Shown: positions 1 to 64,000, counted from the first letter of the stretch. The stretch: 64,000 bases of DNA from Anaeromyxobacter sp. (GCA_049840735.1 JASGJN010000021.1:1-64000); one strand, 5' to 3'. The notes: a model not told the origin generated them from the letters alone. Numbers and translations are program-made.

Positions 1-1
1 C

Positions 2-637
2 AAGGACGAGCAGAAGCTGACCGAGGACCGGCAGAAGCTGCAGCACGAGCAGCAGCAGGCCTCGGCGTCCACGCAGGGCGCGCAGCAGGAGACGCAGCAG
101 GCCACGTCCGCCGGGCAGTCGGCCCAGCAGGCGCGCGAGCAGCAGTCGCAGCAGGTGACGCAGCAGGAGCAGGCGCAGGCCGCGCAGCAGTCCGAGCAGC
201 AGAAGCAGGGCGCGCAGGCCGCGGCCCAGTCGGCCGATCAGCTGCCGTCGAAGCAGAAGACGGTGGACGGGACCGTGGTCCGCGCCAGCGCGCAGGAGCT
301 GGTGCTGCGGCAGGGCGGCGGGCAGCCCGACCTCCGGCTCGGCGTCGGCCCCGACACGCAGGTGAGCGGCGGCAACGCCAGCTCGGCCGCGGACCTGAAG
401 GAAGGCACGCAGGTGCGCGCCTCCTACGACGAGAAGGGCGGGCAGCCGCAGGCCATCAAGATCGAGGCGCAGGGGATGGGGTCGACCGGCGGCAGCAGCA
501 CCGGCGCGTCGTCCACCGGGACCGGCAGCAGCAGCGCCGGCGCCACCAGCGGCAGCGCGAGCGACGCCGAGCAGCAGCCGTCGCCGGGGACGCCGGGGTC
601 GTCGCAGTCCGCGCCGAACGGCGGGCGGACGCAGTAG
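2..637 (+). CDS. 5'-truncated Gln-rich protein with a C-terminal OB-fold-like (DUF5666-like) domain and Gly/Ser tail
   Basis: Frame is open from base 2 (KDEQKLTEDRQKLQHEQQQ...) to TAG 635-637. TVDGTVVRAS...DLKEGTQVRASY...AIKIE resembles DUF5666-type domains. Confidence 0.6.
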   Translation, partial: KDEQKLTEDRQKLQHEQQQASASTQGAQQETQQATSAGQSAQQAREQQSQQVTQQEQAQAAQQSEQQKQGAQAAAQSADQLPSKQKTVDGTVVRASAQELVLRQGGGQPDLRLGVGPDTQVSGGNASSAADLKEGTQVRASYDEKGGQPQAIKIEAQGMGSTGGSSTGASSTGTGSSSAGATSGSASDAEQQPSPGTPGSSQSAPNGGRTQ

Positions 638-686
638 CCGGACCCAGAGGTCCGCGGCGCGGACCCCGGTACGCGCCGCGGACCCT
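634..686 (+). repeat. Left REP-like element of the RAYT (GTAG plus palindrome, with an inverted partner)
   Basis: GTAG 634-637, then GACCCAGAGGTCCGCGGCGCGG 641-662 with the palindrome GGTCCGCG-G-CGCGGACC at 649-665. An inverted partial copy CGCGCCGCGGACC lies at 672-684. Confidence 0.75.
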
Positions 687-725
687 CGCCGGCGGGCAGA
701 TGTCCCGCTGGCGTGAGCTTCGCGC

Positions 726-740
726 TGGCACGCGGGCTGC
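726..740 (+). promoter_or_regulatory. Candidate sigma-54 (-24/-12) promoter for the RAYT gene
   Basis: TGGCAC-GCGGG-CTGC with exact GG-N10-GC spacing, 13 nt upstream of GTG 754. Confidence 0.5.
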
Positions 741-753
741 GATGCCGGCCGGC

Positions 754-1647
754 GTGACCGCTCCTCGACGCATCGTGCCCGGCACCTCGTACCTCGCCTC
801 CCGTCGCTGCTCGCAGCGGGAGTTCCTCCTCAAGCCGTCCAAGCTGACGAACCTCGTCATCCGGTTCGTCCTCGCCGTGGCGGCGGCCCGCTACGGCATC
901 CTCATCCACGCGGTCTGCGTGATGAGCAACCACCTGCACCTGGTCCTCACCGACCCCCTCGGCAACCTGCCCGAGTTCAGCCACCTCTTCTTCGGCGTCG
1001 TCGCCAAGGCGCTCAACGCGCTCCACGGCCGCTGGGAGAACTTCTGGGCGCCGGACAGCTACAGCGCCGTCGAGCTGGTCTCACCCGACGACATCGTCGA
1101 GAAGACCGCGTACACGCTCGCGAACCCGGCGGCAGCCGACCTGGTCGAGCACGGCCGCCAGTGGCCGGGCGTCTGGACCGCCCCGCACGACATCGGCGGG
1201 CCTGCGCAGGCGGTGAAGCGCCCCGGCCACTACTTCGTCGAGGACGGCGCCATGCCGAAGCGCGCGGAGCTGGTGTTCACGGTGCCGAAGGGGTTCGCGT
1301 CCGCAGAGGAGTTCCGGGCGCGTGTCACGGCCCGCGTGAAGGAGCTCGAGCAGGCCGCGGCCGAGAAGCGGGAGAAGGCCGGCAAGCGCGTGCTGGGCGC
1401 CCACCGCGTGATGAAGCAGAAGCCCACCGACCGGCCCACCACCGGCGAGCCGCGGCGTCGCCTCAACCCCCGCGTCGCCGCAATGGACAAGTGGAAGCGG
1501 ATCGAGGCGCTGCAGCGGCTGAAGTCATTCCTCGAGGCCCACCGCGAGGCGCTGCTGCGGTTCTGCGGCGGCGACCGCGCCGCGGTCTTCCCGCGCGGCA
1601 CCTACCTGATGCGCGTGCGGTTCGGGGTCACCTGCGCGAGCGGCTGA
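754..1647 (+). mobile_element. REP-associated tyrosine transposase (RAYT, Y1 HUH family)
   Basis: HUH motif VMSNHLHLVL, N-terminal YLASRRCSQREFLL, FWAPDSYSAV and catalytic Tyr in AYTLANP. Flanked by inverted REP-like repeats. Start is 742 (ATG) or 754 (GTG). Confidence 0.85.
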
Positions 1648-1860
1648 CCGCTTGCCGGACCCAGCTTGATCGATCGCCCACGCCGACAGCTCGGCGGTGG
1701 CCCTCGCACGCCCGGCGTGCGCCTCGCATGCCGCGTCACCTGCACACTCGCTGGCCGCGGACCTCCCACGTCTCGCCGGCAGGCCTGACTCGCCCCGATC
1801 GCCGGCAGTGGATGGAGCGAGCGCCCTCTGCGGGGTCCTTCCGGCCGAAGTCCGGACCGG

Positions 1861-1890
1861 CCGCGCCGCGGACCTCTGGGTCGGGCCTAG
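1861..1890 (-). repeat. Right REP-like element of the RAYT
   Basis: 1861-1882 is the exact 22-bp reverse complement of 641-662. The minus strand reads CTAGGCCCGACCCAGAGG..., versus GTAGCCGGACCCAGAGG... on the left. Confidence 0.8.
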
Positions 1891-3815
1891 CGGGCCGAGG
1901 GGCCGCGCCGCGGCTTGCCGGGGCGGCCTGGACCGCGCCGCGCGGGGCGCATGTCCGGGCCCATCCGCTCGCCGGGCGCGAGCCGCCCGGTCTTGCGCAG
2001 CGCCTTCTCGATCAGCGGCCGGTTGGCCGGGTCGCCCCAGCGGAGCAGCGCCTTCTGCATGCGCTTCTCCTCCATGTCGCGCGTGACGTGGACGGGCTTG
2101 CCGGTCGACGGGTGGTAGCCGGACCAGAACATGTCCGACGCCAGCGTCATGGGCGTGGGCATGAAGTCCTGCACCTGCTGCGGCTTCCAGCGGTTGCGCT
2201 GCAGGTACTCCATCAGCTGCACGGCCTCCTCCAGCGAGGCGCCGGGGTGCGAGCTGATGAAGTACGGCACGAGGTACTGCTCCTTGCCGGCCTCGCGCGT
2301 GTACTTCTCGAAGTCCTTCCGGAAGCGCTCGAAGGAGTCCACCTTCGGCTTCTTCATCACCTGCAGCACCGGCTCGCAGACGTGCTCGGGCGCGACCTTG
2401 AGCTGCCCGGACACGTGGTGCGCCACCAGCGTCTTGAGGTACCGCGCGCCGTTCTTCTCGTCGGCCTGCGCCAGGTCGTAGCGCACGCCGGAGCCGACGA
2501 AGAGGTGCTTGATCTTCGGGATGGCGCGGGCCTGCTCGTAGAGCTCGACCAGCGGGCCGTGGTCCACCTTGAAGAACTGGCAGATGGTCGGGTAGATGCA
2601 CGACGCGCGGCGGCAGAGCTTGTGCGCCTCGGCGTCGGTGCACTCCATCCCCCACATGTTGGCGGTGGCGCCGCCCACGTCGGAGATGGTGCCGCGGAAG
2701 TTCTCCTTGCTGGCCAGGATGGCCAGCTCGCGCAGCACGCTCTCCTTCGAGCGGCTGGCGATGTCGCGCCCCTGGTGCTCGGTGATGCAGCAGAACGAGC
2801 AGCCCGCCGCGCAGCCGCGCAGGATCTGGACCGACCAGCGGATCTGCTCCAGCGCCGGGATGTGCGCGCCGCCGTAGACCGGGTGGGCCTCGCGCACGTA
2901 GGGCAGCTCGGCGATCCGGTCCAGCTCGGCCGTGTCCGGCGAGGGCATGGGCGGGTTGACCACCACGTACCGCGCCTTCTCCCCGCGGCCGTGGCGCTGC
3001 ACCAGGATGCGGGCGTTCTCGCCGTTGTGCTCGAGGTGGTACATCCGGCTGAACTCGGCGAACCGCTTCTTGTCGACGACAATCTCCTCGAACGCCGGCA
3101 GCTCCAGCACCTTCCGGTCGCGCCCCTCCAGCATGGCGATGGCCAGGTCCGGCACCGCCAGCGCCGTGCCCGGCACGTCGGTCAGGCCGCAGATGTCCTC
3201 GCCCGAGGCCAGCCGGCGCGCAATCTCGAGGATGGGCTTCTCGCCCTGCCCGTAGACCAGCAGGTCGGCGCCGGACGGGATCGGCACGGAGGGCATGACC
3301 CGGTCGTCCCAGTAGTCGTAGTGCGCGATCCGCCGGAGCGAGGCCTCGATGCCGCCGATCACCAGCGGCACGGTGGGGCCGAACGCCTCGCGGGCCAGCC
3401 GCGTGTAGACCGTGGTGGCGCGATCCGGCCGCCGCCCGGCCTCCGCCCCCGGCGTGTAGGCGTCGTCCGACCGCCGGCGCTTGTGTGCGGTGTAGTGGTT
3501 CACCATCGAGTCCATTGCACCCGAGGTGATCCCCACCAGCAGCCGCGGCCTGCCCATGCGGGCGATATCGGCAGGCGAGCGGAAGTCCGGCTGCGCGATC
3601 ACCCCCACGCGATATCCCGCCGCCTCCAGCACCCGCCCGATCACCGCGCCGCCGAAGCTGGGGTGGTCCACGTAGGCGTCGCCCGTGACGATCAGCACGT
3701 CCAGCTCGGTCCAGCCGCGGGCCGCCATCTCCCGGGCGTTGGTCGGGAGGAAGTCCGCCGCCGCCGGGGGAGGCGGGCGCTTCCTGGTCTGCTGGACGAC
3801 GGGCAGGGACGGCAT
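1887..3815 (-). CDS. ygiQ: YgiQ/UPF0313 family radical SAM protein
   Basis: N-terminal DVLIVTGDAYVDHPSFG, GIEASLRRIAHYDYW, the CxxxCxxC motif CAAGCSFC, VAPEH, and QVQDFMPTPMT. Confidence 0.92.
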   Translation of the reverse strand: MPSLPVVQQTRKRPPPPAAADFLPTNAREMAARGWTELDVLIVTGDAYVDHPSFGGAVIGRVLEAAGYRVGVIAQPDFRSPADIARMGRPRLLVGITSGAMDSMVNHYTAHKRRRSDDAYTPGAEAGRRPDRATTVYTRLAREAFGPTVPLVIGGIEASLRRIAHYDYWDDRVMPSVPIPSGADLLVYGQGEKPILEIARRLASGEDICGLTDVPGTALAVPDLAIAMLEGRDRKVLELPAFEEIVVDKKRFAEFSRMYHLEHNGENARILVQRHGRGEKARYVVVNPPMPSPDTAELDRIAELPYVREAHPVYGGAHIPALEQIRWSVQILRGCAAGCSFCCITEHQGRDIASRSKESVLRELAILASKENFRGTISDVGGATANMWGMECTDAEAHKLCRRASCIYPTICQFFKVDHGPLVELYEQARAIPKIKHLFVGSGVRYDLAQADEKNGARYLKTLVAHHVSGQLKVAPEHVCEPVLQVMKKPKVDSFERFRKDFEKYTREAGKEQYLVPYFISSHPGASLEEAVQLMEYLQRNRWKPQQVQDFMPTPMTLASDMFWSGYHPSTGKPVHVTRDMEEKRMQKALLRWGDPANRPLIEKALRKTGRLAPGERMGPDMRPARRGPGRPGKPRRGPSAR

Positions 3816-3944
3816 CGGGCGGTATAGATGGCCGCCGCCGCTCCGGAAATCAAGGTGGGGTCACCTTTGTGCGGGCGAGGGGCCGGGGTATCATCTAGCC
3901 CCCCGGAGCGCCGACGGCCTTCCGCCGTCCGCCGGACCGTTCAC

Positions 3945-6900
3945 ATGCCCGATCCGCGCAGCGTCATGAAGGAGTTCCGCTTCCTGGACCAGAAGCGTGT
4001 GGCCCAGGGGCTCTCGCCCGACGAGGAGGCCCGGTTCGCCGAGCTGCGCGAGCTGGTAGGCGCCGCGCCGGCCTCCGGCGCGGGGCGTCCTGGCTTCGAC
4101 GTCAACGCTGCCGCCGCGCGGCTGCGCGACTCGCTCCTCCCGGCCGGGCTGCGCAACCGCCCACCGCCGCCGCCCGAGCCCGAGCCGGTGCCCGAGCCGC
4201 CCCCGGCGGAGGAGGCGCTGGCCGCCGCGTGGGAGGAGCAGCCGTTCCAGGAGCTGGAGCCCGCCGCCGCGCCGGCCGACGCGCTGTTCGATCCGGGCGC
4301 GCTGGCCGACGACGCCGAGCCCGCCGCCGAGGCGGCCGCGCCCGCGGTCTACTACTACGACCCGCGCACCGGCGCGTACTACGAGCCGGAGCGGGTGGCC
4401 TTCGACGAGGCCAGCGGCTGCTACTACAATCCGACCACCAGCTCCTGGTACGAGCCGGAGGCCATCGCCTGGCACGAGGCCGGCGCCGCGCAGGGTGGCG
4501 TCGCCGCCGAACCCGCCGCGGAGGAGCCCCCTGCAGAGGCCGCAGCCGCCGGCTGGAGCGCGGAGCCGCAGCCCGAGGCCGCCGGCGAGTGGGCCGCCCA
4601 GCCCGAGGCCGAGCCGACCGCCGAGGCGGGCGCGCTGGACGCCGGGGCCTTCGACCCCGGCGCGTTCCAGGCCGCCGAAGAGCACGTGGACCTCTCCTTC
4701 GCCGAGGAGGGCGCCGCGCCCGCCGCCGACCTCGAGGCCTTCGACTCCGAGGTGAGCGCCGAGCCGCCGCCGGCGCCGCTGGACGAGCAGGGCGCCGAGG
4801 CCTTCGCCGCGCCGGACCAGGCCCTGGCCTCCGAGCTGGATCAGGTCGGCGCCGAGCCGGGCGCCTGGAGCGCCGGCGTGGACGTGGACGGGCTGGGGCC
4901 CGACGCGCTCGCCGCCGCTGCCGCGCCGGGGGCCGAGGAGCCGGGGCCGACCGTGGACGGCGACGGCCTGGGCGCCGAGCTGGACGCGGCCGGAGAGCCG
5001 GCCACGCCCGAGGGCTGGGATTCCAGCCGCGGGCTGGCCGGAGGCGCAGCCGGCAGAGGCCGGGCTGGAGGCCGGCGCAGGCGAGGCCGCTGCCTGGGCC
5101 GAGCCGGATCCGGCCGCAGCCGGGGCCGACCCCGCCGATTCTGTCCGGCGAGCCGCTCGAGGTCGCGGCCGAGCCCGACCCGAGCTGGCACCCCGCGCCG
5201 GGCGGCACCTACGACGACGCCGCCTGGGACGCGGGCGAGGCGGCCGCGCCGCCCAGCCCCTTCGACGTCATCCACGCCACCCTCGCGCCCGGCGCGCCGC
5301 TCACCAGCCCGGAGCCGGCCGCGCCGGCGCAGGACTGGGGCGCGCTCGAGGCCGCCCCGGCGCCGGAGGCCGCGTTCGGCGCCTACGACGCCGACCCGGC
5401 GCAAGCCCCGGCCGACCTGGAGGGGCTGCTCCCGTTCGACCCCGCCGCCGAGGCCACCGTCGAGGCCGGCGCCATCCCGCCCGGCTTCGAGCCCGGCGTG
5501 GACGGCGAGGAGGCCCCCGCCTACGCCCCGCTGGACGGCTATGACGCCGAGCCGGAGGCCGCCGTGCCGAAGGCGTTCGCGGAGTCGGCCCCCGCGTACG
5601 AGCCCCCGGGCGACGCGCCCGCGGTGGAGACCGCGGCCGACATCGCCGCGCTGCTCCAGGCGCCGCCGCCCGAGGGCGGCTGGCAGCCGGACGCCGCCGT
5701 GGACAGCGGCTTCCACCTCGAGTCGGGCGGTTCCTTCGACGCCACCCACGACGCCGCCGCGCCGGACTGGGCGGGCGGGGCCACCGCCACGCCCTGGCAC
5801 GGCCAGGGCGCCCAGCCGCACGCCGGCTGGGAGACGCCGGCCGACGCGCAGGTCGCCTACGAGGGCGGCGATCTCGCCGCCGACGACCCCTACGCCGCCC
5901 CGGCCAGCGGCCCGGCGCCGGAGCTGGACTTCTCCGCGCCCGACTTCTCCGCCGGCCAGCCGGAGGAGGACGCGCCCTGGACGCCGGCCGCTCCGGCCGC
6001 CGGGCCCGAGCCCCAGCCGCTGGCCTACCAGGACGCGCCGCCCGGCCTCGACGCCGCCCCGCTCGATCTCGACGCGGCGCCGCTCGACGCCGAGCTGCCC
6101 CTCGCCGCGGGCGAGGCCTACGACCTGGCCGCCGCCGCCCCGTCGCACCCCGAGGTCACCGACAGCTTCGACATCTCGCTCGACGACGGCGCGCTGGAGC
6201 AGCCCGCGGCCGAGGCGCTGCCGCCGCTCGAGTTCGGCGCGCCGCTCGCCGAGCTCGCGCCGGAGGCGCCGCTGGAGCTGGGCGCCGAGCCCGCCGCAGA
6301 GGCCGTGAGCTGGGAGGCCCCCGCCGTGGAGGCCAGCGCGTACGACGCCGCCGCCTACGACGCCAGCACCTACCAGGATCCGTACGCGGCGCCGGCCGGG
6401 ATCCCCGCCGAGCCGCTGGTCGAGGGCGCCGAGCCCGCCTACGCACCCGAGGCTTACGCCGCCGAGGCTGCCTACGCTCCGGAGGCCGCTTTCGCCCCCG
6501 AGACCGCGTACGCCCCCGAGACCGCGTACGCCCCCGCCGCCGAGCCGGCCGCCGAGGAGCCCATCGCGGACATCGCCGCCGACTTCGAGGCCGAGGTCTA
6601 CGCCGCCGCTCAGGCGCAGCCAGCCTACGACGCTGGCCCCGCGCCGGAGGCCGCCTACGCCGCCGAGCCGGCCGCCGAGGCCGCGCCGGTCGAGGTGATC
6701 GAGGAGGAGATGCCCACGCTCGAGGGTGAGGAGATCCTCGAGGAGCTCCCGGTGGAGGAGGGAGCCGCGGCCGCCCTGCCGCTCGACGCGTTCGAGCCGC
6801 AGCAGGCCGCCCCCGCCTGGCAGCCGCCGCCCGAGCCCGCCGCGCCGGCCTGGCAGCCGCCACCGCCCGCCACCGCGCCGGTGCAGAGCGCCCAGCGCGC

Positions 6901-7342
6901 CTTCACCCCGCCGCCGGTCCCCACGCCGGCGCACCCGGCCCCCACCGAGCTGGACGACGCCGGCACCTGGGTGGCGGGCACGCACCGCGTGGTGGTCCAC
7001 ACCATGGAAGGCCAGGTGAAGCGCGGCCAGCTGGAGAACGCCGACCTGTCCGCCGCCAGCATCCAGCTCCTGCCGCAGCCTGGCGGCAGCGGCGCCGCCG
7101 AGGAGATCGGCGTGGGCGACGTGAAGGCCATCTTCTTCATGCTGGCGCCGGGGGAGTCGGCGCCGCCGCCCATCGGGAAGCGGGTGCGCGTCACCTTCCG
7201 CGACGGCCGCCAGGTGGCCGGGTTCAGCCCGGACTATCGCGAGGGCGCCATCGGGTTCTTCATGATCCCGGCGGACGCCCGGACCAGCACCGGCAAGATT
7301 CGGGTCTACCAGACCGCCGTGCGCGCGGTGGCGGTGAGCTGA
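3945..7342 (+). CDS. Large acidic Pro/Ala/Glu-rich disordered protein with a C-terminal DUF6982-like domain (FrgA-like); two apparent 1-nt insertions
   Basis: ATG 3945 (MPDPRSVMKEFRFLDQKR). Removing one T at each of GATTC 5019 and GATTC 5137 gives one continuous frame ending in RVVVHTMEGQVKRG...KAIFFML...RVRVTFRDGRQVAG. Confidence 0.75.
6433..6537 (+). repeat. Coding tandem repeat, about 6-aa unit (AYAPE[A/T])
   Basis: GCCCCCGAGACCGCGTAC occurs twice exactly, with degenerate neighbours. It translates as PAYAPEAYAAEAAYAPEAAFAPETAYAPETAYAP. Confidence 0.7.
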
Positions 7343-7397
7343 GGGGCGAACCGGGGCCGGGGGTGGGGGCAACGCGGGGACGCAAGTCCCCGCTCGA

Positions 7398-8171
7398 TCA
7401 GTTCATCCAGCGCGGCGGCCCCTCCTGCCCGTTCTTCTTCACCACCTTCAGGTGGCGCGAGCGCCGCTTGAAGGACTGCTCCGACCACCACTCGCGCAGC
7501 CCGCCGGTCCAGCGCCGGAGGGGCAGCCGCAGCCGGCCGCCGGCGTACGCCCAGGCGATGCCCAGCGCCGCGAAGTGGACGGTGAAGACGAACAGGCCGC
7601 CCAGCCCGCCGGCGAAGAGCCCCCACAGCACCGTCCCGAAGACGATCAGGTAGCCGAGCATCCGCCCGTTCATCGGGAGCGCCCCGAAGAACAGGCTCAC
7701 CGGCTGGTCCGGGAAGCGCATCGACCAGATCAGGATCAACGCGTTGACCACCGGCCACATGCCCAGGTGCGGGACGTTGGCCGGGACGACCAGCTGGGCC
7801 ACCAGGCAGGTGACCACCGCCGAGCCCGCCGTCAGCCACAGGAACACGGAGAGGAACCGCCGCTCCCCCATGGTGAAGAGCAGCTGGCTGCCGAAGCTCC
7901 ACAGCGCCAGGCCGCCGAAGAAGAGCGTGAGCGGGTGGTCCTGCACGAACACCCAGGAGACCAGCCGCCACAGCTCCAGCCCCGGGTAGACGGCCGGCGG
8001 GTTGAGGGACGCCTCGCCGCCCACCCGCAGCAACCAGCCCAGCACGCTCAGCCCCAGCATCAGGACCAGCAGCAGCCCGATGGACTGGGGCACGCGGCCG
8101 CCGAAGGTCAGCATGCGGCCCAGATCGGTGGTCCGGCGCGAGCGGCGATAGGCCAAGGCACTCCTCCTCAT
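7398..8171 (-). CDS. Rhomboid-superfamily membrane protein
   Basis: ELWRLVSWVFVQ loop motif, several TM segments and a His in VHFAALG. The GxSG serine is not evident (HLGMW). Start is 8171 or 8114. Confidence 0.75.
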   Translation of the reverse strand: MRRSALAYRRSRRTTDLGRMLTFGGRVPQSIGLLLVLMLGLSVLGWLLRVGGEASLNPPAVYPGLELWRLVSWVFVQDHPLTLFFGGLALWSFGSQLLFTMGERRFLSVFLWLTAGSAVVTCLVAQLVVPANVPHLGMWPVVNALILIWSMRFPDQPVSLFFGALPMNGRMLGYLIVFGTVLWGLFAGGLGGLFVFTVHFAALGIAWAYAGGRLRLPLRRWTGGLREWWSEQSFKRRSRHLKVVKKNGQEGPPRWMN

Positions 8172-8223
8172 GGGCGGGGAACCGGAGACGCTAGCGCCGG
8201 TCCGCCGCCCCGGCAAGCGTGGT

Positions 8224-9420
8224 TCAGGGCTTCTCGATGATGACCGCCACGCCCTGCCCGCCGCCGATGCAGGCCGAGCCGATGGCCGCCTTGCCGCCGC
8301 GCCGGCGCAGCTCGTACACCAGGTGCGCGGTGATGCGGGCGCCGGAGGCGGCCAGCGGGTGGCCCAGCGCGATGGCGCCGCCGTCCACGTTGGTCTTCTC
8401 GCGGTCCAGCCCCAGCACCTTCTCCACCGCCAGGTACTGCGGCGCGAAGGCCTCGTTCACCTCCACCAGGTCCAGCTCCGCCAGCGTGGCGCCGGCGCGC
8501 GCCAGGGCGTTCCGCACCGCCGGCACCGGCCCGATGCCCATGATGGTGGGATCCACCCCGGCGTGCCCCCAGTTCACCAGCCGTGCGAGCGGCGCCAGCC
8601 CCTTCCGCTCGGCGTAGGCGCGGCTGGCCACCACCAGCACCGCCGCGCCGTCGGCCACGCCGCTGGCGGCGCCGGCGTGGATCACGCCGTCGGCCTTGAA
8701 CACCTTGGGCAGCTTTCTGAGGCTCTCGACGGTGGTGTCCGGGCGCGGGTGCTCGTCCCGCGCGAACGCCACCGGCCCCTTCCTCGACTTGAGCTCGATG
8801 GGCGCGATCTCCTCGCGGAAGCGCCCGGCCTCCTCGGCGGCGGCCCAGCGCCGCTGCGAGCCGACCGCGTACTCGTCCACCGCGGCCTGGCCGATTTCGT
8901 GCTGCTCGGCCAGCTTCTCGGCGGTGAGCGCCATGGGGATGCCGGCGTAGGCGTCCGTCAGCGCCGACCAGAGCATGTCCTCGGCCGGCGGCGGCTTGCC
9001 CAGGGGGAAGCCGAAGCGCGTGCCGCGGATCACCAGCGGCGCCTGGCTCATCGACTCGGTCCCGCCGGCCAGCACCAGCTCGGCCTGCCCGGTCTCGATC
9101 AGCATGGCCGCCTGGATGACGGCCTCGAAGCCGGAGCCGCAGAGCCGGTTCACCGTGAGCGCAGGGACGCCGATGGGCAGCCCGGCCTTGAGCCCCACGT
9201 GGCGCGACATGTAGATGGCGTCGCTGGAGGTCTGGGCCACGTTGCCCATGACCACGTGGCCGTAGTCCTCGAGCGGCGCGCCTGCCTGCGCCAGCGCGGC
9301 CTTGGCGGCGTGCACGCCCAGCTCGGTGGCCGACCAGTCCTTGAGGGCTCCGCCATAGGTCCCGAAGGGGGTTCGCTTCGCCGCGAGGATGACGATGTCC
9401 TGCCGACCAGCCCGGTTCAT
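8224..9420 (-). CDS. Acetyl-CoA C-acyltransferase (thiolase)
   Basis: RTPFG, NRLCGSG (active Cys), NEAF, GHPLAASG and SACIGGGQG. Confidence 0.95.
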   Translation of the reverse strand: MNRAGRQDIVILAAKRTPFGTYGGALKDWSATELGVHAAKAALAQAGAPLEDYGHVVMGNVAQTSSDAIYMSRHVGLKAGLPIGVPALTVNRLCGSGFEAVIQAAMLIETGQAELVLAGGTESMSQAPLVIRGTRFGFPLGKPPPAEDMLWSALTDAYAGIPMALTAEKLAEQHEIGQAAVDEYAVGSQRRWAAAEEAGRFREEIAPIELKSRKGPVAFARDEHPRPDTTVESLRKLPKVFKADGVIHAGAASGVADGAAVLVVASRAYAERKGLAPLARLVNWGHAGVDPTIMGIGPVPAVRNALARAGATLAELDLVEVNEAFAPQYLAVEKVLGLDREKTNVDGGAIALGHPLAASGARITAHLVYELRRRGGKAAIGSACIGGGQGVAVIIEKP

Positions 9421-9472
9421 TGAGGGACCCTCCGTGGCACGTGAGCCGCCGCCCGGCACCTGGTCGCCGGGA

Positions 9473-9664
9473 TCAGCGGGACATAATCGTCCTCAGCGTC
9501 GCTGTCAGGCCCGCCACGAGCACCGCCAGCGACAGCAGGAAGGTGATCACCGGGACCACGGGGAACGGCCGGTAACGCCGGGGTGCCGCCAGCGCACGCG
9601 TGGCGACCGGCCCGTGGCGGGTGATCATCATGACCGCGAGGATCGCGGCGAGGACGTCCAGCAC
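9473..9664 (-). CDS. Putative 63-aa small membrane protein
   Basis: GTG 9664 is preceded by TATCAT-N7. Two hydrophobic segments (LDVLAAILAVMMI and FPVVPVITFLLSLAVLVAGL). Confidence 0.45.
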   Translation of the reverse strand: MLDVLAAILAVMMITRHGPVATRALAAPRRYRPFPVVPVITFLLSLAVLVAGLTATLRTIMSR

Positions 9665-9729
9665 GCGCGGGATGATACGCCCGCTCCGGGCGGAGCGGTG
9701 GAGGACGGGCGGGGCGGGAGCTGCGGCCG

Positions 9730-10518
9730 CTAGGTGGCCGGCTCGGGCTGGTCCTTCTTGCCGAGGATGCGGGCCAGGATGATCCCGATCTCGTAGAACA
9801 GGATCATCGGGATGGCCATCAGCGCCAGGTTGATGGGGTCGCCGGTGGGGGTGATGATCGCGGCGGCCACCACGTTCACCACGATGGCGATCCGGCGGTA
9901 CTTGGCCAGGGTCTTCCAGTTCACCAGGCCGATCATCGCCAGGAAGGCGATGACCACCGGCACCTCGAACACGACCCCGAAGCCGAGCAGCATGGCCAGC
10001 GCCAGGCCGAAGGTCTGGTCGAGCGTCAGGCTGGCCTCCAGGTTCGGGCTGGCGACGGCGAGCATGGCCGGGAAGGCCTGGGGCATCACCAGCCAGTAGC
10101 AGAACGCGGCGCCGGCGTAGAACAGCAGCGTCCCGAAGATCAGGAACGGGACGACGACCTTCTTCTCCTTCTTGTACAGCCCCGGCGCGACGAACTGCCA
10201 GAGCTGGTACAGCACCCACGGCGCGGCCACGAACAGCCCGCCGTACATGGCCACCTTGAAGTAGACCATGAGCGGCTCGACCGGCGTCAGGTACTTGATG
10301 TTCTGGTGGTCCTCCGGGAGCGCCTCGCGGACGAAGCGCAGCAGCCCGTCGGTCAGCTCCGGCACCCAGTAGCCGATCACCGCCATGCCCACCGCGAGCC
10401 CCATCAGCGCGAGCTTCAGCCGCTGGCGCAGGTCGCGCAGGTGCTCCATGAAGGTGAGCCTGACCTCGCCCTCGGGCTCCTTGGCGCCGGGCGGCAGCTG
10501 CGGGGCGGGGGCGTTCAT
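9730..10518 (-). CDS. tatC: Twin-arginine translocase subunit TatC
   Basis: MEHLRDLRQRL, QLWQFVAPGLYKKEK, FEVPVV, AAIITPTGDP and LFYEIGI. Confidence 0.96.
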   Translation of the reverse strand: MNAPAPQLPPGAKEPEGEVRLTFMEHLRDLRQRLKLALMGLAVGMAVIGYWVPELTDGLLRFVREALPEDHQNIKYLTPVEPLMVYFKVAMYGGLFVAAPWVLYQLWQFVAPGLYKKEKKVVVPFLIFGTLLFYAGAAFCYWLVMPQAFPAMLAVASPNLEASLTLDQTFGLALAMLLGFGVVFEVPVVIAFLAMIGLVNWKTLAKYRRIAIVVNVVAAAIITPTGDPINLALMAIPMILFYEIGIILARILGKKDQPEPAT

Positions 10519-10862
10519 GCGGTCGGGACGCTCGGGCTGGAGGAGGGGGCGGCGGCCAGGTCAGGCTCGGCCAGCGCGGCCTCGAGCCCGGGCACGTTGT
10601 CGATGCTGGCCGGCGGCGGCGGCCCGGCGGGCCCGGGCACCTGCGGGACGCCGAGCGGGACCGGCGGCACCAGCGACGGCTTGGGCCGCGTGTCGGCGTA
10701 CAGCTCGGTCTCGATCTGGCCCTTGATGTCGTCGGTGGCGGACTTGAACTGCCGCATGAGCTTGCCGGCCTGCTTCGCGGCCTCCGGCAGCTTGTCGGGG
10801 CCGAGCAGCAGGAGCGCGAGCACCGCGATGATGACGAGCTCACCGAAGGAGAGGCCGAACAT
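10515..10862 (-). CDS. tatB: Twin-arginine translocase subunit TatB (TatA/B family)
   Basis: MFGLSFGELVIIAVLALLLLGPDKLPEAAKQAGK. Overlaps the tatC start by 4 nt. Confidence 0.9.
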   Translation of the reverse strand: MFGLSFGELVIIAVLALLLLGPDKLPEAAKQAGKLMRQFKSATDDIKGQIETELYADTRPKPSLVPPVPLGVPQVPGPAGPPPPASIDNVPGLEAALAEPDLAAAPSSSPSVPTA

Positions 10863-10951
10863 GTGGACGACCCTATAACACGTCGGATTCCGGGTTGCTT
10901 CCGGGCAAGTAGCGTTGCGGCCCGGTCCGGGCGCACCTAACGTCCACGCGC

Positions 10952-11390
10952 ATGGCCTACTGGCTGCTCAAGACCGAGCCCGACGTCTACGGGTGGGAGG
11001 ACCTGGTGCGAGAGGGACGCACCGCCTGGACCGGGGTGTCGAACCCCCAGGCCCAGAAGAACCTGCGCGCGATGAAGCCCGGGGACCGGGCCGTCATCTA
11101 CCACTCCGGCGAGAAGCGCGCCGTGGGGGTGGCGGAGGTGGTCAAGACCGCCTACCCGGACCCTACCGCCGAGGGGGAGACGGTCTGCGTGGACGTGAAG
11201 CCGGGGGAGCCCCTGCCGGCACCGGTCCCGCTGGAGGCCTTGAAGCAGGAGGCGGCCTTCGAGGGCTCGGCGCTGCTGCGCCAGGGCCGCCTCTCCGTGG
11301 TCCCGCTGGTCCCGGCGGAGTGGAAGGCGCTGACCGCGCTGGCCGAGGTGATCGCGAAGACCGGGGCTGAAGCGGAAGAAGCGGTTCTAG
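10952..11390 (+). CDS. EVE domain protein (probable extra G near 11365)
   Basis: MAYWLLKTEP...WTGVSNPQAQKNLRAMKPGD...IYHSG...RLSVVP. Removing one G from CCGGGGCTG gives the ending ...TGLKRKKRF*, with TAG at 11388-11390. Confidence 0.85.
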
Positions 11391-11541
11391 CAGGAGGCCT
11401 CAGGCGTCAAGGGGAGCGGCGCCGCACACGGAGTCCGGCACGCGCGCGGAGCGGCACGAACAGCCGGGCCGCAGCAAGTCCGAGCGCAGCGGCCGCTCCG
11501 GAGGCGCGGAGGGACGACTCCCAGCGGGACCACGACCGGGC

Positions 11542-11622
11542 CCGTTCGCCCTTCGACAGGCTCAGGGCGAACGGATTGACGTTCGCGGCGGCCCGCATCA
11601 CGCGCTGACAGGCTCGGGCGAA
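11542..11622. repeat. REP-like hairpin plus degenerate direct repeat between convergent genes
   Basis: CCGTTCGCCCT-tcgacaggctc-AGGGCGAACGG forms an 11-bp perfect stem at 11542-11574. GACAGGCTC(A)GGGCGAA is repeated at 11607-11622. Confidence 0.6.
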
Positions 11623-11671
11623 GGGTGTGCAGCGCCCGGGCGGTTCGTACCTGCTTCGCCGCCCCGGCCGG

Positions 11672-13763
11672 CTAGATCTTGAACCGCCGGACCTCGCCGC
11701 GCAGCGAGTCGGCCTGGCTGGCCAGGTCCACGATGGCGGACTCCAGATCGCGGACCGAGTGCGTCTGCGCCTCGGCCACCTGCTTGATCTGCACGACCGC
11801 GGTCATCACCTGCTCGGAGCCCTTGGTCTGCTCCTTCTGCGCGCGGTTCAGGTGGTGGACCATCTCCGAGATCGACTCGATGGCGCGGGTGATCTGCTTC
11901 GACCCGCGGGCCTGCTCCTGCGCCGAGCGCTCCACGTGCTTGGTGATGGCCTTCATCTTCTCCGCGGACTTCATGATCTGCTCGGAGCCGCGCGCCTGCT
12001 CGGCCGTGGCGGTGGCGATTCTGCTGCACCGTCTCGGCGATGCGGTTGATGGCCATCGTGACCTGCTTCGAGCCGCGCGCCTGCTCGATGGTGGCGCGGG
12101 CGATGGCCTTCACCATCTGCGTCGACTTCTGCGAGGACTCCTGGATCTTCTTGAGCGCCGTCTCGGTCTCCTGGCCCAGGCGGACGCCCTCCTCGACGTT
12201 CCGGACGCCGCGGTCCATGGCCGTGACCGCCAGCTTCGAGGACTCCTGCACCGCCCGGATCAGCTCGGAGATCTCCTTGGTGGAGGCGCCCGTGCGCTCG
12301 GCCAGGTCCTTGATCTCGTCGGCGACCACCGCGAAGCCCTTGCCGTGCTCGCCCGACTGCGCCGCCAGGATGGCCGCGTTGAGGGCCAGGAGGTTGGTCT
12401 GCTCGGCCACGTCGTCGATCACGTTCAGGATGTTGCCGATGGCGGCGATCTTGTTCCCCAGCTGCTCGATGACGCTGGCGGCCTCCTTCGACGACTCCTT
12501 GATCTTGTCGATGCCGCCCAGGGTGCGGGAGAGCGCCTCCGCGCCCGACTCGGCGTCGCGCTGCGCCTGCTCGGAGAGCTTGGCCGTCTCGTTGGCGTTG
12601 GTCTCCACCTGCGAGATGGAGACGTCCATCTCGTTCATCGACGAGCTCGTCTCCTCGGTGGTGGCCGACAGCTCCTCGATGTTCTTGGCCACCTCCTTGA
12701 TCGAGTAGGTCATCTGCTCGATGGCGGCGGTGGTCTCCTCCACCGAGGCGGCCAGGGCCTGGATGTTCTCGGCCACCTCGTCGTTGGTGGCGGCCATCTC
12801 GAGGATCGAGGAGGAGGACTCCTCGGCGCTCTGGGCCAGCACCTCGACGTTGTCGGCGATGCCCTTGAGCGAGGCGATCATGTCGCCCATGGAGGCCGAG
12901 GTGTCCACCACGCGGGCCGAGACCGTGCCCGCGCCGGACGAGACCGCCGCGCCCGTGCGCGAGATCCGCTCGATGATGGTGGCCACGCTCCCGGTCACGT
13001 TCTGGACCCGGGAGAGCGTGGCGGCCAGGTTCTCGCCGATCCGGTTGAGCGACTCGGCCAGCGTGCCCAGCTCGTCGTCGCTGGACTTGGCGATGCGGGC
13101 GGTCAGGTCGCAGTCCGAGACCTTGCGCGCCACCCCGCTCATCTCGTCGATGGGGCGGAGCACGAAGCGGGAGACGAAGAGGTAGACCAGCGCCGAGAGC
13201 AGCGCGTACCCCAGCGCCAGCACGCCCATCAGCGGCAGCGTCATCTCGCGGACCTGGTGGTCGATGCGCGAGCCGTTGAGCCCCAGCAGCACCCACCCCA
13301 CCGGCCGCTCCCCGGTCTCCCCCGCCGTCCGGCCGATCACCGCCTGGGTGACGCGGATGGCGCCGTCCTCGCCGGTGAAGAAGGGCGTCGAGGCCAGCCC
13401 GGCGCGGCGGTGGGCCGCGACCTCCTCCTCGGTCCGGCCGCTGTAGCCGGCCCCCGTCTTCTCCGCCACCACCGTCAGGTCCTCGCCCAGCAGGATCACG
13501 TAGGCGTAGGAGGTGTCGTCCCAGATCTCGTTCAGCTCGTAGTGGAGCTGCGCAGTGCTGCCCGCCAGCAGCGGCGTGACCACGGTGGTGGCGTAGCTGC
13601 GCGCGCCGGCCTGGCCGTGCTCGCGCAGGGCGCTGCGGAGCGAGCTGCGGATGTTGCTGCTGGCCGCCCAGGCCGTGAGCAGGCCCGCGATGAGCAGCGC
13701 GCCCGTGATCGAGGCCACCAGCGTGGTCTTCACACCGAGCTTCTTCGCGATCCTGGTCAGCAT
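11672..13763 (-). CDS. Methyl-accepting chemotaxis protein (TM-sensor-TM-HAMP-long signalling domain); 1-nt insertion near 12019
   Basis: Hairpin tip [43 protein letters not shown] and HAMP RPIDEM...DELGTL. Correcting CAGAATC to CAGATC joins it to ORF 11672-11974. Start is 13763 or 13811. Confidence 0.92.
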
Positions 13764-13931
13764 CTGGGCGGGGTTCCTGGGCCCGGTGGCGCGCGGGGAG
13801 ACGCGCGACATTCCGGCCGTTTCCCGATGCTACCGGCGCTCCGGAGGGGGATCAAGGGAACGGCCGGCCCGGCGCGGCCGCCCGGGGGCGGCGCGGTGCG
13901 GCACCGGCGTGCGGGCGGGACCCACCCGCCC

Positions 13932-16499
13932 TCACTGCATGAACAGGTCCTGCACCTCGACCGCCTTCTGCTCCCCCGCGTCGAGGGTCGGCTCGGTGCC
14001 CGCCTTGAAGGGCTCCTGGACCGCCTTCGCGCCCGGCGCGGCCGCCTTGCCGGTCTCGGGGTCGATGCCGACCTCCACGATCCCCGCCGGCGGCGCGAAC
14101 TCCGGCTGGTCCCGCTGCTTGAGCGCCACGGACATGTAGTCCAGCCAGATGGGCAGGGCGGCGTGGCCGCCCGTCTCATAGCGGCCGAGCGGCGTCTCGT
14201 TGACGTCGTAGCCCAGCCAGACGCCGGTGGCGAGGTCGTGCGTGAACCCCACGAACCAGGTGTCGAAGGAGTCGTTGGTGGTGCCGGTCTTGCCGGCGGC
14301 CGGCTTGCCCAGCGCGGCGGCGCGGGCGCCGGTGCCCACCGTGGCCACCTCGCGCATGAGGTGCACCAGGATGTAGGCGGTGCGCGGGTCCATCACCTGC
14401 TCGCGGGGCCGGGTGACCTCGGCGTGGCCCGCCGCCAGCCGCGCGGAGAGCCCCACCCACGCGTCGCGGTAGTCGGCGTGGTCCTCCAGGACGTTGCCGT
14501 CCCGGTCCAGCACCCGCTTCACGAAGGTGGACGGGCGCTTCTCGCCGTAGCGGGCGAAGAGCGCGTAGACGTTGACCAGCTCCCAGGGGAGCACGCAGGA
14601 CGAGCCCAGCGCGCTGCCCAGCTCGAGCTTCACCGGCGTGGAGATCCCCAGGGTCCTGGCCCAGTCGGCCAGCACCTGCAGGCCGCCCGCCTTGTTGACC
14701 AGGGTCTGGTAGGTCTGCACGGCCGGGATGTTCATCGAGTTGATGAGCGCCGTGCGCATGGTCACGTCGCCCTTGAAGTCCTGGCCGTAGTTCTCCGGCT
14801 TCCAGCTGCTGGAGTCGTCGCGGTAGACCAGCGGTGCGTCGGTGATGAGCGTGGCCGGGGTGAAGTCGAGCTTCTCCACCGCCGCCGAGTAGACCACCGG
14901 CTTGAAGGCCGAGCCGGGCTGGCGGCAGGCCTGGAAGGCGCGGTTGAACTCGGAGGCCTCGAAGTCGTAGCCGCCCACCATGGCCGGCACGTAGCTGGTC
15001 CAGGGGTCCACCGAGACGAGCGCGCCCTGCAGCTTCGGGTCCTGCTCCAGGGAGAGGAGCAGCGGCGCCTCGGGGACCTCCTTGGCCTTGCCGATGGCCA
15101 GGTCCTTCTCCCGCGCCTGCAGCTCCTTGCGCTCCACCCGCCGGACCACGATCACGTCGCCCGCGCGCAGCGCGCTGGAGGGGCGCGTCACGAACGCGCC
15201 GTCGTAGCGGACCTCGGGGTTGGGCTTGCGCGCCCAGCGCATCCCGGAGATGGGGAGCAGCCCCTGCTCCTCCCCCACCCGCACGGCCACCTCGCCGGCC
15301 TTGTCGTCCACCCGCGTCACGACGCCGACCGCGTAGGCGCCCACCTCCAGCGAACCCCTGGGCCAGACGCGCGCCAGCCGCTCCAGCAGCGCCTTCTCCT
15401 CCGCGCCGGAGACCTGCGCCGCCGGCCCGTACCAGCCCTGCCGGTGGTCCACCTCCTGGAGCCCCCTCAGCATGGCCGCCTGCGCGGCGCGCTGCTTCTC
15501 CAGGTCCATGGCCATCTCGACCCGCAGGCCGTCCTGCAGCAGCCGCTCGTTCCCGTAGCGCTCCACGATCTGGCGCCGGACCGTCTCGACGTAGAAGGGG
15601 GCGGTCTCGCGGAACACGTCGTCCACGCCGAAGACCTTCACCTCGGCCTCGGCCGCCGCCGTCCGCTCGTCGTGGGTGACGAAGCGCTCCTCCTCCATGC
15701 GCCGCAGCACGTAGCGGCGCCGCTCCTTGGCGGCCTCGGGGCGCGTGAAGGGGGAGTAGCGCGAGGGGGCCTGCGGGAGGCCGGCGATCAGCGCCGCCTC
15801 CTCCAGCGTCAGGTCCTCCACGTTCTTCCGGTAGTAGTTCTCCGCCGCGGCCTGCACGCCGTAGGAGTGGTGGCCCAGGTAGACGCCGTTCAGGTAGAGC
15901 CAGAGGATCTGCTCCTTGGTGAACGCCGACTCCAGCCGGCGCGCCAGGATCAGCTCGCGGAGCTTGCGCGAGAGGCTCTTCCTGGTCCCCTGCTCGAACC
16001 CCTCGGCGCTGATGAGCAGCGCCTTGGCGGTCTGCTGGGTGATGGTCGAGCCGCCCTGCACCTTGCGGCGCAGCACGTAGGTGTTGACGGCGGCGCGGGC
16101 GGTGCCGAGCAGGTCGATGCCGCCGTGCTCGAAGAAGTGCTGGTCCTCGGAGGCGATGAAGGCCTGGATGAGCTGCCTGGGGATCCGCTCGTAGGGGACC
16201 ACCTTGCGCCGCTCGGTGAAGAACTCGCCCGCCAGCTGGCCGTCGGCCGAGATGGTCTCGGTGATGATGGGCGGCCGGTAGTCCGTGAGCCGCGGGATCT
16301 CCGGCAGGTTGCGGGAGAAGTAGACGTACCCGGCGATCACCGCCACCAGCCCGGCGTTCACCAGCGCCAGCAGGAGGAAGAGGCTCCAGCGGAGCAGGCG
16401 GCGGAGCGGTCGGCGGGGCGGCAGCCCCTGCAGCACGACGCGGCCCGGCGGCTCGCCCGGGGGGGCGGCGGGGGTGGAGGGATCGTTGGGAGCGCCCAT
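13932..16499 (-). CDS. mrcA: Class A penicillin-binding protein PBP1A
   Basis: Transglycosylase motifs EDQHFFEHGG, GGSTITQQ and RKLRE. Transpeptidase motifs SAFK, SMN and KTG. Confidence 0.93.
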   Translation of the reverse strand: MGAPNDPSTPAAPPGEPPGRVVLQGLPPRRPLRRLLRWSLFLLLALVNAGLVAVIAGYVYFSRNLPEIPRLTDYRPPIITETISADGQLAGEFFTERRKVVPYERIPRQLIQAFIASEDQHFFEHGGIDLLGTARAAVNTYVLRRKVQGGSTITQQTAKALLISAEGFEQGTRKSLSRKLRELILARRLESAFTKEQILWLYLNGVYLGHHSYGVQAAAENYYRKNVEDLTLEEAALIAGLPQAPSRYSPFTRPEAAKERRRYVLRRMEEERFVTHDERTAAAEAEVKVFGVDDVFRETAPFYVETVRRQIVERYGNERLLQDGLRVEMAMDLEKQRAAQAAMLRGLQEVDHRQGWYGPAAQVSGAEEKALLERLARVWPRGSLEVGAYAVGVVTRVDDKAGEVAVRVGEEQGLLPISGMRWARKPNPEVRYDGAFVTRPSSALRAGDVIVVRRVERKELQAREKDLAIGKAKEVPEAPLLLSLEQDPKLQGALVSVDPWTSYVPAMVGGYDFEASEFNRAFQACRQPGSAFKPVVYSAAVEKLDFTPATLITDAPLVYRDDSSSWKPENYGQDFKGDVTMRTALINSMNIPAVQTYQTLVNKAGGLQVLADWARTLGISTPVKLELGSALGSSCVLPWELVNVYALFARYGEKRPSTFVKRVLDRDGNVLEDHADYRDAWVGLSARLAAGHAEVTRPREQVMDPRTAYILVHLMREVATVGTGARAAALGKPAAGKTGTTNDSFDTWFVGFTHDLATGVWLGYDVNETPLGRYETGGHAALPIWLDYMSVALKQRDQPEFAPPAGIVEVGIDPETGKAAAPGAKAVQEPFKAGTEPTLDAGEQKAVEVQDLFMQ

Positions 16500-16534
16500 C
16501 GGTGGGCGAATCTATGCGCTGAGCGGGCGGGAGT

Positions 16535-17534
16535 TCAACGCTGGCGCGGCGAGGCGGGGCGCGGTGCCGCGCCGGGAGGGGGTGGCAGGTTGGCGCGGGA
16601 GAGGACGTCCACCAGCTCGGCCGGCAGCGGGGACTCCAGCCGGAGCTTCTCCCCCCGCAGGGGATGGGGCAGCTCCAGCTTCCAGGCGTGCAGCGCCATG
16701 CGCTTGAGCCCCCAGCGCGTGCGGGCGGTCCGGTTGAAGGCGAAGTCGCCGTAGCGGCGGTCCCCCGCCACCGGGTGGCCCACCGCCTCGAGGTGGCGCC
16801 GGATTCTGGTGCGTGCGGCCGGTCTCGATGGTGACCGCCAGCAGCGACAGCTCCTTCGAGGAGGAGACCACCTTCCAGCGGGTGAGCGCCTCCTGGAAGT
16901 TCACCCCGCGCTGCTCCTTGGAGCGCGCCGTCTGCTCGTGCTCGGAGAGCGGCTGGTCGATGGTGCCGGCCTCGCGCGGCATCTTCCCCTTCACCAGCGC
17001 CAGGTAGGTCTTGCGGATCTCCGACCCGTCGGTGAACAGCTCGGAGAGGGCCACCATGGCCTTGCGGTGCTTGGCCACCAGCACGATGCCGGAGGTCTCG
17101 CGGTCCAGCCGGTGCGCCGGCGAGGGGCGGAACTCGGTGGCGGGCAGGTCGTCCGGCGTCTTCAGATACGCGCGCGACATCTCCACCAGGGTCGCCCCCT
17201 CGATGCCGGTGCCGGGGTGGGCCGCCAGGCCGGCCGGCTTGTCGACCGCCAGCACGTCGGCGTCCTCGTGCAGCACGCCGAAGGTCACCTTCACCTTGCC
17301 GCCGCGCTCCGCGGCCGGCGCCTGCGCCAGCAGCCGCTCCTCGTCGCCGCGGATCACCACCACGTCGCCTGCCGCCACCAGCTGCTCGGCCTTCCCGCGC
17401 GCGCCGTTCACCCGGATCTTGCGGGTGCGGAACATCTTGTAGACGTGGCTGAGCGGGACGTCGCGGAGCGCCTTGCGGACGAGCTTGTCGAGCCGCTGGC
17501 CGGCCGCGTCCTCGGTGATGGTGAGCTGGATCAC
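16535..17534 (-). CDS. RluA-family pseudouridine synthase with S4 domain (RluC/D-like); 1-nt insertion near 16804
   Basis: GQRLDKLVRK (S4), VDKPAG and HRLDRETSG. Correcting CAGAATC to CAGATC restores TGRTHQIRRHL...GHPVAGDRRYG...ALHA. Confidence 0.92.
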
Positions 17535-17608
17535 GGCGGTGTTGTACCGGAGATCGGGCGGCAGGAGATCAGGATCCGGCGCGCAGGGCGCCGCCCGGCC
17601 CCTCGGCA

Positions 17609-19771
17609 TCAGGCCGGGCGCAGCGGCGGGAGGAGCACCGTGAAGGTCGACCCGCGCCCGGGCGCGCTCTCCACCTCGATGCGGCCGCCCAGCTCCCGGA
17701 CGATGGTGTGCGTCACCGAGAGGCCGAGCCCGGTCCCCTCGCCCACCGGGCGGGTGGTGTAGAAGGGCTCGAAGATCCGGCTGCGCACCGCCTCCTCCAT
17801 GCCCGCGCCGGTGTCGCGGATCCGGACCCGGACCTGCCCGCCCTCCAGCGCGCAGCCGACCGCCACCTCGTGCTCGGCCGGCGCGCCGCGGGGCAGCGCC
17901 TGGACGGCGTTCGTGAGCAGGTTGAGGAACACCTGGGCCAGCCGGTGCGGGCTGGCGAAGACCCTGGGCACCTCCTGCAGGTCGAGCCGCAGCTCGCCCC
18001 GGCTGCGGATTTGCCCCGCCACCTGCTCCAGCGCAGCCTCCAGCACCTCGCGCACGTCGGCGCTGGTCCGCTCGTCGCCCACGCGCGCCAGCGAGCGCAG
18101 GCCGCCCACGATGCGGCGCACCCGCTCCGCGCCGTGGGAGGCCTCGCGCAGCGCCTCGGTCACCTCGCCGAGCTGCTCCACCGGCACCGCCGCCGCGCCC
18201 CGGCCGCGCCCTTCCAGCGCGGCGCGCAGCTCCTCCAGCGCGAAGCCCACGTTGGAGACCACGTAGGAGAGCGGGTTGTTCATCTCGTGCGCCACCCCGG
18301 CGGCCAGCGTGCCCACCGAGGCCAGCCGCTCCGAGACGGCCAGGTGCTCCTGCAGCCGGCGCGCCTCGGTGATGTCGCGGAAGGTCCCGGCCACCCGCTG
18401 CGGCACGCCCGCCCCGGCCGCGATCTGCCGCCCGCGGACGTGGATCCAGCGCCAGGCGCCGCCGGCCACCTCGAAGCGGGCCTCGACGTCGAGCTGGCCC
18501 ACCTCCCCGGCCAGGTGCGCGTGGAGGACCGCCTTCAGCCGCTCGCGGTCGTCCGGGTGGACCAGCGCCAGCAGCTCGTCTCCCAGGCGCGGCGCGGACC
18601 GGCGCAGCATCCGGCCGAAGGCGCCGGAGAGGTGGAGCAGGTCGCCGTCCACCGAGAGGTCGAACACGCCGCTGTCGTCGCCGTCCAGCGCCAGCGCCAG
18701 CCGCTCCTCGCTCTCGCGCAGCGCCGCCTGCGTGCGCCGCGCCTCCACCGCGCCCCCCAGGATGCCGGCGGCGGCGGCCAGGAAGCGGGCGCCGTCGTCG
18801 TCGTGGCGCTCCAGCGGCGAGCAGGCGCGCAGCACGCCCAGCACCGCCCCCTGCGGCGAGCGGATGGGCACGGCGTAGGTGGTGCCGCCCCGCCCCGCGG
18901 GGCCGCGGGTGTCGAACTCCGGCGCCTCGCGCGGCGCCTGCCCGGGGCCGGGGCAGCGGCGATTGGCGCACCCCTGGCAGCGGCCCGAGCGCCCCAGCGC
19001 CCGCACCAGCCCGACCTCGTGCAGCGCGATGCTGGCCCCGGAGACGGGCACCGGCCCGTCGCCCTCCAGCGTGACCAGCGCCGCGTCGAGCAGCCCGGCC
19101 TCGTCGGCGGCGGAGAGCGCCGCTGAGCGCAGCGCGCCCAGGCCGCGCTCGGCGCGGTGGCTCCGCTCCAGCGCCTCGACCGCCTCGTAGCGGCGCAGCG
19201 CCTGGCCGACCAGCCCGCTGCATGCCTCCAGCGCCGCGAGGGCGGGCGCGTCCAGCAGGCCGGGGCGGCCGTCGGCCAGGTGGAGGGCGCCCATGGTGCG
19301 CCCGCCGGCCACGACGGGCGTGACGACCAGCGTGGCGAAGCCGGCGGCGTGGCAGCGGCCGCGGTAGCAGGCGCGGTCGCCCGGGGGCAGCGCCTGCAGG
19401 AACGCGCCCACGTTGGCCGCGTGCACGCCGCCGCCGGGGGTGGCCAGCGGCCCGTCCGCGCTGGCGAGCCGCCCCTGCACCACGCGCGTGCACAGGCACT
19501 CCTCGCGCAGGAGCTGGAGCCGGTTCTCGGAGGCCCAGGCCTCCGGGTCGAAGCCGGCCATGGCGCCGTACGGGATCTCGCCGTGGGCGTCGAGCACCCG
19601 CACGCCGGCCGCCTCGCAGCCGGCCCAGGTGCGCAGCAGGGCCACCACCGCCTGCAGGTAGGCGGCGCTGGCCTCGTGGGCGGCGAACGCCTCCAGCAGC
19701 CCGCGCGCCAGCGCGTCGCGGGATCGCTCCGCGGCCCGGGCGGGGGGCGTGATCTGTGCCGTGAGACTCAC
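17609..19771 (-). CDS. Cytoplasmic sensor histidine kinase (GAF-GAF-PAS-HisKA-HATPase)
   Basis: GVAHEMNNPL (H box), QVFLNLLTNA, DTGAGM, FEPFYTT and GTGLGLS. PAS motif VHPDDRE...WRWIHVRG. Start uncertain (GTG 19771 or ATG 19897). Confidence 0.88.
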   Translation of the reverse strand: MSLTAQITPPARAAERSRDALARGLLEAFAAHEASAAYLQAVVALLRTWAGCEAAGVRVLDAHGEIPYGAMAGFDPEAWASENRLQLLREECLCTRVVQGRLASADGPLATPGGGVHAANVGAFLQALPPGDRACYRGRCHAAGFATLVVTPVVAGGRTMGALHLADGRPGLLDAPALAALEACSGLVGQALRRYEAVEALERSHRAERGLGALRSAALSAADEAGLLDAALVTLEGDGPVPVSGASIALHEVGLVRALGRSGRCQGCANRRCPGPGQAPREAPEFDTRGPAGRGGTTYAVPIRSPQGAVLGVLRACSPLERHDDDGARFLAAAAGILGGAVEARRTQAALRESEERLALALDGDDSGVFDLSVDGDLLHLSGAFGRMLRRSAPRLGDELLALVHPDDRERLKAVLHAHLAGEVGQLDVEARFEVAGGAWRWIHVRGRQIAAGAGVPQRVAGTFRDITEARRLQEHLAVSERLASVGTLAAGVAHEMNNPLSYVVSNVGFALEELRAALEGRGRGAAAVPVEQLGEVTEALREASHGAERVRRIVGGLRSLARVGDERTSADVREVLEAALEQVAGQIRSRGELRLDLQEVPRVFASPHRLAQVFLNLLTNAVQALPRGAPAEHEVAVGCALEGGQVRVRIRDTGAGMEEAVRSRIFEPFYTTRPVGEGTGLGLSVTHTIVRELGGRIEVESAPGRGSTFTVLLPPLRPA

Positions 19772-19920
19772 CGGGCGCCCTGGGGCTGCAAGGGCGGGAC
19801 CTGAGGCGACGCGAGTGGTTCCAGCCTCCGGCGTCGTGCGGCGGCCCGGTCCGCCCCGACCTTGGGCAGGGGAAACCCCGCTGCCACCGCCGGCCATGTA
19901 GGGTGCGCGGCGGGCGAGGC

Positions 19921-20914
19921 CTACAGCAGCTCGAGCTGCTGCACCTCGCGCAGCGGCTCGGCGCGGATCCCCTCCTTGCGCAGCGCGGCCGCCAGCGGAG
20001 CGGCGTGGCCGTGCACGGTGAAGACGCGCCCGGCGCCGGTGGCCCGGGCGTAGCGGAGCAGCGAGGGGTAGTCGGCGTGATCCGAGAGCGGGAAGGCGGC
20101 GTCGCAGCCGCGGAACGCGCGCGTGCCGTCGATGGCCCAGCCGGAGAGGAAGGCGGTGCGCCGCCGCTTCACGCCGCGCATGGCCTGGCTCCAGGCCAGG
20201 TGCGGGGGGCAGACCACCACCTCGCCCGGCCCGGCGCCCTCCGGCCCCAGCGCGCGGACGTTGGCGAGCGGCAGCCCCTCGGCCTCGTAGACCTTGTCCA
20301 CCGCGTGGACCACCGGGTGGGCGCGGCAGGGGTAGCCCAGGTCGGAGAGGTACTTCAGGATCTCCCTGCGCCTTGCCCAGCGCGTAGCCCAGCAGCACCG
20401 GGGTGAGCCCGTCGGAGAGCGCGTCGTCCACGAACTTGCGGATGGCGGCCAGCACCTCGGACTTGGGCGGGAACACGTACCGCGGCAGGCCGAAGGTGGA
20501 CTCCAGCACCAGCACGTCGCAAGGCATCACCTCGGCCGGCTCGGCGGCGTGGGTGGGCTCGGTGCAGAGGTCGCCGGTGTAGCCCAGCGAGACGCCATCG
20601 CGGGTGACCCGGAGCTGCGCCGAGCCCAGCACGTGGCCGGCGGAGAAGAGCTCCAGCGTCAGCTCGCCCAGGCCGAAGGGGGCGCGGTAGCCGGCGGGCA
20701 GGGCCTCGGTCTTCTTGCGCTTTCCCTCGCCGAGCCGGTGGCGCATGAGCGCCAGGGTGGCGGAGGTGGCGATGGTCCGGTCGTGCCGCCCGATGTGATC
20801 GCCGTGGGCGTGCGAGACGAAGGCGCACTGCACCCGGCGCGTCGCGTCCAGGTGGAGGGCGGAATCGGCCACCCGGAGCCCGCCCCGGTGGAGTTCGACC
20901 AGCGGCCTTCGCAT
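19921..20914 (-). CDS. MBL-fold beta-CASP nuclease (ligase-associated DNA damage response exonuclease-like); extra G near 20366
   Basis: SHAHGDH, AGHVLGSAQ, YTGD, ESTFGLP and GYALGKAQ, then after frame correction LSDHAD and TVHG. Confidence 0.85.
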
Positions 20915-21104
20915 CGGACGGCGTTTGTACACCGGCCCCCCCACAGCCAGCGAGGACACCTCTGGCGGGTGTCAGCCCATCCGGGCAGAATGCGCGCCCG
21001 ACCGCCCTACCTCGTCGCACAGCCGCCGTTCGCGAGACGCGCGGACGGCTGCAGCGGCGGCGCGGGCGGACACCGGAGACGCGCCGCGCGCGCGAGGAGG
21101 CGGG

Positions 21105-22472
21105 ATGACGACGACCAGACGGGTGATCGATGTGGAGGAGAAGGTCCCGCTGCTGCAGGGGATCCCCCTCTCGCTGCAGCACCTCTTCGCGATGTTCGGG
21201 GCCTCGGTGCTGGTCCCGATCCTGTTCAACCAGGCAGCCAAGACGCAGGTGATCGACCCGGCGCTGGTGCTGTTCATGAACGGCATCGGGACGCTCATCT
21301 ACCTCTTCATCTGCCGGGGGAAGGCGCCGGCCTTCCTGGGCTCCTCCTTCGCCTTCCTGTCCCCGACCTTCAGCCTGCTCGGCGCCGCGGGCGTCGATCC
21401 GCACCAGGGGTTCGCCCGCGCCGCCGGCGGCTTCATGGTGGCCGGCCTGGCCTTCATCGCCGTCTCGCTCGTGATCCGGTTCGCCGGCCGCAAGTGGATC
21501 TCGGTGGTGCTGCCTCCGGCGGCCATGGGCCCCATCGTCGCGCTCATCGGGCTCGAGCTGGCGCCGGTCGCCACCGGGATGTCGTTCTTCAAGGACGGCC
21601 AGCTGAGCGGCCAGGCGACGCTCCTCTCCCTGTTCACGCTGGGTGTCGTGATCGTTGGCTCGCTGGTCTTCCGGAAGTTCATGGCGGCCATCCCCGTGCT
21701 CATCGGCGTGGTGGCGGGCTACGTCCTGGCGGTCTTCATCGGGGCGGTGGACTTCTCGAGCATCACGGGCGCGAGCTTCCTCACCTTCCCGAAGCCGGTG
21801 CTGCCGGCCTTCGACTGGGCCTCGATCCTGATCGTCCTGCCGGCCGCCCTGGTGGTCATCTCCGAGCACATCGGCCACCTCTTCGTGACCAGCAACATCG
21901 TGGGCCGCAACCTCCTCAAGGACCCCGGGCTGCACCGCTCGCTCCTCGGCGACGGCGTCTCCACGGCGCTCTCCGGCCTCACCGGCTCCTGCCCCACCAC
22001 GACCTACGGCGAGAACATGGGCGTGATGGCCATCACCAAGGTCTACTCGGTGTGGGTCATCGGCGGCGCGGCGGTCATCTCCATCGCGCTGGCCTTCTTC
22101 GGCCAGGTGCGCGGCGCCATCGCCTCCATCCCGATCCCGGTGATCGGCGGCATCTCCATGATGCTGTTCGGCGTCATCGCCGCCTCCGGCCTGCGCATGC
22201 TGATCGAGGCCCGCGTGGACTACTCCAAGAGCCGCAACCTCATGCTCTCGGCGGTGGTCTTCGTGATCGGCATCTCCGGCGTCGCCATCCCCATCGGCCA
22301 GACCCAGCTCAAGGGCATGGTGCTGGCCACGCTGGTGGGCATGGCGCTGAGCCTCTTCATGTACGTCCTGGAGCGGCTGGGGCTGACGGCCGAGCCGCCG
22401 GACCCGCTCACCGACGGCCTCGACGAGGCGCACGAGGCCAGCACCTCGAGCGGCGCCGCCCCGCAGGCGTAG
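21105..22472 (+). CDS. uraA: Uracil permease (NCS2/UraA family)
   Basis: SLQHLFAMFGASVLVP, LGSSFAF, EHIGH and TTYGENMGVMAITKVYS. RBS AGGAGG at 21095-21100. Confidence 0.92.
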   Translation: MTTTRRVIDVEEKVPLLQGIPLSLQHLFAMFGASVLVPILFNQAAKTQVIDPALVLFMNGIGTLIYLFICRGKAPAFLGSSFAFLSPTFSLLGAAGVDPHQGFARAAGGFMVAGLAFIAVSLVIRFAGRKWISVVLPPAAMGPIVALIGLELAPVATGMSFFKDGQLSGQATLLSLFTLGVVIVGSLVFRKFMAAIPVLIGVVAGYVLAVFIGAVDFSSITGASFLTFPKPVLPAFDWASILIVLPAALVVISEHIGHLFVTSNIVGRNLLKDPGLHRSLLGDGVSTALSGLTGSCPTTTYGENMGVMAITKVYSVWVIGGAAVISIALAFFGQVRGAIASIPIPVIGGISMMLFGVIAASGLRMLIEARVDYSKSRNLMLSAVVFVIGISGVAIPIGQTQLKGMVLATLVGMALSLFMYVLERLGLTAEPPDPLTDGLDEAHEASTSSGAAPQA

Positions 22473-22605
22473 TCTCAACAAGCACCCGACGTGTAGCTCC
22501 GGGTAGCGAAGCTGCGCAGGACCACCGCCCGATCACGTCGCGCCCAGGCGCGGCGGGTCGGGCGGACCCTTTTCCGAAGGAGGGGCCGGAGTTAGGATCC
22601 CCTCC

Positions 22606-23232
22606 ATGGCCGAGTTCATCGAGAACCCTCGGCGCGCTCCGCGTGCGCCCGTCCGCTGCGAGGCCCGCGTGGCGCTGCGGGACGGCGGCTTCTGGGCCGC
22701 GCCGACCAGCGACTACGGCCCGCGCGGCTGCCAGGTCTCGTCGCCCCAGCGGCTGGAGCCGGGGTCGCGCCTCTTCATCGAGCTGGTGAACGAGCGGGTG
22801 CCGGGCCCGTTCCAGCTGTGCGGGCGGGTGGCGTGGGCCAGCACGGACGCCCCCTGGCGCGCGGGCATCGCCTTCGACGACGCCTCGGTGGTCACGGCCA
22901 ACAACTTCTTCGAGCGGCTCACGGCCGCCTACCCGGGCCTCGACACCTACGGCCGCTCCCCGGACCGGGTGCCGGTCCACGCCCCGCTGGCCCCGGCCAC
23001 CCCGCCCGGCGTCGAGCCGCTGCTCACGGCGGCCGAGCGCGACGTGCTGCACGAGCTGGGCGCGGGCATGACGCTGGCGGAGCTGCGCGAGAAGGCCGGC
23101 CAGCGCTGGCCGGTGTTCCAGAACGCGCTCTTCTCGCTGCTGGGCCGCCGCTACCTGTCCATCGCCTCGCCGGCGCCGGACAACGCCCGCGCCTGGATCC
23201 CGCACCTGGAGCGCAGGTCGCATCACGTCTGA
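22606..23232 (+). CDS. PilZ domain protein with a C-terminal winged-helix-like extension
   Basis: RxxxR motif RRAPR and DxSxxG-like SDYGPRG, then GRVAW...GIAF. Confidence 0.75.
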   Translation: MAEFIENPRRAPRAPVRCEARVALRDGGFWAAPTSDYGPRGCQVSSPQRLEPGSRLFIELVNERVPGPFQLCGRVAWASTDAPWRAGIAFDDASVVTANNFFERLTAAYPGLDTYGRSPDRVPVHAPLAPATPPGVEPLLTAAERDVLHELGAGMTLAELREKAGQRWPVFQNALFSLLGRRYLSIASPAPDNARAWIPHLERRSHHV

Positions 23233-23305
23233 CGTTTGGGGCCGCGACCGCCCTGGCGGGTCCCGGAGCGCCGGAAGAACGGACGCTGAGGAGCGAGGCC
23301 CCGGC

Positions 23306-24511
23306 TCACTTCAGCAGCAAGTAGAAGAGCCTCCCCTGTTGCTTCATCCGCCCGGCCGCGTTCTCGGCGTAGGCCCCGCTGCCGAAGAAGACGTCGATCC
23401 GCGCCGCGCCGCGGATGGCGCCGCCGGCGTCCTGGTCCAGCACGAAGCGCGAGAACGGCCGCATGGCGGGGCCGGCGGCGTCCACCGGGCGCTCGGTCTC
23501 GAGGAAGGCCAGCGCGCCCTTGGGGAAGACGCGGGCGTCGGCGGCCACGGTCCGGTCGGCGGTGACGGGCACGTTGAGCGAGCCGGTGGCGGCGTCGGCC
23601 CAGCGGAAGAAGACGTAGGACGGGTTGCGGGCCAGCAGCTCCTCCTGCGCGGCGGGGTTCTGCTCCAGCCAGGCGCGGATGGTCTGCATCGACACGTCGG
23701 CCCGCTGCAGCGCGCCGCGGCGGACCAGCTCGCCGCCGATGGCCTCGTAGCGGTGGCCGTTCTTGCCGGCGAAGGTGGCGACGCGCGAGGTGCCGTCGGG
23801 CAGGCGGATCACGCCGCTGCCCTGGATCTCCAGGAAGAAGCCGTCCACCGCCGAGTCCACCCAGCACAGCTCGGCGTTCCTGCCGGTCAGCGCGCCGCCC
23901 GCGATCTCGGCGCGGGTGGGGTACGGCACCAGCCGGCCGCCCTCGACCTTGCCGGTGAGGTCCTCGGAGAGCGCGGTGGGGAAGTCGCGGGTCCGCACCA
24001 CCACCAGGTCGTCCGGGGCGCGGTGGAGCGGGAAGCGGTAGGCGCCCTCCTTCACCAGCGAGCCGCGCAGCTCGGGCAGGTAGTAGCCGGTGAAGAGCAC
24101 GGCCCCGTTCACCCGCGGGTCGCCGGTGGAGCGGAAGACGCGGAACTCGCGCCGCAGCGCCTGGTTGAGCGCGGCCGGCGTGGGGCGCGCCAGCGCCAGC
24201 TCGCGGAAGCGGACCAGCGTGGCCTGGAGCTTCTGCACCGGGACGCGCTCGGCCCCGAAGGCGAGGGTGCGCCCGGGGTCGGCCGACGCCAGGCGCGAGA
24301 GCGCCACCAGCGAGCGCTCCACCGCCTCGTCCAGCCCGGCGTAGTCGAGGTCGTCGGCGAAGGCCGGGAAGGCCTCCGGGCGCAGCTCCACCAGCGCCTT
24401 GTCGGCGGTGCGGGCCGGCTCGGGGGGCGGGGGCGGCGGCGGGGGCGGGCGGCAGGAGACCTGCGCCAGCAGGAGGGCGGCGGGCAGCGCGGAGCGGAGG
24501 AAGGCGGACAT
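23306..24511 (-). CDS. mltA: Membrane-bound lytic murein transglycosylase A
   Basis: Lipobox-like LLAQVSC, FTGYYLP, FLEIQGSG, NPSYVFF, QDAGGAIRG and IDVFFG. Confidence 0.92.
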   Translation of the reverse strand: MSAFLRSALPAALLLAQVSCRPPPPPPPPPEPARTADKALVELRPEAFPAFADDLDYAGLDEAVERSLVALSRLASADPGRTLAFGAERVPVQKLQATLVRFRELALARPTPAALNQALRREFRVFRSTGDPRVNGAVLFTGYYLPELRGSLVKEGAYRFPLHRAPDDLVVVRTRDFPTALSEDLTGKVEGGRLVPYPTRAEIAGGALTGRNAELCWVDSAVDGFFLEIQGSGVIRLPDGTSRVATFAGKNGHRYEAIGGELVRRGALQRADVSMQTIRAWLEQNPAAQEELLARNPSYVFFRWADAATGSLNVPVTADRTVAADARVFPKGALAFLETERPVDAAGPAMRPFSRFVLDQDAGGAIRGAARIDVFFGSGAYAENAAGRMKQQGRLFYLLLK

Positions 24512-24686
24512 CGCGGGGCGACCGTACCAGAGGTCCAGGATGGGCGCCCGGATGCGGAGCGCACCGGCGCAGGTCCCGCAGCCCTGGCGCCGGCCCCCGA
24601 ACGGTTCGTCCGGTCGGTGGGCCTGCGCTTTCGTTGGCGAGCGAGCGGCTCCCCGGCCAGACAGACCGGGACCTCCGGGGACCCGC

Positions 24687-27507
24687 ATGAACCACCACGC
24701 CACCGCGACGGCCCTCCTGGCCCTCGCGCTCACCGCCTGCCAGGCCGCCGACAGCGCGGCCGTCGTCGAGCCGCCCGGCGGCGATCGCTCCGCCCCCAGC
24801 GTCCCCACCGGCCTCTCGGCCGTGGCCCCCGCGCCGGACCGCGTCGAGCTCGCCTGGAACGCCTCCTCCGACAGCGACAGCGGCGTGGCCGGCTACCGCG
24901 TGCTGCGCGACGGCGCCGGGGTGGCCACGGTGGCCGCGCCCGCCACCAGCTGGGTGGACCAGGCGGTGGCCGCCGCCACCGCCTACACGTACACGGTCCG
25001 CGCCTTCGACCTGGCCGACCCGCCCAACACCTCCGCCGACTCGGCGGCCGCCACCGTCACCACCCCGGCGGTCCCGGACGTCACGCCGCCCACCACGCCG
25101 CAGGGCCTGGCGGCGGTGGCGCTCTCGCCCACCCGCGTGGCGCTGGCCTGGAGCGCCTCGACCGACGCCGGCACCGGCCTGGCGGGCTACCAGGTCTCCC
25201 GGGACGGCGCCCTGCTGGCCACCGTCGGACCGGGCGCGGTCTCCTACGAGGACGGCACCGCGACGCCGGCCACCGCGTACGCGTACACGCTCCGGGCCTT
25301 CGACCACGCCGTGCCGGCCAACGTCTCCGCCGCCTCCGCCCCGGCGCAGGTCACCACCCCCAGCGCCGGCGCCACGCCCGGCCTCGACAGCCGCCCCTCC
25401 AACCCCACCTGCCTGGCGCCGGTCCGCCCCACGCCGGCCGGCCCCATCCAGCTCACCCGCGTCTTCCCTGGGCTGCCGGCGTTCTCGAGCCCGCTGGCGC
25501 TGCTGCAGGCGCCGGGCGACACCAGCCGCTGGTTCGTGGTCGAGCAGGGCGGGCGGGTGCGGGTGTTCGCGAACAGCGACGGCGTCACCGCCGCCGCCAC
25601 CTTCGTCGACCTCACCGCGGAGCGGGTGCGCTCGGGCGGCGAGATGGGCCTGCTGGGGATGGCCTTCCACCCGGACTGGCCGGCGGTGAAGGAGGTCTTC
25701 CTCTCCTTCACCGGCCCGAAGGACCCCGGCCAGCAGCTGCGCTCCTACGTCTCGCGCTTCACCACCGTGGGCGGCGGCACCGACGCGCTCGATTCCAGCC
25801 TCGGAGCAGGTGATCCTCGAGGTGGACCAGCCCTACGAGAACCACAACGGCGGCTGGATCGGCTTCGGCCCGGACGATCGCTTCCTGTACCTGGGGCTGG
25901 GCGACGGCGGCTCGGGCTATGACCCCGGCAACCGCGGCCAGTCGCTCACCACGCTGCTGGGGAAGATGCTGCGCATCGACGTGCTGGGCACCGGGGCCGG
26001 CTACCGCATCCCGGCCGACAACCCCTGGGCCGGCGGCGCGCGCTGCACCCGCGGCACCACCCCCGGCGTCCCCTGCCCGGAGATCTGGGCCTTCGGCCTG
26101 CGCAACCCGTGGCGCTGGAGCTTCGACCGCACGCTGCACGAGCTGTGGGTGGGCGACGTGGGCCAGGACCGCTGGGAGGAGGTGGACCGCGTCCAGCGCG
26201 GCCTCAACTACGGGTGGAAGCTGCGCGAGGGCACCCACTGCACCGACGGCGGCACCAGCTGCCCCTCGCCCGGCACGGTGCTGAACGGCGCCACCCTGGT
26301 CGATCCGGAGGTGGACTACCCGCACGGCAGCGGCGGCGGCAGCTCCATCACCGGCGGCTTCGTCTACCGCGGCGCCGCCATGCCCGCCTACCGCGGCCTC
26401 TACTTCTTCGGCGACTTCGCCTCCAACCGGATCTGGACCCACCAGCCCGGCGTGGCCGGGAACCGGACCGAGGTGGCCACCGCCTCCGGCGGCATCTCCT
26501 CCTTCGCCGAGGACGCCGCCGGCGAGCTCTACGTGGTGGGCTACGGCAACGGCCAGCTCTTCCGCCTGGGGCTGGCCACCGCGCCGCCGGCCGACACCAT
26601 CCCCACCTCGCTCCTCGCCACCGGCTGCGTCGATCCGCAGGACCCGACCCGGCCGGCCGCCGGGCTCATCCCCTACCGGCTCAACGCGCCGTTCTGGTCG
26701 GACGGCGCGCTCAAGGAGCGCTGGCTGGCGCTGCCGGACGGCGGGGCCGTGACGGTGGGGGCGGACGGCGACTGGGACTTCCCCAGCGGCACGGTGCTGA
26801 TGAAGCGCTTCCAGCTGGGCGGGAAGCTGATCGAGACCCGGCTGCTCATGAAGCACCCCGACGGCGTCTGGGCCGGCTACACCTACCAGTGGAACGAGGC
26901 CCAGACCGACGCCACCCGCGTGCAGGGCGGCGCCACGCGGGTGATCGGGGCGCAGACCTGGCTCTATCCGTCCGAGCAGCAGTGCCTGCAGTGCCACACC
27001 GCCGCCGCCGGGCGCAGCCTGGGGCTGGAGACGGCGCAGCAGAACGGCGACCTCACCTACCCGGCCACCGGCCGCACCGCCAACCAGCTGCTGACGCTGA
27101 GCCACGTGGGCGTGGCGCCGTCGCTCTCGGCCGACCCGGCCACCTACCCCGCCTACCCGGACCCGCTGGGCACGGCCGGCACGCTGGAGCAGCGCGCCCG
27201 CGCCTACCTGCACGCCAACTGCTCGCAGTGCCACCGCCCCGGCGGCCCCACGCCGACCAGCATGGATTTCCGCTACGCCACGCCGCTCGCCGGCACCGGG
27301 ATCTGCGACGTGGCCCCGCTCAACGGGGACCTGGGGCTCACCAGCGCGCGGATCGTGGCCCCCGGCGCGCCCGGCCGCTCGGTGCTGCTGGAGCGGATGA
27401 AGCGGCTCGACGCCACCCGCATGCCGCCGCTGGGGAGCGCGGTGGTGGACGAGGCGGGGGCGCAGGCGGTGGGGAGCTGGATCCAGGCGCTCACGGGCTG
27501 CCCGTGA
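24687..27507 (+). CDS. Lipoprotein: two FN3 domains, PQQ-dependent glucose/sorbosone dehydrogenase propeller and diheme cytochrome c; 1-nt insertion near 25793
   Basis: LALALTAC lipobox and two FN3 repeats (LAWNAS...YTYTVRAFD). GEMGLLG, NHNGG, GDGG, GLRNPWR and DVGQDRWEEVD, with heme motifs CLQCH and CSQCH. Confidence 0.88.
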
Positions 27508-28375
27508 GCGCCGCCCGGTCCTCCCACGCCCCGCCCAGCTCGCCCACCAGCACCCCCAGCACGATCAGGCCGCCGCCGGTCCAGTCCGCGACGCCGAGCG
27601 TCTCGCCGCCCACCAGGTGGCTGAAGAGGGCCGCCGCCACCGGCTCCAGCGAGTAGATGAGCGCGGCGCGCACCGCCGTGGTCCGCCGCTGGGCCCAGTT
27701 CATGACGAAGAAGGCGGCGGCGGTCATGGCCAGGCCGGTGAAGGCCACCGTGGGCAGGAAGGTGCCCATGCCCGCGGGGTCGAGGCGCGCCTGCTCGAAG
27801 GGGAGCATGGCCAGCGCGCCGGCGAAGGTGACCAGCACCTGCACCAGCACCAGCGGCGCCAGCGGGTGGAGCGGCGCCCACTCCGAGACGAAGACGATCT
27901 GCAGGGTGAAGACCAGGGCGCAGCCCAGCGTGAGCAGGTCGCCCAGCCGGACCGCCGACGAGATCCCGTCGCTGTAGAGCCGGGTCAGCACCGCCAGCCC
28001 CACCACCGCCAGCGCCGCGCCCACCCAGTAGGCCGGCCGCACCCGCTTCTTCAGGAAGAAGCGGGCCACGAAGGGCACGATCACCACCGAGAGGCCGGTG
28101 ATGAACCCCGAGCGCGAGGGGGTGGTGTAGGCCAGCCCGTGCGTCTGCAGCGCGAAGCCGCCCAGCATGAAGAGGCCCAGCAGGATCCCGTGGCGCAGGA
28201 AGCCGGGGCCGACGCGGTCCCGCCGCCAGAGCGCCACCGGCGCCAGCGCCAGCGCCGCCAGGCCGAAGCGGGCCGCCAGGAACACGCCGGGCGAGGCCAC
28301 GCCCAGCACGCGGTTCACCAGCAGGAAGGTGGTCCCCCAGAACAGCGTGAGGACCAGCAGCGCGAGGTCGGCCAC
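27491..28375 (-). CDS. EamA/DMT family transporter
   Basis: FWGTTF, RFGLA, GFITGLSVVIVP and ALIYSLEPVAAA; about 10 TM segments. Confidence 0.9.
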   Translation of the reverse strand: MADLALLVLTLFWGTTFLLVNRVLGVASPGVFLAARFGLAALALAPVALWRRDRVGPGFLRHGILLGLFMLGGFALQTHGLAYTTPSRSGFITGLSVVIVPFVARFFLKKRVRPAYWVGAALAVVGLAVLTRLYSDGISSAVRLGDLLTLGCALVFTLQIVFVSEWAPLHPLAPLVLVQVLVTFAGALAMLPFEQARLDPAGMGTFLPTVAFTGLAMTAAAFFVMNWAQRRTTAVRAALIYSLEPVAAALFSHLVGGETLGVADWTGGGLIVLGVLVGELGGAWEDRAALTGSP

Positions 28376-28378
28376 GGG

Positions 28379-29137
28379 CTACGGCTTCTCGTCGGGGCCC
28401 TGGCGGTGCAGCGCCACCGGCGCCGCGCGCTTCTTGCCGGCGCGCAGGTTGAGCAGCTCCACCATCAGGGAGAAGCCCATGGCGAAGTAGACGTACCCCT
28501 TCTCGACGTGGCGGCCGAAGGCGTCGGCCACCAGCGTCACGCCGATCAGGATCAGGAAGGAGAGGGCCAGCATCTTGACCGTGGGGTGCCGCTCCACGAA
28601 GCGGCCGATGGCGCCGGCGAACACCAGCATCACGCCCACCGCGATGATGACCGCCGCCACCATGATGGCCAGGTGCTGCGCCATGCCCACCGCGGTGATG
28701 ACCGAGTCGAGGGAGAAGACGATGTCCAGCACCGCGATCTGGGCGATCACGAACCAGAAGGCGCCCTTCCTGGGCGGCGCGCGGGTCGGATCCGAGTCCG
28801 CCACCTCGAGCTTGGCGTGGATCTCGTGGGTGGCCTTGGCGATGAGGAACAGGCCGCCGGCCAGCAGGATCAGGTCGCGCCCGGAGAACCCCTCGCCCAG
28901 CACGGTGAAGAGGTCGGCGGTGAGCCCCATCACCCAGGTGATGGCGAAGAGCAGGGCCAGCCGGGTCAGGAGCGCGAACCCGAGGCCCAGCTTGCGCGCC
29001 GACGGCTGCTGCTCGGGCGGGAGCCGGCCGGCCAGGATGGAGAGGAAGACGACGTTGTCGATGCCCAGCACGATCTCCATCGCGGCGAGCGTGGCGAGGG
29101 CGATCCAGGCCGAGGGTTGGGTGAGGAGCTCGAGCAT
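28379..29137 (-). CDS. TerC family membrane protein
   Basis: MEIVLGIDNVVF, GRDLILLAGGLFL, LDIVFSLDSVITAVGM and KGYVYFAMGFS. Confidence 0.93.
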   Translation of the reverse strand: MLELLTQPSAWIALATLAAMEIVLGIDNVVFLSILAGRLPPEQQPSARKLGLGFALLTRLALLFAITWVMGLTADLFTVLGEGFSGRDLILLAGGLFLIAKATHEIHAKLEVADSDPTRAPPRKGAFWFVIAQIAVLDIVFSLDSVITAVGMAQHLAIMVAAVIIAVGVMLVFAGAIGRFVERHPTVKMLALSFLILIGVTLVADAFGRHVEKGYVYFAMGFSLMVELLNLRAGKKRAAPVALHRQGPDEKP

Positions 29138-29197
29138 GGGGCTCTCTCTGCCCGAACCGGCGCCGGTTGTCGAGCCGGAGAGGGGCCGCGGCCGGGG

Positions 29198-30199
29198 CTA
29201 CGCCAGCCGGAACCGGATCAGCTGCCCGTCGTCCTGCCGGACCAGCGTGCGGCGCGCCTCCAGCAGCTCGAGGTTGGCCATGGTCTCGGAGAGCGTCAGG
29301 AACACGTCGCCGGGGCGCGCCGAGGGGAAGAGCGCCCGCGACACCTCGTAGGGCGTGAGCGGCGCCGCAGCCAGCGCCTCGCGGATGCGCCCCTGCCGCT
29401 TGCCGTAGAAGCCCAGCAGCCCGTCGATCACCTCGCGGTGGCCGCTGAAGGGCGGGCCGTGGCCGGGGAGCACCAGGTCGATCTCCAGCGCGCGCATCCG
29501 GCCCACGCTGGACACGTAGGCCAGCAGCGGCTGGAACCAGCCCTCCTCGCCGCCCGGGCCCAGGTCGATGAGCGGGTTGGGCGAGACCTTCTGCAGCAGG
29601 TGGTCGTCGGAGATGAAGAGCCGGCGCGCGCGGTCGTAGAGGCAGAGCAGCCCGGGCGTGTGGCCGGGCATGTGCAGCACCTCCAGCTCCAGGTGGCGGG
29701 TGGTGAGCCGCGCCCCCTCGCCGATGGGCTCCACGCGCGGGATACGGCGCGCCAGCCGGAAGCCGTGGTCGCCCTCCTTCGCCACCACCGCCAGCACGTC
29801 GGGCGGCATGCCCAGCCGCGCCAGGTAGGCGGCGTAGCGCGGCGCCAGCTCGGACCAGCGCGGCCCGGCCTCGGAGATCTTGGGGATGTCGGCGGCGTGC
29901 GCGAAGACCGGCACCTCGCCGCCGTGCCGCTCCTGGACGAAGCGGGCCGCGCCGTAGTGGTCCACGTGGCCGTGCGTCACCAGGATGCGCCGGACCTCGT
30001 CGAAGCGCCGCCCCAGCGCCGCGAAGCCGGCCGTGAGCGCCGCCTGCGCCGGCTCCGAGCCCAGCCCGGCGTCCACCATGAGCAGGCCGCCGTCGGCCTC
30101 CTCGACCAGGTAGACGTTGACCGGCCCGCCGGCCTGGACGAACGGCACCGGCACCGGGATCCGGTGGACGCCCAGCGCGGGGAGATCCGCCTCGGTCAT
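29198..30199 (-). CDS. MBL-fold metallo-hydrolase with C-terminal winged helix
   Basis: THGHVDHYG, PGHTPG, SDDHLL and LPGHG. Confidence 0.9.
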   Translation of the reverse strand: MTEADLPALGVHRIPVPVPFVQAGGPVNVYLVEEADGGLLMVDAGLGSEPAQAALTAGFAALGRRFDEVRRILVTHGHVDHYGAARFVQERHGGEVPVFAHAADIPKISEAGPRWSELAPRYAAYLARLGMPPDVLAVVAKEGDHGFRLARRIPRVEPIGEGARLTTRHLELEVLHMPGHTPGLLCLYDRARRLFISDDHLLQKVSPNPLIDLGPGGEEGWFQPLLAYVSSVGRMRALEIDLVLPGHGPPFSGHREVIDGLLGFYGKRQGRIREALAAAPLTPYEVSRALFPSARPGDVFLTLSETMANLELLEARRTLVRQDDGQLIRFRLA

Positions 30200-30215
30200 G
30201 GGATGCCCTGGGGCC

Positions 30216-31175
30216 CTACCGCGACGCCTTCACCTTCGCCACCAGCGCCGGGAGCGCCTGGAACAGGTCGGCCACCAGCCCGTAGTCGGCCACCTGGAAG
30301 ATGGGCGCGTCCGGGTCCTTGTTGATGGCCACGATCACCTTGGCGCCCTTCATGCCGGCCAGGTGCTGGATGGCGCCGGAGATGCCCGCCGCCACGTAGA
30401 GGTCCGGCGCCACCACCTTGCCGGTCTGCCCCACCTGCCAGTCGTTGGGCACCCAGCCCGCGTCCACCGCCGCGCGGCTGGCGCCCACCGCGGCGCCCAG
30501 CTCGTCGGCCAGCGCCTCGACCGGCTTGAAGTCTCCCTTGGTGCCGCGGCCGCCGGCCACGATCACCCGCGCGTCGGTCAGCTCCGGCCGCTCGCTCTTC
30601 ACCTCGCGGAAGCCCAGGTAGCGGGTGCGGGTGGGCGCGGCCGGGACCTCCACCGCGTGGATCGCTCCCGGCGCGGCCGCCTTCGCGGCCGGCGGGAACT
30701 CGGTGGTCCGGACCGTGAAGCACCTCACCGGCGTGGCCAGCTCCACCTCGGCCAGCACGTTGCCGGCCCACATCGGCCGGCGGAAGGTGACCGCGGCCCC
30801 GTCGCCGCCGAACCCGAGCACCTCGGTGGCGCAGGCCGCCTCCAGCCGCGCCGCGGCGCGGGGCAGGAGGTCCTTGCCCTGCGCGGTGGCCGCCGCGCCC
30901 ACGTACCCGGCGCCGACCGCCCTGGCCACCGCCGCCACCACCGGCGCGGCCGCCTCGGCCAGCGGGTGGGCCAGCGCGGCCGAGTCGGCCACGTGCACCT
31001 CGACGCCGTAGGCGGCCAGCTCGGCCGCCACCGCCTGCAGCCCCTGGCCGAGGAGGAGCGCGTGGAGCGCGCCGCCGGCGCGGCGCGCCAGCTCCTGGCC
31101 GGCCGCGAGCGCGTGCAGCGTGCCCTTGCGGAGGGTGCCGCCGCCGTGCTCGGCCACGATGAGGACGTTGGTCAT
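30216..31175 (-). CDS. etfA: Electron transfer flavoprotein alpha subunit
   Basis: [30 protein letters not shown] and [10 protein letters not shown]. Confidence 0.96.
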
Positions 31176-31193
31176 GACGGTCTCCCGAAGGTC

Positions 31194-31997
31194 CTAGAGG
31201 ACCTTCGCCTCCTCGTGCAGCTTCTTCCAGAGCTCGTCCACGTCGGCCACCTTGGCGCCGCCCTTGCGCGCCGGCGGCTCGGCCAGCTTGCGGATCACCA
31301 CCCGCGGCGTGAGGTCCACGCCCAGCGCGGCGGCGTCCAGCTCGGCCAGCGGCTTCTTCTTGGCCTTCATGATCCCGGGCAGCGAGGCGAAGCGCGGCTT
31401 GTTGAGGCGCAGGTCTGTGGTGACCACCGCCGGCAGCCCCACCGCCAGCGTCTCCACCCCGCCGTCCACCTCGCGCACCACCGTCAGCTCCTTGCCGTCG
31501 GCCGACAGCTCCAGGCCGGGCTGCTTCTTCTGTTCCGCCTCGCTCTCCAGCGAGTCGGTCTTGGAGGCGAAGGTGGCCTGCGGCCAGCCCAGCCGCTCCG
31601 CCAGGTACTGCCCCGCCTGGTTCTGGTCGTCGTCGATGGACTGCTTGCCCATCAGCACCAGGTCCGGCTTCTCCGCCTCACAGACCTTGCGGAGCAGGGC
31701 CGAGACGACCACCGGGTCCAGCGGCCCCTCGTGCTTCACCAGGATGGCGCGGTCCGCCCCCATGGCCAGCGCCGCCCGCAGCTCCGTCTGCGCGGCCGGG
31801 CCACCGATGGTGGCCACGATCACCTCGCCGCCGTGCTTGTCCCGCAGCCGGAGCCCCTCCTCGACGGCGATCTCGTCGAACGGGTTGAGCTTGTAGTTCA
31901 CGCCGTCGACGACGATCCCGGCCCCGTCCGGCCTGACCCGGATCTTGGACTCGGGATCCTCCACGCGCTTCGCGGTGACCAGGATCTTGAGCGGCAT
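31194..31997 (-). CDS. etfB: Electron transfer flavoprotein beta subunit
   Basis: NPFDEIAVEEG, ALAMGADRA, GKQSIDDD and PRFASLPGIMKAKKK. Confidence 0.96.
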   Translation of the reverse strand: MPLKILVTAKRVEDPESKIRVRPDGAGIVVDGVNYKLNPFDEIAVEEGLRLRDKHGGEVIVATIGGPAAQTELRAALAMGADRAILVKHEGPLDPVVVSALLRKVCEAEKPDLVLMGKQSIDDDQNQAGQYLAERLGWPQATFASKTDSLESEAEQKKQPGLELSADGKELTVVREVDGGVETLAVGLPAVVTTDLRLNKPRFASLPGIMKAKKKPLAELDAAALGVDLTPRVVIRKLAEPPARKGGAKVADVDELWKKLHEEAKVL

Positions 31998-32206
31998 GGC
32001 GGGCACCTGATTCTGGAATCAAGAGGGAGGGTTCCCGAATATTGCGGTGCGGCAGGAGTCCTCGCAACGGAAAAGCCCGACCCAGGTGCACACCCGCAAG
32101 GGAGCGATTTCAGGCTTCCCTTCGCACGGCAGGACGCCCGATCTTCGTCCCCTGCGAATCCTTGCAGTATCCGTCAGTGAACCAACCGCTTCAAAGGAGA
32201 CGAAAC

Positions 32207-32722
32207 ATGCTGCGCATCACGCTCGCCCTCGCTGCCGCCGCCCTGCTCGCCGCCCCGTTCCAGGCCAGCGCCGCCGACGCCGTCAAGGACACCGAGAACG
32301 CGATCAAGGGCAAGGGCACGTACGGCACCGCCGGCTGTGGCCTGGGCTCCATGGCCTTCGGCAACTCGCCGGGCGCCGTCCAAATCCTGGCCGCCACCAC
32401 CAACGGCACCTTCGGCACCCAGACCTTCGGCATCACCTCCGGCACCTCGAACTGCGGCCCGGCGCTCTGGGCCCAGGGCACCAAGAACTTCGTCGAGGGG
32501 AACCGCGAGGCCGTGGCCAAGGACATCTCCCGCGGCCAGGGCGAGGCCATCGGCGCGCTCACCGTGATCAACAACTGCTCCGACTCCGCCGCGGTCGGCG
32601 CCGCGCTGCAGAAGAACTTCTCCGCCATCTACCCGACGGCCCAGGCCAACGACGACCAGGTGACCCAGGCCATCCTGCAGACGCTGCACAGCGACGCGAG
32701 CCTCGGCTGCGGCCGCGGCTAG
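32207..32722 (+). CDS. DUF3015 family exported protein
   Basis: Signal peptide, GCGLGSM, AATTNGTFGTQTFGITSGTSNC and DISRGQGE. RBS AAGGAG. Confidence 0.85.
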   Translation: MLRITLALAAAALLAAPFQASAADAVKDTENAIKGKGTYGTAGCGLGSMAFGNSPGAVQILAATTNGTFGTQTFGITSGTSNCGPALWAQGTKNFVEGNREAVAKDISRGQGEAIGALTVINNCSDSAAVGAALQKNFSAIYPTAQANDDQVTQAILQTLHSDASLGCGRG

Positions 32723-32725
32723 CGC

Positions 32726-34781
32726 GTGCCTGACGCGCGCGGCGGCGCGGCTCACACCGCGCTGATCCTCGCCTCGCTGCTGGCCGGCGCACCGGCGCCC
32801 ACCCTCGCGCAGGGTGTGGCGCCGGTCGCGCCTCCGCCCGAGGCCACCGAGAACCTGCTGGCCCCGCCCAAGACCCCGGCCCCGCCCTCGGCCGGAGCCG
32901 AGGCGCGTCCGCCGGGTGGCGACCCCGCCTACCTGCCGGAGCTGGTGGCGCGCGCCCGCGAGGAGCGGCTGGCCGAGGACGTGGGCTGGCTGCGGCTCCT
33001 GCACTACCGCTCTCGGCTGGGAGGCGGCTGGGAGAGCGAGGTGGACGGCCCGGCCTTCTTCCGCGCCCCGGACGGGAAGAAGGATCCAGCGGCCGAGCTC
33101 GAGGCCACGCTGGCCGGCTTCTTCGACGCCACGCCGCACGCCGACGAGCTGGACGACGCCCAGTGCCGCTTCCCGGCGCGCCTGCGCTGGCTGGCCGATC
33201 ACCTCGACATCGACTTCGGCCGGCTGGCGCTGCGCCCCTGCCCCCGGCGCGACACCTTCCTCCAGCGCATCCACCCCATGGGCGTGACGCTGGTCTTCTC
33301 CTCCTACTACCTCAACAACCCCGCCTCGGCCTTCGGCCACACCCTGCTGCGCTTCGACAAGGCGCAGGAGGCGATCGGCGGGAAGCACTTCGAGCTGCTC
33401 GACCTGGGCGTGGACTACGCCGCCACGGTGGACACCCCCAACGCGCTGGCCTACGCGTTCAAGGGGCTGTTCGGCTTCTTCAAGGGCGAGTTCAAGGCCT
33501 ACGCCTACTACTACAAGGTCCGCGAGTACGGCGACTTCGAGTCGCGCGACCTGTGGGAGTACGACCTCGACCTCACGCCGGGTGAGCTGGCGCTGCTGGC
33601 CGACCACGTCTGGGAGCTGGGCGGAACGTACCTCTGGTACTGGTACCTGGACGAGAACTGCAGCTACCACGTGCTGGGCGCGCTGGAGGCGGCCGCCCCG
33701 CGGCTCCAGCTGCTGCGCCACGTGGGCCGCTACGTGGTCCTGCCGTCCGACACCGTCCACGCGCTCTTCGCCAACCCGGGGCTGGTGCGCCGGACGCACT
33801 ACCGCCCTTCGCTCCGCACCCAGTTCGCGGCCCGGGTGGCGCCGCTCGACGGCGAGGCCCAGGCGCTGGTGGAGCGGCTGGCGGGCGAGCCGTCCGCGCC
33901 GCTGCCGGAGGCGCTGCCCCCGGAGCGGCAGGTGGCGGTGCTGGACGCCTCGGCCGACCTGCTCGACCTGCGCCACGCCCGCGAGCTCCTGCTGGGGAAG
34001 GACCCTGTGGCCGCAGCGCAGCGGCAAGAGCTGCTGCAGCGCCGCGCCGCGCTGGCGCTGCCCAGCGCGCCGCTGGACGTCCCGATCCCCGACGATCAGC
34101 GCCCGGAGCGCGGGCACGGCTCCATGCGGCTGGGCGCCGGCGCGGCCGCGGTGGAGGGCGAGGGGGCCGCGGCGGTGCTCGACCTGCGGCTGGCGCTCCA
34201 CGATCTGGGGGACCCGCCGCTCGGCTTCCCTCCGCTCTCGCAGAATCGAGTTCCTCCCCACCCGCCTGCGCTGGCTCCCGCGCGAGCAGCGGGTGGAGCT
34301 GGACGACGCCTCGCTGGTGCGCATCCTCTCGCTCAACCCGGTGGGGCGGTTCGACCTGCGCCCGTCCTGGCGGGTGCGGATGGGCGCCACCACCGTGCGC
34401 GACGCGGGCTGTCACGACTGCCTGGCCTTCGTGGCCGAGGGGGGCGCCGGGTTCACCGCCGCCGATCTGGGCGGCGCGGTCGATCTGATGGGCGGCGGCG
34501 ACGTGGAGCTCCTGGCCTCCTCGCACCTCGACGGCGCCGGCGGCTCTGGCCTGCGGCCCGGGGTCGGGCCCTCGGCGCTGGGGCGGGTGCGCTTCGGCAC
34601 GGCGGCCGCGCTGCTGCTCGACGCGCGCTGGCGCTGGCTGCCCGACGCCGCCCCCGAGACCACCTACCTGCTCTCCGCTGCGCTGCGGCTCCACCTGGCC
34701 CGGAACTTCTCGCTGGGGCTCGAGGTGCGTGACACCCCGACTGAGCGCGACGGCACCATGTTGCTGCTGGGCTACTTCTGA
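32726..34781 (+). CDS. DUF4105/Lnb-like protein with C-terminal beta-barrel; 1-nt insertion near 34245
   Basis: QCRFPAR, NPASAFGHTLLR, ESRDLWEY and YLDENCSY. Correcting CAGAATC to CAGATC joins a beta-strand-rich C-terminus ending in LGYF. Confidence 0.85.
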
Positions 34782-35070
34782 CCCGGCCCCACCGGCGACG
34801 GCGCGCGCGCCTCGTCCGGGGAGGTGCGCATGTGCCGCTCCGTGAACAATCCCCTCCCAGGAGTGACTGGGTGGCCGGTCATCCTTCGGGTGGAAGCTCC
34901 ACGCCCCGGGCGAGGCGCAGCGCGTCAACGGTGGGAAAACACCTTCCTACCCATCAGCAGCGCCGAGCATTCTTGACTTCCCGGTCAGCGCAGAACACAA
35001 GGGAAGCGGATTTTCTGCCGCACCCCTGTCCGTTCACTCCGGGTACGTTCACGTCCCGAGGAGGCCGCCG

Positions 35071-38000
35071 ATGTCGCTTCGCCGCTCCGGTCCCCTGGCC
35101 CTGGGCATCGCTGCCCTGTTGGCGGCCGGCTGCACCGATACCGTCTCGCAGAGTCCGTCGCCTGACGAGATCGTGTTCGCCAACTTCGTCACCTCTCCCA
35201 CCGCGAGCATTCCGGTCCCGAATGACCTCGCGCTCCAGGCGGCCGGCGCCGCCGGCGAACCGACATCCCGCAGTACCTGCTCCTGCAGCAGTTCATCGCT
35301 GCCGGCGGCTTCCCCTCCGACCAGGAGGTGAGCATCACCGTCCCCTTCCGCACCATGACGCGGAACGACGACGGGACCTACACGGTGGGCGCGCCCCCGA
35401 CCATCGCCAATGACACCGTCACCGCGTCCACCTTCGCGGTGCTCAAGGTGGACGGCGGCACGGTCACGCAGGTGGCGGTCGAGCCGGTCGGCACCACCAA
35501 CGGGACGCTCACGGTGCGCAAGGCCGCCGACGCCGGCGGCGTCCGGCGCTGGGCCCCCGGCCGCTACGTGCTGGCGGTCCGCGGCGGCGCCAACGGCGTG
35601 AAGACCAGCACCGGGCTGCCCGTCTCGGCCGACCTGGCCATCTCGCTGGTGATCCCGAACAAGGACCTCTCGGTCGCCGAGAACCAGCCCCCCGGCGGCA
35701 TCCCGGCCGACCTGGTGGCCCGGCTGAACCAGGTCCGCAGCCTGCTCTGGAACCCCATCGACTGGAACAACGTGGGCGGCCAGTGGGTGCCGGCCGGCGC
35801 CGCCGGCATCACCCCGGCCTTCACCGCGGTGGACACCGCGTTCCCGCACACCGAGGTGGCGGCCATCGCCACCTTCGAGGTCGCCTCCGGCACCCGCGCC
35901 CTGTTCGACTCCAGCGCCGGGCAGATCCCGCTGCCCAGCGACTTCCTGCTGGACGGCGCGAACCCGGTCGAGAACGACCCGGGCCGGTTCCACGTCCGCA
36001 ACGTGCCCTCCTTCGGCGCGGCCGCCGCCGGGCTCACCACCCTGGACGGCTTCTCCACCACCGGCCTGATCCTGCAGCCGCTCAACGGCCCCGTGCAGGC
36101 CACCACCATCAACGCCAACAGCGTGCTCGTGTTCGAGCTGCCCAGCGGCGGCAACCCGCGGCGCATGGTCGACGTGGCGGCGGCCGTCCAGGCCAACGCC
36201 CCCGGCACCGCCGAGTACCTGACCCAGCCGCCGGCGCTGAACCAGACCGTCAACGGCACCGCCCTCACCACCGCGATCGGCCTGCAGCCCGGCGTGGCCG
36301 TCCCGGTCGCCCCGGGCGCGATCATCTACACGCCGCCGCTCAAGGAGCGCGCCCGCTACCTGGTCGTGATCACCGACCGCGTCCTGGACGCCACCAACGC
36401 CCCGCTCCGCCGCAACACGCTGAGCAGCATCCTCTGGGGCTTCCCGGCCGACGTCTCGCTGGTGGACGAGGGCGGCGTCTCGCTCGTCCCCGGCCTCTCC
36501 AACGGCGACGCCCAGGCCCTCCAGGCCATGCGCGTCGCGCTCAACCCGGTGCTGGACAACCTGGGCGCCATCTCCGGCGACGACACGCTGAGCCGCGACA
36601 ACGTGGTGATGGCCTACACCATCTCCACGCAGTCGGTGACCGGCACGTCCATCCGCCTCTCCGCCGCTCCCTACGATCCCAACGCCGACGGCAACCCGAC
36701 CGACAGCGTGGCCTTCACCTCGCCCTCCGCCGACGTCTTCAACATCTCCGAGGCCGGCTTCCCCGACGCCGCCATGCCGGCGCTCTTCCCGCACGTGAAG
36801 ACCTTCCTCAAGGGCACCACCATCTCGCTCGACGCCATCAACCCGGCGAACGGCGCCCTCAACCCGGACACCTCCGCCTGGACGCCGGTCCAGCTCCCGG
36901 TCCTGGTGGCGGTCCCGACGGTGCCCGACACCTGCACCACCGACGCGCCCTGCTTCCGGAACGTGGTGGTCTTCCACCACGGCATCTTCGGCAGCCGGCT
37001 GCAGATGCTCGGCACCGCCGAGGCGCTGGCCGCCCGCGGCTTCGTGGTGGTGGCGACCGACGCGCCCTACCACGGCGCCCGCGCCTTCTGCGCCCAGGAC
37101 TCCGACTGCTCCGCCGACGGCACCGCCACCGGCGCCAACGGCGTCTGCACCTCCGACCCGAACAAGGCCGGCCAGGGCGACGCGGTGCCGCCCGGCACCT
37201 GCACCGCCGGGAGCACGCTCCGCCCGAGCAGCAACCTCTCCACCGTGGCCTCGGGCAACTACTTCATCTCGGCCAACTTCTTCCGCATCCGCGACGCCAT
37301 CCGGCAGGACCTGTTCGACCAGGCCGCGCTGGTGCTCTCGCTCTCGCGCCCGCCGGCGCCGTTCCCGCAGCCGGCCGGCAACGCGCTGGTCACCGCGCTC
37401 CGCGGGCAGGGCATCGTCATCAACCCGACCCAGGTCGCGTACGAGGGCATGTCGCTCGGCGCCATCATCGGCACCAGCGTCCTGGCCACCAACCCGCGCT
37501 TCGCCCGCGGCGTCCTCGACGTCCCCGGCGGCACGCTCACCGACATCTTCATGAACGCCCCGGCGTTCAGCGACGAGGTCAACCAGCTGCTCCTCTCGCT
37601 GGGCGTGGACCGGAGCCAGATCGCCACCAACCCGGCCATGGCCGCCCGCTACCTCCAGATCAACATCCTCGCCAAGTGGATCCTGGACCCGGCCGACCCC
37701 CTCAACTACGCCCCGTACGCCGGCGGCGGCCTGGTGAGCCCGCTCACCGCGGCGCTGGGGCCCGCCGCCCATGCCGAGCGCGACCTGTTCGGCCAGCTGG
37801 TCAAGTGCGACCCGGTGGTGCCGAACGCCACCACGGTCGTGAACGGCGTGCCGCTGCCCTACGGCGACGAGCTGCTGGCCCTGGCCGGCATCCGCGCCGA
37901 CGGGACCACGCTCTACTCGGCCGAGGACTCGGACACCAACCCCAACGGCTGCGTCTCCCACGGCGTGCTGCTCGACACGTTCGGAGGCCTGGCCGATCCG

Positions 38001-38099
38001 CCCGTGCCGGTCATCGGTGCGCAGGTCCGCGACGACGCCGCCCAGTTCCTCTTCGACCTGACCTACCCGCCGTCCGACGTCACGCTGTCGGCGCCGTGA
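35071..38099 (+). CDS. Surface lipoprotein lipase/phospholipase (VolA/Pla-1-like alpha/beta hydrolase); 1-nt deletion near 35268
   Basis: LLAAGC lipobox, IPVPND, LDGFSTT, VVFHHGI, RDAIRQ, nucleophile elbow GMSLG, DPADPLNY, DPVVPN and SHG. Confidence 0.8.
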
Positions 38100-38119
38100 G
38101 ACCACGAGAGGTGCACACC

Positions 38120-39373
38120 ATGAACAAGCTCTCGCTCAGCGCACTCGCCCTCGTGCTCCCCGCGCTCGCCAGCGCCAGCGGGTACGAGGTGATCGCCATC
38201 CACCCGCGCGACCTCGCGCTCACGTCCTCCGCCGTCGCGGCGCAGGACGGGGCCGCGGCCGCGTTCTTCAACCCGGCCGCGCTCTCCAAGGTGGACGGCT
38301 TCTCCGTGTCCGCCGGCCTCTCGATGCTGTCCATCACCACCGACTGGGACGCGCCGTCCGGCAGCGACGTGACCGGCAGCCAGACCTCCGAGTTCGAGCC
38401 GGTCACCCCCATCGCCCTCTACCTGGGCTGGGGCACCAAGGTGAACGGGCGCGGCCTCGGCTTCGGCTTCGGCGTGGGCAACCCCGCCGGCGGCAACGTC
38501 TTCTACGACGCCCAGTGGGAGGGGCGCGGCCGCATCATCGAGGTGCAGCGGCGCATCTTCGGCCTGTACGGCTCCACCGGCTACGAGCTCGTCCCCGAGC
38601 GGCTCCGGGTGGGCGGCAGCGTCATCTACTACAAGGTGTTCGAGTACCTGAAGCAGGGCATCCAGCCCTACCCCGAGGCGCACGCCGAGCTGGACACGAG
38701 CGGCGGCGGCTGGGCGTTCGGGCTCTCGGCCGAGGGCAAGCCCTTCGCCGACCTGCCCATCACGCTGGCGGTGGACTACAAGCACAGCGCCGACATCCAC
38801 GCGACCGGCGACGGCAACTTCAACGTGCCGCCGGCGCTGGAGGGGCCGTCCACCATGGATCAGGGCGTGACCCACGACTTCACGTTCCCGAACCTGCTGG
38901 CGGCCGGCGTGGCCTGGCGCGTCTCGCAGCCGGTGCAGCTCACGCTGCAGTACTCCTACTCGAACTGGAGCGTCTACCAGGACGACACGTTCGAGGGCGA
39001 CCAGGGGCTGTCCATCACCGTCCCGCGCAAGTACGACGACGGCCACATCATCCGCGGCGGCGTGGAGTGGTTCGCCTCCAAGGCCTGGACGCTCCGCGCC
39101 GGCTTCATGCGCGACTGGTCCGGCCTCAACACCGACGCGTACTCCCCCACGCTGCCCGACTCCAGCATCTGGGCCGGCGCGGTGGGGGCGGGCTGGAACC
39201 TCAGCCCGAACCTCCAGCTCAACGCGGCGTTCTTCTACGGCATCCGCGACCAGGTGAAGAGCACCAACTGGCGGAGCGCCGAGAACCCCGAGGGCACGTT
39301 CCCGGGCGTCTACAACACCGACGTCTGGATCACCTCGCTGGGCGTGACCTGGAACCTGCCCAGCGGCAAGTGA
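38120..39373 (+). CDS. FadL/OmpP1 family outer-membrane long-chain fatty-acid channel
   Basis: Signal peptide, hatch motif AAFFNPAAL, amphipathic strands, and WTLRAG...PTLPD. Confidence 0.85.
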   Translation: MNKLSLSALALVLPALASASGYEVIAIHPRDLALTSSAVAAQDGAAAAFFNPAALSKVDGFSVSAGLSMLSITTDWDAPSGSDVTGSQTSEFEPVTPIALYLGWGTKVNGRGLGFGFGVGNPAGGNVFYDAQWEGRGRIIEVQRRIFGLYGSTGYELVPERLRVGGSVIYYKVFEYLKQGIQPYPEAHAELDTSGGGWAFGLSAEGKPFADLPITLAVDYKHSADIHATGDGNFNVPPALEGPSTMDQGVTHDFTFPNLLAAGVAWRVSQPVQLTLQYSYSNWSVYQDDTFEGDQGLSITVPRKYDDGHIIRGGVEWFASKAWTLRAGFMRDWSGLNTDAYSPTLPDSSIWAGAVGAGWNLSPNLQLNAAFFYGIRDQVKSTNWRSAENPEGTFPGVYNTDVWITSLGVTWNLPSGK

Positions 39374-39417
39374 ACGGCTGACCGCCTCGCAGGCGCTCTC
39401 TCCCTGGAGCATCGAGG

Positions 39418-39443
39418 CCCCCTCGCCGTCCGCGGCGAGGGGG
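39418..39443. terminator. GC-rich hairpin between convergent fadL-like and SDR genes
   Basis: CCCCCTCGCCG-tccg-CGGCGAGGGGG is an 11-bp perfect stem. There is no U-tract, so terminator function is uncertain. Confidence 0.5.
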
Positions 39444-39464
39444 TCGCTGCTCCAGCGGGCCGAA

Positions 39465-39492
39465 CGGAGTCGAACCCTGGCCTTCGACTCCG
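39465..39492. repeat. REP-like hairpin
   Basis: CGGAGTCGAA-ccctggcc-TTCGACTCCG. Shares the CCTTCGAC core with the element at 11550. Confidence 0.45.
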
Positions 39493-39519
39493 CCGCCGCT
39501 GGCGCAGCGGCGCCGCGGG

Positions 39520-40546
39520 TCAGGCGGGCTCTTCGTTGTAGCGACGCGCCGCCCGCTCGCCCAGCGCGGTCAGGATGGAGCGGGCCAGCCCGCGGCGGAA
39601 GAGCTCCGCCGGCAAGGCCATGCCCCCGCGCGCCTCGGCGCCCGCGTCGGCGCCCGCGTCCGGCAGCGCCCGGTTGATCCAGCCCAGCGTCGCGACCACC
39701 ATCCCCGGGAAGAGCGCGTGCGCCAGCCGGAGCAGCTTCGCCGGCGCGCCGATCACCACGAACCGCTCCCGCCGCTCGATGGCGCGGAGGATGCGCCGGG
39801 CCGCGTGCTCCGCGCTGATCGTGAGGAGCGGGAGGGAGGCCATGAGCGAGAAGAGGCTCGCCTCCGCGTAGCGCTTCCCCTTCACCAGCGCGTGGCCGAA
39901 GGAGCCCGTCCGCATCAGCCCCGGGACCACCGTGATCACCGAGATGCCGTCCTTCGCCGCCTCCGCCCCCATCGCCTCCGACCAGCCCCGCAGCGCGAAC
40001 TTGGCCGCGCCGTAGGGGGCCAGGTGCGGGATCCCCACCGCGGCGCCGATCGAGGTGATGTTGACGATGGTGCCGCGCCGCCGCCCGCGCATCGCCGGCA
40101 GCACCGCCTCCGCCCCGTGGACCGCGCCCCAGAACATCGTGTCCATGGCGCGGTGGTAGTCCTCCAGCGACATCGCCTCCGCCGGGCCCACCTGGATGAT
40201 GCCCGCGTTGTTCACCAGCAGGTCCACCGGCCCCAGGTTCTCCTCCACGTCCGCCACCAGCGTCCGCATCCCCTCCTCGTCGGTGACGTCGCAGGGGAGC
40301 GAGGTCGCGTCGAATCCCCTCCGATGCCAGCGCCTCGCGCGCACGCTCCAGCTCCTGCTCGTCCCGGGCGCAGAGCACCACCCGGGCGCCCCGCCGGCCC
40401 AGCTCGCGCGCCACCACCAGCCCCAGCCCGCGCGAGCCCCCCGTGACCAGCGCCACGCCCGTCACCGGGCGGCGCCTGGAGAGCCGGCGGGCGAGCAGGA
40501 CGCCGCCAGCGGCGGCGAGGAGCAGGAAGGCGAGCGATTGGCGCAT
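39520..40546 (-). CDS. SDR family oxidoreductase; 1-nt insertion near 40314
   Basis: TGGSRGLG, NNAG, NITS and catalytic YGAAK. The frames join when GGGATTCGAC is read as GGGATCGAC. Confidence 0.92.
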
Positions 40547-40598
40547 GTGAGCCTCCCCGGCAAGATGCACACCCGGGGGACCGCGCGCCGTGCCCGGC

Positions 40599-41646
40599 TC
40601 AGGCGGGGACCGCGTCCGTGCGGGTCACGCCCGGCAACGAGAGCACCAGGTCCGCGCCGTAGGCCGCGGCCGGCGTCTGCCAGCCCGGGCGCACCTGCCC
40701 GCCCAGGACGCGCGCCGCGATCTCCCGCGACCGCCAGCGCCGTGAGGGTGTAGCCGTCCGGCCCCAGCAGCCGGGCCTCCACCCGGCGCCCATCCCCGGC
40801 CACCGCCTCGCCCGCAATCCGCGACCGGCTGGCCGCCCGCGTGGCCGCGTCCGGCCCGCCCGTGCCGCCCGCCAGCGCCCGCGCCGCCGCCTCCTGCACC
40901 GCCGGGTGACGGAAGGTGAAGGCCGCCCCCATGGCCAGCCCCGCCAGCAGCTGCCGGTGGAGCGGCTGGGCGGTGTAGACCGTCACGTCCTGCACGCCCG
41001 TGGTGTGGCGGGCCGTGTAGACGTCGCCCCAGGGGATGGAGAGCGCGCGCACCGGGCCGTCGCCGAAGTCGATGCGGCGGGTGGCCGGGCCGCTCCCCTT
41101 CGGCACCTGCAGGCCGGAGATGGGCGTGGTCATGGTGCGCGCCGTGCCGATGGAGAGGTGGCCCAGCCCCTGGAACGCCAGCACCAGCCGGACCGCGTCG
41201 GGGAGCTTCTGCGCCAGGTGCGCCGCCAGGCAGTCCGTCGGGACCACGTCGAAGCCCGCGCCCGGCAGGAGCATCACGCCGGCGCGCTCGGCGTGGGCGC
41301 CCATCTTCGAGACCCCCTGGAAGACCGGGATCTCGCCGGTGATGTCCAGGTAGTGCACCCGCGTGTCCAGGCAGGCCTCCGCCATCGGCTGCCAGGTGGT
41401 GTGGAACGGCCCGGCGCAGTGGACCACCGCGCTCACGTCCTCGATGGCCCGCCGGAGCGCCACCGCGTCCAGCAGCGGGAAGGCGCGCCAGGGGCAGCCC
41501 AGCTCCGCCGCCAGCCGCGCCAGCCGCTCCGAGTCGCGGCCGCCCAGGATGACCGGGAGGCCGCGCCGGATGGCCTCGCGGGCGATGAGGGTGCCGGTGT
41601 AGCCGTAGGCGCCGTAGACCAGGAGTGGACGTGGGGTCGGGTCCAT
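40599..41646 (-). CDS. Saccharopine dehydrogenase-like / trans-acting enoyl reductase family; extra G near 40725
   Basis: YGAYGYTG, HCAGPF, HYLDITGE, GFDVVPTD and GYTLTA, then after correction PGWQTPA. Confidence 0.88.
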
Positions 41647-41753
41647 GTGGCGGGAAAGCTAGCAGATCGGCGACGCGGTGGGCCGGAGGAGCGCGGGCCG
41701 TGTCCCGCGGGCCACGACGGCGCGTCCGCCCGCGGAACCAGGGCGCTTTCTGC

Positions 41754-41769
41754 TGGCATCGGGCTGGCA
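41754..41769 (+). promoter_or_regulatory. Candidate sigma-54 promoter for the discoidin-vanW pair
   Basis: TGGCAT-CGGGC-TGGCA with GG-N10-GC spacing, 13 nt before ATG 41782. Confidence 0.35.
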
Positions 41770-41781
41770 AAGGCGGGGAAC

Positions 41782-43104
41782 ATGCCTGCCATGACCCTGC
41801 TCCCGGCGCTGCTCCTGGTCGTCACCGCAGCTTCACCCGAGGCGCCTCTCCGGCTCGAAGCCCTGGCTTCGACGTCCGGCGCCGGGGTGGAGCGGATCCT
41901 CGACGGCGATCCGACGACCACATGGTCGCCGGAGGGCGATCCCAGGGACGAGGGGATCCTGCTCCGGTTCGGGGAGACGGTGAAGGCCGACGGGGTGGAG
42001 GTGGTCACCTGCGCCGGCGCCTCGAGGTTCACGGCCTTCGCCGACGGCTTCGAGCTCGGCCTCTACGAGTACCAGGAGAAGAAGGGCGCGCACGCCGCGA
42101 TCTGGGCCGAGATGGGCCCGGACGAGTTCGACGAGCTCCGCTCGCTCTTCCTGCGCGTGGACTCCGGCACCGGCTGCATCGCCGAGCTCAGCTTCCTGAA
42201 GGACGGCAAGCCCCTGCCGGTGTCGCCGCCGCGCCAGGTCGCGGGCCGGCTCACCGCCACCTCGACCCTCCCGCCCGCCCCCGCCTACCATGCCAGCTAC
42301 CTCTTCGACGGCCGGCTCGACTTCGGCTGGGTCGAGGGAGCCGCCGGCAGCGGGGCCGGTGAGGGCGTGACCATCGAGCTGGAGAAGCCGGTGACGCTCA
42401 CCGGCCTCGAGGTCTGGAACGGCTACCAGCGCTCCGAGGCCCACTTCACGCGCAACGCCCGCGCGCGCGGCGTCACGGTGAGCCTCGATGGCCGCCCGCC
42501 CATCCCGCTCGAGCTCCGCGACGAGCAGGGGAGCCGAATCCACCTCCTCCCCGCCGGTCCGCCGGCCAAGCGGATCACCCTGCGGGTGACGTCCGCCTAC
42601 CCTGGCCTCAAGTACCCGGACCTCGTGCTCTCGGAGCTCCGGCTCTGGGACGCCGAGGGGGCGCTGCGCGTCGCCACCTCCGACCGCGAGGCCATGAAGC
42701 GGGCGCTGCTCGAGCAGGCGAAGCCCACGATCCTGGCCGCGTTCATGGACCGCAAGCTCCAGGCCTGGGAGACCCCCAAGCTCCCCGCCCAGAGCCTCAA
42801 GCTCCGCTCCGACCACACCTTCGTCGCCTACCAGTCCTGCTCTTCCCGCGCCCGCTGCCTCCGCGAGGCGATGGACGGCACCTGGGTGCTCTCCGGCTCG
42901 GACGCGGGCAGCGCCGAGATCGAGCTCTTCGCCCGCGCCCACCGCACCGACGAGAACACCGACCCCTACGCGCCCGGCGGGGCCTACCAGCGCGAGTCCA
43001 CCCGCATCGCCGGCGGCAAGCTGCGCATCACCGTGCCCGCTCCCGGCTCGGTCAAGGTCAGCGGCAAGCTCCTCGACCGCGAGCTGAAGGTCGCCGACAG
43101 GTGA
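41782..43104 (+). CDS. Exported protein with two discoidin/galactose-binding-like beta-sandwich domains
   Basis: Signal peptide, ILDGDPTTTW, LFDGRLDFGWVEG...GEGVTI, WNGYQRS and YPG...SELRL. Confidence 0.7.
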   Translation: MPAMTLLPALLLVVTAASPEAPLRLEALASTSGAGVERILDGDPTTTWSPEGDPRDEGILLRFGETVKADGVEVVTCAGASRFTAFADGFELGLYEYQEKKGAHAAIWAEMGPDEFDELRSLFLRVDSGTGCIAELSFLKDGKPLPVSPPRQVAGRLTATSTLPPAPAYHASYLFDGRLDFGWVEGAAGSGAGEGVTIELEKPVTLTGLEVWNGYQRSEAHFTRNARARGVTVSLDGRPPIPLELRDEQGSRIHLLPAGPPAKRITLRVTSAYPGLKYPDLVLSELRLWDAEGALRVATSDREAMKRALLEQAKPTILAAFMDRKLQAWETPKLPAQSLKLRSDHTFVAYQSCSSRARCLREAMDGTWVLSGSDAGSAEIELFARAHRTDENTDPYAPGGAYQRESTRIAGGKLRITVPAPGSVKVSGKLLDRELKVADR

Positions 43105-43907
43105 CCGCCTCGGTCCGCCACGCCGCCCGCGCGCTCCTCCCGCTCGGCCTGCGGGTGGCCCTGCGGCGCGCGCCGGCCCTGCTGCGCAGCGCGTTCCAGC
43201 CGGCCCTCCCGCTGCTGCCGCCGGGCGGCCGAGCCACCTTCGGACACGTCCAGGCCCAGCGCGCCACCCCGCTGCGCCGCGCCGGCACGATGTACGGCGA
43301 GGCGCTCCAGCGCGGCAAGGAGCAGAACGTGGCCCGCGCCGCGGCGCTGCTCGACGGGCTGGTGATCGGGCCTTTCGAGACCTTCTCCTGGCACCGGACC
43401 GTGGGCGCGCCGCTCCGGCTGCGCGGCTTTGCCCCTGGCCCGGAGGTGCGCGGCGGGGAGGTGGTGGCCGGGGTCGGCGGCGGCGCCTGCCAGGTGGCCA
43501 ACCTGGTCTGCTGGCTCGGGCTCCACGCCGGGCTGGAGCTGGTCGAGCGGCACGGCCACGACGTCGACCTCTTCCCCGACCACGAGCGGACCGCGCCCTT
43601 CGGCTCCGGCGCCACCGTGTTCTTCCCCACCCGCGACCTGCGCCTGCTGAACCCCGGACCCTCCCCGCTGCTGCTCACGCTGGAGGTCCGCGACGGCTGG
43701 CTGCACGGCGCGGCGCGGCTCACCCGCGACCCCGGGCTGCGCTGGGAGCTGCAGGAGCGCGAGCACCACTTCGTGCGCGAGCCGGACGGCGTCTATCGCC
43801 AGAACCGGCTCTGGATCCGGACGCTGCGCGGGGACGAGCTGGTCGCGGAGGCCGAGGTGGCCGCCAACCGGGCGCGGGTCCTCTACGCGGTGCCCGGGCT
43901 GGGCTGA
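43101..43907 (+). CDS. VanW family protein
   Basis: IGPFETFSW, VGGGACQVAN, ERHGH and GATVFFPTRDLRL. GTGA overlap with the upstream gene. Confidence 0.85.
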   Translation: MTASVRHAARALLPLGLRVALRRAPALLRSAFQPALPLLPPGGRATFGHVQAQRATPLRRAGTMYGEALQRGKEQNVARAAALLDGLVIGPFETFSWHRTVGAPLRLRGFAPGPEVRGGEVVAGVGGGACQVANLVCWLGLHAGLELVERHGHDVDLFPDHERTAPFGSGATVFFPTRDLRLLNPGPSPLLLTLEVRDGWLHGAARLTRDPGLRWELQEREHHFVREPDGVYRQNRLWIRTLRGDELVAEAEVAANRARVLYAVPGLG

Positions 43908-45387
43908 TCAGCGCCCGTGGTTCCGCGCCAGCGAGCGCGGCCGCACCTGCGACGGGTTCCGCCAGTCGCCGAGCCGCGCCAGCAGGTCCTCGTCGCCGTC
44001 CGCCCGCGCGCGCTCCAGGAGGCCCTCCCACACGTCCTCGCGGACGTAGGCGTAGTCCGGCGAGAGCGCAACCACCGGCGCGTCCGCGCGCTGGGGCGCC
44101 AGCGCGGTCCACTCGCCCGGCCGGATCCCCCAGGCGATCCGGCCCACCTCGCGCCGGTCCAGCTCCGGCTCCGGTGCCCAGCTCATGGCGTCGCGCCCGG
44201 TCTCCGTGGTCGTAGAGGAAGGCCAGCCCCTGCTGCGCGATGAGCAGCGCGGGGAGCGGCCGCGGCAGCTCCGTCAACAGCTCGCGGTAGAGCCCCCAGG
44301 GCGGCTGGCGCACCGCGCCGATCCCACCCCTCGCGCCCGGCCAGGCCAGGGCCAATCCCAGCGCCACCAGCAGCGCGGGCACCGCGCGCAGCAGGCGCGG
44401 CCAGGGCAGCGGCGCCGGCCAGGCCAGCACCAGCAGCGGCGCCGCCAGCGCCGGGGCGGCCAGCGCCAGCCTGTAGCCGAGGTCCAGCAGATCGTCGCGC
44501 CAGGGGATGGCCAGGCAGGCGGCCAGCGGCAGCGCGAGGGCCGCCAGCGCCGGGCGCGCCGCAGGGCGCCGGAGCCAGGCCAGGGCCGCCAGCGGCAGCG
44601 CCGCCCACCCCGCCCAGAGCTCGCCGGCCTGCCCGGCAGGGATCGGCCGCAGCTTCAGGTAGCCCGCCGGCGACGGCCAGCCTGGCGAGAGGCGCAGCTG
44701 CCCGCCCAGCCGCTCCAGGTCGGCCGGGTGGAGCAGGTTGGGCAGCGCCCAGCTGGCCAGGGCAAAGGCCAGCGCCGCCACCAGGCCGGCCGCCAGCACC
44801 CCCGCCGCCGCGCCCATGCCGCGACGCGCCGTGACCAGCCCCAGCCCGCCGCCGATCGCCGCCAGCGCCAGCAGCGCCGCGCCGAGCCGGTGGGCGGTGG
44901 CCGCCAGCAGCAGCGCCACGGCCAGCACCGCCGCGCGACCCAGGCCGGGCCGCGCCCGGACCAGCCCCATCGCCAGCAGGGCCGGGGCCACCACCCCGAG
45001 CTGCTTGGGGAACTCCGCCGCGAGCTGCCCCAGCGTGGGCGAGGCCGCCGCCCAGGCCGCCAGCGCCAGCGCACCCTCCTCCCGCCCCGCCAGCCGCGCC
45101 CCGGCCGCCGCCGCCGCGGGCACCGCCAGCGCCGCCAGCAGCGCCGAGCCCAGCTTCACGCCCAGCTCCGGATCCCGCGCCGCCCAGGCCGCCGCCGCGA
45201 GGAAGCGGAGCACCCAGCTCGCGTCCGGCGCGTGCAGCCGGCCGGTGGCCAGCAGCCGCTCGGCCTGGACCACGTAATAGTAGCCGTCGGTCCCCAGCGG
45301 CCCCGGGCTGGCCAGCAGCGCCAGCAGCCGCGCCGCCACCGCCGCCGCGGCCAGCGCGGCCACGGCCCACCAGGCCCGGCGGCTCAC
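43908..45387 (-). CDS. Polytopic membrane protein, GT-C/ArnT-like fold suspected; extra G near 44205
   Basis: First-loop motif LGTDGYYYVVQ, about 10 hydrophobic segments, and a soluble tail after frame correction (YDHETGRDAMSWAPE). Confidence 0.6.
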
Positions 45388-45989
45388 CGCGCCGGCGCCG
45401 GGCAGAGCGGCGCCTCCTCGATGGGCCAGCGGCCGCTCCCGGCGGCGTGGAAGTGCCACCACTCGGTCCGGATGCCGCCGAACCCCGCCGCCTCCATGGC
45501 CTCCCGCAGGAGCTTGCGGTTGGCCGCCGCCTCCGGGCTGGCCGGGGCGTCGGGCGCGGCGGCTGGGGTGAAGTCGTCGAAGGGGGTAGGCATGACCACC
45601 GGCGCGCCGCTGGCGTCGACCAGGGTCAGGTCCACCGCGCCCCCGCGGTTGTGGACCGAACCCCTGGCCGGATCCGCCACGTACCGTGCGTCCGGGACCC
45701 GCCGCCACATCTCGCGCTGCACCGCCGGCGGGCGATAGCAGTCCCACACCAGGAGGCCGTACCCGCGCTGCTCCAGCCAGGCCTGGGCCCGGGCCAGCGC
45801 CTCCGCCGCGGGGCGGCGCAGCAGGCAGCGCGCGCAGGGGTAGACCGCGGCGTGGAGGAAGTTGTCCGGGGTGGCGTAGCGCAGGTCCAGCCGGACGCCC
45901 GGGGCGACCGTGGTCACGTCCACCAGCTGGGGGACGGCGGCCGGACCCCCGGTCGACAGCAGGGCGAGCAGCAGGGCGGGGGCGAGCAT
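45384..45989 (-). CDS. ddpX: D-alanyl-D-alanine dipeptidase (M15D, VanX/DdpX family) with signal peptide
   Basis: LDLRYATPDNF, WDCYRP, SVHNRGGAVDLTL (SxHxxGxAxD) and EWWH. Confidence 0.9.
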   Translation of the reverse strand: MLAPALLLALLSTGGPAAVPQLVDVTTVAPGVRLDLRYATPDNFLHAAVYPCARCLLRRPAAEALARAQAWLEQRGYGLLVWDCYRPPAVQREMWRRVPDARYVADPARGSVHNRGGAVDLTLVDASGAPVVMPTPFDDFTPAAAPDAPASPEAAANRKLLREAMEAAGFGGIRTEWWHFHAAGSGRWPIEEAPLCPAPAR

Positions 45990-46095
45990 CGGGCCATTGT
46001 AGCGATTGTTTGCCCCGGGCAGAGAACGGGACTTCCTCCTGTTTGTGGATAGGATCCCCCCAGGATCGACCCGCCGGCCCAGCCCCTGCTCGATC

Positions 46096-47469
46096 ATGCG
46101 CCTCCTGCTGCACACCACCCCCGCCGTGCTCGACGGCGACCTCGACCACCCGCGGCCCTTCGGCCTCGTCGCCGAGCTGGTGGCGGCCGACGCCGCGGAG
46201 GGCGCGCTGGTGATCGAGGCCGCCAGCTGGGACGAGGCGGTGTCCGCCGGCGCCGCCGTCCGCGCCGCGCCGCACCTCTCTCGCCTGCCGCTCTTCCTGG
46301 CCGAGCGCCCCGCCGGCGACGAGCCCGCCGTGGCCGGCCAGCTGTTCGACGGCCTGCACCTGGGCGACCTCCGCGCCCGGGCCGCGCCCATCCTCAGCGA
46401 GGGGTCCCGCTTCGCCCACCGCGCCAACGCGCCGGGCGAGGCGCTGGCGCAGTACCTGGCCTGCCGCCCCCAGGCGCGCCTCCACCCGATCCGCGACTGG
46501 CGCGCCCCCGGCTACTACCGCTACCCGGTGGTGGACGCGCTCTTGGGCGCCTCGGAGAACGTCTTCACCTGGCTCGACCGCTGGGCGGCGCGCCACGTGC
46601 TCGACCTGGACATCGTGGTGGACCGGCTGCGGCTCTGCGACGCCTGCAGCTCGGCCCACCTCAGCTACCTCGACGTCTGCCCGTCCTGCGCCAGCCTCGA
46701 CATCGTCCACACCCGCCTGCTGCACTGCTTCACCTGCGCCCACGTGGGTCCGCGCGAGGCGTTCGTGCAGGGCGACCACCTGAGCTGCCCCAAGTGCGAG
46801 GCCGTGCTGCGCCACATCGGCGTGGACTACGACCGGCCCATCGAGCAGCAGCAGTGCCGGCACTGCAAGCACCTCTTCGTGGACGCCGACGTGCGCAGCG
46901 CCTGCATGGCCTGCCAGGCCACCAGCAGCCCCGAGCACCTGCCCTCGCGCGCCATCGGCCTCTACCGCCTGGGCGGCGCCGGCCTGCTGCTGGCCCGCCA
47001 GGGCAACCTGTCCCCGGTCCTCTCCGGCCTGGACATGGTCAACTACATCGGCCCGGCGCTGTTCGAGCGGCTCATCGACTGGCAGGTCGCCCTGGCGCGG
47101 CGCTACCCGGAGAGCCACTTCTTCAGCGTCATCGGCCTGCGGGTGGCCAACCTCTCGCGCCTGGTGGAGACCCTGGGGCGCTCCGGCACCGCCGCGCTGG
47201 TGGACAGCTTCGCCGAGCGGCTGCGGGCCATGCTGCGCGTCTGCGACGTGACCACCCGCAGCGACGAGCACCTCTGGCTGCTGGCGCCCCACACCGATGC
47301 CAAGGGCGCCGGCTGCCTGATCGGGCGCATCGAGAAGCTCACCGAGGCCACCCGCCAGCCCAGCGGGCTCAAGCTGGAGCTGGGCTCGACGGTGGGCTCC
47401 ATCCCGGGCGAGGACGTGCCCACCGAGGGCAGCCAGCTGATGGGCGTGCTGGCCTCGCGGCTGGAGTGA
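46096..47469 (+). CDS. Multi-Zn-ribbon (TackOD1-like) protein with a degenerate GGDEF domain
   Basis: Six CxxC pairs (CDAC, CPSC, CFTC, CPKC, CRHC, CMAC) and LRHIGVDYDRP. The C-terminal GGDEF-like fold keeps RxxD (RVCD) but has SDEHL in place of GGDEF. Confidence 0.8.
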   Translation: MRLLLHTTPAVLDGDLDHPRPFGLVAELVAADAAEGALVIEAASWDEAVSAGAAVRAAPHLSRLPLFLAERPAGDEPAVAGQLFDGLHLGDLRARAAPILSEGSRFAHRANAPGEALAQYLACRPQARLHPIRDWRAPGYYRYPVVDALLGASENVFTWLDRWAARHVLDLDIVVDRLRLCDACSSAHLSYLDVCPSCASLDIVHTRLLHCFTCAHVGPREAFVQGDHLSCPKCEAVLRHIGVDYDRPIEQQQCRHCKHLFVDADVRSACMACQATSSPEHLPSRAIGLYRLGGAGLLLARQGNLSPVLSGLDMVNYIGPALFERLIDWQVALARRYPESHFFSVIGLRVANLSRLVETLGRSGTAALVDSFAERLRAMLRVCDVTTRSDEHLWLLAPHTDAKGAGCLIGRIEKLTEATRQPSGLKLELGSTVGSIPGEDVPTEGSQLMGVLASRLE

Positions 47470-47473
47470 GCCC

Positions 47474-48754
47474 GTGCCGACCGCGCTCGACGCCACCACG
47501 CTGGTGCTCAAGTTCTTCCCGCTGGTGCTGCTCTTCGAGCTGCCGGTCTACCTGATCATCTGGCTGGGCGCGCTGCTGTGGGCCCGGGATCGGCGCCGCA
47601 CCCCGCCCGCGGACGACTACCTGCCCTCGGTGAGCTGCCTCGTCACCTGCTACGCCGAGGGCAAGGACGTCGGGATCACCATCCGGACGCTGCTCGAGCA
47701 GCTCTACCCCGGGCTCATCGAGATCATCGTGGTGGTGGACGGCGCGGTGCAGAACCGGGCCACCTACCAGGCCGCCCGCGACTGGCAGGCCGAGGCGCGC
47801 AGCTACCCCATGCGCGTGCTCAAGGTCCTGCCCAAGCGGACCCGCGGCGGCCGCGTGTCCAGCCTCAACGCGGCCCGCCTCTTCGCCCGGGGCGAGATCA
47901 TCCTCACCCTCGACGGCGACACCTCCTTCGACAACGACATGGTCTGGCAGGTGACGCGCCCCTTCGCCGATCCCGGCGTGGGCGCCGCCTCCGGCGCGCT
48001 GCGGCTGCGCAACGCCAAGGCCAGCCTGCCGGCACGGCTGCAGGCGCTGGAGTACATGCTCTCCATCCAGCTGGCCCGGACCGGGCTCTCGGCGCTGGGG
48101 ATCGTCAACTGCATCTCCGGCGCGTTCGGCGCCTTCCACCGCGACCTGGTGGACCGGCTGGACGGATGGGACGCCGGCACGGCCGAGGACCTGGACATCG
48201 TCCTGCGCATCAAGAAGCGGGCCGGTGGCGCCCGGAGCCAGATCGTCCACACGCCCCTGGCCATGGGCCACACCGACGGCCCCACCACGTGGAAGGGCTT
48301 CTTCAAGCAGCGGCTGCGCTGGGACGGTGACCTCTACTATCTCTACGTCCGCAAGCACGGCCGCAGCCTCAAGCCCAGCCTGCTGGGCTGGCGCAACTAC
48401 GTGATGCTGCTCTGGACCGGCATCTACTTCCAGCTGATCATGCCCTTCGTGATCGTGGCCTCCACGATCTGGATGCTCCTGAGCGCCTCGGCCGCCTCGC
48501 TGCTGCTGGTGCTGGGGCTGGTGCTGGCCTTCTACACGCTCGCCACCCTGGGCCTGTTCCTCACCTACCTCTGGCTCCTCTCCGAGCGGCGCGCCCACGA
48601 CTGGCCCTACCTGCGCTTCATCCCGCTCTTCCCCCTCTTCGCCTTCGCCACCCGCGTCTGGAACGGCTTCGCCACGCTGGCCGAGCTCGTCACCCGGCAG
48701 CACCTCGACTCCTCCATGGCGCCGTGGTGGGTGCTCAGGAAGACCCGCTTCTGA
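47474..48754 (+). CDS. Processive membrane GT2 polysaccharide synthase
   Basis: VVVDG, DxD (LDGDT), ISGAFGAF, TAED and QxxRW (QRLRW). One N-terminal and about three C-terminal TM segments. Confidence 0.9.
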   Translation: MPTALDATTLVLKFFPLVLLFELPVYLIIWLGALLWARDRRRTPPADDYLPSVSCLVTCYAEGKDVGITIRTLLEQLYPGLIEIIVVVDGAVQNRATYQAARDWQAEARSYPMRVLKVLPKRTRGGRVSSLNAARLFARGEIILTLDGDTSFDNDMVWQVTRPFADPGVGAASGALRLRNAKASLPARLQALEYMLSIQLARTGLSALGIVNCISGAFGAFHRDLVDRLDGWDAGTAEDLDIVLRIKKRAGGARSQIVHTPLAMGHTDGPTTWKGFFKQRLRWDGDLYYLYVRKHGRSLKPSLLGWRNYVMLLWTGIYFQLIMPFVIVASTIWMLLSASAASLLLVLGLVLAFYTLATLGLFLTYLWLLSERRAHDWPYLRFIPLFPLFAFATRVWNGFATLAELVTRQHLDSSMAPWWVLRKTRF

Positions 48755-50886
48755 TGGCCCGCCCGATCTCCCTCGCGCGGACCGCGCTCCTCGCCCTCGC
48801 GGCCCCGGCCCTGGCCGCGGCCGCGCCGCTCGGCCTGCCCGAGCTGGAGGCGGCGCTGGACGGGCGCGACGAGGTCCGGGCGGCCTCGGCCGACCTGGCG
48901 CTGGCCGACGCCCAGGCCGCGCGCGCGCAGGGCGACGGCGGCCTGCGGGCCACCACCAGCGCGGTGGTGGGGGCGCTCTCCGAGCCGCAGTGGCCGCTCG
49001 GCACCAGCCGCGACTACGGCTCGCTGGGGCTGGCGCTGGGGCTGCGCTACCCGCTGCTGGGCTCGGCCGCCGAGGAGCGGCTGGCGGTGGCCACCGCGCG
49101 GCTGGACGCGCTCACCGCCCAGGCCCGCCGCGACGCGGCCCGGCTGCGGCTGCGGCGCGAGCTGCGCGAGAGCTTCTTCGGCTACGCCCAGGCCCAGGCC
49201 CACCTCGCGCTGGCCGAGGCCTTCCTGGCCGACGCCCCGCGCATCCGCGCGGTGCTCCGCCGCCGGCAGGCGGCCGGGCTGGTGCTGGAGAGCGACCGCC
49301 GCCAGATGGAGCTGGCCTTCGCCCGCGCCGAGCGCGCGCGAGACGGGGCCGCGGCGGAGCTGGCGCAGCGGCGCGAGGAGCTGCGCCGCTGGTCGGCGGC
49401 CTTCGACGGCCAGGTGACGCTCCCGCCTCCAGCCGCGCTGCGCGGGGGCGGGGAGGCGCTGGCCCAGGAGCTGGGCTCGCGCCGCGCCGCCGCCCGCACC
49501 GCGCCGCTGGCCGAGCTGGAGGCGCCCGGGACCTCGCTGCTGGCCGGCGCGCGGGGCAACGTCTTCGTGACCGGGACGCTCCGCCACGACACCGACCTGG
49601 GCAACGGGGGCAGCGTGGTGGCGGGCCTGTCGCTGGACTGGCCGCTCTCCCGCGCCAGCGGCGCCGGGCTGGCCGGCGAGCACCAGGCCCGGGTCGAGCA
49701 GGCGCGGCTGGCGGTGGAGCGGCTCCAGGCGGACGAGCAGCGGCTGGCGGTCCAGGCCCTGGGCGAGGCCGAGCAGGCCGCCGCCGAGCTGCGGCTGGCC
49801 CGCGCGCGGGTGGCCAGCGCCGCCGCCGCCGCGGCCGAGGCGGCGCAGCGGGCCCGGCTCTCCGGCGGCGCCGACGGCGCGCCCATCGAGCGCTGGGTGC
49901 GGGCGCGGGCCGCGCTCCACGACGAGCTGCTCGCGCTGCAGCAGGCGGAGGGGCGCCAGGCGCTGGCCGCCGCGCAGGTGGCGCTGGCCTTCGACGGCAG
50001 CGGCATCGCCCCGCTGGTCCCGACCCAGCCGCCGCCCTGCGCCGCCCCGGCGCTGGCGCTGCTGGCCTGGCGCACGCTGGAGGCGCAGCCGCCGCCCGCG
50101 CCGGCCTGCGCCGAGCCGACCGCTGCGCCCGCGCCGGCCGGCCGCGCCTTCTACGCCTGGGACGGCCCGCGCGCCCTGGAGCGCGCCGGGGACGACGCCT
50201 TCTGGCGGACCACCCGCGCCGGGACCCTCTGGCTCTCCTTCGGCGCCGACGCGCTGGCGCGGCTCCAGGAGCCGGCCGCGCGCGAGGCGCTGCGGTCGGG
50301 CCTGCTGCGCCTGCACGAGCGCGGCGTGGGCGTGGCGCTGCTGCTGGGTGAGCCCAGCTGGCTGCGGCCCGGGCAGGAGCAGGCGCTCTTCGCCCTGGTC
50401 CGGTCGCTGGCCGACCTGCCCTTCGACGCCATCCACCTCGACGTGGAGCCGGTGCAGCTCCAGCCGCCGCTCCCCGGCGACCAGGCCTGGACCGCCCTGG
50501 CGCGCCTGGCGCGCGAGACCCGCGCCATCGCCGGGCGCCCGGTGCTGCTCAGCCTGAACTGGCGCGACCTCTCGCCCGCGCCGGGCGCGCCCTGCCCGGC
50601 CTGCGCCGCCGCCGCGGCCGCCGACGAGGTGGTGGTGATGCTGTACGCCACCTCGCCGGAGCTGGTGGAGCAGCGGATGCGCGCGCTGCTGGCGCGCCGC
50701 CCCGCTCCGCGGCTCTGGCTGGCCCAGAGCATCGAGCCGGCGCTGGGGCCGGAGGAGAGCTTCGCCGGCCAGGGGCGAGGTGCGCTGGCGGCGCAGCAGG
50801 ACCGGCTCTCGGGCCTGTCCGCCGATCCCACCTTCGCCGGGTTCGCCGTCCAGAGCCTGGAGGACTTCCTCGAGGCCCGCCCATGA
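48754..50886 (+). CDS. TolC-like outer-membrane factor fused to a GH18-like TIM-barrel domain
   Basis: Signal peptide and two OMF-like repeats (GLALGLRYPL and VAGLSLDWPL) with long Ala/Arg/Glu helices. A Pro linker leads to a domain with LLLGEPSW, FDAIHLDVEP, VVVMLY and AQSIE. Confidence 0.7.
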   Translation: MARPISLARTALLALAAPALAAAAPLGLPELEAALDGRDEVRAASADLALADAQAARAQGDGGLRATTSAVVGALSEPQWPLGTSRDYGSLGLALGLRYPLLGSAAEERLAVATARLDALTAQARRDAARLRLRRELRESFFGYAQAQAHLALAEAFLADAPRIRAVLRRRQAAGLVLESDRRQMELAFARAERARDGAAAELAQRREELRRWSAAFDGQVTLPPPAALRGGGEALAQELGSRRAAARTAPLAELEAPGTSLLAGARGNVFVTGTLRHDTDLGNGGSVVAGLSLDWPLSRASGAGLAGEHQARVEQARLAVERLQADEQRLAVQALGEAEQAAAELRLARARVASAAAAAAEAAQRARLSGGADGAPIERWVRARAALHDELLALQQAEGRQALAAAQVALAFDGSGIAPLVPTQPPPCAAPALALLAWRTLEAQPPPAPACAEPTAAPAPAGRAFYAWDGPRALERAGDDAFWRTTRAGTLWLSFGADALARLQEPAAREALRSGLLRLHERGVGVALLLGEPSWLRPGQEQALFALVRSLADLPFDAIHLDVEPVQLQPPLPGDQAWTALARLARETRAIAGRPVLLSLNWRDLSPAPGAPCPACAAAAAADEVVVMLYATSPELVEQRMRALLARRPAPRLWLAQSIEPALGPEESFAGQGRGALAAQQDRLSGLSADPTFAGFAVQSLEDFLEARP

Positions 50887-51902
50887 AGATCCGCTTCAGC
50901 GTCCCCGAGGCCACCGACCCCCGCCGCGAGGGGGGCATGCAGCTGCCGCCGCAGCAGGGGAAGCGCACCTCGGCGCGCTGGCGCTGGCTGCTGGTGGTGC
51001 TCCTGGCGCTCAGCCCGGGCCTGCTGGTGGGCGGCTACCTGCTGCGCGGCTGGCTCTGGGTGGACGCGGGCGGCTTCGTCTTCTTCGAGGAGCTGCCGGT
51101 GACGGCGCCCGGCCCGGGCACGGTGGTGGCGGTCCAGGCGGCGGCCGGGAAGCCGGTCGAGCCGGGCGCACCGCTGGTGGAGCTGCAGAACCCGGAGCTG
51201 GCCGCCGAGGCCGCGGCGCTGCAGGCCGCCACGCGCCACGCCGGGCGCAGCAGCCCGGAGCTCGCCGCGCTCGACCGGCAGGTGGCGGCGCTGCGCGCGG
51301 CGCGCCAGGCCCGGCAGGACGAGCTGTCCAGCCTGCGCGCGCTGCAGGCGGCGGGCGCGGCCACGAGGGGCGAGGTGCTGGCCGCGCGCGAGCGGGCCGG
51401 CGCGGCCGAGGCGGCGCTGGCGGCGGCGGAGCGCGACCGGGCCAGCGCGCTGGCGCTGCTCGACGCCAGCGGCCAGACCACGGCCGACCAGGCCAGCCGG
51501 CTGGCGGTGCTGACGGCCCGCCTGGAGGCGCTGAAGGTCGCGGCGCCGGCGGCCGGCCTGGTGGACTCCGTGGTGGTGCAGCGCGGCCAGCGGGTGGCCG
51601 CCGGCGAGCCGCTGCTGGTGCTGCGCCGGGGCGAGCCGCAGGTGGTCGGCTTCCTGCCCGGGCGCGAGCTGGCGCTCAGCACAGGCGACGAGGTCCGGCT
51701 GGTGCTGCCGGACGGCACCACCCTGCGCGGCCGTGTCATCGGCCAGGCGCCCTCGACGCTCCGGCTGCCCGAGGAGCTGTCCAGCTCCTTCGAGCCGCGC
51801 ACCGCCCGGCTGCAGGTGCTGATCGCGCCGGAGGGGCTGCCGCCGCAGGCGCGGGTGCACCGCCTGCCGGTGACGGTCCGGCTGTTCCGGTTCAGGTGGT
51901 GA
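50883..51902 (+). CDS. HlyD-family membrane fusion protein
   Basis: One N-terminal TM. Lipoyl halves VTAPGPGTV...GKPVEPGAPLVEL and APAAGLV...GQRVAAGEPL flank a coiled coil. Confidence 0.88.
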   Translation: MKIRFSVPEATDPRREGGMQLPPQQGKRTSARWRWLLVVLLALSPGLLVGGYLLRGWLWVDAGGFVFFEELPVTAPGPGTVVAVQAAAGKPVEPGAPLVELQNPELAAEAAALQAATRHAGRSSPELAALDRQVAALRAARQARQDELSSLRALQAAGAATRGEVLAARERAGAAEAALAAAERDRASALALLDASGQTTADQASRLAVLTARLEALKVAAPAAGLVDSVVVQRGQRVAAGEPLLVLRRGEPQVVGFLPGRELALSTGDEVRLVLPDGTTLRGRVIGQAPSTLRLPEELSSSFEPRTARLQVLIAPEGLPPQARVHRLPVTVRLFRFRW

Positions 51903-51908
51903 GCGCGG

Positions 51909-52580
51909 CTACCGCGGCAGCGGCGTGAAGGCCGGCCGGCGGGGCGAGGCCAGGTAGGCGGCGATCCGCTCCCGCGCGGCGATGCGGGCGGCGAAGGCCA
52001 CCAGCGCCGGGTGCCGGTCCACCGCGGCCTCGAAGCCGTTGTCGCGCAGCGACTCCAGCAGGTACCAGAGCGCCAGGTCGGCCACCGTCAGCCCGGCGCC
52101 GACGGCGAACCCCTGGCCGCCGCGGTTGGCCCGGAGCAGCCGGTCGAGCGCCGCCGTCCAGCGCGGCAGCGTCTGCTCCACCAGCCCGGCGCGCACCGCC
52201 GCGCGCGCCTCGGGCGCGGCGGTGGCGAGCTTGCGCAGCTCCGTCCGCACGTCCTCGATGGCCCCCAGCCACTCGTCGCAGCGCGCCTCCTCCAGCGCGT
52301 CCTGCCCGCGCAGGCCGTGCCGGCGGGCCAGGTAGTTGGCGATGGCGGCGCTCTGCGCCAGGCGCAGCCCGTCCGGCTCCTCCCAGACCGGCACCGCGCC
52401 GAAGGGGAGCGAGCCGGCCGCGGCCAGCTCCGCCAGGTCGGTCGGGCGCCCGCCCACCGGCGGCGTGCCGCGGCCCACCGGGTGCTCCGCGTGATCCAGC
52501 CCGATCTCGGCCAGCAGCAGGCGGATCACCTCGGCGCGCCCGCGGGCCGGGAAGTAGAGCAGGGTCGGCTTCGAGGTCAT
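51909..52580 (-). CDS. Glutathione S-transferase
   Basis: LYFPARGRAEVIRLLL, PFGAVPV, QSAAIANYL and LTVADL. Confidence 0.92.
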   Translation of the reverse strand: MTSKPTLLYFPARGRAEVIRLLLAEIGLDHAEHPVGRGTPPVGGRPTDLAELAAAGSLPFGAVPVWEEPDGLRLAQSAAIANYLARRHGLRGQDALEEARCDEWLGAIEDVRTELRKLATAAPEARAAVRAGLVEQTLPRWTAALDRLLRANRGGQGFAVGAGLTVADLALWYLLESLRDNGFEAAVDRHPALVAFAARIAARERIAAYLASPRRPAFTPLPR

Positions 52581-52729
52581 GGCGCCAGTCTACCGCCGGC
52601 GGCCCGGGCCGCCAGCGACACCGCGCCCCTTCCGCCGGGGCCGACGGCGCGTGTGCTGATATTCCCCGGCACGCGCGCCGCGCGTTCACGCTATCCTCTC
52701 GTGCCCCGGACACGCGGAGAGTCGAGCAC

Positions 52730-53638
<909 letters not shown>

Positions 53639-53754
53639 CGCCGCGCCCCGGAAGGTCCGCCGCGCAGGCGCCGGAGCCCACCTCCGGCTGAGGCCGCACG
53701 CCGCACGCCGCCTTTTGACCCCAGGATGTGGTTAGATCGCACTGGGAGTCCCAT

Positions 53755-56037
53755 ATGACCATTGCCGGGGCCGCGCTGGCGGCCAACGCGGTCGAGTTCG
53801 AGCTCACCGTGGGTCCGCACGCGGCCGACGACCTGCTGGTGGTGGCGTTCGAGGCCGAGGAGCGGCTCAGCGCGCCCTACGCGGTGGACGTGACCGTGGC
53901 CATCCGCGAGGGAACCGAGGTGGACGCGGCCGCGCTGGTGGCCGAGCCCGGCTGCCTCACCGTCCAGCTCGGCGACGGGAGCACGCGCTGCTTCGACGGC
54001 ATCGTCTCGGCCGTGCGCCGCTGGGACGAGGGGCCCGCCCAGCTGGAGCGGCGGCTGAGGGTGACGCTGGTGCCCAGCCTCTGGCGCCTCGGCTGCGTCT
54101 TCCGCAGCCGCATCTTCCAGGACCTGACCGTGCCGGAGATCGTGGAGCAGGTGCTCTCCGACGCCGGCATCACCGACCTCGAGCAGGCGCTCTCCGGCGA
54201 CTACGCGAAGCGCGGCTACACGGTGCAGCACCAGGAGACCGACCTCGACTTCGTGCAGCGCCTGCTGGAGGCGGAGGGCATCTTCTACTTCTTCAAGCAC
54301 GCCCAGGGGTCCCACACGCTGGTGCTGGGCGACGCGCCCTCCGTGCACGAGCCCATCGAGGGCGGCGAGGCCTCGCTCCCGTTCCACGCGCAGAGCGGGA
54401 TGACCGGCGGTGAGCAGGTGGACGAGCTGGCCGCGTCGGCGGAGGTGCTGCCGGGCAAGGTCACGCTGCGCGACTTCGACTGGCAGCGCCCCACCACCGA
54501 CCTGACGCAGGCCCGCGACGACGGCGGCGCCGACGCGGCGCTGGAGGTCTACGAGTACCCCGGCGGCTACGTCCAGGGGCGCGACGGCGCCGCGCTGGCC
54601 CGCATCCGGCTGGAGGAGCTCCGCGCCCGCGCCCAGCGCTTCAGCGGCGCCACCAACTGCCGGCGGCTCCTGCCGGGCCGCACCTTCGAGCTGACCGGCC
54701 ACCCGCTGGGCGAGCTGGACGGCGAGTACCTGATCCTCTCCGTGGCCCACCACGGCGACCAGTCCGAGCTGCTCTCCGCGCTGCACCGGCCGGACCGCCG
54801 CGCCGGGGAGCGGCGGGACCCGTTCCGCGCCCGCTTCGAGCTGCAGCGCAAGGACGTGCCCTTCCGCCCGGAGCGCCGCACGCCGCGGCCGCGGGCGCCG
54901 GGCGCGGAGACCGCCATCGTGGTCGGCCCCGCCGGCGAGGAGATCCACACCGACGAGCACGGCCGGGTCAAGGTGCAGTTCCACTGGGACCGCGAGGGCC
55001 AGCGCGACGACCACTCCAGCTGCTGGATCCGCGTGGCCCAGGCCTGGGCCGGCGCGGGCTGGGGCGCGCTCTACCTGCCGCGCATCGGCCAGGAGGTGGT
55101 GGTCGAGTTCCTGGGCGGCGACCCCGACCGGCCCATCGTGACCGGCAGCGTCTACAACGGCGCCAACCCGCCGCCGGTCCAGCTCCCCGGCGAGAAGACG
55201 CGCAGCACCCTGCGCTCCTTCACCAGCCCGGGCGGCGACGGCTTCAACGAGCTGGCCTTCGAGGACGCCGCCGGCCGCGAGCAGGTCTACTTCCACGCCC
55301 AGCGCGACGTCGAGGCGGTGGTGGAGCACGACCGCAGCGAGACCATCGGCGCCAACGACACGCTCACCGTCACCGGGGACCAGTCCGCCACGGTGGGGAA
55401 GAGCCGCGCGGTGAAGGTGACCGAGGACGACCGGCGCACCGTGGGCGGCAGCTCCTTCCTGGAGGTGGGGAAGGACCGGACCCTCACCGTGGGCGGCTCG
55501 CACACCGAGACCGTGGCCGGCCAGCAGGCGGTGAGCGTGGGGGGCGTCCAGAGCGTGACGGTGGCGATGGCCGCCGCGGAGACGGTCGGCCTGGGCAAGG
55601 CCCTCACCGTCGGCGGCGCCTACGCGGTCACGGTGGGCGGCCTCATGAACGAGCTGGTGGGCGGCCTCAAGGCGGAGGAGGTGGGCGGCGCCAAGGTGGA
55701 GGTGGTGGGGGCCAAGAAGACCGAGACCGTGATGAGCTCGCGCACGGTGGCGGTGGGCGGCGAGTCGTCCGAGACGGTCGGGAAGGCCCGCAGCGTGAAG
55801 ATCGGCGGGGACCTGCTCGTCTCCATCGGCGGGAAGCTCACCCAGGCCGTCAAGGCCAAGCACGAGCTGAACGCGAAGGAGATCGTGCTCTCGGCCGACG
55901 ACAAGCTCACCCTCAAGGTCGGCTCGGCCACCATCGAGCTCAAGAAGAGCGGCGACGTGGTGATCAAGGGGGCCAAGGTGGACGTGAAGGCCTCCGGCGC
56001 CATCGTCCTCAAGGCCGCCACCATCTCCGAGAACTGA
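53755..56037 (+). CDS. vgrG: Type VI secretion spike protein VgrG (copy 1)
   Basis: SRIFQD, QHQETDLDF, DEHGRVKVQFHWDR, SCWIRVAQAWAG, PRIGQEVVV and GFNELAFED, then gp5-type beta-helix repeats. Confidence 0.95.
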   Translation: MTIAGAALAANAVEFELTVGPHAADDLLVVAFEAEERLSAPYAVDVTVAIREGTEVDAAALVAEPGCLTVQLGDGSTRCFDGIVSAVRRWDEGPAQLERRLRVTLVPSLWRLGCVFRSRIFQDLTVPEIVEQVLSDAGITDLEQALSGDYAKRGYTVQHQETDLDFVQRLLEAEGIFYFFKHAQGSHTLVLGDAPSVHEPIEGGEASLPFHAQSGMTGGEQVDELAASAEVLPGKVTLRDFDWQRPTTDLTQARDDGGADAALEVYEYPGGYVQGRDGAALARIRLEELRARAQRFSGATNCRRLLPGRTFELTGHPLGELDGEYLILSVAHHGDQSELLSALHRPDRRAGERRDPFRARFELQRKDVPFRPERRTPRPRAPGAETAIVVGPAGEEIHTDEHGRVKVQFHWDREGQRDDHSSCWIRVAQAWAGAGWGALYLPRIGQEVVVEFLGGDPDRPIVTGSVYNGANPPPVQLPGEKTRSTLRSFTSPGGDGFNELAFEDAAGREQVYFHAQRDVEAVVEHDRSETIGANDTLTVTGDQSATVGKSRAVKVTEDDRRTVGGSSFLEVGKDRTLTVGGSHTETVAGQQAVSVGGVQSVTVAMAAAETVGLGKALTVGGAYAVTVGGLMNELVGGLKAEEVGGAKVEVVGAKKTETVMSSRTVAVGGESSETVGKARSVKIGGDLLVSIGGKLTQAVKAKHELNAKEIVLSADDKLTLKVGSATIELKKSGDVVIKGAKVDVKASGAIVLKAATISEN

Positions 56038-56039
56038 CC

Positions 56040-58554
56040 ATGGCCCGCGGCGAGCGCATCGCGTACGAGCTGGAGACCGGCGGCTTCGCCGAGGGCCAGC
56101 TGGTGGTCTGGGCCCTGCACGGCCGCGAGGCCCTCAACGAGCCCTTCGCCTTCTCGGTCCGCATCGGGACCCCCGACGGCGACCCGCTGGACCTGGCCGC
56201 CCTCCTGGGCGGCGAGGCGACGCTCACGCTGCGCCGCCCGGACGGCTCGGAGCGGGTGGTGCACGGCGAGGTCGGGCGGGCGCGGCTGGCCGGCGTGGCC
56301 GCCGGCGTGCCCACCTACGAGCTGCAGCTGGTCCCGCGGCTGGCCCGGCTGGCCCACGCCGCCTCCAGCCGCATCTTCCAGGACGTCACCGTGCCGGACC
56401 TGGTGGCCGAGGTCCTGGACGCGCACGGCGTGAAGCACCGCGCCGCGCTGGGGAGCTACCCGCAGCGCGAGTACGTGGTGCAGCACCAGGAGACGGACCT
56501 GGCCTTCGTCTCGCGCCTGCTCGAGGAGGAGGGGATCGGCTTCTGCTTCGAGCACGAGGCCGGCGCCCACACCCTGGTGCTCTTCGACGCCGCCGACGCC
56601 GGCCCCTCGCTGGACGAGGTCCTGCCCCTCCGGCAGGAGGAGCAGGGCGACGGCGACGTCTTCGCCGACCGGCTCGCCGCCGGCGCGGCGCTCCAGCCGC
56701 AGGCGGCGGCCTTGCGGGACTTCGACTTCCAGCGGCCGGCGCTGACGCTGGAGGCGAGGTCCGGCTCGGGCGCGCTGGAGCGGTACGAGTACCCCGCCGG
56801 CATCGCGACCGTCGGCGAGGGGCGCGCCCGCGCCGGCGTCCGGCTGGCCCAGTCGCGGGTCCGCGCCGCCACCTGGGAGGGCGTCACCACCGCCCTGGGG
56901 CTCTCGCCGGGCACGCGCTTCGAGGTGGACGGCACGCCCAGGCTGCGCTGCGTCTCGGTGGTGCACGAGGGGCAGCAGGAGCGCCGCCCCGGCGGCGAGC
57001 TGCTGGCCACCTACCGCAACGCCTTCCGCGCCCTGTCCGGCGACGAGCCCTGGCGGCCGCCGCGCCGGACCCCGCGGCCCCGCGCCCACGGCCTGGAGAC
57101 GGCCCTGGTCACCGGCCCCGGCGGCGAGGAGATCAACGTCGACGCCCACGGCCGGGTGAAGGTGCAGTTCCACTGGGATCGCCAGGGGCAGCGGGACGAC
57201 CGGTCCAGCTGCTGGGTGCGGGTGGCGCAGGCCTGGGCCGGCGCCGGCATGGGCGCCAGCGTGGTGCCGCGCATCGGCCAGGAGGTGCTGATCCGCTTCC
57301 TGGCCGGGGACGCCGACCGGCCGCTGCTGGTGGGCGCCGTCTACGACGGCCAGAACCGGACCCCGGTCTCGCTCCCGGACGACCGGACCCGCAGCACCCA
57401 CCGCTCCGCCTCCAGCCTGGGCAGCGACGGCTTCAACGAGCTCTCCTTCCAGGACCAGGCCGGCGCGGAGCGCGTCTACCTGCACGCCCAGCGCGACCTG
57501 GTCGCCGAGGTGGGCAACGACCGGACCGCCCAGGTGCGCGGCGACGAGGCGGTGGCCATCGGCGGCGACCTGGACCAGACCATCCTGGGCCGGCGCACGC
57601 GCGCGGTGGGCGAGGACCAGGCCAGCGTGGTGGGCGGCGGGGAGACCACGCTGATCGCCGCCGCCCGGGGCGAGACCGTGGGCGGGGACGACACGCAGGG
57701 CGTGGGCCAGGCCCGGAGCCTCACCGTGGGCGGCGCCCGGACGGTGGGCGTGGCCGCGGCCTCGGCCGAGACGGTCGGGGCCGCCGGCGCGCTCACGGTG
57801 GGCGGCGCCTACGCCATCTCCGTCGGGCTCGCCTCCAACGTGGCGGTGGGCGGCGCGCTGCTGCAGCAGGTGGTCGGCGCCAAGACCGTGGTGGTGAACA
57901 AGAGCCAGGAGGAGCGGGTGGGCAAGGACCGCTCCCTCAGGATCATGGGCGAGGACCGGCTCGAGATTCGGGAAGGGCTCCAGCGTCACCGTGGGGAAGG
58001 ACGGCCGCGACGAGGTCGGCAAGCGGCTGGTGGTGGACGTGAAGGAGGGGAGCATGGGGCTGGCCCAGTCCTTCCTGCTCAAGGCGGACACCGTCACGCT
58101 CAAGGTGGGCGGGCGGCCGCTGCTCAACGCCAAGAGCTCCGGCGCGGTGACCTGGGCGGTCTCCTCCCTCACCATCGACGCCAGCGGGAAGCTCACGATC
58201 AAGGGCGCCTCTGTCTCCAAGAAGTCCGGCGAGGGCGGCTCGGGCGCGGCCCGGACGCAGAAGAAGGTGACGGCCAAGGGGAGCGTCAGCGTCCGCGTCC
58301 CCATGAGCCCGGAGCAGGCCGGCCAGAGCCCGCTGGCCTTCGTCCTCGAGTCCACCGACGGCGCCTTCAAGCAGAAGAAGTCGCTCAAGGGGGACAAGGT
58401 GGACGGGGACGGCGGCGTGCAGCTCCCGTTCAAGGACGTGCCGGACGACAAGACCTTCCGGCTCAAGCTGGTGGCGCCGGGCGGGCAGGAGGTGCTGCTC
58501 GCCGACGGCGTGCCGTACCTCCAGCTGTCGGCCGCCCTGAGCGGCCAGGGCTGA
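56040..58554 (+). CDS. vgrG: VgrG (copy 2) with a ~110-aa C-terminal extension; 1-nt insertion near 57967
   Basis: Same VgrG motifs as copy 1. Correcting GAGATTCG to GAGATCG joins it to ORF 57991-58554, continuing the beta-repeats (EIGKGSSVTVGKDG...). Confidence 0.9.
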
Positions 58555-58576
58555 ACCCGGTCCCGTGGAGCCCGCC

Positions 58577-59185
58577 ATGTCCAGCGCCCTCCGTCGTGCC
58601 GCCGCCCTGGCCCTGGCCCTCGCGCTCGCCCCGGCGGCCGCCCGCGCCGGCGGCGCGGTGCTCCTCCCCCTGCCGCTCGAGACCGTGGTCGCGCGGGCCT
58701 CGGTGGTCGTGGGTGGCACCTCGCTGGGCGAGCGCAGGCAGCAGGTGCGGGTCCCCATCGGCGAGACCGGCCTGGCGCCGGGCGGGCGGACCCACCTCGA
58801 GTTCGAGGTCTGGCAGGTGGGCCTGCGGGTGGAGCGGGTGCTCGGCGGCGACCCGCGCCACCTGGTGAAGCTGGGGGACGAGCTCTGGGTCACCGCTCCC
58901 GGCAGCTACGACGCGGGGATGCGCGGCGAGGTGGCGGCCGCCGCCTTCGTCTCCATGGAGAGCTACGCGCCCGCCGCCTACGTCAACGCGACCAGCCCGG
59001 GGACGAAGCTCATCGCCTTCGTCGAGACCTCGGCCGATCGCGCCGCGCGAGGCCGGAAGGTCTCCGGCCTGGACGGCGGCTGGTGGCTCACGGCGCAGGA
59101 CGCCTTCGAGGGCCCGGGGCAGCGGGCCAAGGTCGAGCGGATCCGGCGCGCCCATCCCGGGCCCCGCCCGGCCAAGCCCCGCTGA
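58577..59185 (+). CDS. Exported hypothetical protein downstream of vgrG2
   Basis: Signal peptide (ALALALALAPAAARA) and LPLETVVARASVVVGG; co-oriented with vgrG. Confidence 0.65.
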   Translation: MSSALRRAAALALALALAPAAARAGGAVLLPLPLETVVARASVVVGGTSLGERRQQVRVPIGETGLAPGGRTHLEFEVWQVGLRVERVLGGDPRHLVKLGDELWVTAPGSYDAGMRGEVAAAAFVSMESYAPAAYVNATSPGTKLIAFVETSADRAARGRKVSGLDGGWWLTAQDAFEGPGQRAKVERIRRAHPGPRPAKPR

Positions 59186-59191
59186 GCGGCC

Positions 59192-59974
59192 TCACTCCAC
59201 CGGCGGGAACGGCGGCACCGTGGCCAGGTAGGCCTTCACCTGGTCGATCACCGTCAGGTCGTAGTTGGTGAGCGGCTTGGGCGCGCCGGCGAAGGCCTGG
59301 CCGGAGAGGCCCGCCACCAGGTCCACCACGCGGTCGCAGACCCGCAGGTGCTGGGGCCCGGGGATCCCCTCCACCAGCCGGACGGCCGGGGTCCAGTCGT
59401 CCAGCAGCGGCGTGAGCGGCGAGAGCAGCCAGGGCTGCGAGATCAGCTCGGCGTGGAGCACCAGCCGCGGGCTGTCGGCCGGCTTGGCCTCGCGCAGCCA
59501 GCCGGCGAAGGTCACCCGCGCCTCCTCCTCGCCCCGGCGCGCCAGCGCCACCACCATGGCCTCGCGCACCGCCGCGTGGGGCTCGTGCTCCACCTGGGCG
59601 CGCAGCGCCGCCGGGTCCCAGCCGTCCAGCCTGGCCAGCAGCAGCGCCACCTTGCGCCGGACCATCCAGTCCGACGGCCGCGCGAAGCCGGCCACCAGCG
59701 CCGGCGCCAGCTCCGGCGTGGCCAGCGTGCCCAGCGTGTTGGCGGCGGTGGAGGCGACGGCGGCGTCGGCGTCGCCCAGCGCCTGCACCAGCGGCCGCCC
59801 GGCCTCCGGCGCGCGGGTCGCGCCCATGCACTCGACGGCCAGCCCCCGCACGTCCCCCGACGCGTCGCCGGCCAGGAGCAGCAGCTCGGGCAGGGCGCCC
59901 TTGCCCAGCCGCGCCGCCTCGGCCCAGGCCGCCTCGATGTCGCCGGCGCGGATGCTGTCGGTCAGTGCGCCCAT
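59192..59974 (-). CDS. HEAT-repeat protein
   Basis: Repeats DVRGLAVECMG, AVASTAANTLG, MVRRKVALLLA and AVREAMVVALA. Confidence 0.8.
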   Translation of the reverse strand: MGALTDSIRAGDIEAAWAEAARLGKGALPELLLLAGDASGDVRGLAVECMGATRAPEAGRPLVQALGDADAAVASTAANTLGTLATPELAPALVAGFARPSDWMVRRKVALLLARLDGWDPAALRAQVEHEPHAAVREAMVVALARRGEEEARVTFAGWLREAKPADSPRLVLHAELISQPWLLSPLTPLLDDWTPAVRLVEGIPGPQHLRVCDRVVDLVAGLSGQAFAGAPKPLTNYDLTVIDQVKAYLATVPPFPPVE

Positions 59975-59982
59975 GGGTCCCC

Positions 59983-61161
59983 TCAGAAGGCGTCGGCCGC
60001 GGTCCGCGCGGTCGTGGCTTCACCGTCGGTGATGAGCTGCGAGAGATCCTTCATGGTGATGAGCGCGCCGTTCCTGGGCGCGTCCTTGTTCCAGGGCGCG
60101 GGGATGCGGAACGTCCCGTAGCCGAGCTTGTCGAGCCAGTTCCCGAAGGTGGTCGGGGGGATGGTCGGGTACATCAGCATCCGGCGGGACCACAGGTCCT
60201 GGCGCTGGTGGCCGGCGTCCTGCTTCTCCGGGTGCCACAGCATCAGGAAGTGGCCGATCTCGTGGGCCAGCATGGCGGACTGCAGCTGGTTGTCGAGCGC
60301 GTACGCGCCCCGCGCCTCGTCGGCCACGATGATGCCGGGCGTGGTGATGCCCGCCGCGTCGTAGGCGTGCGCCGCCACCTGGCCGGGCGCGATGCCCAGG
60401 CCGAAGTAGCCCTCGCCGGCGGTGCCCAGCACGTGGTGGGCGAAGTAGACGTGGATCGTCTTGGGCAGCGCCGCCGGCGCGGGACCGCCGCCCGCAGGGG
60501 CGGCCGGCGGGTTGAAGGTCGCGAACAGGTTGCCGATGTCCGGCCCCCAGGTGGCGGCGCCGGCGATGGCGGTCTGGAAGGTGTGCTCCACCGTGCTGAG
60601 CAGGGTGAAGTTGATCCCGAACGGCTTCCAGATGGACTGGACCCCGGTGAGCACCTCCTCCGGGCGGCGGGTCGGGGCGACGGGCGGCACCGGCGGGACC
60701 GCGGCGGCGTTGGCCGCGGTGGTGATCTTCACCAGGTGCGGCTTGATGCGCAGCGTGATGGGCCGGTAGACCCAGACGCCCAGCTGCGCCAGCACAGGGC
60801 CGCCCGCGCTGCCGTAGCGGATCTGGATCCTGGCCGTGGCCGGGTTGCCCCCGGCCACGCCGCGCACCTTGACCTGCGTGACGGCGCCGGGGCCGAGCTG
60901 GGCGGCGCCGTCCACCGCCGCCACGCCTGGCGCGCTGGAGGTGGCGAAGAGCGGCGCGTCGCTCTTCAGGTGCTGCCGCACCACCTCCACGATGATGCGC
61001 TCGTTCTGGCAGACCGCCACCAGCGGGCCGCGCTCCGGCCCGCCGAAGCCGCGCTCGTCGAGGTCCGGCCGCTCGGCCATGGGCGCGCCGGTGGTGGCCC
61101 GGCGGAAGGTCACCGGGACGAGCCGCCGCGCGCGGTGGATGGGGAGGGGGAGCCCGGGCAT
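59983..61161 (-). CDS. Metzincin-like zinc metalloprotease without signal peptide (candidate T6SS cargo)
   Basis: HEIGHFLMLWH (HExxHxxxxxH) and a Met-turn-like RMLMYP, with a beta-rich N-terminal region. Confidence 0.72.
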   Translation of the reverse strand: MPGLPLPIHRARRLVPVTFRRATTGAPMAERPDLDERGFGGPERGPLVAVCQNERIIVEVVRQHLKSDAPLFATSSAPGVAAVDGAAQLGPGAVTQVKVRGVAGGNPATARIQIRYGSAGGPVLAQLGVWVYRPITLRIKPHLVKITTAANAAAVPPVPPVAPTRRPEEVLTGVQSIWKPFGINFTLLSTVEHTFQTAIAGAATWGPDIGNLFATFNPPAAPAGGGPAPAALPKTIHVYFAHHVLGTAGEGYFGLGIAPGQVAAHAYDAAGITTPGIIVADEARGAYALDNQLQSAMLAHEIGHFLMLWHPEKQDAGHQRQDLWSRRMLMYPTIPPTTFGNWLDKLGYGTFRIPAPWNKDAPRNGALITMKDLSQLITDGEATTARTAADAF

Positions 61162-61163
61162 GG

Positions 61164-61610
61164 TCACTCGCCGTACTGCGTCTTGAGCTGCTCCTGGGTG
61201 GCCGCGTGGGTGATGTCGCCGAGCGTGTCCAGCGGCGCGTTGTCGGCCTGGAACTGGAGCAGCGCCAGGCCGGTCTTCACCCCCACCACGCCGTCCACCC
61301 GCCCCAGCTCGTAGCCCAGCCCCTGCAGGCGGCGCTGCACGCCCAGCACGGTGTCCTTGGCCTCCAGCGCCCCCACCGGCGTCACCTCGTAGGTGCTGCC
61401 CAGCATCTCCAGCGTGGCCTTGGCGTTGGCCGGCAGCGCGACGTGGATCTTCCCGTCCGCGCCGGTCTTGCCCTGGGAGACGTGGCCGGCGACCGTGAGC
61501 TTGTAGTCCACGTCGGCGATGGCCCGGTCGGCGTCGCTGCCGTCGGTGCCGGGGTAGCGCTGGAGGACCAGCTCCAGCGTGACGAGGTTCACGTTCTGCG
61601 GGTTGGGCAT
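61164..61610 (-). CDS. Small protein with an N-terminal beta domain and a C-terminal PG_binding_1 domain
   Basis: GVQRRLQGLGY...VDGVVGVKT..ALLQFQ. N-terminal DYKLTV...GKTGADG motif. Confidence 0.82.
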   Translation of the reverse strand: MPNPQNVNLVTLELVLQRYPGTDGSDADRAIADVDYKLTVAGHVSQGKTGADGKIHVALPANAKATLEMLGSTYEVTPVGALEAKDTVLGVQRRLQGLGYELGRVDGVVGVKTGLALLQFQADNAPLDTLGDITHAATQEQLKTQYGE

Positions 61611-61743
61611 GGTGGGCCCTCGGCCTCCGGCGCATCCTAGCAGGAGCGCGGACCGCCTGTGACGCCGAGTGCACCGGCGAGCCGCGGCGCCGCAGCCCCC
61701 TTCGCGGCGCCCCTGGCCACAGGACCCCGGAGCGCGGGCCCGC

Positions 61744-62211
61744 TCAGCGCACCGTCAGGTCGAGCGGGATCTCCAGGTCCACCGGCGGGCCGCGGAAGGC
61801 CGGGAAGGAGAGCTGCCGCCCGGCCTTGACCAGGCAGCTGCGCAGCTGGCGGTCCTTCACCTTCGCGTCGGCGAGCTGGGCGGAGGAGACGCGCCCGCTG
61901 GGCTGCACCTTGAGGCGCAGCGTGGCCTCTCCCAGCGTCGAGGGCCCCTTGCGGCCGCGCGCGGCGCGGGTGGCGCAGTCGTCCAGGTGCACGCGCTGCG
62001 AGGCCAGCGCCTGCTGCACCGCGGCCGCGTCCAGGCCGTCGGTGGCGGCGGGGAGCTGGGGGTCGGCCTTCCTGCCGCCGCCCTGCAGGTTGGCGGGCGC
62101 GGGCGCGAAGGTGTTGCTGGGCGGGGGCGGCTCCTTGGCCGCCGCGGGCGGCGCGGCCAGGAGCAGGGCGAGGAGGGGCGCGACGAGCTGCAGCGGCCGG
62201 GCGGTGATCAT
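61744..62211 (-). CDS. Exported AgmX/PglI C-terminal (TonB-C-like) domain protein, paralog 1
   Basis: Signal peptide, LDAAAVQQAL...LDDC, LKVQPSGRVSS, LRSCL and FPAFRGPP. Confidence 0.75.
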   Translation of the reverse strand: MITARPLQLVAPLLALLLAAPPAAAKEPPPPSNTFAPAPANLQGGGRKADPQLPAATDGLDAAAVQQALASQRVHLDDCATRAARGRKGPSTLGEATLRLKVQPSGRVSSAQLADAKVKDRQLRSCLVKAGRQLSFPAFRGPPVDLEIPLDLTVR

Positions 62212-62303
62212 GGCGCCGGCGATGCTAGCAAACGCGGGTGTGGGGAAGCTGCCCCCGGTTACACCTGGAGCGGAAACGCCACGGCGCGCCGCGGCGGGGT
62301 GCT

Positions 62304-62786
62304 TCAGCGCGCCGCGACCCGAACTGGAAGCTCCACGCTGACCGGGGGCCCGCGGAAGGGCGGGAAGTTCACGCGCCGCGAGGCCTCCAGGAGGCAGCGC
62401 TGCAGCGCCGGACCGCGCAGCTGGGACTCCGCCACCTGCACCTGCGAGATGCTCCCGCTCGGCTGCACCGTCAGGAGGAGCCTGGCCTTGCCCAGCCGGC
62501 CCGCGCTCCCCTGCCGCTGCGCCGCGCGCGTGGCGCAGGCGCGGAACGCGCCCTGGTGCTGCTGCAGCGTGGACTGCACCGCCCCCTCGTCCAGGCTGTC
62601 GGAGCGGAAGCCGAGCGCGGGCTCCGGCTTGGCGCCGGCGCCCTGCAGGTTCTTCGGCGCGGGCGTGAACGGGTTGCGGGGAGCGGCGGCGCCGCGTGGC
62701 GCGGCATGGGCCGGGCCGGCGATCACGGCCAGGAGCAGCGCGGCCAGGGCCGGCGCTGCGGAGCGGAGGAAGAGGTGGGCGCGCAT
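62304..62786 (-). CDS. Exported AgmX/PglI C-terminal (TonB-C-like) domain protein, paralog 2
   Basis: Signal peptide, LDEGAVQSTL...FRAC, LTVQPSGSISQ, LQRCL and FPPFRGPP. Confidence 0.75.
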   Translation of the reverse strand: MRAHLFLRSAAPALAALLLAVIAGPAHAAPRGAAAPRNPFTPAPKNLQGAGAKPEPALGFRSDSLDEGAVQSTLQQHQGAFRACATRAAQRQGSAGRLGKARLLLTVQPSGSISQVQVAESQLRGPALQRCLLEASRRVNFPPFRGPPVSVELPVRVAAR

Positions 62787-63057
62787 GCGAGGCAGTGAGG
62801 CTAGCAGAGTCGCCGTGGGGAAATCTGCCCGGATGCGCACCTCGAGGCGCCCAAACTGCCTGTGCGGCTTCGCCGCGCGTGTACCCGAAATCCCGCGCCC
62901 CGGAGCAGCTCCGGCCCGAAGAGCCGCGCCGTCACGCGCCCTTGGAGAGGAAATCGCCCGCCGGTGAGCGAGCGTGCAGATCGGCGCCGAGGGCGGAACT
63001 GGCCGTCCCGCCGGCGCAGCCGTCTGGGGCTTCGGTCCTCGCGGGGAGCGGCGTGCC

Positions 63058-63834
63058 TCAGCGCACCGGCCCGAGCCGGCCGCTGAAGACCTTGCGATCG
63101 ATCTTGGCCGCCAGCTGCTTCACCACCGCCTCGGGCCCCTCGAGCTTCACCACCACTGCCCGCACCGGGGCCATGGGCGTGGCCGAGGTCACCTGCTGGA
63201 GGTCGTCCGGCTCCTGGCAGGCGCGCTCGCCGAAGACCAGCGACGTGGTGGCCTGGCCGTCGGAGGCGTAGGTCTCGAGCAGGAAGTCCTTCGACTTCTC
63301 GACCGGGCGCGGGTAGCCCTCGGACTGCTCGCACCCGTTGTCGACCGGGTGCGGCGCCAGCCGGACCGAGACCGTGACGCCGTACTGCATCGAGTCGGTC
63401 ACCGCCTGCGCCAGCTCGAGCAGGCCGCCCATCGACCCGGCGTCGGCCTTGCCTGCCTTGGCCTGGGTCTTCGCGCCGTTGCCCTTGCGCTGGTAGCCGA
63501 TGGTGAGCTCCGTCTCCCTCGGCCAGCAGCCGCGCCAGGTCGGCTCGCACTCGTGGAAGTACTGCTTCGCCGCCGGGGCGCCGGGGATGATCGGCGAGCG
63601 CAGCCGCGCCTCCCGCTCCGCCATGCCGTCCGAGGAGGCCGCGCGCTCCCAGCCGCCGTCGGGCACGGGCAGCGCCCGCTCCAGCGCGGTCAGCGCCTGG
63701 CGGAGCGCGGCGTCCTCCCCCGAGGTGATGAGCCGGCAGTTCGAGACCTCCCCGCAGCCGGCCTGGGCAGGGGCGGGGGCCGCGAGGGCCAGGGCGAGGG
63801 CGGCGAGGGCGGCGAGGGCGAGAAGCCTGGGCAT
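63058..63834 (-). CDS. Exported hypothetical protein
   Basis: RBS GGAGGA, signal peptide MPRLLALAALAALALALAAPAPAQA and six Cys. Confidence 0.7.
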   Translation of the reverse strand: MPRLLALAALAALALALAAPAPAQAGCGEVSNCRLITSGEDAALRQALTALERALPVPDGGWERAASSDGMAEREARLRSPIIPGAPAAKQYFHECEPTWRGCWPRETELTIGYQRKGNGAKTQAKAGKADAGSMGGLLELAQAVTDSMQYGVTVSVRLAPHPVDNGCEQSEGYPRPVEKSKDFLLETYASDGQATTSLVFGERACQEPDDLQQVTSATPMAPVRAVVVKLEGPEAVVKQLAAKIDRKVFSGRLGPVR

Positions 63835-64000
63835 GTGTTCTTCCTCCGGAGCGGTGCCCCTCGATAGCCGCTGCCCGCCGCCGAGGCCAGCCGAGTCATG
63901 GAGGGCTCCCCGCTCGGGGTCGCACGGGGCGTGAAGGGGCGAGACGGCCCGCGTTCACCCCCGCCCCATCTCCCGCAGCAGGGCTCCCGCGCCGGGCAGC

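Follow-up and report, generated by a model that had tools for sequence, protein, structure and literature searches.

A candidate c-di-GMP-controlled exopolysaccharide operon of the Mxd type in Anaeromyxobacter, with a TolC-like protein fused to a GH18-like barrel

The four genes of the operon

The window (the whole stretch of 64,000 nucleotides from Anaeromyxobacter sp. that was analysed) contains a cassette of 5.8 kb, in which four genes follow each other on the same strand:

46096..47469, plus strand: gene 1, MxdA-like cytoplasmic regulator (457 aa, open ORF)
47474..48754, plus strand: gene 2, processive-type GT2 synthase (426 aa, GTG start)
48754-50886, plus strand: gene 3, outer membrane factor (OMF) fused to a barrel (710 aa, open ORF)
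50883..51902, plus strand: gene 4, HlyD/EmrA-type membrane fusion protein (MFP; 339 aa)

The tight coupling of these genes, described in an earlier note made from the DNA alone, is all present in the sequence: a 4-nt gap (GCCC) at 47470-47473, a TGATG overlap at 48752-48756 and an ATGA overlap at 50883-50886. The third-position GC content is 0.98-0.99 in all four frames versus 0.64-0.90 in four long competing frames, and since the former values resemble those of the other genes in the window, unlike those of the competing frames, the four ORFs were taken as the coding frames and a frame artefact was excluded. The operon has as its neighbours genes for a D-Ala-D-Ala dipeptidase, a GST, a REC-GGDEF protein, VanW and two VgrG proteins, and, as had been claimed before, there is no ABC pump, Wzx/Wzy, TPR-porin or deacetylase among the neighbours scanned. 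No epimerase adjoins the operon of the window, and no Rfam match was found in positions 40000-60000. The REC-GGDEF gene (52730-53638) is not a conserved part, with no such neighbour in loci L001 or L002 of the set of relatives described below. The genome holds one close copy of each of the four genes.

The regulator, its kinship with MxdA, and the synthase

According to Pfam and an AF2 model (pLDDT 88.7), the gene 1 protein is composed of a weakly REC-like N-terminus, the Cys-rich Zn-ribbon region TackOD1 and a catalytically dead GGDEF domain, with two features of particular relevance:

46432..46971, plus strand: TackOD1 domain (residues 113-292) with CxxC/HxxC motifs (PF18551, E 2.3e-60)
47236..47247, plus strand: RxxD motif of the c-di-GMP I-site type (R381-V-C-D384), from alignment to cyclase I-site positions

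The protein had been described as a Zn-ribbon/degenerate-GGDEF protein, and this was corroborated by the Pfam match to TackOD1 and a sub-threshold one to GGDEF, which refines the Zn-ribbon to TackOD1; the Cys and His residues of this domain are invariant in 41/41 sequences. The REC likeness of the N-terminus is weak (41 columns only, probability 46%), and an atlas search with this part gave no usable match outside TackOD1 clusters. A fold search placed residues 310-457 with GGDEF structures (Z 15.8, rmsd 2.6, 140 residues aligned), and the matches of the protein include PelD (Z 9.4) and BcsE (Z 7.8). The GGDEF loop is replaced by RSDEH and the D-x-D metal-binding strand reads GLRVAN, i.e., it is devoid of aspartates, so that the protein is not a cyclase, and an active diguanylate cyclase was excluded on these grounds. 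R381 is found in 46/47 non-redundant sequences and D384 and R336 in 47/47, and we take R381-x-x-D384 and R336 to be the primary and the secondary I-site on the basis of the PleD numbering and the alignment to cyclases. The loop thus bears out the degenerate GGDEF domain of the earlier note, to which the conservation of R381 and D384 adds an RxxD site. Its “PelD-like receptor” fits the likely function and fails for the architecture: PelD has a membrane anchor and a GAF domain in front of its dead GGDEF domain, whereas gene 1 has no GAF match, no membrane anchor and just a single, marginal stretch of hydrophobic residues by hydropathy.

Gene 1 has its closest relatives in Anaeromyxobacteraceae. 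The protein also matches MxdA of Shewanella oneidensis MR-1 (34% over 328 aa, E 7e-62), which has the same Pfam architecture of TackOD1 plus a weak GGDEF, and the system can no longer be called undescribed, as it had been, since MxdA is the first gene product of the genetically studied mxdABCD biofilm operon. In the published account of this operon MxdB is a GT2, MxdC is efflux-like and MxdD is hypothetical, and mxd mutants form flat biofilms and fail in three-dimensional biofilm formation and aggregation (PMC3691769). MxdA is reported to bind c-di-GMP, while an exopolysaccharide is only “proposed” (PMC7666153), a view of Mxd with which two further reports agree (PMC13713693, PMC3409153). An NVDEF motif has been cited for MxdA (PMC13713693). 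In our alignment NVDEF falls on NLSRL after the first strand, off the catalytic loop, and RVTD of MxdA matches RVCD of gene 1, which suggests that MxdA probably binds its ligand at RxxD and not at NVDEF. A quick tree with 71 rows shows MxdA nested within the family: it falls, with Vibrionaceae proteins, into a group (97% support) that also holds loci with the OMF fusion, whereas gene 1 of the window groups (100%) with proteins of Anaeromyxobacteraceae and Uliginosibacterium; the tree was midpoint-rooted, which places the donor and the order of events outside its reach.

As in mxdABCD, an MxdA-type gene is followed here by a GT2 and an efflux-type adaptor gene, going by the published gene types of MxdB and MxdC (PMC3691769), and the orthology with Mxd rests on these gene types and on gene 1. 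Judged by gene 1 and the gene order, the cassette most likely belongs to the Mxd family, and we hold this with considerable confidence. The operon as published includes MxdD, a hypothetical protein, and neither a TolC nor a hydrolase gene, in contrast to the TolC–GH18-like fusion that lies inside the operon here, where the four genes abut and leave no room for a further gene such as MxdD between them. Via MxdA, the locus therefore largely matches an already characterised exopolysaccharide locus, a finding that the earlier note had itself named as speaking against novelty, apart from the TolC-barrel fusion, which is not part of published mxd.

By analogy with MxdA, and given the motif, the gene 1 protein may bind c-di-GMP at RxxD. 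It could instead be a signalling hub, which binds c-di-GMP, cyclases and CheY and affects the output indirectly with no direct switch on the synthase, as MxdA is reported to bind PdgA and CheY3 and to have an indirect effect on c-di-GMP levels (PMC3691769, PMC7666153, PMC3409153). However, MxdA is said, in a paper of 2026, to act through MxdB (PMC13713693), and the TackOD1 gene keeps its place directly before that of the GT2 also where it lacks GGDEF or is joined to a response regulator, which makes a mere hub very unlikely. A complex prediction with the GT2, gene 1 and two c-di-GMP gave a score of 0.10 versus a mark of 0.32 and counts neither way.

The synthase encoded by gene 2 carries, besides T236-A-E-D239, the following motifs:

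47912-47920, plus strand: DGD motif (D147-G-D149)
48308-48322, plus strand: QRLRW motif (Q279-R-L-R-W283)

D89, D147-G-D149, TAED and QRLRW are invariant or nearly so in 41 sequences, and Pfam GT2 families are matched, so that the former description as a processive GT2 with DxD, TED-like and QRLRW motifs and no PilZ domain can stand. The topology is PgaC/NodC/HAS-like, with a single membrane segment at the N-terminus and about three towards the C-terminus by hydropathy, and the 426-aa protein ends ~55 residues past the last strong membrane segment, with no PilZ match. The best match of the GT2 profile in the PDB is a hyaluronan synthase (E 2e-15), and the two best NCBIfam matches are PgaC (E 2e-35, 122 bits versus a cut-off of 422) and NodC (73 bits versus a cut-off of 550). 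The first of these, together with the PgaC-type automatic names borne by relatives and the presence of the PgaB hydrolase domain among the fold matches of the barrel (see below), would be expected of a divergent PNAG (Pga) system, as which the GT2 is labelled in some databases. This is scarcely credible in view of the PgaC equivalog score, which is not reached, and of PgaA, PgaD and the PgaB deacetylase, which are absent among the conserved neighbours; PgaABCD was rejected accordingly. Cellulose was likewise rejected as the product.

The fusion protein, the adaptor and their conservation

Gene 3 encodes two domains joined by a linker that varies between relatives:

48754..50040, plus strand: TolC/OprM-type outer membrane factor domain with a signal peptide-like start (PF02321, E 5e-13, in two stretches)
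50140..50886, plus strand: GH18-like (beta/alpha)8 barrel fused to the OMF (AF2 model, fold search)

The OMF domain covers the first ~420 residues, and its family profile aligns along residues 44-438 of OprJ (E 4e-5). A TolC-like OMF fused to a hydrolase-like barrel had been noted before; the OEP match agrees with it, and the barrel can now be specified as a GH18-like (beta/alpha)8 fold, its AF2 model (pLDDT 94.6) having eight strands. The top fold match is Cwp19 (Z 18.5, rmsd 3.6, 243 residues aligned), with GH18 chitinases at Z 17.7, 17.6 and 17.4, a GH5 mannosidase at Z 16.4 and the hydrolase (GH) domain of PgaB at Z 16.2, and Foldseek, too, has GH18-fold proteins and Cwp19 at the top. By sequence, the barrel profile matched the PDB entry 10yv, “Putative GH97 from Cellulomonas fimi” (E 9e-7), and then chitinases weakly; 10yv is absent from the matches listed in both fold searches, and no paper on it was among the literature matches listed.

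The invariant residues of the barrel are W469, D563, E565, M629, Y631 and E661. Strand 4 is followed by D563-x-E565 (50440-50448), strand 6 by M629-x-Y631 and strand 7 by E661 in all 45 sequences compared, i.e., the strand-4 acid and the M-x-Y of GH18 were both found, using the AF2 model and the alignment. An acid after strand 4 with M-x-Y after strand 6 is the GH18 pattern, and a Glu pair on strands 4 and 7 is that of clan GH-A; because both are present, the chemistry would be of either the GH18 or the GH-A type. The motif reads H-x-D-x-E in 36/46 members, not the full D-x-D-x-E of GH18, and Pfam GH18 matches only 6/45 (best E 4e-4), with no match for the barrel of the window. Going by the model, the barrel is a candidate new glycoside hydrolase family with a predicted activity.

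Gene 4 encodes the HlyD-like MFP that the earlier note had named (Pfam HlyD_3, E 1e-9). This adaptor has a single membrane helix (33-56), and in its cytoplasmic N-terminal tail the positions M1, K2, F5, P13, G18, K27, R28 and W35 are kept in at least 70% of 55 sequences, making the tail a candidate dock for the synthase.

The conservation of the cassette was followed by a metagenome scan with the GT2 alignment, which confirmed 382 relatives, of which the best 80 of 382, kin included, were analysed and also served to build the neighbour profiles. The loci were chosen on the GT2 alone. TackOD1 was within reach in 66 of the 67 loci with 1.5 kb upstream, and in the 44 with full flanks (1.5 kb up and 3.5 kb down; the other 36 were left out for short flanks) the adaptor and the barrel were each found in 44, TackOD1 in 43, the OMF in 40 and the fusion in 38; with kin merged, the fusion occurs in 27/32 groups at 90% identity and in 15/16 at 70%. 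Two gene orders occur. Of the exceptions to the fusion, L023 is split at a stop, L038 lies at a contig end, L052 has barrel and OMF as separate genes with TackOD1 not found, and L058, L073 and L084 keep the barrel with no OMF within the flank. Apart from these, L008, L009, L010 and L018 have neither OMF nor barrel. Stand-alone barrels (in L052, L058, L073, L084, L086 and L016) have starts that resemble signal peptides, as judged by eye, suggesting that the barrel domain is periplasmic. With the fusion protein as query, a word-based search of proteins recovered nothing but the query, a failure of sensitivity, since tblastn and local profiles find the fusion in many loci.

No linked inner-membrane pump, be it of the type I secretion, RND or MFS kind, was found in the conserved neighbour clusters, ABC-motif ORFs occurring in only 3/80 loci, and type I secretion was rejected, although a pump may be encoded elsewhere in the genome. 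In the full-flank loci the four genes thus keep together with no conserved pump beside them, as the earlier note's proposal requires. Acyltransferases and deacetylases are likewise not found among the conserved neighbours. This, and the published failure of mxdB mutants in three-dimensional biofilm formation and aggregation, which fits a matrix polymer (PMC3691769), argue against a NodC-like pathway in which a short oligosaccharide or glycolipid, cut to size by the barrel, would leave through the duct to act as a signal or to modify the surface. Such a product is improbable, for all that NodC is the second NCBIfam match, that the GT2 has only about four membrane segments and that the barrel is steadier than the OMF.

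In a wider search, all 14 plasmid records with a GT2 match at E<=1e-30 fell among the 18 with a TackOD1 match. A 29-kb mobilisable plasmid of Aeromonas caviae carries all four genes, arranged as in the window, and near-identical proteins are encoded in Stutzerimonas. Plesiomonas, Photobacterium, Alisedimentitalea, Phyllobacterium, Palleronia and Roseibium have shorter forms of three genes, with neither OMF nor barrel, and the barrel and TolC genes are separate in Methylocystis. Halorussus has TackOD1-DUF2334-GT2 and Haladaptatus salinisoli TackOD1 without an adjoining GT2. Within the host phylum the synthase was found in 3/401 genomes searched and TackOD1 above cut-off in 1/61 relatives, and one relative genome (G370) has all four genes. 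No phage-borne copy was found in the viral contigs searched. The patchy presence and the plasmid copies suggest lateral spread; the codon GC bears no sign of a recent arrival in this genome.

Proposed export through a dedicated duct and the likely nature of the polymer

The earlier note had stated that characterised synthase-dependent systems use a TPR scaffold and a porin, which overlooks BgsBA-TolC and XcsAB-TolC. In Sinorhizobium meliloti, BgsBA and TolC similarly combine a GT2 and a HlyD-type adaptor under c-di-GMP control, with a tripartite duct proposed for the rhizobial mixed-linkage beta-glucan (MLG), for which TolC is required; BgsA differs in having seven predicted membrane segments, its own C-terminal c-di-GMP domain and an unlinked housekeeping TolC (PMC13438883). 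In the window's cassette, by comparison, sensing is left to a protein of its own, and the operon has a dedicated OMF in fused form. The cyanobacterial XcsA-XcsB-XcsC/TolC cellulose system also comprises a synthase, a HlyD-like adaptor, a glycoside hydrolase and TolC (PMC8892547, PMC12430437), but there XcsA is a PilZ cellulose synthase, XcsC is a separate endoglucanase and TolC is unlinked, and the XcsAB-TolC model is described as unvalidated (PMC12430437). A GT2 with a linked HlyD-type adaptor and no ABC or RND pump, as in these synthase-MFP-TolC systems, was found in 44/44 full-flank loci, and a c-di-GMP domain within the synthase, of the BgsBA/XcsAB type, is absent from the GT2 here. Partial likenesses exist with Alg44, which joins a c-di-GMP sensor to an MFP-like domain, and with BcsE, a degenerate REC-GGDEF receptor (PMC8892547). 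The alginate (Alg8/Alg44), Pel (PelD) and Bcs (BcsE) systems differ by their TPR scaffolds and beta-barrel porins and have no TolC. None of the Alg, Pel and Bcs systems is known to have TackOD1.

The best reading is that the cassette works in a manner similar to BgsBA-TolC and XcsAB-TolC. On balance we favor, with fair though far from full confidence, a relative of the Mxd operon that would make a beta-linked exopolysaccharide at high c-di-GMP and export it via its own adaptor-TolC duct; the threading of the polymer by the GT2 into an MFP-OMF duct, put forward in the earlier note, is thereby kept, as a conjecture with regard to export itself. The dead GGDEF domain would bind c-di-GMP at RxxD, as presumed from MxdA, and turn on the synthase, with the TackOD1 Zn-ribbons probably serving as the docking part, since TackOD1 travels with the GT2 even where GGDEF is missing. 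The GT2, whose motifs point to such an activity, would polymerise a UDP-sugar and move the chain across the inner membrane, with the membrane helix and conserved cytoplasmic tail of the adaptor docked on it. The adaptor and a TolC-like trimer would then form a continuous duct to the outside, and lineages without an OMF gene would borrow the housekeeping TolC. The tethered periplasmic barrel may clear or trim mis-threaded chains, as is thought for BcsZ, AlgL and XcsC, assuming that it has the activity suggested by its model.

Alternatively, the GT2 makes a polymer and the adaptor-OMF pair is non-conducting, serving as a scaffold for the hydrolase or, with a pump whose gene lies elsewhere, exporting proteins or small molecules. 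The operon can do without the OMF, which is missing from several of the loci listed above, further OEP genes are present in the genome (21 matches at about 10 places), and an indirect role of TolC was left open for MLG (PMC13438883). Still, the place of the adaptor beside the GT2 in all 44 full-flank loci with no conserved pump, and the retention of a glycosidase-like domain on the OMF in 38/44 loci, render a non-conducting pair unlikely.

With export via the adaptor-TolC duct as the favored reading, several observations bear on the polymer. C4-epimerase genes lie beside 10/93 loci, four on the same strand after the adaptor and six on the other strand; the six scanned were GalE (L010, L025, L060) or TviC/GalE-like (L075, L076, L087), and the GalE copies have a Cys at the gatekeeper position, which we take to admit UDP-GlcNAc. 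An F5/8-type-C gene is inserted into the operon of L084. These genes, the GH18-like barrel and the PgaC/NodC/HAS likeness of the synthase favor Gal or HexNAc, with an N-acetylhexosamine, GalNAc or GlcNAc, as the most likely constituent of the polymer, at chances that are about evenly balanced. A more far-reaching proposal would make the cassette the complete self-contained form of Mxd: a c-di-GMP-gated synthase would send a beta-GalNAc/GlcNAc polymer through a dedicated TolC with a proofreading glycosidase of a new GH family, TackOD1 would be a GT2-activating module in bacteria and some archaea, and the whole would spread on plasmids as a four-gene plug-in biofilm module. This is possible, and we regard it with some doubt.

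Already in print are the Mxd family and the idea of synthase-HlyD-TolC export, with TolC encoded elsewhere. What is new is the reading of MxdA, from its sequence, as a Zn-ribbon (TackOD1) plus a dead GGDEF with an RxxD site, as well as the operon-encoded, dedicated TolC-like protein and its fusion to a GH18-like barrel whose acidic residues are invariant, a form of which no description was found in the literature searched (mostly open literature, at the level of abstracts for the most part).

Direct TolC export by a polysaccharide synthase is stated to be an open question in papers of 2025 and 2026, in part because the known systems use a TolC that is pleiotropic and encoded at an unlinked site (PMC13438883, PMC12430437). 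It becomes testable with the present operon, since its dedicated OMF can be removed or plugged without side effects. The Mxd system gains a family, a likely c-di-GMP site (RxxD) and a hint at its polymer, and TackOD1, the function of which has been called obscure (PMC5847659), gains its first functional context.

Genes around the operon in the window

The REC-GGDEF gene that adjoins the four-gene operon begins 830 bases after the end of the latter, and its product, in which both signature motifs are intact, is a possible local source of c-di-GMP. This adjacency is not kept at the loci L001 or L002.

52730-53638, + strand: REC-GGDEF protein, GGEEF and RxxD both intact
53728-58554, + strand: two VgrG-type genes in tandem
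39520-41646 and 43908-45370, - strand: apparently frameshifted genes (short-chain dehydrogenase start, saccharopine dehydrogenase-like end, membrane protein near 44185)
35328-39373, + strand: 923-aa protein with a GxSxG-like stretch, then a FadL-looking porin gene

The second VgrG-type gene shows a frame shift near 57800-58000, its tail running on in the frame of 57991-58554, which is either a real break or an assembly error; the pair is followed by genes without a Pfam match and a HEAT-repeat gene. Since several further genes of the window appear frameshifted, indel errors in the assembly are suggested. The 923-aa protein and its porin-like neighbour, neither of which gave a Pfam match at 1e-3, look by eye like a lipase and a fatty-acid uptake protein.

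MxdA homologues and the barrel in other settings

Alignment of Shewanella oneidensis MxdA (P0224) to the first operon gene showed that the NVDEF motif cited for MxdA (residues 358-362) is out of register with the GGDEF loop, and that RVTD (residues 387-390) is the conserved RxxD. Homologues of MxdA include Aliivibrio fischeri VF_A0465 and proteins of Vibrio cholerae/mimicus, and the three-gene form, which lacks the OMF and barrel, occurs twice on one replicon of Photobacterium sp. DA100, the two copies being divergent (L008, L018).

A single 90% cluster holds both the GT2 of A. caviae (442 aa) and its TolC fusion (694 aa), which a chimeric member perhaps joins. Outside the operon type, the GH18-like barrel was found joined to a copper-amine-oxidase N-terminal domain in Bacillota (atlas search) and standing alone in Cellulomonas (PDB 10yv).

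TackOD1 and GT2 beyond the operon type

L013 (Halorussus plasmid), 6950-9911: one operon with a short TackOD1 gene, DUF2334 (deacetylase-like) and a related GT2
L012:7074-8771 and L015:5891-7771 (alphaproteobacteria): TackOD1 fused to a response regulator, without GGDEF

Through the Halorussus operon, which holds all three genes, the TackOD1–GT2 link extends to haloarchaea. In the alphaproteobacterial loci, given the response regulator fusion, the Hpt and kinase genes close by and the absent GGDEF, it seems that a phosphorelay, not c-di-GMP, switches the same synthase.
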